Origin: Heterodontus francisci | Taxonomy: Eukaryota | Assembly (NCBI RefSeq): GCF_036365525.1 | Contig: NW_027140825.1 | Coordinates: forward strand, 620,001-684,000 | Length of the DNA stretch: 64,000 nt | Reading direction: 5' to 3' | Shown: piece by piece, positions 1-64,000 of the stretch | How the letters are laid out: each line of letters starts with the position of its first letter | How positions within the stretch are numbered: position 1 is the first letter of the stretch | Notes under the pieces: model-generated | Told to the model about the DNA's origin: nothing | Seen by the model: only the letters and a program-made list of their open reading frames with translations | Database searches by the model: none | Made by a program: the position numbers and the translations under genes

Positions 1-1109
1 TGACAGAAAATCGACTGCAATGATGTTTTATCAATCTAGTTTGATAGAAGTTAGTAGTGAATGAAAACACAGCATGTATTTTAGCACAGGTATCTTTATG
101 AAGGATGAATACCTACATGGAAGAAGTGAACAGACGATTAGGAAGAGTTTGGCAAACTGCATCCTGCAGACTGAAGGCTGACTCTGTTCATGAACCAATA
201 TCAGGCGGCTGAAGATAAAGCAGAGAGCGGAAATGACAGCACTGGAAGCAGGGTTTCCTTCTGACCCCTCACTTCTGGGTATGACAGAATAATAACACCC
301 ACTGGTCGGAAGGAGCTTGAACAAGGAACTGCTTCCCGTCTGCATCAGGCTCTCGTTGCTTGTGTCTGATTGGTGTTGTATAGGGTAGCTCTTTCGAACA
401 GACGGGCCAGGCTCGATAGGCTGAATGGCCTCGGCTCTGCTGTTTGATTTTATAAATATATAAGACACATCAAGTTGCTTCTTTGTATTAGGCAGATAAA
501 GATTTATTTCCCCTGGGTTAAACGACAATTCAAGGGTTATGTTTTACATTGGGGTGAAATCTTAGATACTTTGAAAAGCGACAGTGTCATGAAGAAGTGG
601 GTTAACTGTTTTAAACAGATGCTCAAACCGCCGTCAGGAGGCAGGTGTTCCAGTGAGAGACCTCTCTGGGGAGGTGTCTCACTTTTGCATTGTATGAATC
701 ATTGGGGACATGTACAACAGGGAGCTATGTGTAACTCTTGTCATAAACCACAGACAGCTCATTCAACAGGACCATGAACCCATTTACCCCACCTCGGAAT
801 CTGTTCTTTGCAGATAGAGGCTGCCTGAACGAGTAGGATCTGATCACATTGCTGCAGCATTTTTAATAATTCATAATGTATTGATGTACTCTGAGTCGAA
901 GGAGAGCAAGAAGGTGAAACTATCAGTAAAATACAAATCATGATATATCAATAATTAAACTGGTATGGTGCAAATAATGGTGTTAGATAGATGATAAACG
1001 TCAAATATATGGTGGATGCATATTTAGAGAGGTGAGAGACGGAGAGATAAATCAATGACAAATATATATATAATCAAGATAAATAGATAGATAAATAGTG
1101 CAAATAACC

Positions 1110-1237
1110 NNNNNNNNNNNNNNNNNNNNNNNNNNNNNNNNNNNNNNNNNNNNNNNNNNNNNNNNNNNNNNNNNNNNNNNNNNNNNNNNNNNNNNNNNNN
1201 NNNNNNNNNNNNNNNNNNNNNNNNNNNNNNNNNNNNN
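1110..1237. other. Assembly gap (N run)
   Basis: Run of n characters; similar gaps at 51586-51748 and 61482-61645. Confidence 0.99.
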
Positions 1238-1266
1238 AGATAGAAAAATAGACAGACAGACACATG

Positions 1267-1333
<67 letters not shown>

Positions 1334-1335
1334 GG
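1267..1335 (+). repeat. (GATA)n microsatellite
   Basis: Direct tetranucleotide repeat gatagata... Confidence 0.95.
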
Positions 1336-1446
1336 ATGCAGAGACGCACAAAGCGACACAGAAACCTGCAGATAGTCAGAGAGACAGAAAGACACTGAGA
1401 TAGACAGACGGGTTTATCTCCCACAAGTGCTTTCCTCCCCCTTTAG

Positions 1447-1485
1447 AGTTTTTGCTGAAATCTGGCACCTTTCTGAGTCACTGTG
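1447..1485 (-). other. 23-RSS of inverted V segment
   Basis: Minus strand: CACAGTG (1485-1479), 23-bp spacer, GCAAAAACT (1455-1447). Confidence 0.95.
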
Positions 1486-2367
1486 CAGACTCGAGGCACA
1501 GTAAAACACGGCTGATTGATTCACCCACAGGCTGGTGGACTCCAGGTAAAAATGGGTGTTGTTTGGTCTTCTGGCGGTGAAACCGTCCACCTCTCTGGAG
1601 GGAATGACCGTTCCGGCAGAGGTGGAATAGAAAAGGTTCTCGGGCTCAGGGTCCGGATGCCACGGGTACCAGTAGACATCGGAGCCAGCATCTGCCTTTG
1701 TGTAAATACACTGGATACTGACTGGAGAGCCTGGGGAATGGGATAAGGAAGCGGGAATCTGTTGGATCAACACGGCCCCCACATCTGTAAAACAGAGAGA
1801 GAGATAAACCCAGGGGCAATGTTTAAATTGACATCGGCCACGAAGAGGGGAGAGGCACGATGGGCTGAATGACCTACTGTGTGCCCTAAATGTCCCGTGT
1901 TTCTATGTAAGAAGGGAGAGGTGGGAGACGGGGAGCTGCAAAGAGCGAGAGAGACATAGAGTGAAAAAGAGTGATAGAAAAGGAGAGAAGCAGAGACAGA
2001 GAGAAAGAGAGAGGGAAGCACAGACAGAGGGAGAAAAACAGCAACATTCTAGACATGAGCAACAGACATGAAGGAGCTAAGAGGACAGGGAGAGAGAGCA
2101 AGAGAGACAGAGAGAAAGGGAGAGTGGGAGGGACAGACATAGAGGAACATATATTGTTAGACAGAGAGAAAGAGAGATAGAGAAAGGGATACAAAACGAG
2201 AAAGAGAGCAGCTAAATTAACAATCACAGTGACGGTGCCTTGTAAGGGGGTAAACCCCCAATGGGGTCACACAGGGAAAGAGCAGTGAAGATGACTGACA
2301 TCTCTCAGTCGAGTTCCACCTTACCCCTTAACACCAGCAACACAACCCAGAGGTGAGACACAGTCAT
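1486..2367 (-). CDS. TCR beta-like V gene segment (TRBV30-like clade), inverted, open frame; leader 2325-2367, V exon 1486-1784
   Basis: Leader MTVSHLWVVLLVLR with GT donor and phase-1 AG acceptor; V exon DVGAVLIQQIP...IQC...VYWYPW...LFYS...GFTARRP...AVFYCASSL followed by a 23-RSS. Confidence 0.9.
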
Positions 2368-3629
2368 CTCTGGAGGGAGACAGATCCATGTGTTCATTGT
2401 GTGAAATCACTGAGCTGGTTTATTGCAGAATATCTCAATGTTCTGAGTGACATTTACTGTCTCCTCCTCCCCACTGTTTCATGTTCCCATTGGTGGGAGG
2501 GAGGGGGTGCAAATTCCTGATGGTTCATTGGCTCCCACATGTTGACATGTTGACAGGTCATTCCCGGGGCTGAGCTAAGGAGGCCTCAGGGGAATCCGGG
2601 GGGCCTCTGGTCAATATTAAAGACCAAACATGATGCAGTCTAACTGCGTTTTTCTGTGTGGGTGAAATAGTTGAGAAGTGAAACATTTCAGAAGCAGTCG
2701 AGTTGACCTGTGGAGCTGCTGTGGGTAAAGCTCACTCTGTCTGAGCATGTGCTGGGCAGCGGATGCAGTGGAGTACCACTGGCACCTAGTGGCTCCAGCT
2801 GCAACTGCAAGCACCGATTCTGCAGGCGTTTCAGTGTCAGACCCTGAACCTGTTTCAGTCATCAGTTATATTCTCCTACTCGACTCGTGTTGGCGCTTGT
2901 GGCCCAGAACTAGATGGAAGTTGATGCATACATCCGCGCCATTCGGCCCGACAGCTCTCTGCTTCACTCAAGCCTCAACCAGTCAAATACATTTTGAAGT
3001 GTTGTAATGTCGGGAAGGAGGCAGACAAGCTGCAAGATCAAGTGCAGGGTCATTCAGAAAGAACAGGGAGTGGGAGTAATTGGACAGGGAAGATGAAACC
3101 AGGGATCATAAATGTAAGGTAGTACTTAATAAATCCAATTGGGAATTCAGGAGGAGGTTCTTTAACCCAGGGAGCGGTGAGAATGTGGAATTACAGACCA
3201 AATGGAATGGGTTGAGGTCGAATAGAGACGATGCAGTTAAAGGGGAGCTGAATAAATACATGAGTGAGAAAGGAATAGAAGAATCTGTTGATAGGGTAAG
3301 ATGAAGAAAGCTGGGAGGAGGTCGCTCTTTCGAGCTGCCAGGCTAGGATCGATGGGCTGAATGGCCTGGATTTGACCTGCATGACACTATGACCCAATAA
3401 GACCCGTCAACCTGCTGCCTTGTTTTGGGGCCAAGACAGTTTCTTCACTGTCACTGGGTCAAAATCCTGAAACTCCCTTCCTAACAGCACTGTGGGTTTA
3501 CCTACCCCACGTGACTGCAGCGGTTCAAGAAGGCAGCTCAGCACCACCTTCTCAATTAGGTGATTAGGGATGGACAATAAATGCTGGCCTCAACCAAAAT
3601 CTCATGAATGAATTGAAAAAGAGAAAATA

Positions 3630-4240
3630 AACTCAGCAGGGGAAAACAAACTCCAAAAAATACAACAACAACCTCAACATGCAAAAACCAAATTGAACAA
3701 CAACTTAAGCAGGGAAGGAACCAAGTACAACTAAAACCTCAGCAGGGAAAACACCAACAAACACAACAACTACCTCCACCAGTGTATTAACACCTAATCT
3801 GTACTAATGCTTTGTCTTTCAACACACTATTAACATATTGTTTGCCTTTGCTCCGTGCCCTTTTGGTCAGCTATGTGGCCTGGTCCAATCTAGACCTCCT
3901 TTGTTACCTCTAGCCCCACCCCCACCTCACTTGCTTATAACCTGTGACTTTTCTAATATTTGTCAGTTCCGATGAAGGGTCACTGACCCGAAACGTTAAT
4001 CCTGCTTCTCTTTTCACAGATGCTGCCAGACCTGCTGAGTGGTTCCAGCATTTCTTGTTTTTATTTCAGATTTCCAGCATCCGCAGTATTTTGCTTTTAT
4101 TACAACAACTACCTCAGAAGGAGATTCAAGCAACAACAAATCCAACAACCTCAGTCGGAGAAAAACACCAGCAAATACAACAACAAATACAACAACAACT
4201 TCAGCAGCAGAATGATACCAACAAATGCAACAGCAACTAC
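3630..4240 (+). repeat. AAC-rich degenerate minisatellite (caacaaattcaacaacaacttcagcaggag...), interrupted by an insertion
   Basis: Same family at 6050-7060 (reverse), 11310-11750, 37985-38210 and 39340-39640. Confidence 0.85.
3777..4101 (+). mobile_element. Penelope-like element terminal fragment with 14-bp target-site duplication
   Basis: Flanked by acaacaactacctc at 3763-3776 and 4102-4115; absent at the paralogous site near 39480-39495; contains gatgaagggtcactgacccgaaacgtt, a hammerhead-like motif typical of Penelope-like terminal repeats. Confidence 0.7.
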
Positions 4241-4400
4241 TGGCAGCCAATGGTAGAGAGAGGGGCGTGGGTTCCCCATCAGGGAGGGAGGTGTTGGGCA
4301 AACCTCAATCACTTGCTTGAGTCTTCATGTGGCTTCTCACAAGACTCAACTCTCTTCTTTCCACTGATTTCCCAATTGCAGGTTCAGCTTCCAGTGAAAG

Positions 4401-4893
4401 ATGTATCTGTTACTGAGTCTCATGGTCTTATTTCAAAGTAAGGGATCTTTCTCACCACCACCCCACACCCCCATTATTTGTGTTAACAGCTGTCTTTCTT
4501 ATTTTCTTTCTCTCTATCTTTCTCTCCTTGTTTCATTCTTCACATCCCAGATTGTCCCTGTTCACTGACCTTCTTCTCTCCCGGTCTCTTCCCCCAGGCG
4601 CAATCTCAGCAAGGGTCCGCCAGGCTCCCACCGCCGTCTCCAGATTTCCTGGGGAGGGAGTGGGACTGGAGTGCCGTGTGGAGGGTGAGAGCAGCGGTTC
4701 CATGTTCTGGTACAGACAGGACCCGGGGAAGGAGCCGCGGCTGATGTTTTACTCCGCAGCTACACCAAGTGTGAACTCAGAGGGAACTGTGGAGGGTTTC
4801 ACAGCCAAGCGACCGACTGGCTCCCACTTCAACCTGGAGTCCACCAGCCTGCGGGAGAATCATTCGGCCCTGTATTTCTGTGCCTGGAGTCAG
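4401..4893 (+). CDS. TCR beta-like V gene segment (TRBV30-like), apparently functional; leader 4401-4437, V exon 4598-4893
   Basis: Leader MYLLLSLMVLFQ|gtaagg; V exon SAISARVRQAP...GLECRVEG...MFWYRQDPGKEPRLMFYS...GFTAKRP...ALYFCAWSQ; both Cys and the Trp conserved. Confidence 0.93.
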
Positions 4894-4932
4894 CACAGTG
4901 ACTCAGAGAGACGGAGCAGTTCAACAAAAACA
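4894..4932 (+). other. 23-RSS
   Basis: CACAGTG, actcagagagacggagcagttca (23 bp), ACAAAAACA. Confidence 0.96.
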
Positions 4933-5029
4933 CCAACAGAAACACCTGTTTCAGATAAAAGCCCGCAGCTCTGTATCCTGTTTGGTTTATCTATTGCAGT
5001 GTGAACATGTCTTCGACATGAAGAAGACA

Positions 5030-5930
5030 CAGAAAGATGTTCAAGGATGATATCAGAACTGAGAGGTTATAATGATCAGGAAAAGACTGAACAGACTGGG
5101 GCTCTTTTCTCCAAAAAAGAGAAGGCTGAGGAGTGACCTGATAGAGCTCTTTAAGATTATGAAAGTGGTTTTGATCAGATAAATGTAGAGAAGATTTTTT
5201 CCATTTGCGGGTGAGTCCAGAAAAAGGGGGAGGGGTCATCAATATAAGACAGTCACCAATAAATCCAATTGGGAATTCGGGAGAAACATCTTCACCCAGA
5301 GAGTGGGGAGAATGTGGAACTCATTACCACAGGCTGAGGGGAATAGGCAAGATGTATTTAAGCTGGGGGGTGGGGGTGGGGAAGCTGCATAGGACATGAG
5401 GGAGAGAGGAACAGAAGGAGATGTGGCTTGTGGCGAGATGAAGTGGGCGTGGAACGACGTTCGTGTGGACCAAAAAGGCCTGCATGGACGTGTCTGGCCG
5501 AATGATCTATTTCTGTGCTGTAACTTCCCTGCAGCTGGAGCGAGGAGCAGGAACACCAACACTGTGGGACTAGTCAGTGGAGCTGGGGAACTGACTCCTG
5601 GGTGAGGAGCAGCTTTTCTTTGTGATCCTCATCTAAACCTGTCACAATCTTGTACACCTCTATCAGGTCTCCACTCAATCTCATTTTCTCCAGGTTTTCC
5701 AACCTAACCTTGTAATTAAAATCCCCTATCCCCGGAATCATATTGGTAAATCTCCTCTACACCCTCTCAAGGAAACTCACCTCCTTCCTAAAGTGTGGTG
5801 CGCAGAACTGGATGCAATTGTCCAGTTGTGGCCTAACTAGAGCTTTATAAAGATTCAGCATAACTTCCCATATTTTGTAGGCAGTGCCTCTATTTATGAA
5901 GCCCAAGATCTCACAGTTTTGCTAATCTCA
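5030..5930. mobile_element. CR1-type LINE 3' fragments (both orientations)
   Basis: Degenerate RT C-terminus and 3' UTR signatures; boundaries approximate. Confidence 0.65.
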
Positions 5931-6049
5931 TATGTTTTGCTATTCCCATACTCTTTGCTACTGTTTCGAAGTACAGCCACTGCTGTAATGCAGGAAGTGT
6001 GGCAGCCAGTTTCTACAAGGCAAGATCCCACGAACAGACAATGTGCAGA

Positions 6050-7060
6050 TCCTGCTGAAGTTGTTGTTGAATTTGTTGGTTTTTTTCTCCTGCTGAAGTT
6101 GTTGTTGACTTTGTTGGTGTTTTTCCTGTTGAAGTTGTTGTTGCATTTGTTGCTGTTTTTCCTGCTGAGGTTGTTGTTGAAATTGTTGGTGTTTTTCTCC
6201 TGCTGAAGTTGTTGTTGACTTTGTTCGAGTTTTTCCTGTTGAAGTTGTTGTTGAATTTGATGGCGTTTTCCCTGTTGAGGTTGTTATTGAATTTGTTGTT
6301 GTTTTCTCCTGCTGAAGTTGCTGGTGAATTTGTTGGTGTTTTTCTTGTTGTTGAATTTGTTGGTGCTTTTCCTCTTGAGGTTGTTGTTGACTTTGTTGGT
6401 GTTTTTCTCCTGCTAAAGTTGTTGTAGACTTTGTTGGTGTTTTTCTCCTGTTGAAGTTGTTGTTGATTTTATTAGTATTTTATATTTCTCCTGTTGAAGT
6501 TATTGCTGAGCTTGTTAGTGGGTTATTTTTCTGCTTCAGTTATTTTTGTATTTTTTCCTGTTTGCCTCCTGATAAAGTTGTTGTTGAATCTATTGGTGTT
6601 TTTTCTCGATGTTGTTGTTGAATTTATTGTTGTTTTTCCTGTTGAAGTTGTTGTTAAATTTATTGGTGTTTTTTCCACCTGCTGACGTTGTTATTGAATT
6701 TGTTGGTGTTTTTCTCCTGAAGTTGTTTTTGAATTTGTTGGTGTTTTTCCTGTTGAAGTTGTTGAATTTGTTGGTGTTTTTCTCCTGTTGAAGTTGTTGT
6801 TGACTTTGTTGGTGTTTTTCTCCTGATGAAGTTGTTGTTGACTTTGTTGGTGTTTTTCTCCTGCTGAAGTTGTTATTGAATTTGTTGGCGTTTTTCCTGT
6901 TGAGGTTGTTGTTGAATTTGTTGGTGTTTTTCCTGTTGAGGTTGTCGTTGAATTTGTTGGTGTTTTTCTTCTGTTAAAGTTGTTGTTGAATTTGTTGGCG
7001 TTTTCCCTGTTGAGGTTGTTGTTGAATTTGTGAGTGTTTTTTTCTGCTGCAGTTGTTTTT
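6050..7060 (-). repeat. GTT-rich minisatellite (reverse of the AAC-rich family)
   Basis: Tandem ctgctgaagttgttgttgaatttgttggtgtttt-like units; explains the Leu/Val- and Thr/Gln-rich ORFs here. Confidence 0.9.
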
Positions 7061-8504
7061 GTCTTTTTGGGGGTTTTCTCCTCCAGGGGGACAGCAGAGG
7101 GCGAGCTAGGACCAGGAAACCCATCAGACTTCACCAATATTGATTAAAAAAACATGGTTTTCATTGTTCTGTAAAATTGTTTCCTTTCTCTCTCTTCATG
7201 TCTGTTTCTTTGTCTCTGTTGCCCTTGTTATCTTTCCTCTCTCACACACACTCACTCTCATTCTCTTTCTTTATCCCTGTCTGTCTTTCCTTCTCTCAGT
7301 TCCTCTCTGCTCTGTTGCTCTTTCTGTCTCTCACACACACACACATTCTCATTCTCTCTCTTTATCTCACTGTCTTCTATCCTTCCCCTCTCTTTCTCGC
7401 CTCTCATTTTCTCACTTACTCTTGCTGTCTGTCTCTATTTCTCTCTCACACACACTCACTCATTTTTCTCTCTCTCTCTCTCATTAATTCTGACAATCTC
7501 CTCTCATTTCCTGTCTCTGTGTCGCTCTGTCTCTCCTTGTCTGTCTCTACACCTCCTACTGCTTCATTCTCTCTATCTGTCACGATGTCTCTCATTCTCT
7601 CTCTCTCTCTCTGTCTAACTTATTTTGCCTGAATAATTCCATCTCTCAGTGGCTTTGTCGATCAGTCTGTCTCTCTTTCTCTCTGTCTCTGCCTCACTCT
7701 ACCTCTCCCTTGCTCCCTCTCAGCTGTTCTCTCTCTCTCTCATTTTCTCTTTATTTTTACCTATGCAGGGATCCCTGGGATGGCCTCTGCCTGTACGGCG
7801 CTGATCCCTGCTAAGCTTTTGTTGGTATGATCTGGTCAGAGGGTGCTCCGTAAGGAATACAACGCCAGAGACAGTGATTACTCGCCCTGTCTGCAGTTTC
7901 CACAGCAGCAGGGGCGGTTTGATCACACTGCTTACAACGAGCCTCCTCCTCTGAAAAGAATCTCAAAGTAGTTAAAGATCTGCTGACAGAAGATACTGAA
8001 GTGTTATTCGGAGATACTGGTCACAATTCCTTCCCTTTCCATATTCCTGCTTTCCACCTTTAAGACAGGAAACACCACTGTCCCCATTTGGTACCATTGT
8101 TGATGAAATTAATGTTCATAATAGTTACTTTCTGCATTGTTATATGTAATCACCTCGTCAACCAAACTGAAATAATTCACTGCTGCTTGATCCGAACAGC
8201 AGTTAGGATTATTTTAACAGAGTATCATCCTTAAACATTACCTATTTTCCTTTTGCTCAGATGCAGACTGAGCTGGTTTGCATTCATCCTTCCGAGTTTG
8301 GCGCTTTTATAGTTTTACCACTGTCAAAAATCTGATTTATAATTGGGCTTAACCTATGGAGCAAATATAAGCGTGAAGGTAGCAGCGTGACTGGAGGAAA
8401 ATAATTTGTCTCCTCTGCTTTTGCCTCTGTCCCTCCCTGTAACCCTCTATCGTTCTCTCCCCATTGATCTGCCATCCTGTATGAAGAATCTTGTCAGATG
8501 TTAG

Positions 8505-8825
8505 ATGGTTCTCCAGTCCCCGGCGGCCAACGCCCTGGTTCCTGGGGAGGAAACCACGTTCCACAGCAGAATTGGGCAGAGCAACATGACTGAGTGTTGT
8601 TTGGACTGGTACTTGCAGATTGGTGACTGCCTGGGATGGATCAGATGGAGTGCACTTTCTGCATCTAACAACAGGAAATGGATTGAAACCCAGCACGAGA
8701 CTCAGGCCAACACTTTCCCTCTGTCGTTGAAAAGCTCCTGGGTCCAAGACAACAGCGCTTACTACTGCAGGGCTCACAAGGATACACACAGTGTAACTAG
8801 AATGGAAGGAAACAGGGCAAAAACT
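8505..8825 (+). pseudogene. Atypical Ig-like V pseudogene with 23-RSS (RSS 8787-8825)
   Basis: VLQSP...FHSRIG (first Cys replaced by Ser)...DWYLQ..CLGWI...NTFPLSL..QDNSAYYC; CACAGTG-23-GCAAAAACT; no intact leader found. Confidence 0.8.
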
Positions 8826-9959
8826 TGGGAATTGTGTAATACATCTTACCCCAGTCTCTGGGGGTACGGTAGCATAGCTGTTATGTTACTGGGACTAGTA
8901 ATCCAGAGGCTTCGACCGAATGATGCAGAGCACTGGAGCTCAAATCCCACCACAGCAGCTGGGATAATCAAACCAAACAAGCACCACCTTAAATATTTAC
9001 TCCCTCCGCCACCGACGCACATTGGCAGCAGTGTGTACCAGCTACAAGATGTACAGCAGTAATGCACCAAGGTTCCTTTGACAGCACCTTCCAAACCCAC
9101 GAACTCTACCAACTAGAAGGATAAGGGCAGCAGACGCATGGGGAAACCACTGCATGCAAGTTCCCCTCCAAGCCACACACCATCCTGACTTGAAACTATA
9201 TCGGCCGTTTCTTCACTGTCGCTGGGTCAAAATCCTGGAACTCCCTTCCTAACAGCACTGTGGGTGTACATACCCCACATGGACTGCAGCGGTTCAAGAA
9301 GGCAGCTCACCACCACCTTCTCAGAGGTCAATTAACGAAAAATAATACATGCTGGCCTAGCCTAGCCAGTGACACCCACATCCAATGACTCCCTGCTCCT
9401 CTCCAATTTCCCAATATTAACTTCCTCAGACTTGTTCTCAAATCCCTCCATGGCCTCACCCCTCCCTATCTCTGTTGCCTCCTCCAGCCCCACAAGACAT
9501 TGACATCTTCTGTGTTCATCCAATTCCTGGCCTCTTGTGTATCCCCGATTTTAACACTCCACCATTGGCGGTCATGCTTTAAGCTGACTTGGTATTAAGA
9601 TCCTGAATTATCTCACTAACCCTCTCCACCTCTCGACCTCCCTCTCTCCTCTTTTAAAATGCTCCGTTAAAAACTCTCTCTTTGATCAAGCCTCTGGTTA
9701 TCTCGCCCGAAATATCGTTCTGTGGCTCGATTTCCAAAAACGTCAGAAATGTTCTTATTGGTATCACTGCTGCTAAGCACCTTGGGACATTTTGCTGCAT
9801 TAAGTGTGCTATTTAAATGTAAGTTGTTGTTGGTGTAACGGAAAAAGTAAGGGGACCAGCTTTATTAATTGACGTTACTGATCAGCAGCGAGCCCGATGA
9901 GATTCTCCTGACACGGAATTGTATTCCTGAGGAAGTGAAAAGCACATGTTTACATCTCC

Positions 9960-10486
9960 ACCCAGATCAGTCAGTTGAACTGTTGTGAAATGACTCATTG
10001 GTCACAACTCTCTAGTGTAACGATGTCAAACGTCTGCAATAAGTGAACATGGCTGGGTATCGTCCATTGATGGACATTCAGACAAGGAGAGCTGCAGTTT
10101 GGAAAGGGCTTTTAACGTGTTTGACTCCCTGACCATCCAGTGTGATTGTAAATCTGATTGTAAACTGTGTGTTTAAAGTTTTATTGCATTCTCTGTCTGC
10201 TCAATACATCCATGAACGCTGACCATGACCGTCTCAAGAAGTTTATTGATTTTGCTGGAATGGCTTTCCCATATGATCATGGAAATCCAGTGTTTTTGTT
10301 CTGGGAGGGAACACTCACTGTTAAATGATTGCTGAGGGCTGGGATCAGAAGGGATGTGACTGTGCATGGTGGGTCTGCCCAGCATTCCCCAAACCTCGTG
10401 CTGCTCCATTCTATTCTGGTCAGTGCTTCCACCCTGGATAATCCAGCTCACTCAAGGCCTGACAGAGGAAAATGAGAAATCCTGGC
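9960..10486 (+). repeat. Unique-sequence block duplicated in inverted orientation at 18148-18675
   Basis: Reverse-complement match over ~520 bp (aatgagaaatcctggc vs gccaggatttctcatt; gttgaactgttgtgaaatgactca vs tgagtcatttcacaacagttcaac). Confidence 0.9.
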
Positions 10487-11749
10487 AACAGGAGTGGGCC
10501 ATTCGCCCCGTTCGAGCTCGCTCCGCCATTCAGGGAGATCATGGATCATCTACAACTTATTTCCATTTGCCCATCTGGGTTCCATATCATTTAATACCCT
10601 CACCTAACATCAATCTAGCAAGCTCTGCTTTGTAATGTCTGATTAACCCCCCTCACACCCCCATCTGTAGAGCTTTTTGAGGGCGAGAGTTCCAGATTTC
10701 CACTACCTGCTGTGTGAACCAGCGTTTCCTGACATCACTCCTGAACAGCCCCACCCCACCTTGCCCTGGACTCCCCCAGCAGAGGAAATTGTTTCTGTCC
10801 ATTAACACCATCGAATCCTTTAATCGTCCTAAATATTTCAATGAGATCACCCTTTAATCTCCTATACTTAAGAGAATATGACATTAGGCCATGCAAACTG
10901 TGAAGCTAATTTAACCCTTTCAGACCTGGTGTCATTACCTCCAAGGCTGAGACATCCTTCCTGAGTTTTGATGCACAGAACTGAAGATGGTTTCTCCAGA
11001 AGGGGACTAATCCGAGCTGCATACAACAGTAACACAACATCCAGCGCTTTCTATTCCAGCCCCCTTGAGGGAAAAGGGACAATACTCTTTGTTGTAATAG
11101 TTACTTAATTTTTTAATTATTTGACCTGGAAACGAACCTGCAGAAAGGTTATTTCAATGAGCAGGAGGTCGCTCTGTGGAACAGGGTCCCAGGGAGACGC
11201 TGGAAGCAGATATTACCTGCACATTAGAGAGATTTCACTCAGGGATACACTTATAGTGTAAGCTGAGTCATGAGGGGTGGTGAGTGTAACATGTTCAGGA
11301 GGAACAGGGGAATTCAACAACAACTTCAGGAGGGGGAAAAAGAACAACAAATACAACAACTTCAGGAGCAGAAAGACACCAACAAATTCAACAACTTCTT
11401 CAGGAGAATTAAAAACAAACATCACAACAACTTCAACAGGAAAATTACACCAACAAATTCAACAACAACTTCAGGAAGCAATCACCAACAAATCCTGCAA
11501 CTTTAGGGGAAGGGGGGAGTTAAAAAAACAACTAATATTCTCACAACGTCAGCAGGGGAAACACCTACAACTTCACCAACAACTTTAGGGAAGTACATCA
11601 AGCAATGCAGCAGCAACTTCAGCTGGGCAAAGACACCAACAAGTTCAACAACAACTTCAGTGAAAAAAAGACAATAAATACAGCAACAACTTCAGCAGGG
11701 GAAAAACACTAACAAATTGAACAACATCAGAAGGGGGTAAAACACTGAC

Positions 11750-12910
11750 AAATGGGGAAATAGTACAACTTGTTGAGGTTGATGGGAATTCGTTCACAAA
11801 AGCTCCGAGTATCTGATCAGACCTGGATGATGTAATCGTTGCAAACAAAGCCCATTTCAGCCTCAATGTGGAAAGGGGAGAGGGAGATTCATAAAAGGGG
11901 CTCAAAGATCTTCTACCAGCACGTAAATAGTAAGTGAGTAGTAAGAGGTAAAGAGGGGTCAAGTAAGGACGGAGAGTGTAATATGTGCTTTGAGGCACAG
12001 GGCAAAGCTAATATACTTAATGAGAACTTTGTATCAGTGTTCCCGAAGGAACTGGAGGCTGAAAGAGTGTGCAGGGACAGATAGACCTGGGGGTGTATGT
12101 GCACACATCTTTGAAGGTGGCAGGACATAGTGAGAGAGTGGTTAGGAAAACATGTGGGATCTTGGGCTTCATAAATAAAGGCATCGGGTGCAGAAGCAGT
12201 GAAGCTATGCTGAAACTTTATAAAGCTCTGGTTAGGCCCCAAATGGAGAGTTGTGTCCAGTTCTTGTCACCACACTTCAGGAAAGATGTGAGGCTCCTTG
12301 AGAGTGTGCAGAGAAGGTTTACCAGAATGGTTCCAGTGATGGGGGATTTTATTTGCAAGGTTAGGTTGAAAAAGCTGGGGTTGTCCTCCTTAGAACAAAG
12401 GAGGTTTAACAGAAATGTGCAAGATTATGACAATATATACTTAATGGCACAGTTGTAAAGAGTGTGCAGGGACAGAGGGACCTAGGGGTGTATGTGCACA
12501 CATCTTTGAAGGTGGCAGGACATAGTGAGAGCTTGGTTAGGAAAGCATGTGGGATCTTGGGCTTCATAAATAAAGGCACCGGGTACAGATAACTCAGACA
12601 AGGAAAAACGGTTCCCATTAACTAATGGTACAATCAGGAGGTTGAAGGTTTGGGTAAGAGATGCAGGGAAATATGAGGAAGAACTTTCCTTGCACTGAGG
12701 GTGTTAATGACCTGGAACTCACTGCCCACAGGATGGTGGAAGCGGAGATGATCAATGACTTCAAGAGATAGTCGGATAGCCACCTGAGAGAAACAGACTT
12801 GCAGGGCTACAGGGATCGAGCCAGGGGAGTGGACTGACTGCACAGCACCGTGAAGAGCCAGCATGGACCCGATGGTCCGAATGGCCTTCTTCAGTGCCGT
12901 AAATGACTCG
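11750..12910 (+). mobile_element. CR1-type LINE 3' fragments
   Basis: ORF 12069-12458 DLGVYVH...ILGFINKGI...LKLYKALVRPQMESCVQF...LESVQRRFTRMVP is the CR1 RT C-terminus; internal duplication 12060-12190 / 12455-12585. Confidence 0.85.
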
Positions 12911-13779
12911 ATGACTCCTTCAAAAGAAGCAACCCTTGACTCTTCTGTCCTTACAAAATACTGTCCCATCTCCAACCTCCCTTTCCTCTCCGAAATCCTG
13001 GAACAAGCTGTGCCCAGCTTTCCTAGAATTCCATGTTTGAATCCATCAGCCCCTTGCTATGGTTCTGATATTAATCCCAGCCATATCAGTAATGGGTCAG
13101 TATTTGACAATAGCCTGTCAATAACTCCCTCAGATATACAGACTAATGCTTCGAGAAATACACCCTTGGCAATGTTTGACTTGACATTTAAATACAGAGC
13201 CCATCGCAGTCCCATCACTGTCCCAATGTTAGGGTGTGACCAGCAGTCAGTCTCTGGTCCATTGATAGCTGGGCAGAGGCTTCACAATGTCACGTTTCCT
13301 GGTTACACAGAGACTCTCACAGCTCTCTCCCTCTCTCTCTCTCTCTCTGGCTGTCTTCACTCTTGTTTGCCTATGTCCCTGAATATGTACCGGTGCCTTT
13401 TCGGGAGATCCTCTCTGTGCCTCTGATCGAAACAGTCCATTGTCCTCAGTCTGTGAGACTCATCTGACAAGCACGACATCAGTACTGGGTCATATTGGGG
13501 CAATGTGCTCTGTATCCTCTCAGATTAATGGACACTGAGTATCCGACAGAAAATATTCACAGGATAAATACCTCCCACATCAGTAATGTGTCAGTATTGA
13601 GCAATAGGCTGTTTATATTAGATCATAAATGGACACTGAGTGTCCCAGACAGATCATTCTCATGATAAATTGCTTCAATATGTCAGCAACCGTCCAGGAC
13701 CCCAAACTCTCCTTCCAGGTTAAACAGCGATTCACTTGGAATTTCAATTTCAAATAGAAAGAGGGAGTTATTGACAGGC

Positions 13780-14095
13780 TATTTTATATCGTCCCTCACG
13801 ACCACCTGCCAAAGTGCGTCACAGCCAATGAAATGCTTGTTTTGCTGCAGTGTAGTCACTGTTGTAATGTAAGAATCATGGCAGCTGATTTGTGCACAGC
13901 AAGCTCCCACAAACAGCAATGTGAGAATGACCAGGTGATCTGTTTTAATGACGTTGATGGAGGGATAATTATTGGCCAGGACACCAGGGAGAACTCCCCT
14001 GTGTTTCTTCAAAATAGTCCAATGGGACTGTTTATATCCACGGGAGTAAGAGGATGGAGTCTCTGTTTAATGTGACATCTGAAAGAGGGCATCCT
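13780..14095 (-). mobile_element. DeuSINE-like (SacSINE/AmnSINE-type) SINE
   Basis: Recognised core gcacagcaagctcccacaaacagcaatg...ggccaggacaccagggagaactcccctg. Confidence 0.6.
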
Positions 14096-14680
14096 GACAG
14101 TGCAGCACTCACTCAGTACTGCCGCTCTGACAGTGCAGCACTCACTCAGTACTGCCCCTCTGACAGTGCAGCACTCACTCAGTACAGACCCTCTGACAGT
14201 GCAGCACTCACTCAGTACAGACCCTCTGACAGTGCAACACGCCCTCAGTACTGACCCTCTGACAGTGCAGCACTCTCTCAGTACAGACCCTCTGACAGTG
14301 CAACACGCCCTCAGTACTGACCCTCTGACAGTGCAGCACTCTCTCAGTACAGACCCTCTGACAGTGCAGCACTCTCTCAGTACAGACCCTCTGACAGTGC
14401 AACACGCCCTCAGTACTGACCCTCTGACAGTGCAGCACTCTCTCAGTACAGACCCTCTGACAGTGCAACACGCCCTCAGTACTGACCCTCTGACAGTGCA
14501 GCACTCTCTCAGTACAGACCCTCTGACAGTGCAACACGCCCTCAGTACTGACCCTCTGACAGTGCAGCACTCTCTCAGTACAGACCCTCTGACAGTGCAG
14601 CACTCTCTCAGTACAGACCCTCTGACAGTGCAACACGCCCTCAGTACTGACCCTCTGACAGTGCAGCACTCCCTCAGTCC
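14095..14680 (+). repeat. 33-bp minisatellite (gaccctctgacagtgcagcactctctcagtact), ~18 copies
   Basis: 11-aa periodic ORFs (STDPLTVQHSL); reverse copy at 52850-53070. Confidence 0.95.
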
Positions 14681-14689
14681 TGCCCTCAT

Positions 14690-15160
14690 GACTGAAGCTA
14701 TTGTTTCCAGTTTCCGCTCCAATCTCCACTCTTTAACTACTGACTCTATCCCTCTCCCTGGCAGCAGTCTGAGTTTAAGCCAGTCTGTTCGAAAGCCTGG
14801 TGTCACATTTGATGCCGAAATGGGCTTCTGACCTCATGTAGGCACCATCACTAACGCTGCCCATTTCCACCTCTGTAACATCACCCAAACTCGCCCCTGT
14901 TTCAGCTGATCTGCGGCTGAAACCTTCATTCACGCCTTTGTCAGCTCTAGACTTCACAATGTCAAGACACTCCTGATGCTCTCCCACTTTCTGTAAACCT
15001 GAGGTAATCTAAAACTCTTCTGCCTGTGTCTTCAGCTACTCCAAGTCCCGTTCCCCTGTCACTCCTGTGCTCGCTGCCCGACATTGGCTCCCGGTCAAGC
15101 AACATCCACATTTTAAAATTCTCGTCCTTGTCCTCAAATCCCCCCATGGCCTTTCCCCTT
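14690..15160 (+). mobile_element. L2/CR1-type LINE fragment
   Basis: Degenerate RT C-terminus (VRKPGVTFDAEMGF); related fragments at 18710-19230 (minus, TSRLDYSN) and 33640-34300. Confidence 0.65.
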
Positions 15161-16130
15161 CCTATCTCTGTAATCTCCACCAGTCTCTACAACCCTCCCT
15201 ATCTCTGTAACCTCCACCAGTCTCTCCAACCCTCCCTATCTCTGTAACCTCCACCAGTCTCTGCAACCCTCCCTATCTCTGTAACCTCCACCAGTCTCTA
15301 CAACCCTCCCTATCTCTGTAACCTCCACCAGTCTCTACAACCCTCCCTATCTCTGTAACCTCCTCCAGTCTCTACAACCCTCCCTATCTCTGTAACCTCC
15401 ACCAGTCTCTACAACCCTCCCTATCTCTGTAACCTCCTCCAGTCTCTACAACCCTCCCTATCTCTGTAACCTCCTCCAGTCTCTACAACCCTCCCTATCT
15501 CTGTAACCTCCACCAGTCTCTGCAAACCTCCCTATCTCTGTAACCTCCACCAGTCTCTGCAAATTCTCTATCGCTGTAACCACCTCCAGTTCCTACAACC
15601 CTCCCTATCTCTGTAACTGCCTCCATCCCCTAATGCCCTCGCTTCCTCTGTAACGTCCTCCAGCACCTACAACCCTCCCTTGTCTCAATAACCTACTCCA
15701 GCTATTGCAACCCTCCCTATCTCTGTAACTGCCTCCAGCCCGACAACACTCCCTATCGATGTAACCCCCTTCAGTCCCTCCAACTCTCGATATCTCTTTA
15801 ACTTCCTCCAGCCCTGACAGCCCTCCTTATATCTGAAACTTCCTGCAGTCTCAACAACCGTCCCTATCTCTGTAACCTCCTCCACCCATTGCAACCCTCC
15901 CTAACTCTGTAACAGCCTCCAGCCCGAAAACCCTCCCTATCTCTGTATCTGCCTCCAGCCCCAACAGCCCCCCTATCTCTGAAACCTCCTCCAGTCCCTA
16001 GAGCCCTCCATATCTTTTACCACCTCCAGCACCTCGAGCCCTCCCTATTTCTGTAACCTCCACCTGCACCTAAATCCCTCCCTCCCTCTGTAACGTCCTC
16101 CAGCCCCGACAACCTCCCGCAATCTCTGCA
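15160..16130 (+). repeat. ~37-bp minisatellite (caaccctccctatctctgtaacctccaccagtctcta)
   Basis: Tandem units; same family at 37660-37980 and 52140-52845 (reverse). Confidence 0.92.
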
Positions 16131-16539
16131 CTCCTCTAATACTGGGCTTTTGAGCAACCCCGACCTTAATCGTTCAACCACTGGTGGCCGCAGCAGGGAC
16201 ATTGATATCTGCTCAGGGGCCTCACAGTGTCGTGTGTACTGCCTACACAAGCCTTCTCCCAGCTCTCTGGCTTTGCTCATTGTTGTTTGCATATGTTGCT
16301 GAATGTGTACCTGTGGCCTGTGGGAGATCTTATCTGTGCCTCTGATATGAACAGTCCACTGTTCTACGACTGTGAGCATCTTCTGACAAACATTTTTACT
16401 TTGCAGGTATTTTATCAGCTGCCATAGAGCAGGAAGGACACAGAGGAGCAGAGCTGAAAAGAAATAACTGAGGGTGAAAAAAATTATGTGATGATTTGAG
16501 ACTTTAACTACCCCGATATTGAATTGGGCAGTCAGTAAG

Positions 16540-18145
16540 ATTATACGAAATGGGAGCAAGGAGTAGGCCATTCGGCCCCTCGAACCTGCTCAGCCATTCT
16601 ATAAGATCATGGATGATCTGATTGTCGCTTTAACTCCACTTTCCTTTCTGCCCTCTATAACCATGACACCCTTGTAGAATCAAAATCTGTCAAACTCAGG
16701 CTTGAATATATTCAATGACCCAGCCTCCGTTGCTCTCCAGGGAACGGAGTTCCACAGACTCACAATTCTCTGAGAGAAAAATATCCTCCGCATCTCCGTC
16801 TTAAATGGGAGACCCCCTTATTCTGAAATTGTGCCCCCAAGTTCTAGATTCCCCCACGAGGAGGAACATCCACTCAGCATCTACCCAGTCAAGCCCTGTC
16901 AGAATCTTACATGGTTCATTTTTCTAAACTGCAATGAGTATCTGCCCAACCTCTTCAAACGTTCCTCATAATAATCGTAGAATCACAGAACTGTGACCAC
17001 GCAGAAGGAGGCCATTCGGCCCATCGTGTCTGCACCGGCTCTCTGAAAGTGCAACTCCCTCAGTTCCACTCCCCCGGCCTCTTCCTGGAACCCTGCAAAT
17101 TCTTCCATTTTATGTAACTGTCTAATTTTATTTTAAATGTTTCAGATGAATCTGCCTCCACCATGTTCTCAAGCAGCGCATTCCAGAGCTTAACCACTCG
17201 CTGCATGAAAACTTGTTTCCTCATGTCACTTTTGCTTCTCTTACCAAATACTTTAAATCTGTGCCCTCTCGTTCTCGATCCTTTCACGAGTGGAAACAGT
17301 GTCTACTCTGTCCAGGCCCCTCATGATTTTGAATATCTCTCTCAAATCACCTCCCAGCCTTCTCGTCTCCAAGGAAAACTGTCCTAACTTCTCCAATCTA
17401 TCTTCATAACTGAAATTCCTCAACCCTGGAACCATTCTTGTGCATCTCGTCTGTACTCTCTCAAATGCCCTCACATCTTTTCTCAAGTGCAACACCTAGA
17501 ATTGGAGTCAATACTCCAGCTGAGGACAAACTAGTGTCTTATACGGGTTCAACATAACTTCCTTGCTCTTGTAATCTATGCCCCTATTAATATAGCCCAG
17601 GATACTGTATGCTTTATCAACCACTCTCTCAACCAGTCCTGCCATCTTCAATGACTGATGCACAGATACACACAGGTCTCTCTGCTCCTTCACCCCCTTT
17701 AGAATTGTAACCTCGATTCGATATTGTCTCTCCATGTTCTTGCGACCAAAATTAATCACTTCAAATTTCTCCACATTGAACCTCATCTGTCACTTGTCCG
17801 CCCATTCCACCAACTTGTCTCTGTCCTTGTGAAGTTCTACACTATCCTCCTCACAGTTCACAATGCTTCCAAGTTTCGTATCATCTGCAAATTTTGAAAT
17901 TGTGCCCTGTACACCGAGGTCTTTGACATTAATATATATCAGGAAAAGCAAGGGTCCCAACACTGATCCTGGGGAACTCCACTACAAACCTTTCTCCAGC
18001 CCGAAAAACATCCATTAACCACTATTCTCTGTTTCCTGTCACTCAGCCAATTTCGTAATCCATGTTGCTACCGTCCTCTGTATTCCAAGAGCTACATGTT
18101 TGCTCACAAGTCTGATGCGTGGAACTGTATCAAATGCCTTTTGAA
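16540..18145 (-). mobile_element. CR1-type LINE fragments
   Basis: ORFs MRFNVEKFEVINFGRKN...RDLCVSVH...LVCPQLEY and ERVQTRCTRMVPGLRNFSYEDRLEKLG. Confidence 0.85.
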
Positions 18146-19859
18146 AGGCCAGGATTTCTCATTTTCCTCTGTCAGGCCTTGAATGAGCTGGATTATCCAG
18201 GGTGGAAGCACAGACCAGAATAGAATGGAGTAGCACAAGGTTTGGGGAATGCTGGGCAGTCCCACTACGTACAGTCACATCCCTTATGATCTCAGCCCTC
18301 AGCAATCATTTAACAGTGAGTGTTCCCTCCCTGAACAAAAAAACACTGGATTTCCATGATCAGATGGGAAAGCCATTCCAGCAAAATCAATCAGCTTCTT
18401 GAGACGGTCAGGTTCAATATTCATAGATATATTGAGCAGACAGAGAATGCAATAAAACTTTAAACACACAGTTTACAATCAGATTTGCAATCACACTGGG
18501 TGGTCAGGGAGTCAAACACGTTAAAAGGCCTTTCCATGCTGCAGCTCTCCTTGTTTGAATGTCCATCAATGGAAGATACACAGCCATGTTCACTTATTGC
18601 AGACGTTTTACATTGTTGCACGAGAGAGTTGTGACCAATGAGTCATTTCACAACAGTTCAACAGACTGATCAGGATGTTAATATTGGGAAATTGGAGAGG
18701 AGCAGGGAGTCAGTGAATGGCAATAGTTCCAGGGGTTATGGGTGAACAGGGTTCGGAGTGAGTGAAGACACAGGCAGCAAATGTTTGTATGAGTAAAAGA
18801 TCAGGAAGTGTGAAGGATGTGCGGTTGGCCAGGAGAGTATTGGAATAGTCCAGTCTGGAGGTAACAGAGGCACGGATGAGGGTTCCAGCAGCAGATGAGC
18901 TGAAGCAGGGGCGGTGTCGAGAGATGGTGTGGAGGTGGAAATGGACAGTCTTGGTGATGGTGTGGATATGTGGTCGGAAACTCATCTCGGGGTCAAACAC
19001 AACAACAAAGGCTAAAAACTGTCTTGATCAGTTTCAGACAGGTACCAGAGATGGTGTCGGTGGTCCAAGAATGACATTTGTGTCGGGGATCACAGACAAT
19101 GGCTTCAGTCTTCCCAATATTTAGTAGGAGAAAATAACTGCTCATCCAGTATTGGATGTTAGACAAGCAGTGTGGCAGAGCAGAGACAATGGAAGCATTC
19201 ACAGAGGTGTTATTGAGATGGAGTGTTGTCAGCATTAGGTTCCTGAGCTCAGTATAACTCCCTTCCTTTGTTATTAAACATTTGACATATGCCACACATA
19301 AATGCTTTGTACTCAATGAAAGCTTTCCTTTTCAATATATTTTGATTCTGCAAAGTTCAGCATCAACCAATCCCCCATTCTGCATGAACCCTCAATTTAA
19401 AAGATGTTATCTACCCTGAGGTCCTCCTTGGACAAGGACCAACTGTTTTCCTTGCCCCTATTCTCAGTGCTGACAGCTCCATGAAGTTTAGGGACCTCTA
19501 CTCAATGGTAGATCTTTAAAGAAACTCCCTCATTAAACCTGAGATCACTTCATCCTGAAACTGGCCAGAGCTGTCAGGTTAGTCTGGGTTCAGCTGACCA
19601 GTGGTCACTGTACACAAATGGGATCGTAGTTCTCTATTTAACAAAGCAATAGCGTAAAGCTCCCACACCCCTGCAGTATAAAGACAGACCAATTACAGTT
19701 TAACATTAGCATACTTCTAGTCGGAGATTAACCCTTTGCTGACAATTTCCTTGAGTTAAACAAGGTGAAGATAAGATGGTACAGTGATTGAGTGAGGATG
19801 TAAAACACACAGAGACTGGATCACACGTGTCGGGTGCTTGTTGACATGTCCAAACACCT

Positions 19860-22800
19860 TCACACTTCCACAGGCTCACTAGCCGAGCACTGAACGTCTT
19901 CTGGATCCAATTCGAGCTTCGTGTGTGGACACTGATCCTGGAACATGTGCTTCATCTGCATCACAGAGAGGAGAAACGATGAGTATTACTGCAAAGGGAG
20001 GAGTGAATAGAAAGAGACAGAGAGGATACAGACAGAGATCGGGAGAGAGGGTGGGGGCAAGACAGTGAGAGACAGGGTGAGGCAAAGATACTCAGATAGA
20101 GGGAGAGAAGGAGAGAGAGGGTGGGAGAGCTACAGGGATTGAGACAGAGGTAGAGAAACAGAGTGCGTGAGAGCGAGAGGTCGTCAGAGATGCAGTGAGG
20201 GAGAGACAGACACAGACAGAAAGAAAGACAAAGAAAGAGAAATACAGAGTGGGTGAGCGAGGCAGAGAAAGAGACAGAGATAGAAAGGACATAAAGAGAG
20301 AATGGGGAGAGTGAGAGGGAAGACCAGAGAGAGGTTACCGTACAACGAGGAGGCCATTCATCCCCTCGAGTCTGTTACACAGGAACAGGAGGAGGCCATT
20401 CAGCCCCTCTTTCGAGTTAATGCACAGGAACAGGAGAAGGCCATTCAGCCCCCTCACCCCCTCTCCAGCCTTTCACACAGGCTCAGGAGGAAGCCCATTC
20501 AACCCCTCACAAGCCTGATCTGGGGGACCAGAAGATAAGCAGAGGGGGAATTAGAGCTGTTTAAATAATGACCTGGAGTTCCCATTCAGTGAATACAGAC
20601 AGTGAGAGGGAGGATCTGTTGTCTCCCGTGTTTCTCCTCAGTACAGTGCAGTCTCTTACCCTCTCCACAACGATTCTCTTTGCAGTTTCATCATCCAGAT
20701 CAGTCATTGAAGTGATCTTCACATTAATCCTCTTGTATTTGGTATCTAAACACAACAGTCACAACATCAACAGGTTGAACACACCCAGAGTTTAGCACAG
20801 GGCACGGGACGTATTTCGAATGATCTCTCCTCTCTAATTTAAACTCTCTTTCCTCCAGTTTGTCATCCACTCGTTTGTTCATCAGTCTCTGTTATTCTCT
20901 CTATCTCAACTCGTCTTGCCTCTAATCTGCCCTCCCTGTGTTATCATCCTCTATCCTGCACTCTCTTCTCTGTTGCCTCTTGTTCCATCTCCCAGGATCA
21001 TTTGCATTCCGTGTTTACTCCGGTCTCACTGCCCTTTTCTCTGTCTCTGTCGATCACTCTCACTCTCTCTCTCTCTCTGATGCTCTCTGTCCCTCTGACA
21101 AAGACAAAGACAGAGAGACAGACAAAGAGCATCTGTGAGAGAGACAGAGAAAGAGTAAGTGAGAGTCAGAGAGACAGACAGGGAGACAGAACATCAGAGA
21201 GAGTGGGAGACAGAGTGAGGTGAAAGAGGGAGCTGGAGAAACTGAGAACCACATAGGAGAGAGGCGGTTACAGAAATGAAATATATTTATATATGCGTGT
21301 GAAAGGCAGATAAAGGAGAAACAGAGAGACAGAGATAAAACTGAGAGTTACAGAGAGAGCGATGTGAGATAGAAGCTCAAAGATATTTCTGAAGGAATTT
21401 CTGGACGTTTACGTTTCTGTGTTTCCCAATGTATCCAGTCATACTGAACACAAGCGACTGCAACTCTTGTCTGACAGCACAGACTAGGCAGAGAGAGAGA
21501 GAGTGAGAACGATGGGTTTCCCTACACAGAACGATCACACAGCTGTTTGGAGGCCCTCGGTCCTGATATATTTGTGCCAGACTGAGACAGGAGGAGGGAT
21601 TTAATATTCCTGAAATGTGGAGAATCTGAAATGTTCCCACCATCATCAGAAACAGGCTGGGAGTCGGGAGGTTCCTCGGGAGTAGACGGAATCCCCGAGT
21701 CTGTGAGGGTCAAATAAAGACAAGAGGAATTTCACTGGGATTCAGAACGCTGGATGAGTGGACAGAAGTGTTTCAACACAGAACCTCCTCTCGTATGTAA
21801 TCTAACTCCCTCGACACACTGAATCAATGTATACCAGCCTTTACTGAGGGGGGACACAAGATATCATCGGCTGCAGAATCAGTTACTACTCCAACAAGAA
21901 ACAAAAACTAACAGAGAAAACTCAGGAGATTATCAAAATGATCAGCGAAACGACAGGGGGAAAGTGGAGTCAGAGAACAACAGAGAGCAGGAGTGAGAGA
22001 AAAGGAGGGAAGGCGACAGGTGTGAGACAGAAAAGAGTAAGGGAGATCTGGAATGAGTGTGAACAAGAGTGAGAAAAGAAAACAGCACTGTAATGTTCCC
22101 CTTAATCAATACTGATACCCCTCCTCCTTTCCTTCCTCCCCTCTCTTTCCTGAACACCTTGTAGTCAGGAATATTCACTACCCAGTCCTGCCCCTCTTCG
22201 AGCCAGGACCCTGTAATTGCCACAACATCATATTTCCACGTGGCTATCTGCGCCTGAAGCTCAACAACCTTATTTACCACTCTCATTGCATTCACATACA
22301 CACACATTAAACTGAATTTACAGCTCATCACCTTTCCTCTTACACTGTCCCCGTCTCATACGATACTCTTATCGACTCCTTTGTTATCTGTCCCTCCTAA
22401 TTCTCTGTGCATCTATGTTTTGCTCTCTAATATTGCTCAGACCACTGTTTTTCCTGATGTATATTAATGACATAGACTGGGGCGGACAGGGCACACTTTC
22501 AAAATCTGCAGATGACACAAAACGTGGAAGTATTGTGAACTGTGAGGAGGATAGCAATAGACGTCAGGAGGTTATAGACAGGCTGGTGGGATGGGCAGAC
22601 ACTGGCAAATGAAATTTATCACAGAGAATTGTGAAGTGATTCATTTTTGGTCAGACGAACGAGAGGCAATATAAAATAAAGGATACAATTCTAAAGGAGA
22701 TGCTGGGGCAGTGGGACCTGGGGGGACATGTGCACAAATCATTGAAGGTGGCAAGACAGGTCGAGAGAGCTGTCAATACTTAGGAAGGATGTTAAGGTAT

Positions 22801-25800
22801 TCGAGAGGGTGCAGAGAAGATTTACCAGAATGGCTCCCGGGATGAGGGACGTCAGTGACATGAATAGATCGGAGAAGCTGGGGCTGTTCTCCCTGGAGAA
22901 GAGACGATTAAGACGAGATTTGAGCAAGATGTTCATAATCAAGAGGGAACTGGACAGAGTAGTCAGGGAAAAACTGTTCCTCTTGGTGGGAGGATCCAGA
23001 ACTAGAGAGCAACGGTTTTAGGTGAGTGGTAAAAGTCACAACAGAGACAGGGAAACCTTTTCACACAGTGAGTGGTTAGGATCTGAAATGCACTGCATGA
23101 GAGTGTGCTGGAGGCAGGTTTAATTGAGGCTTTCAAAAGGGAATTGGATAATTGTCATTGGAGATATAATCTGCAGGGCGACAGGAAAATGGCAGGAGTG
23201 GGAGTAGGTGAGTTGCACTGCCAGAGAGCTGGCTCAGTGAAGATGGGCTGAACAGAAACTTTCTGTGCCGTAACCAGTCTTTGATTCCATGATTCTGCGA
23301 TGATAACCCCACAAAGCAGATACCTTAGCTTCTAGAGCCCGCTGGGGTAGTGGATGAAACCTCAGTAGATTCTCTAGTCGATTGTTCCTCGGATTCCTGA
23401 GTTTGAGCATCATGCTGCCCTCAGTCTCTATCACACACCCCTCAGTCACTGCATTACACTCACCTCAGTCACTTTATCACATTCCCCTCAGTCACTGTAT
23501 CACACTCTCCTCAGTCGCTGTATCCCTGTCCCGTCAGTCGCTGTATCACACTCTCCTCAGTCGCTGTCTCACACTCCCTTCAGCTCACTGTATCACAATC
23601 CCCTCAGTCACTGCATTATATTCCCTTCAGTCACTGCATTCCACTCTCCTCAGACAGTGTATCACACTCGACTCAGTCACTGTATCACACTCCCCCAAAC
23701 ACTGTATCACACACCCTTCAGTTCACCGTATCCCACTCCCCTCAGACAGTGTCTCACACTCCCCTCAGACAGTGTATCACACTCCCCTCAGTCACTGTAT
23801 CCCACTCCCCACAGACAGTGTCTCACACTCCCCTCAGACACTGTAGCGCAGTCCCCTCAGTCACTGTATCACACTCCCTTCAGTCACTGTATCCCACTCC
23901 CCTCAGTCAGTGTATCACACTCCCCTCAGACACTGTATCGCACTCCCCTCAGACACTGTATCGCACTCCCTTCAGTCACTGTATCCCACTCCCCTCAGTC
24001 AGTGTATCACACTCCCCTCAGTCACTGCATCCCACACCCCTCAGTCACTGTACCACACTCCCTTCAGTCACTGTATCCCACTCCCCTCAGTCAGTGTATC
24101 ACTCTCCCCTCCGTAACTGTATCACACTCCCCTCAGTCACTGCATCACACTCCCTGAGTGACTGTATCACACACCCCTCAGTCACTGCATCACACTCCCC
24201 TCTGTCACTGTATCACACTTCCTCTGTCATTGTATCATACTAACCTCAGACACTGTATCACACTCCCCTCAGTCACTGTATCACACTCCCTGAGTCACTG
24301 TATCACACTACCCTCTGTCACTGTATCACACTCCCCTCAGTCACTGTATCACACTCCCCTCAGTCGCTGTATCACACTCCCCTCAGTCGCTGTATCACAT
24401 TCCCCTCAGTCACTGTATCACACTACCCTCTGTCACTGTATCACATCCCCCTCAGACACTGTGTCCCACTCACCTCAGTCAGTGTATCACACTCCCCTCC
24501 GTAACTGTATCACACTGCCCTCAGTCACTGTATCACACTCCCCTCAGTCTCTGTATCACACTCCCCTCAGTCTCTGTATCACACTCCCCTCAGTCACTGT
24601 ATCACACTCCCCTCAGTCTCTGTATCACACTCCCCTCAGTCACTGTATCACACTCCCCTCAGTGACTGTATCACACTACCCTCTGTCACTGTATCACACT
24701 CCCCTCAGTCACTGTATCACACTCCCCTCAGTGACTGTATCACACTACCCTCTGTCACTGTATCACATCCCCCTCAGTCACTGTATCACACTCCCCTCAG
24801 TCACAGTATCACACTCCCCTCAGTCACAGTATCACACTCCCCTCAGTCTCTGCATCACACTCCCCTCAGTCACTGTATCACACTCCCCTCAGTCGCTGTA
24901 TCACACTCCCCTCAGTCACTGTATCACACTCCCCTCAGTCACTGTATCACACTCCCCTCAGTCTCTGCATCACACTCCCCTCAGTCACTGTATCACACTC
25001 CCCTCAGTCACTGTATCACACTCCCCTCAGTCTCTGCATCACACTCCCCTCAGTCACTGTATCACATCCCCCTCAGTCACTGTATCACACTCCCCTCAGT
25101 CACTGTATCACACTCCCCTCAGTCTCTGCATCACACTCCCCTCAGTCACTGTATCACACTCCCCTCAGTCGCTGTATCACACTTCCCTCAGTCACTGTAT
25201 CACACTCCCCTCAGTCGCTGTATCACACTCCCCTCAGTGACTGTATCACACTCCCCTCAGTCACTGTATCACACTCCCCTCAGTCGCTGTATCACACTCC
25301 CCTCAGTCGCTGTATCACACTCCCCTCAGTCACTGTAACACACTCCCTCAGTCACTGTATCACACTCCCCTCAGTCACTGTATCACACTCCCTCAGTCAC
25401 TGTATCACACTCCCCTCAGTCACTGTATCACACTCCCTCAGTCACTGTATCACACTCCCCTCAGTCACTGTATCACATCCCCCTCAGTCACTGTATCACA
25501 CTCCCCTCAGTCACTGTATCACATCCCCCTCAGACACTGTATCACACTACCCTCTGTCACTGTATCACACTCCCCTCAGTGACTGCATCATACTACCCTC
25601 AGACACTGTATCACACTCCCCTCAGTCACTGTGTCCCACTCACCTCAGACACTGTATCACACTCCCCTCAGTCACTGTGTCCCACTCACCTCAGTCAGTG
25701 TATCACACTCCCCTCAGTCACTGTGTCCCACTCACCTCAGTCAGTGTATCACACTCCCCTCAGTCACTGTATCACACTCCCTGAGTGACTGTATCACACC

Positions 25801-28800
25801 CCTCAGTCACTGTATCATACTACCCTCAGACGCTGTATCCCACTCCCCTCTGTCACCTCATCCCACTCCTCTCAGTCTCTACATCTCACTCCCCTCGGTA
25901 ACGGCATCCAACTCCCCTCAGTCTCTACATCGCACTCCCTTCAGTCTCTACATCCCATTCCCCTCATTCACGGCATCCAACTCCTCTCAATCACTACATC
26001 CCAATCCTCTCAGTCTCTCCATCCCACTCCCCTCAGTCACAGCATCCAACTCCCCTCAGTCACTACATCCCACTCCCCTCAGCCACTACATCCCACTCCC
26101 CTCAGTCTCTACATCGCACTCCCCTCAGTTTCTACATCCCACTCCCCTCAGTCTCAACATCGCACTCCCCTCAGTCATTACATCCCACTCCCCTCAGTCA
26201 CTGCATCCCACTCCCCTCAGTCACTACATCCCACTCCCCTCAGCCAGTACATCCCACTCCCCTCAGTCTCTACATCGCACTCCCCTCAGTCATTACATCC
26301 CACTCCCCTCAGTCACTGCATCCCACTCCTCTCAGTCTCTACATCCCACTCCCCTCACTCACTACATGCCACTCCCCTCACTCACTACTTCCCACTCCCT
26401 TCACCCACTACATGCCACTCCCCTAATCACTTCTTCCCACTGCCCTCAATCATTACTTCCCAGTCCCCTTAGTCAATGCATCCCACTCCCCTCAGTCACT
26501 TAATCCCACTCCCCTTAATTACATCATCCCACTCCCCTCAGTCACTGCATCTAACTCCCCTCAGTCACTGCATCCCACTCCCCTCAGTCACTACATCCCA
26601 CTCCCCTCAGACTCTACATCCCACTCCCCTCAGTCACCCCATCCCACTCCCCTCAGTCACCACATTCAACTCCCCACAGTCTCTACATCCCACTCCCCTA
26701 AGTCTCTAAATCCCACACCCCTCAGTCACTGCATCCCACTTCCCTCAGTCACTGCATCCCACTCCACTCAGTCCATGCATCGCACTGCCCATGTCACGAC
26801 ATCCCACACCACTCAATTACATCATCCCACTCCCCTCAATCACTGCATCCCACTCCCCTCAATTACATCATGCCACTCCCCTCAGTCCCTCCATCCCATT
26901 CCTCTCAGTCACTGCATCCCACTCTCCTCAGTCACCACATCCCACTCCCCTCAGTCACCCCATCCCACTCCCCTCAGTCACTGCAACCCACACCCCTCAG
27001 CCACTGCATCCTACTCCTCTCAGTCACTGCATCTCTCTCCCCTCAATCAGTGCATCACACTCCTCTCAGTCACTGCAACCCGCTCCCCTCAGCCACTGCA
27101 TCCCACTCCTCTCAGGCACTGCATCCCACTCCCCTCAATCGGTGCATCCCACACCCCTCAATCAGTGCATTCCACTCCACTCAGTCTCTACATCCCACTT
27201 CCCTCAATTACTGCATCCCACTCCGCTCAATTACATCATCCCACTCCCCTCAGTCCTTTATAGCCACTCCAGGCGCTGCTTCACAAACCACTGACTACCT
27301 CCAGGCGCGTATCCACTGTCTCTCGAGATAAGGAGGCCCAAAAGAACTCCCCTCAGTCACTGCATCCCACTCCCCTCAGTCACTGCTTCCCACTCCCCTC
27401 AATCACCACATCCCACTCCCCTCAGTCACCCCATCCCACTCCCCTCAGCCACTGCATCCCACTCCTCTCAGTCACTGCATCCCACTCCCCTCAATCAGTG
27501 CATCCCACTCCCCTCAGTCACTGCATCCCACTCCCCTCAGTCACTGCATCCCACACCCCTCAATCAGTGCATTCCACTCCCCAGTCACTGCATCCCAATC
27601 CCCTCAGCCTCTGCATCCCACTCCCTTCCGTCACTACATCCCACTCCCCTCAATTACTGCATCCCACTGCCCTCAGTCCACTGCATCCCATTCCCCTCCG
27701 TCACTGCATCCCACTCCCCTCAGTCAGTGCATCCCACTCCTCTCAGTCACTACATCCCACTCCCCTCAGTCACTACATCCCACTCCCCTCAGTCTATGTA
27801 TTCCACTCCCCTCAATTACATAATCCCACTCTCCTTAGTCACTCCATCCCAGTCTCCTCAGTCACCACATCCCTCTCCCCTCAGTCACCCCATCCCACTC
27901 ACCTCAGTCACTCCATCCCACTTCCCTCAGTCACCCCATCCCACTCCCCTCAGTCACTCCATCCAACTTCCCTCATTCACTCCCTTCCACTTCCCGCAGT
28001 CACTCCATCCCACTTCCCTCAGTAAGAGACTGGATGATCTCGAGGACTGATCTTCTATGGTGCAACATTGGGTGTGGAATCTGTTTCAAATGCACCCCAC
28101 AAGGGGGATACCTGATGTTCCAGACACCGCTGGGGTAGACGATGATCCCCTAGTGGATTCTCGAGTTGTTTGTTCCTCGGGTTCCTCAGTTGCGACAGTC
28201 TCTGGATCTGTAATAAAGGAAGAGGGCAGAGTGGAGAAAACCCGAAGATCTCGTTTATTTAGTTCTCTAGTCCAGACAGTGTCAGATTTTCATCTTTATC
28301 AAACCCTCGAAGATCCTATCCAACTCCTCGTGAACATTGCTTCCTGGAGAGGGAGTGTGAGGTGCCCAGCACTGCAGTGGGGACCTGACGTGAGCCATGA
28401 ACACTGCAGGGATCAGAGTGCCTGATAGACAGAGACAGCAGAGTCTGGTTCAGTTCCCTAGAGTTTCAGTGAAGTACACTTTGTGTTTCAGATCCTTTAT
28501 TCACTGTGTCCCTGACAATAAGGAGGGGAGTGAGTAAACCGTCTCATTTCTGTGGGTGACACGGGACATCCCAGAATCACCCTCTGGATGATATAGAAGC
28601 ATCAATGTACCTGTACAATACGCAGCGCAATAAAACAAGGACTTCAACTCATAAACGAAGTAACTGCTGCAGTTTTTGATCTTTATCTCATGGACCTTGT
28701 CGCAGTGTTTTCTACCCCAGGATAAACAAACTGTCCGTGTTACTTCCCCCTGTCCCACGCTGGGATGGGAACCTGAAATGAGAGTTTATAAATATTGAAG

Positions 28801-31800
28801 ACTGTAACCCATGTGAACAGTGCTGTACAGTGAATGTAAATCTGATATTCTCAAGGCTGAAATTACCATTTAACCAGCCTGTAACATGTGTGGAACAGTG
28901 AAAATCTGGGACAGCAGTCTCCGGAATCTTCCATCCACCAGAACTGAAACAAAAATCACAGAGTCAGTCCCTGAACTGATGGCAAATATTAACTGTTAGA
29001 GAGACTGGTACCAGCAGATAGTACCAGAAACTGGGGGAAATCCCTTACTCTGCCCATATTGACTAGATTACCCTGAAATTGTTCCTTTACATTACCTTTT
29101 AAATCTGTACCATCCTTGAGCAAGGTTATCATCACACTTCTCCTGACCGGAGCACCCAGTGACATCACAATCGCTGCTCCTCCAGGGCTGGTCCAGGACT
29201 GTGTGATTTACACACGGGTCAGTGAGTGCAGAGTCTGTGACTGAGTGACAGAAAGATGTTTAATGTTAATATGTGACCTTACATCAGAACTGGGAAAAGT
29301 TCTAGTGACAAGTGAAACCGGGGAGGATGTGATGATAAATGGAAGGGAACACACTCCCCTCAGTTACCGTATCACACTCTCCTCAGTCACTGTATCCCAC
29401 TCCCCACAGTCACTGTATCCCAATCCCCACAGTCACTGAATCACACTCCCCTGAGTCACTGCATGCCACTCCCCTCAGTCACTACACCCACTTCCCTCAA
29501 TTACAGCATCCCACTCCCCTCACTCACTGCACCCACTCCCCTCAGTCAGTGCACCCACTCCCATCAGTCGCTACATCCCACTCCCCACAGTCACTACATC
29601 CCACTCCCCTCAGTCACTACATCTCACTGCCCTCAGTCACTGCATCCCTCTCCCCTTAGTCGCTGCATCCCACTCCCCTCAATTACTGCATCCCACTCCC
29701 CTCAATCACTGCATCCCACTTCTCTATGTCACTGTACCCACTCCACCGAATCACTCTATACCATTCCCTTCAGTCACTGCACCTCACTCCCCGCTTCTCT
29801 ACATCCTACTCCCCTCAGTTACCACATCACACTCAGTAGTCACTACATCCCACTTCCCTCAATTACAGCATCCCACTCCCCTTAGTCACTACATCCCACT
29901 CCCGTCAGTCACTGTATCCCACTCCCCTCAGTCTCTGTATCCCACTCCCCTCAGTCGCTACTTCCCACTCCCCTGTCACTACACCCCACTCTCCTCAGTC
30001 ACTACACCCCACTCTCCTCAGTCACTACATCCCACTCCCCTCAGTCACTACATCCCACTCCCCTCAGTCACTACATCCCACTCCCCACATTCACTGTATC
30101 CTACTCCACCTAGTCACCGCATCTCATTCGCTCAGTCACTGTATCCCACTCCCCTCAGTCTCTGCATCCCACTCCCCTCAGTCGCTACTTCCCACTCCAC
30201 TCAATCACTGCATCCCACACCCCTTAGTCACTACCTCCCACTCCCCTGTCACTCCACCCCACTCCCCTCAGTCACTACATCCCACTCCCCACATTCACTG
30301 TATCCTACTCCACCTAGTCACCGCATCTCATTCGCTCAGTCACTACATCCCACTCCCCTCAGTCTCTGCAGACCACTCCTCTCAGTCACTGCAGCCCACT
30401 CCTTACCGAGCTAGCCGTGTCCTAAAAGACAAAGCTGCTAGTCTGGGACTGCGGTAGGTGATGACAGAACCAACAAGAGGAGAAAATATACTTGACTTCA
30501 TCCTCACCAATCTGCCTGCCACATATCCATCTGTCCATGACAGTCTTGGTGGGCGTGACCACCGCACAGTCCTTGTGGAGCCAAAGTCCCACCTTCACAT
30601 TGAGGATACCGTCCATCGTGTTGTGTGGCACTATCACCATGCTAAATGGGATAGATTCAAACAAATCTAGCAATGTAACAATGGGCATCCATGAGGTGCT
30701 GTGGGAACAACAGCAGCAGCAGAATTGTACTCAACTACAATCTGTAACCTCATGGTCCGGTATATCCCCCACTCGATCATGACCATCAAGCCAGGAGACC
30801 AAACCTGGTTCCATGAAGAGTGCAGGAGGGCATGCAAAGTGCAGCACAAGGCATACCTCAAAATGAGGTGTCAGCCTGGTGAAGCTACAACACAGGACTA
30901 TCTGCATGCCAAACAGCATAATTAGCATGCGATGGACAGAGCTAAGCGATCCCATAACCAACGGATCAAATGAGTTCCGAAGAAGGGTCGCTGACCCGAA
31001 ACGTTAACTTTGCTTCTCTTTCCACAGATGCTGCCAGACCCGCTGAGTGATTCCAGTATTTCTTGTCCTGCCACATCCAGTCGTGAATGGTAGTAGACAA
31101 TTAAACAACTAACTGGAGGAGGTGGCCCCACAAATATCCCCATCCTCAATGATCAGGGAGCCCAGCACATCAGTGCAAAAGATAAGGCTGAAGCATTTGC
31201 AAAAATCTTCAGCCAGAAGTGCGGAGTTGATGATCCATCTCGGCCTTCTCCTGCAATCCCCAGCATCACAGATGTCAGTCTTCAGTCAATTCGATTCACT
31301 CCGCTTGATATCAAGAAATGACTGAAGGCACTGGATACTGCAAAGGCTATGGGCCCTGACAATATCCCGGAAGTAGTACTGAAGACCTGTGCTCCAGAAC
31401 TTGTTGCATCCTTAGCCAAGCTGTTCCAGTACAGCTACAACACTGGCATCTACCCTGCAATGTGGAAAACTGCCCAGGCATGTCCTGTGCATAAAAAGCA
31501 GGACAAGTCAAAGCAGGGCAAGTTCAACCCACCCAATTACCGTCCCATCAGTCTACTCTCTATCATCAGTAAGATGATGGAAGGTGTCGTTGACAGTGCT
31601 ATCAAGCGGCACTTACTCAGCAGTTACCTGTTCAGTGATGGTCAGTTTGGGTTCCGCCAGGGTCACTTAGCTCCTGACCTCATTACAGTGTGGTTCAAAC
31701 ATGGACAAAAGAGCTGAACTCAAGAGGTGAGGTGAGAGTGACTGCCCTTCACATAGAGTCTGTCAGGATCCTGCTGCTGTGTCTGACACTCACCAGAAAA

Positions 31801-34641
31801 CCTGAATCTCCTCAATTGCAGACCTGACAGAATACTACCCAGACATGCCAGCCCTCTCTCCAGACAGCGAGCGTCTGGTTCAGTTCCCTAGAGTTTTAGT
31901 GAAGAGTTCACTCTGTTTTACAGATCCTTTATTCACTGTGTCCCTTACAAAAAGGAGGGCAGTGAGTAAACTGTCTCATTCCCATGGGTGACACGGGACA
32001 TCCCAGAATCACCCATCTGCACCATATACAAACAGCAATCTACCTGTGCAATAAACAGCGTTACAGTCGGGTGGAGGCTTCAACTCATAAACAAAATAAC
32101 TGCTGCAGTTTATGATCTTTATTTCCTGGGTCCAGTGACAGCGATTTCCAGCCTTGTTAAAACAAACTGTCCTCGTTACTTCCCCCTGTCCCACACTAGG
32201 ATGGGAACCTGAAATGAGAGTTTATAAATATTGAAGAAGGTAACCCACGTGAACAGTGCTGGACAGTGAATGTAAATCTGATATTTTTAAGACGGAAATT
32301 ACCCTGTAACCAGCCTGTGGCACGTGTGGAGCAGTGAAAATCTGGGACAACAGTGTCCGGAATCTTCCATCCACCAGAACTGAAACAGTTAATCACAGAG
32401 TCAGTCCCTGAACTGATGGTAAATATTAACTGTTAGAGAGACTGGTAACAACAGATAGTGCCAGAAACTGGGGGAAATCCATTACTCCTCCCTCATTAAC
32501 TGATTTACCCAGAATTTGTTCCTTTACATTACCTTTTAAATCTGTACCATCCTTGAGCAAGATTATCATCACACTTCTCCTGACCGGAGCCCACAGTGAC
32601 ATCACAATCGATGCTCCTCCAGGGCTGGTCCAGGACTGTGTGATTTACACACGGGTCAGTGAGTGTGGAGTCTGTGACTGAGTGACAGAAAGATGTTTAA
32701 TGTTAATATAAAGTACAGTTAATGTTACACAGCGCCTTGTACCCTCCCGAAATACCAATAATCTCAGTTTCACCCTCTGCCCTGGTCAAAACCCCCCAGA
32801 TTAAAGCTGGAAAATGTCCTCCTTCTCTAAACTGGGTTTCCATCTGTCTCCCAGCTCAGCCTCCCCCTCTAACTCACTGCTCACAGACAGTCCTCCCTAT
32901 TCTAGATTAACCACCAGCTCTCAGGTAACAGAAAGCAGTAAATATCTCAGCTTCACTTCATCCCAGTAGGAAAGATGTAAAGTGGAGGAGGAGCGAGAAC
33001 TGCCAGGTGGAGCACAAGCGACCCAGTGTGACTGGTGGGTCCTGCAGAGGGAACGTGTAGTCTCAAAACCAACAACAACCTGCGTTTATGTACTGCCTTT
33101 GATGTAATAAAATGTCCCAAAGCACTTCATCGGTGTGTTACCATCCCGAACTGACACCAATCCACAGAAGCAGCTGGTTGGGCAGGTGGCCAAATGCTAT
33201 GTCAAATAGGTACGTTTTAAGGAGTGTCTGAAAGGAGGAAAGAGAGGTGGAGAGACGGAGAAGTTGAGGGAGAGAATTCCATAGCGTTAAGCCTCGGCAG
33301 GTGAAGGCACAGCTGCCAATGGTGGAAGGGATTCGAATCGGGAATACTCAAGAGGCCTGAATTAGAGGAGCGCAGAGATCTCCGAGGGTTGTGGGGCTGG
33401 AGATGATTTCAGCGGTAGGGAACGGCGAGGTGATAGAAGGATCTGGAAACGATTGTGAGAATATTGAAATCCAGGCCTTGCTGAACCGGGAGCCAGTGTA
33501 GGTCAGTGAGCACGGAGATGAAAGGTGAACTGGACTTGGGCAGTATCATACTGGATGACCAAAATGTACAGAAGGTGGAATGTGAGAGATCAGCCAGGAG
33601 ATCTTTGGAATAGTCAAGTCTAGAGGTACCAAAGTACTGCTAAAGGGTTTGAGCAGCAGAGAAGCTGCAAGAGCCAAGTCAGGAATACTGTTTCTGATCA
33701 TCCTTCTCGAATTGTCGGCAGTCTTTGACACAATTCACCACACTATCCATCGCCAACACCTCTCCTTCCATGTCCAGCTGGGTGGAACTGCTCTGGCCTA
33801 TTTCCACTCAACCCAGTCTAGTCTCAGCCAGAGAATCTCCTGCAGTGTCTTCCCTACCCACTCCAGCACTGCTACCTCTAGCGTATCCCGAGAATCTATC
33901 TTGTCCCTCTCCAATTTCTCATCAGCTTCTGACTGTGCCCAGCTTCCTTCCCTGTCGCCTCCTCATCACAAGGACATCCAATTACAACCTCCTTAATATC
34001 CACCATCACAGATTTTGCCTCAGCCAATCCTCTACCAAAAACCCTCTACCTTCTGGAGAATCAAATCTTCTAATCCACTCCTGGCCAGCCTCCCAGCTTC
34101 CACTTTCCAGAAGTCAGGTCTCCTCCAACACACTGCTTGTTGTATGTTATCTTGCAGAAAGTTTAAGTCACACATCACCCCTGTGCTCTCTGACCCACAT
34201 TGGTTCACAGCTGCAAACGCCTTTGATGTACAATTTCCATCTTCCTGTTCAAATTCTCTCATGACCTCTCCCGCCCTCTCCCACCACATTTCTGTAATCT
34301 TCACCAACTCTCTGTTTCTCTGACCCAAGCCTCCTGTAGAACTTCCCTCCACTCCCTTTCCTCCAGCAGTGTCTGATGTGGCTTCAAGATGTCCAGCCTC
34401 CTAAACCTTTCTGCCTCTCCACCTCCGTCTGCTCTTTTAAACTAACAGTCAGACCTCCAATCATCTCCTTCCCTGCCGTGTCAGACATTTCTTCAATCAG
34501 ATTTCTGTGGAACATCTTGGGATATTATTCTATGTAACGGTTTGAATAAACACAGCTTGTTCTAGTTGTACTGGGGGTGAACTTTGTCGAGAATGAAAGT
34601 TACTCACTCAGGTAACCCAGAATGATCAGCAGAGTCCACAT
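19860..34641 (-). CDS. Secreted GP2/uromodulin/OIT3-like protein with two D8C (D10C) domains, S/T/P/E-rich stalk and SEA-like tail, no ZP domain (~392 aa). Coding exons: 34608-34641, 32533-32677, 32303-32379, 32044-32208, 29096-29240, 28867-28943, 28611-28772, 28112-28207, 21835-21870, 21641-21700, 20660-20745, 19860-19955
   Basis: All exons are GT-AG and phase-compatible, summing to 1179 nt. Signal MWTLLIILGYLITDSTL; twice DPCVNHTVLDQPWRS...CDDNLAQGWYRFKSSGGWKIP...HCST..TGWL.GSHPSVGQGEVTRTVC...C....IKI.NCSSYFVYELK...YCT; tail TKYKRINVKITSMTDLDDETAKRIVVERMKHMFQDQCPHTKLELDPEDVQC. The small stalk exons are less certain. Confidence 0.82.
22080..23280. mobile_element. CR1-type LINE fragments (endonuclease on minus, RT 3' end on plus), intronic
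   Basis: YDVVAITGSWL...IPDYKVFRKER..RKGGGV (minus); YINDID..SADDTK and QRRFTRMAPG..EKLGLFSLEKRRLR (plus). Confidence 0.85.
23324..23410 (-). pseudogene. Degenerate duplicate of the stalk exon of the D8C gene
   Basis: QESEEQSTRESTEVSSTTPAGSRS* aligns with exon 28112-28207 (EEPEEQTTRESTRGSSSTPAVSGTS); TCA has become TAA and the acceptor side is replaced by satellite. Confidence 0.7.
23420..28020 (+). repeat. 23-bp satellite (cactcccctcagtcactgtatca), ~4.6 kb, intronic
   Basis: Tandem 23-mer drifting to cactcccctcagtcactgcatcc; source of the His/Pro/Ser/Thr-rich spurious ORFs. Confidence 0.96.
29350..30400 (+). repeat. Second block of the 23-bp satellite
   Basis: Same unit, more diverged. Confidence 0.93.
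30410..31750 (+). mobile_element. CR1-clade LINE ORF2 fragment (EN-linker-RT) with nested Penelope-like fragment at ~30972-31065
   Basis: EPTRGENILDFILTN..., KPGDQTWF..., MGPDNIP..VLKTCAPEL..WKTA..PVHKK..NYRPISLLS..QFGFRQG. Confidence 0.88.
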
Positions 34642-35104
34642 CTTACTGGCTGAGATTCTGGAAAGGGAAACACAAGACAAACATTTGAGAGAGATTACCG
34701 AGTAGGGAATTGGAGGGAATATTAAATAGGGAGTTGCCGAGGAGTTCGTCAGTATATCTGTTCAGAGTGGTGAGCTCCATCTAATTATCTCTCTCTCACT
34801 GGGACTCTTACAGACAGAGGTGAGCTCAGCTACATGTTCTTGTTAAACATCAGGAACTTGACTCCAATCCTTCACCCTTTCCACTCTCCAAAGCTTTTAT
34901 GAATAATTGCATGTGTTCCTGACTCTCTCCTCCAGGTCTGTCTCCTGCATCCCTGTAACAAACCTCTTTGAATTTCTGGCAAAGGTTATGACTGAAGATG
35001 GTGTTGTTTCAGGAGAAGCAGGACACACACCCCCTGGGTCAACACCTAGCAAGTGACAAACTCCTTTGCTTTTTCTGACAGGCCTCCCATACCCGACTGC
35101 TTAC

Positions 35105-35234
35105 CAAAGTCTCCAAAGTAGATGTCGCTGGGTGGGAGATGCTGTCGGTTCAATTCCAGCTGCTTGCTCCTCAGTCTCGGGTCCACTCTGCTGTGAACAG
35201 TGTCAATCTCAGTGACAGCTCCAACCCCTATATA
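35105..35234 (-). promoter_or_regulatory. Putative TATA box and non-coding first exon of the D8C gene
   Basis: TATATA at 35229-35234, then ~100 nt without ATG ending in a TTG|GTAAGC donor at 35105; the next exon (34608-34657) carries the ATG. Confidence 0.55.
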
Positions 35235-38209
35235 CACCACGGCGGATTGACTGCAGTGCTGGTTGGCTGAAATATTTACATTTAGTCATGATGAATGATA
35301 TGACATAATCTATGCAAACGAAGGCCTTTTGGTGAAACTATCTGCCTTACTAAACAACATTAATATTTCTCCTGGGCCCATGCTAACCCACGGAGCTTTG
35401 TTATTGTAACATAACTTGTCTTCAGTTACCCAACAGGGAGGGTGGAGGGAGATTGGAGCCTGGGACAGGGACTCTGAATATTAAAGTTAGTATTTGCCAG
35501 TTGGCTGTGTATATTTGATCTTTCATAGGCACTAAGTATTAGGGAGAGAATATTCACAGGAGACATGCCTCTCTTATCAGTAGTGGGTCAGTATTGGGGG
35601 GATGATGAGAGGGGGCAGAGAAACAAGATGTTCCAGAGAGACAAATGATCGGACTTCCATTTTCCTCCTTGAGGTCGATGGGGTTAAAGTAAATGATTGT
35701 GTTTTTCAGAATATAGTCACAGAATGAGAACAATGAAATCCTCACATCAGCGACAGTGATACCATCTCCGAAATAGCACAGATACAGCGTTAGTAACACA
35801 TACAAACCAGAATGAGGAGGACATAAATTTCTCAGTGAGAGAGTGTTTGAGTATTCAGGACATGGGATATTGTGAGGGGTCCCTGACCAGATGTTAATGT
35901 CTCAGTCACTGACTGCTCCTCAACTGCCAACATTGAGATAGCAGTGGGCTTCAGGTATAAACTCCAATACAAGAACCACCGAGGATGTTGTTTTTTGGAA
36001 GGAAAAGTGTTGCATGTAAACTTTATAGAGTTACTGGCAGACCATTGTCCATGACTGACCGAATAATAATAAGCAGGTAATTTGTCCCAGATATGGGTGG
36101 GATTAGTCTTTGATATGTTTGATTTTGACTGCAAGAATGAGGAGAGATGAAACAAAACAATTTGTGAAGTGGTGCAAGAACAGAGAGACCTGGGGGTGCT
36201 TGTGCAGGAATATTTAAAGGTGACAGGGTAGGTTGAGAAAGCGATTAATAAATCATATTACAGTCTGGGCTTTGTAAATAGAGAGGTCGAGTACAAAACT
36301 CCGGGAGTCATGCCAAACCTGTATAAAACACCAGTTCGGTCCCTGTTGGAACAATTCTGGGCACCACACTTTAGGAAACACCTGTTGGCTTTGGAGAGGG
36401 TGCAGAAGAGATTTTCTCGGATGGTTCAGTTGGTGAGGAAATTCAGTCAAGTAAAAAGACTGGGCTAGAAAGGGACTTTCTCCTGAGAGCAGAGAAGGTT
36501 AAGGGGAGATTCGATAGATCACCAGAGGGCACAGCTTTAATGTGATGGGCAAAGGTACCAGAGGTGACATGAGGATAAATGTTTTTTAATATCATGAGTG
36601 GTTTGGATTTGGAGGGCAATGTCTGATAGGGTGGTGGAAATTCAATGGTATTATTCAAAAAGGGAATTGGCTCAATACTTGAAGGGGAATTAATTGAGGG
36701 AAATGGTGAAAGAGAGCGGAGTTGGATTAACTGGGTTGATTTTCGAAAGAGATGACAAACCCTCGATGGGCCGAATGGCCTCCCTCTGTTGTACTATTCT
36801 AGGATTTGTTTCTGATGGGGTAGGATTCGTCTGTCCCCACATTTCTCTGTTAGATCATTAGCACATTGGGCAGTGCAGTCAGTCCAGGGCTCCAGATAAT
36901 ATTCCTGTGACAGATTCACAATGTCACTGTCCCCTCAGTAATCACAATCACCTTGAAGCACATTGTTACTCAATGTTACACTGCCTGTGAAAAGGGGCGT
37001 CTGAATGTGCATCTCAGTTCCAACCAGCCCATGTCCAACGCCTAGTCCTTGATAGTTTCCACAGTTTCCATTCTCTCTGGATTGCTGATTCTGTCAGTGC
37101 CCCTGTGTCCATGCCAGGTTGTCAGATATTCATTCAGTCCCACAATGGACTCATTAACACTTCTGAGCCGGCTTTGATATTTGCATTCCCTGGGACTAAC
37201 AGATTTGAATGTTGTGCCGTGTGTCAACTAGGTAAATGTCAACTTTTGCAAAGCAGGAAGCTGTTGTGTTTGTCAAGGACTGAGAACAATAGACTCTTCA
37301 TATCAGAGGCACAGATAAGATCAGCTGAAGGACAAAGATGCACAACTAACAACATAGTCAAACAAACTGAGGAGAGAGAGGGGGTGGGAGAGAGAGAGAG
37401 TTGGGAGTGTGTGTGTGGTGTATGCGTGCATCCAGTCATGCATTGTGGAACGTGTGATTAATGGAAGAAGCTACAATACAAAGGGTTTGGAGGTAATGCC
37501 ACAGTTGTAGGAGGCTCTGGTTCGACTACATCTGGAATATTGCACACAGTCTGGGCACCTTCCTCAACAAGCAGCTGTTTGCCTGAGTCCAGATACAGCT
37601 GAGATTCACCAGAATGATACTGGGGTTAACACTGAGTACACTCGATGAACAGTGACAATTATCCCTGTCTCTGTAACCTCCTCCAGCCCCTCCAATCCTC
37701 CCTATGTCTGTATCCTGCTTAAGGTAATGCAACCCTCCCTATCTCCGTAACCCCCTCCAGCCCCCGACAAGCTTCCCTATTTCTGTAACCTCCTCCAGCC
37801 CCGACAATCCTCTCTATCTCTGAAACCTCCTCGAGCCCTACATCCCTCCCTCTCTCTGTCACTTCCTCCAGCCCCTACAATACTCCCTATCACTGTAACC
37901 TCCTCCAGCCCCTACAATACTCCCTATCACTGTAACCTCCTCCAGCCCAACAACCCTCCTTATCTCTGTAACCTCCTCTGGGCAATACAACAAATGCAAT
38001 AAAAACCTCAGCACGAAAAGCATCAACAAATGCAACAACAGCCTCAGCGAGGGAAAACACCAACAAATTCAGAAGCAACGTTGGCAAAAAAAAGCTCACC
38101 AACCAATGTCAGGAGGAGAAAAAAACACCAACAGAATTCAAGAAGTGCGTCAGGAGGAGAAAAGCAACAAAGACAACTTCAGCAGGTGAAACACAGCAGC
38201 AGATGCAAC

Positions 38210-39310
38210 AACATGTTGAATCTGCACGGTCCTCCTTACCAACATTTCGGGCCTTGTGCCAAGGTTGGGAGAGCTGTCAAGCAACAACCTGACATAGTCA
38301 AACTCAGGGAATCATGCCTTACAGACAATGTCGCAGACCTCGCTATCGCCATCCCCGGGTACGTCCTGTTCCACCATCTCCAACGGCTTCATAAATGAAA
38401 TTCCCTTCAATCATTAGGTCAGAGTGGGGATGTTCACTGATGACTTCACAATGTTCAGCATCATTCGTGACAGCTCAGATTCTGAAGCAGCCTGTGTTCA
38501 GATGTAGCAAGACCTGGACAACATCCAGGCTTGGGCTGATAAGTGGCAAGTAACATTCGTGCCACACAAGTGCCACGCATTGACCATCTACAACAAGAGA
38601 GAATATAACCATCTCCCTTTGACATTCAATGGCATTACCATCGCTGAATCCCCCACTATCAACATCCTGGGGATTGCCATTGAACAGAATCTGAACTGGA
38701 GTAGCCATATAAATACTGTGGCTACAAGAGCAGGTCAGAGGCTAGGAATCCTGCAACCAGTAACTCACCTCCTGACTCCCCAAAGCCTGTTAACCATCTA
38801 CAAGGCACAAGTCAGGAGTGTGATGGAATACTGTCCATTTGCCTGGATGGGTGCAGCTCCAACAACACTCAAGAAGCTCGACACCGTCGAGGACAAAGCA
38901 GCCCGCTTGATTGGCACCCCATCTACAAACATTCACTCCCTCCACCACTGATGCTCAGTGTCAGCAGTGTGTACCATCTGCAAGATGCACTGCAGCAATT
39001 ACCAAGGCTCCCTCCGTCAACACCTTCCAAACCCGCAACCTCTACCACCTCGAAGGACAAGGGCAGCAGATGCATGGGAACACCACCACTTGCAGGTTCT
39101 CCTCCAAGTCACACACCATCGTGACTTGGAACTATATCGGCTGTTCCTTCACTAACTGTGGGTCAAAATCCTGAAACTCCCTTCCTAACAGCACTGTGGG
39201 TGTACCTACACTACATGGACTGCAGTGGTTCAAGAAGGCAGCTCACCACCACCTTCTGAAGGGGCAATTAGGGATGGACAATAAATGCTGACCTCAACCA
39301 GCATCGCCCA
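38210..39310 (+). mobile_element. CR1-clade LINE 3' part
   Basis: ILGIAIEQNLNWSSHINTV..IYKAQVRSVMEY..KKLDTV..AARLI plus the shark LINE 3' tail also seen at 3440-3610, 9000-9390 and 41985-42365. Confidence 0.85.
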
Positions 39311-39729
39311 AAATCCCATGAATGAATTAAAAAAGAGAAAATAACCTCAGCAGGGAAAGAAAAACACCAAAAATACAACAACAACCTCAGCATGCAAAAA
39401 CCGAATTGAACAACAATTTAAGCAGGGAAGAAAACAACAAGTACAACAAAAACCTCAGCAGGGAAAACACCAACCAACACAACAACTACCTCAGCAGGAG
39501 AACAAGGCCAACAAATTCAACAACAGATCAGCAGGAGATTCAAACACCAACAAATTCAACAACCTCAGCCGGAGGAAAACACCAGCAAATACAACAACAA
39601 CCTCAGCAGCAGAATGATACCAACATTTGCAACAGCAACTACTGGCAGCCAATGGTAGAGAGAGGGGCGTGGGTTCCCCATCAGGGAGGGAGGCGTTGTG
39701 CAAACCTGAATCACTTGCTTGAGTCGACA

Positions 39730-39995
39730 AGTCAGTGCCGACCACCAACCACCCATTTATACTAATCCTACACTCATTCCATATTCCTACCACATCCCCA
39801 CCTGTCCCTGTATTTCCCTCCCACCTACCTATACCACGGGCAATTTATAATGGCATGTGGGAGGAAACCGGAGCACCCAGAGGAAAGTACGCAGACACAG
39901 GAAGAACTTGCAAACTCCACACAGGCAGTCCCCAGAATTGAACCTGGGTCGCTGGAGCTATGAGGCTGCGGTGCTAACAACTGGGCCACTGTACC
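39730..39995 (-). mobile_element. V-SINE (HE1-like), partial
   Basis: tRNA-like head and V-domain core ggagtttgcaagttct..ctccggtttcctcccacat on minus. Confidence 0.8.
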
Positions 39996-41494
39996 ATCCT
40001 TTTCATTGGTGCTTTTATTTTTACTGTTGAAGTTATTGTTGAAATTGTTAGTGTTTTTTTCTGCTGCAGTTGTTTTTGTATTTTTGGGGTGTTTTCTCCT
40101 CCAGGGGGACAGCAGATGGCGAGCTAGGACCAGGAAACACATCAGACTTCACCAATATTGATTATAAAAAACATCGTTTACATTGTTCTGTAAAATTGTT
40201 TCCTTTCTCTCTCTCTTCATGCCTGTTTCTCTGTCTCTGTTGCTCTTGTTATCTTTCCTCTCTCACACACACTCACTCTCATTCTCTTTCTTTATCCCTG
40301 TCTCTCTTTCCTTCTCTCATTTCCTCTCAGCTCTGTTGCTCTTTCTGTCTCTCACACACACACCCATTCTCATTCTCCCTCTTTATCTCACTCTCTTCTT
40401 TCCTTCCCCTCTCTTTCTCGCCTCTCATTTCCACGCTTTCTCTTGCTGTCTGTCTCTATTTCTCTCTCACACGCACTCAGTCTCATTCTGTCTCTCTGTC
40501 TCTAATTAATTCTGCCTATCTCCTCTCATTTCCTGTCTCTGTTTCGCTCTGTCTCTGTCTCTCCCTGTCTGTCTCTACACCTCCTATTGCCTCATTCTCT
40601 CTATCTGTCACTCGTTCTCTCAATCTCTCTCTCTCTCTCTCTTTCGAACTAATTTTCCCTGAATCATTCCATCTCTCAGTGGCTTTGTTGATCAGTCAGT
40701 CTCTCTCTCTCTGTCTTTGCCTCAGTCTACCTCTCCCTTGCTCCCTCCCAGTTGTTCTCTCTCTCTCATTCTCTCTTTATTTCTCCCTATGTGGGGTTCC
40801 CCGGGATGGCCTCTGCCTGTCCGGCTCTGTTCCCCTCTAAGGTTTTGTTGGTATGATGTGGTCAGAGGGTGCTCTGCAAGGAATACAACGCCAGTGACAC
40901 TGGTTATTTGACCTATCTGCAGTTTCCACAGCAGCAGGGGCGGTTTGATCACACTGCTTATAACGAGCCTCCACCTCTGAAAAGAATCTCAAAGTATTTT
41001 GAGATCTGCTTTCCATATTCCTGCTTTCCAGTTTTAAGACAGGAAACGCCACTGTCCCCATTTGGTCCCATTGTTGATGACATTAATGTTCGTAATAGTT
41101 ACTTTATGCATTGCTATACATAATCTCCTCGTCAACCAAATTGAAATAATTTACTGTTCCTTGATGTGAACAGCAGTTCGGATTATTCTGACAGAGTATC
41201 ATCATTAAACATTACCAATTTTCTTTTTTCTCAGATGCAGACTGAATTGGTTTGTATTCATCCTTCCGAGTTTGGTGCATTTATAGTTTTATCAATGTAA
41301 TAAATCTGATTTATAATTGGGCTTAACCTGTGGAGCAAATATAAGTGTGAATGTAGCAGCGTGACTCTAGAAGAATAATTTGTCTCCTTCTTATTCCCTC
41401 TCTTCTGCTTTTGCCTCTGTCCCTCCCTGTGGCCCACTGTCGTTCTCTCCCCATTGATCTGCCATACTGTGTGAAGAATCTTGTTAGATGTTAG

Positions 41495-41815
41495 ATGGTT
41501 CTCCAGTCCCCAGTGGTCAATGCTCTGGTTCCCGTGGAGGAACCCACGTTCCACAGAAGCATTGGGCAGGGCAACATGACTGAGTGTTGTTTGGACTGGT
41601 AATTGCAGATTGGTGACTGCCTGGAATGGATCAGATAGAGTGTACTTTCTGCATCGAACTACAGGAAAAAGATTGAAACCCAGCACGAGACTCAGGCCAA
41701 CACTTTCCCTCTGTCCTTGAAAAGCTCCTGGCTCCAAGACAACAGCACTTACTACTGCGGGGCTCACTAGGATACACACAGTGCAACTAGAATGCAAGGA
41801 AACACGGCAAAAACT
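41495..41815 (+). pseudogene. Atypical Ig-like V pseudogene, duplicate of 8505-8825, with 23-RSS (41777-41815)
   Basis: Same frame with in-frame TAA/TAG stops; CACAGTG-23-GCAAAAACT retained. Confidence 0.82.
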
Positions 41816-42699
41816 TGGGAATTGTGTAATACACCTTACCCCAGTCTCTGGGGGTATGGTAGCATTGCTGTTATGTTACTGGGACTAGTAATCCTGAGGC
41901 TTCGACCGAATGATCCAGAGCACAAGAGTTCAAATCCCACCACAGCAGCTGGGGGAATCTAACTAAACAAACACCACCTTAAATATTCACTCCCTCCGCC
42001 ACAGACGCACAGTGGCAGCAGTGTGTACCAGCTTCACAATGCACTGCAGTAACGCACCAAGGCTCCTTCGACAGCACCTTCCAAACCCGCGACCTCAATC
42101 TGGAAGGACAAGTGCAGCAAATGCATGGGAACACCACCACCTGCAAGTTCCCCTCCAAGTCACACACCATCCTGACTTGGAACTATATTGCTGTTCCTTC
42201 ACTGTCGCTGGGTCAAAATCCTGGAACTCCCTTCCTAACAGCACTGTGGGTGTACCCACCTCACATGGACTGCAGCGGTTCAAGAAGGCAGCTCACCACC
42301 ACCTTCTCAAGGGCGATTAGGGATGGGCAATAATTGCTGGCCTGGCCAGTGACTCCCACGTCCAATGAAGTAATAAAAGAATGTTTGCAGATGTCACTAA
42401 AATCTGTGCACGGGTTAAGACAGTAGAGGGGTCCTGTGGAATCCAAAGTGATTTACCTGTGGCAGGGGATTAGGCCACACAATGGCAACTGGCATTAAAT
42501 TTAGGCAAATGTTGTGTTATGTACGTTGATGGGGCCAGAAATGAATCCAAGTATCACTTGCAGGGAAGACACTGAAAAAGGTCAGCAGAGAATTATTCTG
42601 GTCAGATCATTGAAGGGTGAAGACTGATGTAAAGAGCCTGCAGTAAAAGTTAACGGGTTTTTCGATTGTGTTAATGGAATCATCATGAATCAAATGACT

Positions 42700-44110
42700 A
42701 GATTTTAGAATAACATGAGAAATCGGAGCAGGAGTGGACTATTCGGCCCGTCGATCCTGCTCTGTCATTCAATTCCATCATGACTGATCCTCGAACTCAA
42801 CTCCACTTTTCCACCCGCTCCCCATATCCCTTCAGTCCCTGAGTGACCACATATCTGTCTATCACAACCTGAAATATATTCAATAATGGAGCATCCACCA
42901 CCCCCGAGGGTAGAGAATTCCAAAGATTTACCACCCTTTGAGTGAAGAAACCTCTCCTTATCTCAGTCCCAAATGCTTGGCCCCTTATCCTGAGGCTGAA
43001 ATAGATTCCCCAGCCAGGGGAAGCAACTTCTCAGTGTTTACCCAGTCAAGCACCTTCAGAATCTTGTATGTTTCACTGAGATCACCTTTCATTCTTCTAA
43101 ACTCCATAGACTACAGGCTCTCTCATCATAGGACAAACCTCTCATCCCAGGAACCAATGGAGTGACCCTTCGTTGTACTGCCACCAAGGCAAGTGTAGCC
43201 TTCCTCGGATATGGAGACCACAACTGTGTACAGTAAAGCAGGTGTGATCTTACCAAAGCGCTGGCCAATTGTAACAAGACTTCCTTATTCCTGTACTCCA
43301 ATCCCACTTGCAATAAAGGCCAACAGGCCATTTGCCTTGCTCATTTCTTGCTGCACCTGCATGTGAACTTACTGAGTCTCATGTACGGGGACACCCAAGC
43401 CTCTCTGAACATCAACATCGGGAAGATTCGCGCCTTGTAAAAAATTATATTCTTACAACCAAAGTGAACAACCTCATTCTTCCCCACATTTTACTCCATC
43501 TGCCAATCACTTATTTTGAAATTATGCTGCCTAGTTCTAGATTCGCCCACCAGGGGGAAACATCCTCTCGGCTTCCAAGCTGTCAATCACCCTTAAATTA
43601 TTACATGTCTCAGTAAGATCACCTCTCATTCTTCTAAACTCCAGTGGGTATCGGCTCAAACTGCTCAACATTTCCTCATAAGACAACCCCTTCATTCCAG
43701 GTATCAGCCGAGTGAACCTTCTCTGAACTAATTCCAATGCATTTATGTCCTTTCTTAATTACGTAGACCAATACTTTACTCAGTACTCCAGATGTGGTCT
43801 AACTAAGGCCCTGTACAGCTGTAGCAACACTTCCCTACTTTTATATTCTATTCCCTTTGCAATAAACAACAACATTTCATTTGCCGCCCTAATCACTCGC
43901 TGTACTTGCATGTTGACTTTTTGTGATTCACGTACCAGGACCCCAGATCCCTCTGTCCTGTCGAGACATGCAGTCTCTCTCTATTTAAATAATATTCTGA
44001 ATTCCCATTCTTCCTGCCAAAGTGGGCAAGCTCACATTTGTCCACAGTATGCTCCATCTGCCAATTTTTTGCCCACTCACTTAACCTATCTATATCCCTC
44101 TGCAGACTCT
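42700..44110 (-). mobile_element. CR1-type LINE 3' fragments (several)
   Basis: LEYRNKEVLLQL..ALVRSHL.YC; ELVQRRFTRLIPGMKGLSYEEML. Confidence 0.8.
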
Positions 44111-44451
44111 TTGTGCCCTCCTCACAATTTGTTTTCCTACCTATCTTTCACATGGTCAGCACGTTCCTGACCAATCAAAAAATAAGGCAATATTCCATGG
44201 AAGGAAAGGTGGGAATGTTGGGAAGGGAAGAGAGAAAGTCGGGCTAAGGGGCTTGCAGGAATCTGCAAAAATAACAGCAATGCTGCCGAGGGAAGTGCTC
44301 CTCATTTGTTCACTCTGCTGACAGGCGTAGTCGAGGTACAGGATGGGCGGCCAATCGTTCCACTCTCTTCATCACAACCGGTGGCATTTCCATTTACCAG
44401 GCGCTGGCTTGTTGCTCAGTAAGGGCTGCCTCTCTGCTTCTGAGAAGGGCG

Positions 44452-45077
44452 ATGGCAGTCTCAGCTAAAAACATCTCAATCTTGGTCATCTTATTGCTTG
44501 GACATTGGATTTTTTGTAAGTGCTATCCCTTCAGCAGGAGGAAGTAGATTCAATAGTAATCTCCCAAATGGCTATTGGATCAGTGCTTGGAGCGGGGAAA
44601 TTGGGAGGGCAATGGGGTAGGAGCAGGGGCAAGTGCGACTAACTCGATTGCTCTTTCAAACAGCCAGCGCAGATACGATGGGCAGAACGGCCTCTTTCTA
44701 TTCTGTTAGATTTTATGATTTATGCTACCATTTTCCTTCCATGATTCTGAATTACTTTCTTTTATGGAATGTGTTCCAGGGGTTCAGTCTGCACCCACTG
44801 TGGTCCAGACTCCAGCCGCGGCTTCTATTCGACCGGGGAAGCCCCTCGCCCTCGGCTGCAGCTTGGAGGGAGCCAGCATGGGCAGCTACACCATGCACTG
44901 GTACAGGCAGGAGGGGAAGGCAGTAGAGTGGATGTGCAATGAGCACGGCAGCTGTGGGCCAGGCTTTGAGAAGCGGTTCACTGTGCAACATGACTCTGCA
45001 AGCAACCGATTCTCCCTGCAGCTGGGCGACCCCCAGCCGACAGACACTGCGACCTACTACTGTGCAGCAAGATTGGG
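44452..45077 (+). CDS. Atypical Ig-like V gene segment, intact; leader 44452-44515, V exon 44780-45077
   Basis: MAVSAKNISILVILLLGHWIF|WVQSAPTVVQTP...LALGCSLEGASMGSYTMHWYRQEGKAVEWMCNEHGSCGPGFEKRFTVQHDSASNRFSLQLGDPQPTDTATYYCAARL; GT-AG phase 1. Confidence 0.9.
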
Positions 45078-45116
45078 CACAGCGATACAACCCTGCAGCA
45101 GAGTGAGACAAAAACA
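45078..45116 (+). other. 23-RSS
   Basis: CACAGCG, 23-bp spacer, ACAAAAACA. Confidence 0.92.
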
Positions 45117-45779
45117 TCCCCACCCTCCCAACCTGCCCCTAAAACACCCACCTGTGAGCAGCAGCATCTGGAAAGCTCAGCAAACCAACGAGCCCCTGTG
45201 TATCTCTATTGGTGACCTTTGCAACACCATGTCATTTGAAAACACTTTACAGCCAGTTAGCCAGAAAGTCATACAGCCAGTATGGTACAGAAGGAGGCCA
45301 TTCGGCCCATCGAGTCCATGCAATCTAGTCAATTCCATTCCACCTCTCTATCCCTGCGGTCTAGCAAGATTATCCCCTTCAAGTGTCCATTCAATTTCCT
45401 TTTGAAATCATTCATTGTCTCCACTTCCACCACCCTGGTAGGCAGTGAATTCCCTGTTGTTACCACTCACTGTGTATAGAGGTTCTTCCTCAAATACCCC
45501 AGTATCTATTGTCCAAAATCATCAACCTGTGACCAATAGTCCTTGCACCATCCACTAATGGGAACAGGTTTACTCTGTCTACTTTATCTAACACTGTCAC
45601 AATCGTGTACATCTCCTATCCGATCTCCCCTCAATCGCCTTTGCTCAAAGGAAAACCACCCCATATTCTCCAATCTAACCATGTAACATCCCTGGAACCA
45701 TTCTGGTAAATCTCCTCTGCAGCCTGTCAAGGACACTCATCCTTCCGAAAGTGTGGTGACCACAACTGGACGGCATACT

Positions 45780-46910
45780 CCCCCTCTCACCATCTCCATC
45801 TGCTGGTGACCCTGTCTCACTGCAGTTACTGTCCCCCTCCCACCATCCCCATCTGCTGGTGTCCCTCTCTCACTGCAGTCACTGCCCCCCTCTGACCATC
45901 TCCATCTGCTGGTGTCCCTCTCTCGATGCAGTCACTGCCCCCCTCTCACCATCTCCATCTGCTGGTGACCCTCTCTCACTGCAGTTGCTGTCACCCCTCT
46001 GACCATCTCCATCTGCCTCACTGCAGTTACTCCCCCACTCACCATCCCCATCTGCTGGTGACACTCTCTCACTGCAGTTCCTGTCCCCCTCCCACCATCT
46101 CCATCTGCTGGTTTCCCTCTCTCACTGCAGTCACTGCCCCCCTCTGACCATCTCCATCTGCTGGTGTCCCTCTCTCACTGCAGTCACTGCCCCCCTCTGA
46201 CCATCTCCATCTGCTGGTGTCCCTCTCTCACTGCAGTCACTGCCCCCCTCTCACCATCTCCATCTGCTGGTGACCCTCTCTCACTGCAGTTACTGTCACC
46301 CCTCTGACCATCTCCATCTGCCTCACTGCAGTTACTCCCCCTCTCACCATCTCCATCTGCTGGTGACACTCTCTCACTGCAGTTACTGTCCCCCTCCCAC
46401 CATCTCCATCTGCTGGTGTCCCTCTCTCACTGCAGCCACTGCCCCCTCTCACCATCTCCATCTGCTGGTGACACTCTCTCACTGCAGTTACGGTCCCCCT
46501 CCCACCATCTTCATCTGCTGGTGTCCCTCTCTCACTGCAGTTACTGTCCCCCCTCTGACCACCTCCATCTGCTGGTGACCCTGTCTCACTGCAGTTACTC
46601 CCCCTCTCACCATCTCCATCTGCTGGTGTCCCTCTCTCACTGCAGTTACTCCCCCTCCCACCATCTCCATCTGCTGGTGTCCCTGCCTCACTGCAGTTAC
46701 TCCCCCTCTCACCATCGCCATCTGCTGGTGTCCCTCTCTCACTGCAGTTACTGTCCCCCTCCCACCATCTCCATCTGCTGATGTCCCTCTCTCACTGCAG
46801 TTAATGTCCCCACTTCTCACCATCTCCATCTACTGGTGGCCCTGTCTCACTGCAGTTACTCCCCCTCTCACCATCTCCATCTGCTGGTGTCTCTATCTCA
46901 CTGCAGTTAT
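45780..46910 (+). repeat. ~53-bp minisatellite (ctctcaccatctccatctgctggtgtccctctctcactgcagttactg...)
   Basis: Period 53 (46142 to 46195), ~21 copies. Confidence 0.93.
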
Positions 46911-48574
46911 TGGTCCCTCTCTCGCTGATGATGTTAACTCCTTTTCACTCCCCACAGAGGCTGTCTGATCTGTTAACTATATCCAAGCTTGTCTATTTAT
47001 AATTCACAGGCTCAGCCAGCAGCAATAAAGTGACACAGCTCCCAGAACCGAAACCATGCATTAACTTCACCAGCATCCAGTCTGTTAAATTATGAAGAAA
47101 TGTTGCATAGACAAGGCTTGCAGTCCCGACATGAGAATATTGACAGGGGAATCTAATGGAGGTGTTTAATTTTTTTAAGGATTTAAGATGGTGAGAGGGA
47201 ACAGTAACTGCAGTGAGACAGGGAGCAGGATTAGGCCATTCAGCCCATTGAGACTGCTCTGCCATTCAATACTATCATGGCTGATCATCCACATCAATGC
47301 CTTTTCTCCAGACTATCCTCATATCCCTTTATGTCATTGGTATTTAGAAATCTGTTAATCTCTGCTTTAAACATACTCAATGACTGAGCTTCCACAGCCC
47401 TCTGGGATAGAGAATTCCAAAGATTCACAACCCTCTGAGTAAAGAAATTTCTCCTCATCTCAGTCCCAAGTGGCTTCCCCCTTATTTTGAAATTGTGCAC
47501 CTTGGTTGTAGACTCCCCAACCAAGGGAAACATCTTACCTGCATCTACCCTGTTGATAAGTCATAGGGAGAGAGAACGGAAAAGATTCACGAGTATGGTT
47601 CCAGGGATGAGGAATTTCAGTTATTGAAGATCGATTGGAGAAGTCGGAGATAAACCAACCACAAAGAGCAAGAGTGTTCGAGAGCAAGTAACAGAGAGGG
47701 AAATAGAGAAGAGAGAGAGGGGGGATGTGGGGGGGAACGAAATGGAAAGGAAAATAGAGAGACGGAGAGACTACGAGATAATGGGTGATGGAGACAGAGT
47801 AAGAAGGAAAATGAGAAATTAGAGGAAAAGAGGGTGTACAGAAAGTGAGAAAAATGAATGAGAGGTAGAGTGCCCAAGATAAGGAAAGCCTGGGACAGAG
47901 AGAAAGACAGAAAGCGAGAGAGAGTGAGAGAAAGAGAGATTGTGTGTGTGTGCGAAAGAGATCAAACAGTCGTTTAATTTTAACAAAAGTAACTTTAACC
48001 CCAGAAAAATGAGTGGAGTCACACATACAAACACAGAGTGCAGGTTAATGCCCAGACATGCTTTATTAAAGATTAAAAGTTGCAGAGAGAAATCACTCAG
48101 TAATCACGGTTGCAACCCATTGGACTCGATACAATGGTCCAAAAATATTATCACTGCCAATCAAACAATTTCATCAGCTCAACAGCGATTAGTGAAATGA
48201 TCCATAAACTGCAGTGTTCAATGATTGGAGGAAGATTACAGAGCATGACTGAGAATATATAGCAATGTGTTTAACACATCTCCCAGATCAATTACAAGAT
48301 GAATTATATAATCAGTAAATTCACTCCCTACTGTCCGATCAAATCTGACTTCCTAATTGTTGGACTTGACTTCCCTTCACTTTCTCTCTTGGCGTGCTGC
48401 CACCTGCCACCCATGGACAGAGTGTACACTCCTTCCTCCCCTTCCCCAACACCCTCATGTCTTTATTCATCCACAGTGTCCCATTAGGGAATTAGTGTGC
48501 TCTTGGTTTGAAGTGAAACACAATTTTCCAGCTCAATGTTTGAAATCCTTCTCACTGTTGTTCTGCATCATTGT

Positions 48575-49170
48575 AGGGAGTGACCTGGAGAATGAAGCAT
48601 TATTATAGAGAGTGACCTGGACAATGAGGGATTATTATAGGGAGTGATCTGGAGAATGAGGGATTTTTATAGAGAGAGATCTGGAGAATGAGGGATTATT
48701 ATAGGGAGTGATCTGGAGAATGAGGGATTATTATCGAGAGTGATCCAGAGAATGAGGGATTATTATAGAGAGTGATCTGGAGAATGAGGGATTATTATAG
48801 AGAGTGATCTGGAGAATGAGGGATTTTTATAGAGAGTGATCAGGAGAATGAGGGATTATTATAGGGAGTGATCTGGAGAATGTGGGATTTTAATAGAGAG
48901 TGATCTGGAGAATGAGGGATTATTTTAGAGAGTGATCTGGAGAATGAGGGATTATTATAGAGAGTGACCTGGGGAATGAGGGATTATTGTAGAGAGTTGT
49001 CTGGGGAATGAGGGATTATTATAGAGAGTGATCTGGAGAATGAGGGATTGTTATAGAGAGTGATCTGGGGAATGAGGGATTGTTATAGAGATTGATCTGG
49101 AGAATGAGGGATTGTTATAGAGAGTGATCTGGAGAATGAGGGATTATTATAGAGAGTGATCTGGGGAAAG
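48575..49170 (+). repeat. 32-bp minisatellite (gagtgatctggagaatgagggattattataga), ~18 copies
   Basis: Period 32 (48781 to 48813); starts ~120 bp after the deaminase stop codon. Confidence 0.95.
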
Positions 49171-49286
49171 CTGCATTATTAACAGAATAAAATGGAAGTA
49201 GATAGATTTCTAGAGTAATAGAATGATTTGCACTGTTTTCCTGGGACTCTCTGATCTGCTATTGCCTCCTGTAGTGAGACTGTTTA

Positions 49287-51393
49287 CTAGATACAGTAGC
49301 CCCCAGGGTGGGTGCAGTCCTGACACTGTATTTGGCTGTTGGTCCCATCACACTTTCTGATGTGAAAGCCTGCCTGGGTAACTTGTCCCAGCTTGTTTCG
49401 AACTGTGGGGATCTTATTTCTATTATTGTCGTATCGGTACAATGTACTGAAGACAAAATACTTCTGAACCTGCGGGCCAGCCCATGGGTGGCTAAAGGGT
49501 GCCTGGCCTAACGCGGCGAGGATGTCACAATTCTCATTGCCACTGAAGCAGCTCTGGATGCAGGGGGTGTAGGTGGTGTAGAGAATGACACAGCCAACCT
49601 GCAGCCCCTGGTTATTGATGCTATTCTGAAGCAGCCGAGCTGCACTGTCAGTCTGCCCATAGCGTTGATCCTCCTGAGTGAAGTGTAACAGTTTATTCTC
49701 TGAGCAGCGACTTCCTGTGTTGGGGTAAACTGCGATGTAGTTTACTGATCGACTGTTCAGGAAGTAATTCACACCGCCACGAATAACCGGTCTTCCTGAA
49801 TCAGAGGGTCTGAATTGTACATTCTGATTGATATTGGCACCGGTGCATTGTTGAGGAGTTAACACCATCAGGAAGGCGAACTGTCCTCCCCCAGTCGTAC
49901 TGCTGGGCTGGTGGCCAGACACTTGTCGGAATCTGAAAGGGACAAACACAAAGTGAGAGTCAAGGTAGGAATTGTGAATGAAATTCTCCTTGTGCCAGGT
50001 CAGTATGATGTGGATTATGGTCACCTGCCTATTTAATACCATACCTCATGATGGAAGGAGGGAAACTGGGAGTTTGAGTCAGAGAGTCAAAGAGTTACAC
50101 AGCACAGAAACAGGCCCTTCGGCCCATCGTGTCTGTGCCAGCCATCAAGCACCTAACTATTCTAATCCTATTTCCCAGCACTTGGCCCGTAGTCTTGTAT
50201 GCTGTGGCATTTCAATAAATTTGGTCATTAATTTACGACATTGGAAAGGACGGGACCGAATGAACTCATTCCAATGAAACAGAGATGGAAAGAGGGATGG
50301 GAACAAGAGCAAGGGAGAAACAAAGAGGTGGAGAGATGGATGGAGGGAGGGAGACAGAGAATGTGATAGAGGGAGGGTAGAAGACAGCAGGAGAGACAGA
50401 GATGGAGAGAAGAAACAAAGCCAGGGAAAGGAAGAGTTCTGGAGACAAGTACATAGAAACAGATAGAGACAGAAAAAGGAAGAACAAGATGGAGACAGAT
50501 ACAGATAGAGACAGAGAGAGGGAACAGAGGCAGTGATAAACTGAAAAAGGATAAAGTAATAGAGACAGAGATGAGAGAGATAGACAGGCCGTCGAGCATG
50601 GAGAGGGACAAGTGACAGGAGAAATACAGTGAGAGATTAACAGCAACACAAACCAAGAGATAAATAGAATGGAAGACATAGAGAGAGAAAGAGATAGACA
50701 CAGGGCAACAGGGAGAGAGAGCGGGAGGGGAGAGGAGCGAGGTCAGTGAGCGAGGTCAGTGAGCGGGGTCAGTGAGTGGGGTCAGTTAGTGGGGTCAGTG
50801 AGAGGGGTCAGTGCGTGGGGACAGTGAGTGGGGTCAGTGAGAGGGGTCAGTGAGTGTGGTCAGTGAGTGGGGTCAGTGAGAGGGGTCAATGAGAGGGGTC
50901 AGTGATTGGGGTCAGTCAGTGGGGTCAGTCAGTGGGGTCAGTGAGAGGGGTCAGTGAGTGGGGTCAGTAAGTGGGGTCAGTGAGCGGGGTCAGTGAGTGC
51001 GGTCAGTGAGTGGGTTCAGTGAGAGGGGTCAGTGAGTGGGGTCAGTGAGTGGGGTCAGTAAGTGGGGTCAGTGAGTGGGGTCAGTGAGTCAGATTACTGA
51101 TGAAGTGACATGTCTCACTCTGAGTCCTTTCTTGCTCACCTTCCCCTCTCTGTGGTTCCATGTTATTTTAATTTAACTGGACTCTGCCCTGCTCCCCCTC
51201 ATCACTTTGACAGAGCGGAGCCTCATACCTGGGCCATTCTCACAGCCTAACCCTGTCAGTGAATGGTGAAAGGCCTGGGCAGGATGAACACTTACTGTGA
51301 GACAATTCCAGCCAAGACATTGTCATTTAGTGCAACCGCATCTGACTCGGGGACCCAGAACAGCACCAACAGGAACAAGCAGAGAGTCCGCAT
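49287..51393 (-). CDS. Secreted AID/APOBEC-like deaminase (SNAD family, SNAD1-like), 247 aa; coding exons 51296-51393 and 49287-49932
   Basis: Signal MRTLCLFLLVLFWVPESDA; phase-2 GT-AG intron; QFAFLMVLTPQQC...NYIAVYP..RCSENKLL...GCVILYTTYTPCIQSC...W.G..KYFVFSTLY..D...IRKC...C..C....YCI*. This is the SNAD layout (QFA strand, HxE position, PCxxxC, Cys-rich C-terminus). Confidence 0.88.
50735..51090 (+). repeat. 14-bp G-rich minisatellite (gtcagtgagtgggg) in the deaminase intron
   Basis: ~25 tandem copies. Confidence 0.93.
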
Positions 51394-51869
51394 CGTGGGA
51401 TCTTCCTGCCCACTCCAAATCCTGAATGAGGGAACAAAGGGAGGTGGTCATCAATGGGACAGAATTTCCAATCGAAGACCCAGTCAGTGTGAGAGAGACA
51501 GAGCGAGAGAGAGAGAGGGTGACAAAGATAGAGAGCGATAGATAGAGAGCAAGTGAGAGAGACGGAGAGAGAGATAGATAGAGAGNNNNNNNNNNNNNNN
51601 NNNNNNNNNNNNNNNNNNNNNNNNNNNNNNNNNNNNNNNNNNNNNNNNNNNNNNNNNNNNNNNNNNNNNNNNNNNNNNNNNNNNNNNNNNNNNNNNNNNN
51701 NNNNNNNNNNNNNNNNNNNNNNNNNNNNNNNNNNNNNNNNNNNNNNNNAAGATAGAAAGATAGAGGGAGAGAGAGGCAAAGAGAGAGAGATAGCAAGCGC
51801 GACAGAGACAGAGAAATACATCGACAGACTGAGAGAGAGCGACAGAGAGCGACAGAGAGAGAGCAAGGG

Positions 51870-51904
<35 letters not shown>

Positions 51905-52139
51905 CGGACAGAGAGAAAGAAGGACAGAGAGAGAGACGGACAGAGAGAGAGAAAGAGGGAGAGAGAGAGACAGACAAAAGTGACAGTGATCGATTCTTTC
52001 TAGAGCTGCCTTCTTAAGATAAATGTTTATTACCTCCCGCCTCTGCGGGGAAAGAGGGATTTTCTGCACTGTAGTGACCGGCAATGACTACTGCACACCT
52101 TCTTTATTTCTGTAGAACCCATTCAATTCTGGAATGCTT

Positions 52140-53070
52140 TATAGAGATAGGGAGCGTTGTAGGGCCTGGAAGAGGTTACCAAGGCAGGGATTGTTGAAGG
52201 TGCTGGAGGATATACAGAGATAGGGAGAGTTGTAGGGGCTGGAGGAGGTTACAGAGAGAGTGATGGTTGTAGGGGCTGGAGGAGGTTACGGAGATAGGGT
52301 GGGATGTATCGGCTGGAGGCGATTACAGAGAGAGTGATGGTTGTAGGGACTGGAGGAGGTTACAGAGATAGGGAGAGTTGTAGGGGCTGGAGGAGGTTAC
52401 AGAGAGAGTGATGGTTGTCGGGGCTGGAGGAGGTTACGGAGATAGGGTGGGATGTATCGGCTGGAGGCGATTACAGAGAGAGTGATGGTTGTAGGCACTG
52501 GAAGAGGTTACAGAGATAGGGTGGGTTGCAGGGGCTGGAGGCGATTACAGAGAGAGTGATGGTTGTAGGCACTGGAGGAGGTAACAGAGATAGGGTGGAT
52601 TGTAGGGGCTGGAGGCGATTACAAAAGAGAGTGATAGTTCCAGGGACTGGAGGAGGTTACAGAGATAGGGAGGGTTGTATGGACTGGAGGAGGTTACAGA
52701 GATAGGGAGGAATGTAGGGGCTGGAGGAGGTTCCAGAGACAGGAAAGCTTGTCGGCGCTGGAGGAGATTACAGAGGCAGGAAGGGTTGCAGGGGCTGGGG
52801 GAAGTTACAGAGAATGGGAGGATTGAAGGGGCTGGGGGAGATTGCCGCACAGTTAGTACAGAGGCAGTGATTCTCTGTCAAAGAGTTTATACTGAGGGAG
52901 TGCTGCACTGTCGGAGGGTCAGTACTGAGGGAGTGCCGCACTGTTGGAGGGTCAGTACTGAGGGAGTGCCGCACTGTCGGAGGGTCAGTACTGATGGAAT
53001 GCTCCATTGTCGGAGGGTCAGTACTGAGGGAGTGCTGCACTTTCGGAGGGTCAGTACTGAGAGAGTGCTG
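52140..53070 (-). repeat. Reverse copies of the 37-bp and 33-bp minisatellites
   Basis: gggctggaggaggttacagagataggg units, then gagggtcagtactgagggagtgc units. Confidence 0.88.
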
Positions 53071-55867
53071 CCCCATGCCAGCGATGCCCACATCCCAAGA
53101 ATACATTTTACAATTCTCTACATGTCCTTGTACAATGTCATCTACGATCAGCTGGCACCATGAAACATTTCACCTATTTTCTCTGTGATTATAATTTATA
53201 CTTTACCTTCGATCAGTCTCTGCTGCTTCGAACACCAACAGTTGGCAGTCTAATGTTCACAATGTCTGTCTGACAGGATGACAAACACACTGCGATTTAA
53301 GTTCAACTCCTGTTGAATTAACCGCTGCCAAAACAAACCTAAGCAGATCCACCAGATGCTTTCTAAATCACAAGTGGGCTGTGATGAAAAGGGGTCAAGG
53401 ATATACCACAATTCTGGGAAACTCTGACTAAACCCCATGTGGAGTAACTACATTCAGTTCTGTGAACCAAAGCTCAGTAAGCATCGTCCTTGGAGGGGTG
53501 ATGCTCAGGATCACTACAATGATACCTGAGCAGAAGGAGTTCAATGATCAGGACATTTTGGAGAAACTAGACTGGCATTCCCTTCAGTATAAAACAATAA
53601 AGTGTCATCTAATTTATTTCAGCAGATATGGAGAAACTATTGGCTCTCGTGCCGTTTACAGATCATATAAGGTTAAGCTCACCATTTGAGCACGGCCATT
53701 CAGCAATGATGTCAGGAATGGCTCTGTCACTGAACCCCCTCACTGTCCATACACAGAGCAGAGGGAGGAGTGAGAGAAGGAGGGGGAATGGAAAGGCGGA
53801 GGGTAGTAGAGAAAGGGAGAACAGGATGGGCAGGGGAACACAGAATCCATTAAATAGCTGCAGGAGCAGGCCATTCAGCCCCTCGAGCCTGCTTCACCAT
53901 TCAATAGGATCACAGCTAATCCTCAACCTCGACTCTACCTTCTTACCCAATCCTCATATCCCTGGATTCTCTCTGAATCCAAAAATCTATCAATCTCGGT
54001 CTTCACTTTACTCAACGAGTGAGCATCCACAGTTCTCAGGGGTAGAGAATTCCAAAGATTCACAACCCACTGAGTGAAGACATTTCTACTCATCTCATTC
54101 CCAAATGGCCAACCCCTTATCCTGAAATTGTGACTCTCTATCCCAGGGAAAAGGTACTCTTAGCATCCACCACACCCTAACAATTGTCTATGTTTCAAAG
54201 AGATATCCTCGCATTGTTTTAAACTATGGGGAACATAAACCCAGACCTCTCAACCACTGCTCATAAAATAATCCCGAAATCCCAGGAATCATCCGAGTGA
54301 ACCTTCATTGAACTCACTCAAATGTATGTATAGCATTCCTCAAATAAGGAGACCAAAACTGTACACAGTACTCCCGGAACCTGTACAACTGCAGTGTGGG
54401 AAGAATGATGCTCCGATAGTGAAGCTCTCCCTCAGCACTGCTTCCCGAGAGTACATCACCCTCTCCTTACTGCACCTCCGATGGTGCTGTAATCTCCCAG
54501 TAGGGCCCCGCTCCAGGTTAATATAGCGCCCCTTTATTTTTTCTTTAGCTGGGGTTCGTTGCTGCAACCAGCAGGCAGCACCTCCAATCAAGCAACAACC
54601 AACCCCGCTTTCTCTTCTTTTTTTATGGGAACAGCGGAGAGGGAGCTTTATTCTGTATCTAACTCCGTTTGTTTTTAAAGGAAGCCTTTATACCCCAGGC
54701 CCCTTTTATATATTATTTGTCGAGGGGGCCTTTATTCCCCAGGCCCCCTTAGAGTGCCCCTCACAACACAGTGTTCATTCAGTATTGTCTCTCCGAGAGT
54801 GATGTGTCTCTATGTATGGCCCCTGAACAGTTAACAAGGCCTGAGTTAATTGGTGACAGCAAACAAGAAGGGGTAAAAGGGTCAATTGTATTTTGCTGAC
54901 AGCACTGAGGTTTTATTTACCTGGTGTCTGATTGGTTCAATGAGAGGCGTTTACATGTGGTGCAAATAAACTTTGGAAAGTCGTTGGAAAAGTGCCAACA
55001 TATTAAAGTGAAGCGCTCCCTCAGTACAGATACACAAAAACAGACACAAACATGCAGATATACACACACACAGAGACACACCAACAAACATGCAGACAAT
55101 ATCTCAGAGGGGTGTTGGGCTGGAGGTGGTTCAGAGCCAGTGAAGGCCGAAGCCAATGAGGGATTTGAGTCTGAGGTTGAGAAATCTACACCCGAGCCAG
55201 CAGTGGACTGGGAGCTGCAGGGTGACCGTTTTTTGGGACAATAAGAGACGCTTAGAATAAAACTTCGAAACGAAATGTAGAGACACTGGCGAAGATGCAA
55301 GGAATGCCCTCCTTCTGTATTGGAAAGCTTTCTATCTTTCTATTAATGATTAACATGGATGATACTGGAACTGAAAGGTTGTAATTATCAGAAGAGAATA
55401 TCAGTAAAAAGATACAGGTTTTAACCACTATCAGAGTGTCTTCTTTCCCTGGGATGAGGAAAATGTTTATCAGGAACACAATAAACAGGAGGAGGCCATT
55501 CAGCCCCTCTGGATCCAACACACCCACACATTTCTCCTATCCACCAGACAAATGTTCCCTGCACCCTCCCATCGAGGTAAAGCTGAAACGAGCTGTCCGT
55601 TTTCTAATGTGGGGAGGCGGGGGTGTGGGGGTGGGGGGGGGTCTTGTTTTTACATATAGTGAGGGGGGAAGGGATGTAGGAGGGAACTGCAGGACGACAT
55701 TCCTAAGAAAAGACAGGTTACAGTGACAGTGAGAGATTAGAGATACAGGCACTGGAGAAAGGGGCAAAGGACGATTAATCACGATGTCACCAGAACTGAG
55801 ATTCACTGCAACTATTCACTATCAGGAATCAATGACAATAAGCTGGGTTTTTATGCACTGAACCTGT

Positions 55868-56218
55868 TTAGTTTAGTTTAGAGATACAGCACTGAAACAG
55901 GCCCTTCGGCCCACCGAGTCTGTGCCGACCATCAACCACCCACTTATACTAATCCTACACTAATCCCATATCCCTGCCACATCCCCACCTGTCCCTATAT
56001 TTCCCTACCACCTACCTATACTAGGGGCAATTTATAATGGCCAATTAACCTATCAACCTGCAAGTCTTTGGCATGTGGGAGGAAACCGGAGCACCCGGAG
56101 GAAACCCACGCAGACAGAGGGAGAACTTGCAAACTCCATACAGGCAGTACCCAGAATTGAACCCGGGTCGCTGGAGCTGTGAGGCTGTGGTGCTGACCAC
56201 TGAGCCACTGTGCTGCCC
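55868..56218 (-). mobile_element. V-SINE (HE1-like), near full length
   Basis: Minus strand: gggcagcacagtggctcagtgg (A box) ... gggttcaattct (B box) ... V-domain core ... LINE-like tail. Confidence 0.85.
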
Positions 56219-56541
56219 CTGTGTTTACCTTCTCCACAGGGACAGCAGAGGAAGTGGGACCGGAGGGCTGCAGGACCATGTAACAGACAATGGCTTTGAG
56301 AAGGATTTAGTGAGAAAACTGAAAGAGCAGGAGACCACGCCGATCCAGCTTGATACACATCAACAGGACAAGGACACCCACTTAATTAGAGTGAGAAAGA
56401 GAGTGTGTGTGTGTGACAGAGAGAGAGATGTAGTGAGAGAGTGGATAGAGAGAGGAAAAATGACAGACAGAGTTAAAGAGACTGAGACAGAAAGGTAGAC
56501 AGAGATAGAGGCAAAGACAGCGAGACAGCAAGAGACACATA

Positions 56542-56577
<36 letters not shown>

Positions 56578-56885
56578 CACTGAGGAGAGACTGAGACAAA
56601 GAGACTGAGACAGATAGGGAGACAGTGCTCGAGAGAGAGAGATGGAGTGATAGAGAAAGAGAGTGAAGGTAGACTGAGAGACAAAGAGAGAGAGAGAAAG
56701 ACATTGGCAACCAATTTGATTGTGATTTGTTGACCTGGGGAATGGGCGTCTCCAACATTCTATCACTTCCTAATGCTCTTCATGTTCCTCCCAATGATTT
56801 GCAAAGAGTGAATTTGGACCCTCACAAGACTTTAACCTCCTGCTCTCACTCCTGTGTCTAGTAAGAGAACAAGTTGTAGTGAAAG

Positions 56886-57376
56886 ATGTATCAGTTACTG
56901 GGTCTGATAATCCTGTTTCATTGTAAGTGAGTGTGAAATACAAATATATCGTTAATAACTTTCCTTTCCTCTCTCTATCTCCCTTTCATTCCAAGAAGTT
57001 CCCTATTTAATGATCTCCTCCTCTCTCCATCTCTCTCCCAGATGTGAACTCACAGACAATCCACCAGATTCGTGCCGCTGTCTCCAGATTGCGTGGAGAA
57101 GCAGTGGAACTGAGGTGCACCGTGCAGGGCACCAGTACTGATAGAATGTGCTGGTACAGACAATACCTGGGGAAGGAGCCGCTGTTGATGTTTTATTCCA
57201 ATACTGCTAACCATGTGGATCCAGAGGGGACGGTGGATGGTTTCACCGCCGGGAGACAGAGGAATTCCGAGTTCAACCAGGAGTCCTCCAGCCTGTGGGA
57301 GAATCACTCGGTCGTGTATTTCTGTGCCTGGAGAGATCACAGTGACTCAGAGAGATGGAGCAGTTCATCAAAAACA
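56886..57376 (+). CDS. TRBV30-like V segment, open frame; leader 56886-56922, V exon 57042-57337, 23-RSS 57338-57376
   Basis: MYQLLGLIILFH|YVNSQTIHQ...LRCTVQG..MCWYRQ..LMFYS..VVYFCAWRD; CACAGTG-23-TCAAAAACA. The FR3 Leu to Gln change (FNQESS) may impair folding. Confidence 0.88.
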
Positions 57377-58099
57377 CCAAAGGCAGCAGGAAGAATCTGT
57401 GGAGGATAAAACTGCTCGGAGCCTCGAACTTGTTTCGTTTTGCAGAGCGAAAGTGTTTATGATAACACGAAGAGATGGGTTAGAGTGGGAGTGAGAGATT
57501 AGATATACAGATAGTGGAGAATGTGTAAAGAACAATTAACAAGGATAACACCAGATCTGAGGTTGTAACTATCAGGAAGAATTAACTATAAAACGACTTG
57601 AGTTTTACTGCACTGACACTGAGTTTTCTTCCTCTATATGATTAACAGAGGGTGCTCTCGGACCATGAATATGCAATGGTCTGTAAAACATTTAATAGGA
57701 AAACAGAAAGAGGCAGAGGTCATACAACCCTCAGGCTTCATACACATGGACAGGAGAAGGACATTCATCACATTAGAGAGGGATATACACACACACAGTG
57801 AGAGAGACAAAGAGAGGGAGACCGAATGTGTGAGAGAGGGAGAGAACAAGATTGAGAGGAAAACTGACAGAGACAGAGAGACAGAGACAGAGAGAGGAAA
57901 GAGAGAAGAGGACAGAGAGGAGGACAGAAAGGAGGACAGAGGGTGACATAGAGGAGGTCAGAGAGGGTGGCAGAGAGGAGGAGGGAGACGAGGATCAAGA
58001 AAGGTCGAGAGAGCGACAGAGAAAACAAGAAAGACCGAGAGACCGAGTGAGAGAAAAAAAAGGAAACATGGATCAAGAGACTGAGACAGATTGGGAGAA

Positions 58100-58166
<67 letters not shown>

Positions 58167-58900
58167 GAGAGGGACAGAAAGACAGAGAGCAGTAAAACAG
58201 ACAGGGACAGTGAACTAAAGACAGAGCGAGTGAAAAACACACACACACACATGCACAGCTTTGTATCCGTGCCCATTCATCTTGCAGCTCATTGAATCAG
58301 AATATCCCGTGATCTCAGGATAGTAACTGTCAGGAAAGAATAACAATAAAAGGACTGGGGCTGTTATAGACTGACACTGTGTATATGTTCACCACAGGGA
58401 CAGCTGAGGACGCTCGAGGACCATGTGATGCACAATGGCATTGAGAAGGAGTTCATAGGAAAACTGAAACAGTGAGAGATCATACAGTCCTCCAGGTTGA
58501 TATGCATGACCAGGAGAAGGACACCCACCTCCTTCGAGAGAGAGACACACAGCGAGAGAGACAAAGAGAGAAAGGGACCTTGTGTGTTTGTATCTGTGAG
58601 AGAGAGATCGAGATAAAGAGACTGAGACATACAGGGAGGCAGAGAATGAGAGACAGAGACAGAGAGAAAAACACAGCACAAGTTAGAGAAAGGGAGAGAG
58701 AGAGAGAGAAAGTGGAACATTGACAACCAACTCGATTCTCATTTGTTGATCTTGAAAATAAGTGTCACCATCTCTGCATCACTTCCTAATGCTCTCCCTG
58801 TTCCTCCCAATGATTTGTAAAGAGTGGGTTGGTTATTGACAACACTCATGAATCCTGCTTTCTCCCCTTTGCTGATTCAGAGGGCAGCTTAAAGTAAAAG

Positions 58901-59420
58901 ATGTATCTGTTACTGACTCTGATCACCCTGTTTCACCGTAAGGGATTTTATTGAAACAATAAGTCCACTTAACATTTCTTTTGGTTATGCTTTTATTTAT
59001 TTATCTCTCTCTTTCTCTCTCCCCACTGGACTGAATGTTCCTGTTTACTGATCTCCTCCTCTCCCTGTCTCTTTCCCAGATGTGAACTCACAGACTATCC
59101 GCCAGACTCCCACCACTGTCTCCAAAATTCCTGGGGAGCAGGTGAAGCTGAAATGCACCGTGCTGGGCAGCAGCACCAGTAACCCTAACATGTTCTGGTA
59201 CTGACAATACCCGGGGAAGGAACCGCAGTTTATGTTTTACTCCACGGGTGCCAATATCGTATCTCCAGAGGAGGCGGGGGATGGTTTCACCACCGAGAGA
59301 CCGAGTAACTCCGAGTTCAACCTGGAGACCTCCAGCCTGCGGGAGGATCACTCGGCCGTGTATTTCTGTGCCTGGATTCTTCACAGTGACTCAGAGAGAT
59401 GGAGCAGTTCAACAAAAACC
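58901..59420 (+). pseudogene. TRBV30-like V pseudogene (single nonsense codon); leader 58901-58937, V exon from 59080, 23-RSS 59382-59420
   Basis: SQTIRQTP..LKCTVLGSSTSNPNMFWY*QYPGKEP..CAWIL; TGA at 59202-59204; consensus CACAGTG-23-ACAAAAACC. Confidence 0.9.
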
Positions 59421-59879
59421 CCAAAGGCAGCAGGAAACACCTCTGGGAGATAAAATTGCACGGTGTTCCCGCTTTTTTTTTGTGCAGGGCGATTGTGTTT
59501 GTGACGATAAGAAGACAAATGAGAATAAAAGTGAGATAATAAATGTACAGGCACTGACGAAGTGACAATGAACGGACTCACCTGTGCGGTAAAACTTTCT
59601 ATCTCTCTCTGAATGATTAACAAGGATAACACCAGATCTGAGGTTGTAACGATCAGGAAAGATTAACAATAAAACGACTTGAGTTTTTCTGCACTGACAT
59701 TGAGTTTTCCTCCTCTATAGGGTTAACAGAGGGTGCTCTAGGACCATGAATACACAATGGACGAGAAAGCATTTAATAGGAAAACAGAAAGAGGCAGAGA
59801 TCATACAGTGGTCGAGCTTCATCCACGTGGACAGGAGAAAGACATTCATCACCTTAGAGACGGATATACACACAGATAG

Positions 59880-60031
59880 CGGGAGAGACAAAGATAGAGA
59901 GAGAGCGAGTGTGAGAGAGAGGGTGAGAACGAGATTGAGAGGAAAACTGACAGAGATAAAGAGACTGAGACAGAGAGACTGAGAGTGAGAGAGACTGAGA
60001 GATAGAGACTGAGAGGGAGAGAGTGTCTGAC

Positions 60032-60064
<33 letters not shown>

Positions 60065-60783
60065 CTGAGACAGAGAGACAGAGAGAGAGACTGAGAGTGA
60101 GAGACTGAGACAGAGAGAGACTGAAACAGAGAGACCGAGAGAGAGAGACTGAGAGCGAGAGAGACTGAGAGATAGAGACTGAGAGGGAGTGAGAGTCTGA
60201 CTGAGAGACAGAGAGAGACAGAGAGAGAGAGAGACTGAGAGTGAGAGACTGACACAAAGAGACTGAGAGAGAGAGAGGCTGAGAGAGAGAGAGACTGAGA
60301 CTGAGACAGAGAGAGACTGAGACAGAGAGACTGAGAGAGAGAGACTGAGACAGAGAGAGACTGAGACAGAGAGACTGAGAGAGAGAGACTGAGAGAGAGA
60401 GAGACTGAGAGAGAGAGGCTGAGAGAGAGAGAGACTGAGACAAAGAGCATGACAAAGAGAATGAGACAAAGAGACTGAGAGAGAGAAACTGAGAGAGAGA
60501 GACTGAGACAAAGAGACTGAGAAAAAGAAACTGTGCAAGAGAGCCTGGGACAAAGAGACTGAGACAGAGAGTCTGAGAGAAGGAGAATGGGAGACTGAAA
60601 GAGAGAGACTGAGACAGAGACTCTGAGAAAAGGAGAGAGGGAGACTGAAAGAGAGAGACTGAGACAGAGAGGCTGAGAGAGAGAGAGACTGAGACAAAGA
60701 GTCAGAGATGGAGAGGCTGACACAAAGAGATTGAGACAGAGAGATTGAGACGAAGAGACTGTGAGAGAGAGACTGAGAGAGAG

Positions 60784-60818
<35 letters not shown>

Positions 60819-61481
60819 AGACAAAGAGACTGAGAAAAAGAAACTGTGCAAGAGAGCCTGGGACAAAGAGACTGAGACAGAGAGTCTGAGAGAAGGAGAA
60901 TGGGAGACTGAAAGAGAGAGACTGAGACAGAGACTCTGAGAAAAGGAGAGAGGGAGACTGAAAGAGAGAGACTGAGTCAGAGAGACTGAGTGAGAGAGAG
61001 ACTGAGACAAAGAGTCAGAGATGGAGAGGCTGACACAAAGAGATTGAGACAGAGAGATTGAGACGAAGAGACTGTGAGAGAGAGACTGAGAGAGAGACTG
61101 AGAGAGAGACTTGAGAGAGAGAGAGAGAGACTGAGAGAGAGAGACTGAGACAAAGAGACTGAGAGAGAGATACTGAGAGAGAGAGAGGGAGACTGAGACA
61201 AAAAGACTGAGTCAAAGAGACTGTGAGAGAGAGACTATGAGAGAGAGACTGAGACAGAGACTCTGAGACAGAGAGACTCAGACAAAGAGACTGAGACAGA
61301 GAGTCTGAGAGAGGGAGAGTCTGTGAGAGGGAGACTGAGAGAGAGATAATGAGAGAGAGAGAGAGACTGAGAGAGAGACTGAGACAAAGAGACTGAGACA
61401 GAGAGACTGAGAAAGAGAGAGACTGAAACAAAGAGTCAGAGACAGAGAGGTTGACACAAAGAGATTGAGAGAGAGAGATTG
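59880..61481 (+). repeat. GA-rich low-complexity / (GAGAGACT)-type microsatellite with internal ~360-bp duplication
   Basis: Source of the poly-Ser/Leu ORFs; 60500-60740 repeats at 60810-61050. Confidence 0.9.
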
Positions 61482-61815
61482 NNNNNNNNNNNNNNNNNNN
61501 NNNNNNNNNNNNNNNNNNNNNNNNNNNNNNNNNNNNNNNNNNNNNNNNNNNNNNNNNNNNNNNNNNNNNNNNNNNNNNNNNNNNNNNNNNNNNNNNNNNN
61601 NNNNNNNNNNNNNNNNNNNNNNNNNNNNNNNNNNNNNNNNNNNNNCTCGATTCTCATTTGTTGATGTGGGAAATGAATGTCACCATCTCTGCATCACTTC
61701 CTAACGCTCTCCCTGTTCCTCCCAATGATTTGTAAAGAGTGGGTTGGTTGTTGACAACACTAATCACTCCTGCTCCCTCCCCTTTGCTGATTCAGAGGGC
61801 AATTTAAAGTAAAAG

Positions 61816-62336
61816 ATGTATCTGTTACTGACTCTGATCACTCTGATTCACCGTAAGGGACTTCATTGAAACAATAATTCTACTTCACATTTCTGGAGGT
61901 TATGTTTTTATTTATTTCTCTCTCTCTTTCTCTCTTTCTCTCTCCCCCACTGACTGAATGTTCCTGTTTATTGATCTCCTCCTCTCCCTGTCTCTTTCCC
62001 AGATGTGAACTCACAGACTATCCACCAGACTCCCGCCGCTGTCTCCAAATATTCTGGGGAGAAGGTGAAGCTGAAATGCACTGTGCAGGGCAGCAGTAAC
62101 CCTGAGATGTTCTGGTACAGACAATACCCGGGGAAGGAGACTAGTTTATGTTTTATTCCACGGATACTAATCACATAAATCCGGAGGAGGCGTTGGAGGG
62201 TTTCACCGCCGAGAGACCGAGCAACTCCGACTTCAACCTGGAGTCCTCCAGCCTCCGGGAGAATCACTGGGCCGTGTATTTCTGTGCCTGGAGTCTTCAC
62301 AGTGACTCAGAGAGATGGAGAAGTTCAACAACAACA
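61816..62336 (+). pseudogene. TRBV30-like V pseudogene (1-nt frameshift near 62140); leader 61816-61852, V exon from 62003, RSS 62298-62336
   Basis: SQTIHQTP..LKCTVQGSSNPEMFWYRQYPGKE, then a frameshift to MFYS..CAWSL; nonamer ACAACAACA is degenerate. Confidence 0.88.
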
Positions 62337-63752
62337 CCAAAGGCAGCAGGAAACACCTGTGGAGGATAAAACAGCTCGGAGCCTCGAACTTCTTTCGTTT
62401 TGCAGAGAGAAAGTGTTTATGATAACAAGAAGAGATGGGTTTGAGTGGTAGTGAGAGATTAGATATACAGGTAATGGAGAATGCGCAAAGAACAATTAAC
62501 AAGAATAACACCAGATCTGAGGTTGTAACTATCAGGAAGAATTAACTATAAAACGACTGAGTTTTACTGCACTGACACTGAGTTTTCTTCCTCTATATTG
62601 TTAACGGAGGGTGCTCCAGGACCATGAATACACAATGGCCTGCAAAACATTTAATAGGAAAACAGAAAGAGGCAGAGGTCATCCAGCCCTCCAGCTTCAT
62701 ACACATGGACAGGAGAAGGACATTCATCACCTTAGAGAGGGATACACACACACAGTGAGAGAGACAAAGAGAGGGAGACCGAGTGTGAGAGAGGGTCAGA
62801 ACGAGATTTAGAGGAAAACTGACAGAGACAACAGACTGAAAAAGAGAGACTGAGACAGAGAGACTGAGACAGAGAGGGGAACAGAGAGACTGAGACAGAG
62901 AGACTGAGAGAAAAAGTCTGAGAGAAAGAGAGAATGATACTGAGAGAATGAGACCAAGAAACTGAAACAGAGAAGAGGACAGAGAGGGAGACAGAGACGG
63001 TGACAGAGAGGAGGACAGAGAAAGGGACCAAGAAAGGTTGAGAGAGAGCGAGAGCGATAGAAAGAGAGAACAAAGATCCAGAGAACTGAGAGAGAAAACA
63101 AGAAAGACCGAGCGACAGAGACTGAGAGAAAAAAAAGAAAACACAGATGAAGAGACTGAGACATATTGGCAGACAGACAGACAGACACACACACACACAC
63201 ACACACACACAAAGAAAGAGAGAGGGACAGAAAGACAAAGAGCAGTAAAACAGAGAGGGACAGTGAACTAAAGACAGAGCGAGTGAAAAACACACACACA
63301 CACGCACAGCTTTGTATTCGTGCCCATTCATCTTCCAGCTCATTGAATTAGAATATCCGTGATCTCAGGATAGTAACTGTCAGGGAAGAATAACAATGAA
63401 AGGAGTGGGGCTGTTATAGACTGACACTGTGTATATTTTCACCACAGGGATAGCTGAGGACGCTCGAGGACCATGTGATGCACAATGGCTTTGAGAAGGA
63501 GTTCATAGGATAACTCAAACAGTGGGAGATCATACAGTCCTCCAGGTTGATATACATGACCAGGAGAAGGACACCCACCTCCTTAGAGAGAAAGAGAGAT
63601 AGAGGGAGAGACAAAGAGAGAGACTGAGAGAGAGAGAGACCTAGTGTGTGTGCGAGAGAGAGAGACTGAGATAAAGAGACTGAAACCTATAGGGAGGTAG
63701 AGAATGAGAGACAGAGACAGAGCGAAAGAAAGAAACAGCGCAGGTAAGAGAC

Positions 63753-63794
<42 letters not shown>

Positions 63795-63961
63795 TGGGAC
63801 ATTGGCAACCAACTCGATTCTCATTTGTTGATGAGTTGATCACTTCCTAATGCTCTCCCTGTTCCTCCCAATGATTTGTAAAGAGTGGGTTGGTTATTAA
63901 CAACACTCATCATTCCTGCTCTCTCCCCTTTGCAGATTCAGAGGGCAGCTTAAAGGAAAAG

Positions 63962-63998
63962 ATGTATCTGTTACAGACTCTGATCACCCTGTTTCACC
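63962..63998 (+). CDS. Leader exon of the next TRBV30-like V (V exon outside window)
   Basis: ATGTATCTGTTACAGACTCTGATCACCCTGTTTCACC|GT, near-identical to the leader at 58901, with the same upstream promoter block. Confidence 0.85.
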   Translation, partial: MYLLQTLITLFH

Positions 63999-64000
63999 GT

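Follow-up and report, generated by a model that had tools for sequence, protein, structure and literature searches.

A tandem D10C gene without a ZP module in Heterodontus francisci and the elasmobranch family to which it belongs

The window analyzed here, a 64,000-nt stretch of the Heterodontus francisci genome, contains a real and intact gene encoding two tandem D10C domains in a product that is predicted from its sequence to be secreted. The single gene is already predicted in RefSeq, and what the initial annotation had missed is the large elasmobranch-wide family around it. Judged from alignment, the elasmobranch D10C is a lineage variant in which the C3-C6 disulfide would have been lost and a new cysteine pair gained. 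Throughout one entire lineage of vertebrates, the family presents the head domain of GP2 and uromodulin with no ZP filament, and approximately 100 shark and ray RefSeq models named 'uncharacterized', 'uromodulin-like' or 'GP2-like' can now be treated as one definable family.

Gene structure and transcription

The gene lies on the minus strand and runs from an ATG at 34641 to a stop codon ending at 19860. Ten coding exons, joined across nine introns that are all GT-AG, give an unbroken 1083-nt frame of 360 amino acids, and a single gene does carry both D8C blocks, as the initial annotation had proposed. Although noted there as invisible in the ORF track, the gene has not escaped annotation, since RefSeq model XP_067883778.1 (P0003, 'uncharacterized', from the same species) matches the product at 358 of 360 residues; it is the same 10-exon product with two substitutions, a prediction that carries no functional annotation.

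Upstream, a TATA-like box (35227 to 35234) forms a putative promoter, followed by a putative non-coding first exon (35105 to 35200, 5' end approximate) that has no ATG and uses a GTAAG donor at 35104; both lie on the minus strand, as do all the exons below. The exon at 34608 to 34657 holds the ATG and the signal-peptide core, and all 11 of its residues agree with P0003. The first D10C domain is split over exons A (32533 to 32677), B (32303 to 32379) and C (32044 to 32208), the first of which carries the DPCVNHT sequon at N23 and a cysteine, C36, whose usual family partner at position 41 is missing. The second domain repeats this layout in exons A (29096 to 29240, with sequon N152 and the extra C165/C170 pair), B (28867 to 28943, with sequon N214) and C (28611 to 28772). 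A 96-nt S/T/E/P-rich stalk exon follows at 28112 to 28207, and the chain ends in tail exon 1 (20660 to 20745), with a predicted extended strand and the start of a helix, and tail exon 2, whose coding stretch and stop codon occupy 19860 to 19955 and include cysteines C338 and C352.

Twelve phase-compatible coding exons had originally been counted; the open chain stands, with ten required exons and one optional one. The optional in-frame 60-nt stalk exon (21641 to 21700, minus strand) is present in the paralogue model P0004 and has nearly no cover in run X1. A second stalk-repeat exon (23324 to 23419, minus strand), 79% identical to the live one, is dead, with a poor acceptor and an in-frame stop at its end; each of the six AG acceptors tried for it led to an early stop. 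It adjoins an intronic 23-bp satellite of 200 copies (23418 to 28023). A 26-nt candidate exon at 21870 to 21845 shifted the frame, and its 27-nt version had no GT donor.

The gene is probably transcribed. Contigs from sequencing runs that the search tool guessed to be RNA (X1 to X5, none on record as RNA) were mapped over 16200 to 23400; the junction rows listed include no splice joint of this gene. A 324-nt contig of X1 (depth 85) matches 19713 to 19955 with 0 differences over 243 nt and ceases to follow the genome at the acceptor of the last intron, where contig cover ends at 19955; the X1 bin mean of 49.8 is the value expected for cover stopping at that position, and intron bins outside repeats stood at 0 to 7. 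An 861-nt contig of X2 spans 19096 to 19956. In these contigs the last coding exon continues into a collinear 3' UTR (18479 to 19859 on the minus strand, the extent given being the covered part). X1 also contains 0.41 of the words of 32030 to 32690, for which the ceiling for spliced RNA is 0.47. Runs X3 and X4, from another organism, left tail exon 1 and most of the UTR uncovered. Within the UTR, differences between contigs and window reach 2%, and the source of the transcript may thus be an allele, a paralogue or a sister species.

Domain content and the C-terminal tail

In the 360-residue product a signal peptide precedes the two D10C domains, after which come an S/T/E stalk and a tail of 60 residues. 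Agreement among profile, sequence and structure searches bears out the two tandem D8C/D10C domains first noted from the sequence. In both blocks exon C by itself matches Pfam D8C_UMOD (PF23283; E 1e-5 and 4.8e-4; 26 and 21 bits), and the HMM check suggested at the outset returned two stretches on P0003 at E 5e-21 and 75 bits, above the curated cut-off of 27. With phmmer the product matched the GP2 decoy module at E 9.5e-25, and uromodulin was matched as well. The AlphaFold model (mean pLDDT 61.5) found GP2 and uromodulin structures as its only Foldseek matches at E <= 0.001, with E values from 1e-9 to 6e-7 and a TM score by target of 0.64 to 0.69 to the GP2 module. DPCVNHT opens both domains, and N23 and N152 align with GP2 N65, in keeping with the conserved sequon reported earlier. 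The first cysteine of the product is C21, which is C1 of its domain, and the short inter-domain linker is cysteine-free; therefore, the GP2-type beta-hairpin is missing.

The absence of ZP, transmembrane and GPI modules was also upheld. No ZP exon was found in the 64-kb window (best tblastn E 0.46, best HMM E 2.8); the three ZP proteins used as queries served as their own control, their D10C portions matching the window at E values down to 3e-16. A hydropathy scan of P0003, used here in place of a dedicated GPI predictor, found no transmembrane or GPI-like segment, the 19-residue maximum beyond residue 40 being 0.71, compared with 1.6 to 1.8 at the C termini of two uromodulins. The two domains of the gene have diverged under purifying selection (dN 0.12, dS 0.28, dN/dS approximately 0.43, Fisher p 0.004); positive (diversifying) selection between them was looked for and not found.

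The tail is short and ends in a stop as first described, while the SEA likeness attributed to it proved faint: a weak resemblance is seen to the C-terminal half of the SEA fold, with a best Z of 3.4 that is tied with unrelated folds. SEA domains or SEA-bearing proteins made up 4 of the top 19 rows of the structure comparison, and MUC1 (2ACM chain B) and GPR110 (8HC0 chain B) share its strand-helix-strand order over 46 to 47 aligned residues (Z 3.2 to 3.4, rmsd 2.7 to 3.6). A SEA domain also has an N-terminal half, which the tail lacks. Neither the tail exons nor tail-bearing homologues matched Pfam SEA, a test that may be unable to detect a piece of 55 residues; for the tail, Foldseek returned nothing at E <= 0.001 and the ESM Atlas no usable match. 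A word-index search with the tail gave Heterodontus matches only; a search of a 1.84-billion library gave seven, three of which (P0121, P0122 and P0124) were repeat-inflated and unrelated. Prediction of a tail homodimer without an alignment gave a score of 0.04 (mark 0.32) and counts neither for nor against.

An elasmobranch family with re-wired cysteines

Among the 120 homologues listed, 104 are elasmobranch and cover 17 genera of sharks and rays; each has 1 to 4 D10C domains and none has a ZP module. The 79 elasmobranch domains sampled for the tree all fall into a single clade (support 99/94), outside which branch three teleost multi-D10C proteins that may or may not be omcins. H. francisci has five family loci on five scaffolds, and the number of stalk repeats varies among paralogues. 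Elasmobranch domains keep eight of the ten canonical D10C cysteines, short of the full ten. With the reference pairing C1-C8, C2-C9, C3-C6, C4-C10 and C5-C7, C3 occurs in 0 of 109 elasmobranch domains and C6 in 1 of 109, whereas 13 of 15 non-elasmobranch domains keep them. The new loop cysteines are present in 99 and 98 of the 109, and in none of the other 15. On its conserved scaffold the family domain has approximately 15 columns of high variability, with an entropy of at least 3 bits. The N65-equivalent sequon is found in 46 of 100 unique elasmobranch domains, where the motif is often D-H-T (18) or T-H-T (17), and of the 49 family models whose start is intact, 43 have no cysteine pair ahead of the first domain. 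In this lineage the D10C has a disulfide pattern peculiar to it, and the small conserved tail belongs to no named family.

Human GP2 and uromodulin bind bacteria through their D10C glycans, and their decoy is a two-part module of a disulfide-stabilized beta-hairpin and a D10C (PMC8930769). The shark protein shares the D10C fold of this module (PDB 7P6R/7P6S/7P6T and 7PFP), with approximately 40% identity over the domain, the N65-equivalent sequon and a signal peptide, but lacks the hairpin, EGF, ZP, GPI, C3 and C6, and has an extra loop cysteine pair, tandem heads, a stalk and a short tail. Zebrafish omcins are tandemly expanded multi-D10C proteins that protect against bacteria (PMC11415648). 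Several D10C domains (two here) and lineage-specific gene expansion are common to omcins and the shark family, but omc5, described as teleost-specific, has five D10C domains together with the EGF, ZP and predicted GPI anchor that the shark gene lacks (PMC11415648). VWDE and cnidarian D10C proteins likewise carry D10C without ZP, but with other partner domains (Ig, EGF, astacin). D10C domains are found as well in OIT3, which like VWDE has other roles, and in coral proteins.

Our literature search found no paper on this shark and ray family, most subscription papers lying outside the search, and no publication on this locus. In a term search, the main texts of one shark skin-mucus and one nurse-shark plasma proteome paper do not name the family, which could hide there as 'uncharacterized'.

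Possible functions and the V-segment setting

At a probability of roughly 0.5, we favor a soluble glycoprotein that binds microbes multivalently, either on a mucosal surface or within a secretion, a reading that draws on domain content, on the family with its variable columns and on analogy with GP2, uromodulin and omcins. The signal peptide would export the product, the two D10C heads would display N-glycans and variable surface loops, and the stalk would be O-glycosylated and serve as a spacer. The short tail, possibly together with the unpaired C36, may oligomerize the chain in place of ZP polymerization, which would put more than two heads on each particle. Counted against this are the purifying selection between the two domains, the ZP carried by all the antibacterial relatives (GP2, UMOD, omc5) and absent here, the lack of any mention in the two proteome papers, and the presence of D10C in VWDE and OIT3. 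The family is a testable candidate arm of elasmobranch barrier immunity.

The same purifying selection, a mucin-like stalk whose repeat number varies across paralogues, and the use of D10C in VWDE, OIT3 and coral proteins would also suit a structural or lubricating glycoprotein of mucus, the reproductive tract or another gland, with heads that make protein-protein or matrix contacts and no specific antimicrobial role. We regard this as a possible but doubtful explanation, because proteins of the host-microbe interface are the more usual place for rapid turnover of copy number and for highly variable columns. The initial annotation had suggested a bivalent bacterial-adhesin decoy or a mucosal defence protein; a general defence role remains plausible, but FimH binding is not supported. 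High-mannose glycans at N23 and N152 would have to capture mannose-binding adhesins of the FimH type in the manner of GP2 N65, which we consider unlikely even with the sequon aligned in both domains, the weaker FimH binding of GP2 N65A (PMC8930769) and the sensitivity of omc5 mutants to a type 1-fimbriated E. coli strain (PMC11415648). The hairpin is missing, the sequon is kept in fewer than half of the domains, and there is no filament for avidity; moreover, the groove between hairpin and D10C was suggested to help keep the glycan high-mannose, yet GP2 N65 is partly complex-type even with its hairpin (PMC8930769). Such a hairpin-less sequon offers a natural test of whether the hairpin is needed for a high-mannose decoy glycan. 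That the gene is a decaying or mis-assembled duplicate making no functional protein is highly improbable: one stalk exon is dead, one cysteine is unpaired and the introns hold large satellites and LINEs, but the 360-residue frame is open with canonical splice sites, the product is nearly identical to an independently annotated model, its dN/dS is approximately 0.43, and the contig cover is exon-shaped.

The gene does sit, as first described, among V segments, here of T-cell-receptor type. Eight of them, with RSSs of 23-bp spacer, flank it, three on one side (1485, 4894 and 8787) and five on the other (41777 to 62298). This position, and the approximately 18 kb of flanking and intronic sequence common to several H. 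francisci paralogue models, could point to a lymphoid or thymic product co-regulated with the V segments. We judge this very unlikely, given that seven of the eight V segments lie on the other strand, that the gene has a TATA-like box of its own, that the nearest V segment on each side is defective, and that TRB loci are known to carry non-immune passengers such as the trypsinogens. A broader picture combining these threads, to which we give only limited credence, is that sharks and rays would have soluble proteins of innate recognition forming a fast-evolving family not described before. Its re-wired D10C head, with C3-C6 swapped for the loop pair, would sit on a mucin stalk, and a stand-alone C-terminal half-SEA would take over assembly from the ZP filament by pairing, either with a second copy of itself or with some other half-domain, so that multivalent microbial traps form; in bullhead sharks, duplication of TCR V cassettes would have amplified the gene as their passenger. 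Judging by its CASS/CAW endings, the V array is likely to be TRB. Among TCR matches, the best for one V segment were beta-chain stretches, one V segment aligned to a single-chain TCR in its alpha portion, and another was most VH-like.

Gene structure and protein identity

The gene encoding the ten-cysteine (D10C) domains lies on the minus strand between the V segment at 8787 and the V segment ending at 41777. Its ten coding exons (34641-34608, 32677-32533, 32379-32303, 32208-32044, 29240-29096, 28943-28867, 28772-28611, 28207-28112, the first tail exon at 20745-20660, and 19955-19860, all minus strand) are joined by GT-AG introns and yield 360 aa with no internal stops. Upstream are an exon without an ATG, ending at 35105, and a TATA-like box at 35234. 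Adding a 60-nt exon (21700-21641) keeps the frame, and the second stalk-repeat exon, which adjoins a 4.6-kb satellite, gave an early stop when read as coding from every one of six acceptors tried. The coding-exon count is therefore 10 or 11 rather than the 12 of the initial annotation. One 23-bp satellite lies in two introns of the gene (at 23418-28023 and 29352-30402), and the start of its larger array coincides exactly with the 5' boundary of the dead stalk exon.

Two of the 360 residues distinguish the product from RefSeq XP_067883778.1, a Heterodontus francisci protein annotated as uncharacterized, which places the window in that species or a very closely related bullhead shark. A Pfam profile search matched D8C_UMOD twice and no other domain, in agreement with the two D8C domains proposed earlier. 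GP2 and uromodulin are the only solved structures related by sequence, and the only matches at E <= 0.001 to the predicted structure (pLDDT 61.5, modest confidence, 7 sequences). The D10C parts of three reptile uromodulins match both blocks (E down to 3e-16), while their ZP parts have no match in the window (best E 0.46), bearing out the proposed lack of a ZP module. Between the two blocks we looked for a second signal-peptide exon or promoter copy and neither is present, which argues for a single gene and against the possibility that the blocks belong to separate genes.

Transcript evidence and the C-terminal tail

None of the sequencing runs containing the stretch is recorded as RNA, and five are guessed to be; contigs from four of these five were aligned to 16200-23400. 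Run X1 has a depth-85 contig identical to the window over 19713-19955; its other 81 letters leave collinearity with the genome, 19955 being the predicted last acceptor. The X1 bin mean, 49.8, is the value expected from cover ending at 19955. Overlapping X1 contigs (depth 63-85) extend the cover along the UTR as far as 18886 and resume over 18479-18807, and unique intron bins are at 0-7. A single 861-nt contig from X2, a run on the same sample, spans 19096-19956. In runs X3 and X4, from another organism, tail exon 1 and most of the UTR had no cover. Compared with the window, the contig UTR differs by ~2%. Together these contigs are a good hint, not proof, that a transcript is spliced here and ends with no ZP or membrane exon.

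The model of the 60-aa tail (32 sequences, pLDDT 83) has one long helix (19-37) flanked by extended segments, which make no sheet in the monomer, and a wide structural search with it returned no strong matches. The SEA-like tail of the initial annotation is weakly supported: SEA domains or SEA-bearing proteins supply 4 of the top 19 structural rows, among them MUC1 through its cleaved C-terminal fragment (46/47 residues, rmsd 3.6) and GPR110 through the corresponding chain; the best of them is weak (MUC1, Z 3.4), however, and unrelated folds tie with them. That the modelled tail may be half of a SEA domain is a reasonable lead, no more. A lone half-domain would need a partner, in which case the protein may oligomerise.

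Domain history and the elasmobranch family

The shark domain keeps 8 of the 10 cysteines of GP2. C3 occurs in 0/109 and C6 in 1/109 elasmobranch domains, compared with 13/15 in others, and the members of a new cysteine pair occur in 99/109 and 98/109 elasmobranch domains and 0/15 others. Domain 1 of the window copy has lost one member of this pair; 21 cysteines are left, probably with one free thiol. Identity between blocks is uneven (exon A 96%, introns 89-92%, exon C 77%), and domain 2 clusters with domains that come second or last in proteins of Mustelus, Rhincodon and bamboo sharks (99/96), which suggests an old domain duplication partly homogenised by gene conversion. Between domains 1 and 2, dN/dS is ~0.43.

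A search with the two domains found 151 proteins of 198-630 aa, longer ZP-bearing forms falling outside this length filter. Among the 120 matches listed, 104 are assigned by source name to 17 shark, skate and ray genera, many of them isoforms or partial models, and the others are cnidarian (7), teleost (3), reptile (3) or unnamed (3). None of these 104 models, within that length range, has a ZP match, and family proteins carry 1-4 D10C domains. A hydrophobic stretch past residue 40 is found in 7/104; most of these resemble signal peptides in models extended at the N-terminus, and a TM segment is plausible in the ray model P0095. The tail profile of our gene is matched by 38/104 models, 31 of which built it, and 13 further models have a second short tail type in common. 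This second tail is conserved and cysteine-bearing (e.g., P0020, P0028, P0032, P0074, P0086, P0104-P0107, P0109), with no Pfam matches in the members scanned.

In a tree of 94 of the 124 complete domains (122 columns only; the 30 omitted come from rays and catsharks), 79/79 elasmobranch rows form one clade (support 99/94), separate from the rows for reptile uromodulin, teleosts and corals. H. francisci has five family loci on five scaffolds, the models P0004 and P0006 sharing one locus. Its paralogue models align across 16182-34515 of the window, intronic LINE included, at 72-97% identity, so the whole cassette has multiplied recently in this species. The RefSeq models P0005, P0006, P0008 and P0009 hold translated LINE and flank sequence mapping there; these parts look like mis-predicted exons and mark a multicopy cassette of ~18 kb.

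The D10C domain, the RefSeq gene prediction and ZP-less D10C proteins elsewhere (cnidarian matches) were already known. Searches of open-licence literature listings turned up no description of this family in elasmobranchs, of the disulfide swap or of the tail, and the family is not mentioned in the main text of either of two papers on shark proteomes (PMC10707392, PMC9207270), by term search.

Candidate functions and the surrounding V array

By analogy with GP2, uromodulin and omcins, and given family turnover and variable columns, the protein may be secreted, multivalent and microbe-binding (probability about 0.5). Zebrafish omcins are described as expanded multi-D10C proteins, and an omc5 mutant as prone to infection (PMC11415648). 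A structural or lubricating role is a possible, though doubtful, alternative. That the protein is specifically a FimH-type decoy, as first proposed, seems improbable. In its favor, the sequon equivalent to GP2 N65 is indeed present in both domains of the window gene, and PMC8930769 reports that FimH binds the groove glycan at N65 and that N65A impairs binding. However, the sequon occurs in only 46/100 unique family domains, and the same paper reports complex glycans at N65 too. The GP2 decoy module is described there as a disulfide-bonded beta-hairpin packed onto the ten-cysteine domain, whereas the shark protein lacks the hairpin; GP2 is also reported to use high-mannose sites on its ZP core (PMC12212870), which the shark protein does not have. 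That the gene has a lymphoid role linked to the V array is very unlikely, and that it is a dying copy is less likely still.

The window is an array of antigen-receptor V segments from a cartilaginous fish, with eight V segments bearing 23-bp-spacer RSSs at 1485 (minus strand) and at 4894, 8787, 41777, 45078, 57338, 59382 and 62298 (plus strand); no 12-spacer RSS was found in it. The V at 1414-1902 (-) is inverted relative to the other seven. The open V at 44791-45078 (+), with its 23-RSS, has antibody heavy-chain V domains, not TCR, as its best PDB matches, and the others are TCR-like. Also inside the array, at 49290-50045 (-), is an ORF for a SNAD1-like secreted AID/APOBEC deaminase (PF18744, E 3.6e-15), whose first zinc-ligand motif is C-S-E, not H-x-E, followed by a PCxxxC-type motif. 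SNAD1 proteins are reported from nurse-shark plasma (PMC9207270), and the presence of a deaminase gene inside a shark TCR locus may merit separate study. A duplicated cassette (7001-9388 and 40018-42368, 87% identical) lies on both sides of the D10C gene, each copy with a defective V segment and RSS. At 56500-64000, three V cassettes (RSS 57338, 59382, 62298) stand in tandem, 73-80% identical, with stops in two.

What the first reader, a model, noticed from the sequence alone, without database searches (positions are those of the whole stretch)
49287..51393. Intact secreted AID/APOBEC-like deaminase (SNAD type) embedded antisense in a T-cell receptor V array
Seen: a two-exon, 247-aa ORF with a signal peptide, a clean phase-2 intron and 10 Cys in the mature chain, lying between RSS-bearing V segments at 45 kb and 57 kb. 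The ORF track shows only exon 2, with a false N-terminus. Known: SNADs (secreted novel AID/APOBEC-like deaminases) have a signal peptide, HxE...PCxxxC and a Cys-rich tail, and are proposed immune effectors. Inference: this is a cartilaginous-fish SNAD inside a RAG-rearranged locus, so V-locus accessibility could co-regulate it and V(D)J joining could delete or invert it in some T cells. Because it is secreted, a direct role in shark TCR hypermutation is unlikely unless an isoform without the signal peptide exists.
Basis: partly seen in the sequence, partly recalled or inferred. Interest (0 to 1): 0.9.

Follow-up and report, generated by a model that had tools for sequence, protein, structure and literature searches.

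The report
Shark SNAD1 deaminase gene among TCR V segments
This is a real, intact and transcribed horn-shark gene for a secreted AID/APOBEC-like (SNAD1) protein that lies backwards between T-cell-receptor V segments, but the family is already known in sharks, so only its address is new.

Summary
On the minus strand, exon 1 (51393-51296) and exon 2 (49932-49287) join across a 1363-nt phase-2 GT..AG intron. The product is a 247-aa protein identical to an NCBI model, 'uncharacterized protein [Heterodontus francisci]'.

- **Transcription:** a 953-nt contig from a public run carries exactly this junction with no mismatch.
- **Extra exon:** loose read ends reveal a further non-coding 5' exon ending at 53207. 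Its intron spans the assembly gap at 51586-51748, so a transcript bridges the gap.
- **Family:** exon 2 matches Pfam SNAD1 (E 2e-15). The predicted structure (pLDDT 85) resembles only APOBEC3/AID-type deaminases.
- **Active site:** it reads C-S-E...P-C-x3-C, not H-x-E. The Cys is shared by 34 of 36 relatives (sharks, bowfin, coelacanth, salamander), so it is a branch trait, not a defect.
- **Setting:** eight 23-RSS V segments lie in the window, TCR-beta-like and VH-like. The gene sits antisense between those at 45 kb and 57 kb.

Shark SNAD1 proteins are already published as nurse-shark plasma proteins. Horn shark has at least eight annotated copies, a lineage-specific expansion. The scan noted SNAD-in-V-array genes on other pieces of this genome (s1-872184 and four more).

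The address most likely reflects hitch-hiking, as with trypsinogen genes in mammalian TRB. No link to TCR function is shown. Modest interest.

The parts
53207..53233 (-). 3' end of a non-coding upstream exon (exon 0). Its 5' limit is not determined.
   Evidence: The 25-letter loose end of contigs of run X2 at 51423 matches 53209-53233 exactly and uniquely. The donor AG|GTAAAG lies at 53207|53206. The frame into the ATG is closed by TGA and holds no ATG.
51422..53206 (-). Intron 0 (1785 nt, GT..AG). It contains the assembly gap 51586-51748 and 37/74-nt and 33-nt tandem repeats.
51296..51421 (-). Exon 1: 5' UTR 51421-51394, ATG at 51393, coding for residues 1-32 plus two bases of Gln33. The signal peptide (residues 1-19) is 51393-51337.
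   Evidence: Contig X1 record 2 lies on 51296-51424 with no mismatch.
49933..51295 (-). Intron 1 (1363 nt, phase 2, GT..AG), with a 13-nt minisatellite (50741-51089, 26.8 copies) and a repeat element at about 50044-50217.
   Evidence: The joint 49932|51296 'skips 1363, CT..AC' on the + strand appears in runs X1 (1 contig, 129 letters on the shorter side) and X2 (3 contigs).
49135..49932 (-). Exon 2: coding 49932-49290, stop 49289-49287, 3' UTR down to at least 49135, where the contig ends at a 32-nt tandem repeat.
   Evidence: Pfam SNAD1 E 2.2e-15 over residues 11-207 of the exon translation.
49698..49706 (-). Codons for C109-S110-E111, the first zinc ligand and the catalytic Glu.
   Evidence: E111 is invariant and C109 is present in at least 90 % of 22 aligned relatives. 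CxE is found in 34 of 36 relatives.
49548..49565 (-). Codons for P156-C157-I-Q-S-C161, the second and third zinc ligands.
49293..49352 (-). C-terminal four-Cys cluster C227...C236-x-x-C239...C246 on strands 222-228 and 235-238, the SNAD1/2 hallmark.
   Evidence: C227 and C236 are invariant; C239 and C246 are present in at least 90 %. Strands are from the model. The feature is described in PMC5889660.
44452..45116 (+). Upstream neighbour: an intact VH-like V segment (leader, V exon, 23-RSS at 45078-45116).
   Evidence: Its best solved-structure matches are antibody VH domains and nanobodies.
56886..57376 (+). Downstream neighbour: a TCR-beta-like V segment (leader, V exon ending YFCAWRD, 23-RSS at 57338-57376).
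   Evidence: Its best solved-structure matches are TCR beta chains, E 1e-16 to 1e-12, against about 1e-7 for alpha chains.

Best explanation
This is one intact, expressed copy of a horn-shark (Heterodontus francisci) expansion of SNAD1 genes.

The gene has three exons on the minus strand: a non-coding exon ending at 53207, exon 1 with the ATG and signal peptide, and exon 2 with the whole deaminase domain.

The product is a 247-aa secretory protein with these features:
- an AID/APOBEC-like deaminase fold;
- an all-cysteine zinc site (C109, C157, C161) with the catalytic Glu111;
- a disulfide-rich C-terminal hairpin.

By inference from its relatives, it is exported, most likely into plasma, as an innate-immune effector. 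It would deaminate cytosine in a nucleic acid or nucleoside outside the cytosol. That activity has not been shown for any SNAD.

Its place between TCR V segments is most simply a passenger effect. The gene sits in a region that grows by segmental duplication and has been copied along with it, as trypsinogen genes have in the mammalian TRB locus. Seven of the eight V segments in the window point the same way, opposite to the gene. Deletional joining of any V upstream of it would therefore remove this copy from that chromosome in that T cell. This is a consequence of the geometry, not a demonstrated function.
For: Shown here:
- Gene model and identity to NCBI protein P0001.
- A spliced contig with the exact junction and no mismatch over 927 nt. 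Exons are covered and unique intron sequence is not, in runs X1 and X2.
- The upstream exon and its splice sites.
- Pfam SNAD1 at 57.6 bits against a cut-off of 25.
- E111, C227 and C236 are invariant. C62, C109, C147, C157, C161, C239 and C246 are present in at least 90 % of relatives.
- Hydrophobic N-terminus.
- At least eight annotated horn-shark models in three sequence types (98.8-99.6 %, 84 % and 75 % identity), monophyletic with support 100/99.
- Eight 23-RSS V segments in the window. There is no gap between the gene and either neighbouring V except the one bridged by the transcript.

From papers:
- SNAD1 proteins were detected in nurse-shark plasma (PMC9207270).
- Teleost SNAD1 is liver-dominant and found in plasma and seminal plasma (PMC11004436).
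- Trypsinogen genes lie inside TRB in human, mouse and cattle (PMC2685407).

Established knowledge: Cys-Cys-Cys zinc sites with CxE are catalytically competent in the cytidine deaminase (CDD) family. HxE, CxE and DxE are all listed as deaminase signatures in PMC5889660.
Against: - No enzymatic activity is known for any SNAD.
[quoted passage not shown] A Cys there could change or abolish nucleic-acid deamination.
- Secretion is inferred from sequence and from orthologues, not shown for this protein.
- The tissues of the expressing runs are coded, so liver or plasma expression is an inference.
- Depth in run X2 may pool near-identical paralogues.
- The passenger reading rests on analogy.
Confidence: 0.75

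Rival explanations
1. The location is functional. The SNAD1 copies would be regulated by TCR-locus chromatin or enhancers and act in T-cell biology. For example, they could act as a deaminase on TCR genes, or as a product whose dosage is set by V(D)J deletion.
For: The gene lies inside an array of RSS-bearing V segments. Unchecked earlier notes of this scan place other copies in V arrays too. Sharks do hypermutate TCR genes (PMC5931798). Expression differs very strongly among three runs of one sample.
Against: A signal peptide is present in all six horn-shark forms compared, and in every annotated Stegostoma isoform, which only add residues in front of it. In this copy the upstream frame has a stop and no ATG, so no cytosolic or nuclear isoform is evident. 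Shark TCR hypermutation is attributed to AID (PMC5931798). Relatives are plasma and liver proteins (PMC9207270, PMC11004436). Unrelated secreted-protein genes (trypsinogens) sit in TRB without any T-cell role (PMC2685407).
Confidence: 0.07
2. The protein is a secreted deaminase-fold protein that no longer deaminates nucleic acids. It would be a binding protein or an enzyme with another substrate, because Cys replaces the base-stacking His.
For: C-S-E stands in place of H-x-E. [quoted passage not shown] PMC11004436 treated the coelacanth protein XP_014353512.1 as lacking the canonical motif. That protein is P0032 and carries CSE here. No SNAD activity has been published.
Against: Glu111 is invariant, and all three zinc ligands are conserved in at least 90 % of relatives from sharks to a salamander. 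That pattern is expected for a working metal site. By established knowledge, tri-Cys zinc sites are active in the CDD family.
Confidence: 0.2
3. The gene is an assembly artefact. It would have been placed into the V array by misjoining at the gap 51586-51748.
For: A 163-N gap lies 193 nt upstream of the ATG. The region is rich in tandem repeats.
Against: Transcript contigs splice from 53207, beyond the gap, to 51421, before it, using consensus GT..AG sites. Sequence is uninterrupted from the V at 45 kb to the gene, and from exon 0 to the V at 57 kb. Unchecked notes report the same arrangement on other pieces.
Confidence: 0.03

Closest known systems
[quoted passage not shown] 2018, PMC5889660), including the two nurse-shark plasma SNAD1 proteins (Bakke et al. 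2022, PMC9207270)
   Same: A Pfam hit above the threshold. An N-terminal signal peptide. A deaminase core with [H/C]xE and PCxnC. An insert with short helices between strands 1 and 2. A C-terminal beta-hairpin with the C...CxxC...C cluster. Lineage-specific expansion, with paralogue differences concentrated in the loops around strand 4.
   Different: The first zinc ligand is Cys rather than His, which is reported as the norm in the fish set of PMC11004436. The Cys is shared with the coelacanth, bowfin, salamander and other shark relatives. The genomic address among TCR V segments is not described in the SNAD papers read here.
Classical AID/APOBEC deaminases (AID, APOBEC3A/B/G/H)
Trypsinogen (PRSS) genes embedded in the mammalian TRB locus (PMC2685407)
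   Same: Genes for secreted, non-TCR proteins lie among TRBV segments. They are multiplied by the same segmental duplications. They are liable to deletion when upstream V segments rearrange.
   Different: A different protein family and a different vertebrate lineage. Conservation of the SNAD1-V linkage across species is unknown, whereas the trypsinogen-TRB linkage is conserved across mammals.

Membership tests
SNAD1 (Pfam PF18744) | Match to the family profile above the curated cut-off | tested here: met
   57.6 bits against a cut-off of 25, E 2.2e-15, covering profile positions 14-200 of 213. SNAD2 reaches only 14.5 bits. All close database relatives carry PF18744.
SNAD1 (Pfam PF18744) | N-terminal signal peptide (predicted secretion) | tested here: met
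   MRTLCLFLLVLFWVPESDA|V. Residues 4-14 have a mean hydropathy of 3.15, the maximum of the protein, and S-D-A precedes the likely cut. No SignalP-type tool was available. Secretion itself cannot be tested here, but orthologues were found in nurse-shark plasma (PMC9207270).
SNAD1 (Pfam PF18744) | Zinc-chelating motifs [H/C]xE and PCxnC with the catalytic Glu | tested here: met
   C109-S-E111 and P156-C157-x3-C161 are present. E111 is invariant, and C109, C157 and C161 are present in at least 90 % of relatives. The first ligand is Cys, not the His described for most fish SNAD1 (PMC11004436). Coordinates of the model were not available, so the geometry of the site was not measured.
SNAD1 (Pfam PF18744) | SNAD1/2-specific four-Cys cluster (end of strand 5, CxxC in strand 6, Cys in strand 7) replacing helices 5 and 6 | tested here: met
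   C227, C236-Q-D-C239 and C246. Model strands are 222-228 and 235-238, and there is no C-terminal helix. The feature is as described in PMC5889660.
SNAD1 (Pfam PF18744) | Helical insert between core strands 1 and 2 | tested here: inconclusive
   The model has short helices at 59-63 and 88-91 between strands 52-57 and 98-101, but part of this stretch has lower confidence (block means 72-83).
SNAD1 (Pfam PF18744) | Cytidine deaminase activity | not testable with these tools
   This needs recombinant protein. No activity is reported for any SNAD in the papers read (PMC5889660, PMC11004436).
Classical AID/APOBEC (AID, APOBEC1-4) | Active-site His in HxE, an intracellular protein without a signal peptide, and helices 5 and 6 after strand 5 | tested here: not met
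   The motif is CSE. A signal peptide is present. The C-terminus is a beta-hairpin. Only the core fold is shared.
TCR V array (TRB-type) as the setting | Germline V segments with leader, V exon, conserved YxC and a 23-RSS on both sides of the gene | tested here: met
   There are eight such segments, at 1.4, 4.9, 8.8, 41.8, 45.1, 57.3, 59.4 and 62.3 kb. No chance match to the strict pattern occurred in 100 shuffles. The 57-kb V is most like TCR beta chains and the 45-kb V is most like antibody VH. No D, J or C element lies in the window, so the locus name rests on V similarity alone.

The most novel reading that the evidence does not exclude
The SNAD1-V linkage would be neither accidental nor recent. 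SNAD1 genes and TCR V cassettes would form a conserved, co-amplifying unit in cartilaginous fish. Under this reading the secreted deaminases are driven in lymphoid tissue by V-array chromatin, and their copy number is cut down somatically in T cells by V(D)J deletion. That would be an old physical coupling of a RAG-targeted locus with an AID/APOBEC-like gene family.
Probability: 0.08. Interest if true: 0.65.

Novelty: new member of a known kind. Interest (0 to 1): 0.35.

Why it matters
SNADs are the least understood branch of the AID/APOBEC superfamily. They are secreted, fast-evolving and without a known substrate. This work gives three things:

- a verified gene structure, including a previously unmodelled 5' exon, with proof of transcription for one horn-shark copy;
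- evidence that the all-Cys zinc site is a conserved trait of the shark, coelacanth, bowfin and salamander branch, not a lesion;
- a description of a lineage-specific expansion sitting in a TCR V array.

The address is a curiosity with a mammalian parallel in the trypsinogens. It offers a natural test of whether genes inside antigen-receptor loci are affected by locus accessibility and by V(D)J deletion. It does not by itself open a new mechanism.

Tried and rejected
Synteny of the Stegostoma, Hemiscyllium and other horn-shark copies, and DNA of the paralogues for dN/dS, could not be obtained.
- **Profile search** with the 22-sequence alignment returned only nine proteins, all sharks plus one unnamed. 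It found no teleost SNAD1. The HxE-versus-CxE split across the whole family therefore rests on the statement in PMC11004436 and on one HSE relative (P0023).
- **Model coordinates** are not exposed to scripts. Zinc-site and disulfide geometry could not be measured.
- **A second SNAD copy or fragment in the window:** none found by tblastn.
- **A 12-RSS (D or J elements) in the window:** none found.
- **An N-terminally extended isoform** like the models P0002 and Stegostoma X1: rejected for this copy, because the frame upstream of the ATG meets TGA and holds no ATG.
- **The 5' end of the X1 contig:** its first 26 letters could not be placed, and its alignment reaches 51424, one base further than the exon-0 junction allows. 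The 5' end is therefore only partly resolved.
- **Depth figures of run X2** (1e5 and above) were not used to rank expression. They sum many short contigs and may pool near-identical paralogues.
- **Exon joining:** Exon 2 and exon 1 were searched by reference. The full-length steps (representatives search, alignment, structure) used the database protein P0001, which is identical to the spliced model.

Full report
**1. The observation**

The gene lies on the minus strand.
- The ATG is at 51393. It opens a 98-nt coding stretch that ends CA|GTAAGT at 51296.
- The next coding stretch begins after ttcag| at 49932 and runs to TAG at 49289-49287.
- 98 + 646 nt give 247 codons plus the stop, with a phase-2 intron of 1363 nt.
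- The mechanical ORF list shows only a 251-aa ORF at 49287-50042, with an N-terminus read out of the intron.

I translated the two exons by reference and did not join them myself. A database protein, P0001, has exactly the spliced sequence, including the split Gln33 codon. It is 'uncharacterized protein [Heterodontus francisci]', 247 aa, with accessions XP_067882234.1 and XP_067884560.1. All full-length steps below used P0001.

**2. Transcription and a third exon**

Four public runs were laid on 49000-51580.
- Run X1 holds a 953-nt contig lying on 51424-51296 and 49932-49135 with no mismatch. The joint is 49932|51296, 'skips 1363, CT..AC', which is GT..AG on the gene's strand.
- Run X2 shows the same joint in three contigs. 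It covers both exons and no unique intron sequence. Run X3, of the same sample, has nothing on the exons.
- The runs are only guessed to be RNA by the tool. Exon-only coverage and the intron-less contig argue that they are.

Contigs of X2 also carry a loose end at 51423. Its 25 letters match 53209-53233 exactly and only there. On the gene's strand that stretch ends ...GATCGAAG|GTAAAG, and 51422|51421 is CAG|G.
- The transcript therefore has a non-coding exon ending at 53207 and a 1785-nt GT..AG intron.
- This intron contains the assembly gap 51586-51748.
- The frame running from this exon into the ATG is closed by TGA and has no ATG. This copy therefore offers no N-terminally extended or signal-less isoform.
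- The models with extra N-terminal residues (P0002; Stegostoma X1 and X2) only add residues in front of the signal peptide.

The 5' limit of exon 0 and the true 3' end are not resolved. The contig stops at a 32-nt tandem repeat.

**3. What the protein is**

Family and fold:
- Exon 2 matches Pfam SNAD1 (PF18744) at 57.6 bits against a cut-off of 25, E 2.2e-15. SNAD2 reaches only 14.5 bits.
- An exhaustive phmmer search found 20 relatives.
- With their alignment, AlphaFold2 gives a confident model with pLDDT 84.9 and pTM 0.85.
- All top 50 Foldseek matches are APOBEC3 or AID structures, with probability up to 0.99 but low TM-scores.

Family hallmarks described by Krishnan et al. (PMC5889660):
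- Signal peptide: residues 4-14 are the hydropathy maximum.
- C-terminal cluster: C227...C236-x-x-C239...C246 sits on two C-terminal strands in place of helices 5 and 6.
- Short helices lie between strands 1 and 2.

**4. The active site**

- The Cys is not a lesion of this copy. 34 of 36 relatives carry CxE. They include seven shark species, bowfin, coelacanth, a salamander and an arowana.
- One relative has HSE, and one, which lacks the PC motif, has SAE.
- E111 is invariant, and the three Cys are present in at least 90 % of relatives.
- Majewska et al. (PMC11004436) describe HxE as near-universal in their 38 fish SNAD1 and list XP_014353512.1 as an exception. That protein is P0032 (coelacanth) and reads CSE here.
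- The shark proteins thus belong to a CxE branch of SNAD1.

Whether a tri-Cys site supports nucleic-acid deamination is open. CxE is a regular deaminase signature, and by established knowledge it is active in CDD-type enzymes. Yet PMC5889660 notes that the His stacks on the target base in active AADs.

**5. Copies**

Horn shark has at least eight annotated models:
- four 247-aa forms that are 98.8-99.6 % identical (P0001 under two accessions, P0037, P0038, P0039);
- P0002, at 84 % identity;
- P0003, at 75 % identity, under two accessions.

They lie on scaffolds of 1.1-5.6 Mb and form one clade with support 100/99. Each other shark's copies likewise group by species. That pattern fits lineage-specific expansion or concerted evolution, as reported for SNADs.

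Between P0001 and P0002, residues 61-150 are 97-100 % identical and residues 181-210 only 57 %. The changes fall in the loops around strand 4 of the model. Without paralogue DNA I could not separate gene conversion from diversifying selection.

The window holds only this one copy.

**6. The setting**

The window has eight V segments with a 23-RSS. They lie at 1.4 kb (minus strand) and at 4.9, 8.8, 41.8, 45.1, 57.3, 59.4 and 62.3 kb (plus strand). It holds no 12-RSS.
- The V at 57 kb is most like TCR beta chains: E 1e-16 to 1e-12, against about 1e-7 for alpha chains.
- The endings YFCASS and YFCAWS of four others fit that reading.
- The V at 45 kb is most like antibody VH.

The SNAD1 gene (53233 or beyond, down to 49135) lies antisense between the 45-kb and 57-kb segments. 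The sequence is continuous except for the bridged gap. D-J-C elements are outside the window, so 'TRB' rests on V similarity.

If they lie downstream of the plus-strand V segments, deletional joining of any V upstream of 49 kb would excise this gene on that chromosome. That is geometry, not an observation.

**7. What is known, and the verdict**

- SNAD1 was first thought to start in bony vertebrates (PMC5889660). Two SNAD1 proteins were then found in nurse-shark plasma (PMC9207270).
- Teleost SNAD1 genes have two to four exons, are liver-dominant, and their products occur in plasma (PMC11004436).
- Genes for secreted proteins inside a TRB locus are familiar from the trypsinogens (PMC2685407).
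- Shark TCR hypermutation is attributed to AID (PMC5931798).
- Earlier notes of this scan report SNAD genes in V arrays on other pieces of this genome. One follow-up, 523 kb beyond this window (s1-872184), came to the same verdict. Those notes are unchecked leads. I verified only this copy.

The finding is real, but it is a new member of a known kind. The new points are the address, the extra 5' exon, and the branch-wide CxE site. A functional tie to the TCR locus is possible but unsupported.

Noticed in passing
window 44452-45116 (+), also 8505-8825 (+) and about 41500-41815 (+): VH-like V segments with a 23-RSS are interleaved with TCR-beta-like V segments. The 45-kb one is intact and matches antibody VH and nanobody chains best. 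The 8.8-kb segment (YYCRAHKDT) and the 41.8-kb segment (YYCGAH*DT, with an in-frame stop) look like duplicates of each other. Ig-like V segments in a TRBV-type array deserve their own look.
   Followed up: partly
window about 50044-50217 (inside intron 1): A short element is covered at very high contig depth in all four runs, including those of a second organism (X4), while the rest of the intron is empty. It is probably an abundant, transcribed interspersed repeat shared among elasmobranchs.
   Followed up: no
window 50741-51089, 48800-49168, 52139-52843, 52890-53071: Minisatellites lie in and around the gene: a 13-nt unit x 26.8 in intron 1, a 32-nt unit x 11.5 directly 3' of the gene where the transcript contig ends, and 37/74-nt and 33-nt units in intron 0. 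CT/AG-rich simple sequence flanks the assembly gap.
   Followed up: no
window 23400-30000 (+): Very long 'ORFs' of the type SVTVSHSPQSLYHTPLSHCITLP... (up to 360 aa) come from a long degenerate tandem repeat, not from an evident gene. Another note of the scan (s1-872605) reads a GP2/uromodulin-like gene across 19.9-35.2 kb. I did not test it.
   Followed up: no
proteins P0002 (horn shark) and P0005/P0041/P0042/P0044 (Stegostoma tigrinum): These database models start at upstream ATGs and put 16-36 extra residues in front of the signal peptide. The P0002 extension (...SERIWSVLEDPTM) is the translated counterpart of this gene's exon 0 and 5' UTR (...DRRIWSGQEDPTM read by eye). These extensions may be annotation artefacts rather than real isoforms.
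   Followed up: partly
window 12069-12458, 17508-17786, 31349-31717, 38559-38951: Fragments of reverse-transcriptase (LINE-like) ORFs are scattered between the V segments.
   Followed up: no
run X1, contig record 2: The first 26 letters of the 953-nt spliced contig lie outside 49000-51580. Its alignment reaches 51424, one base beyond what the exon-0 junction seen in X2 would allow. A second 5' exon or start site may therefore exist.
   Followed up: no
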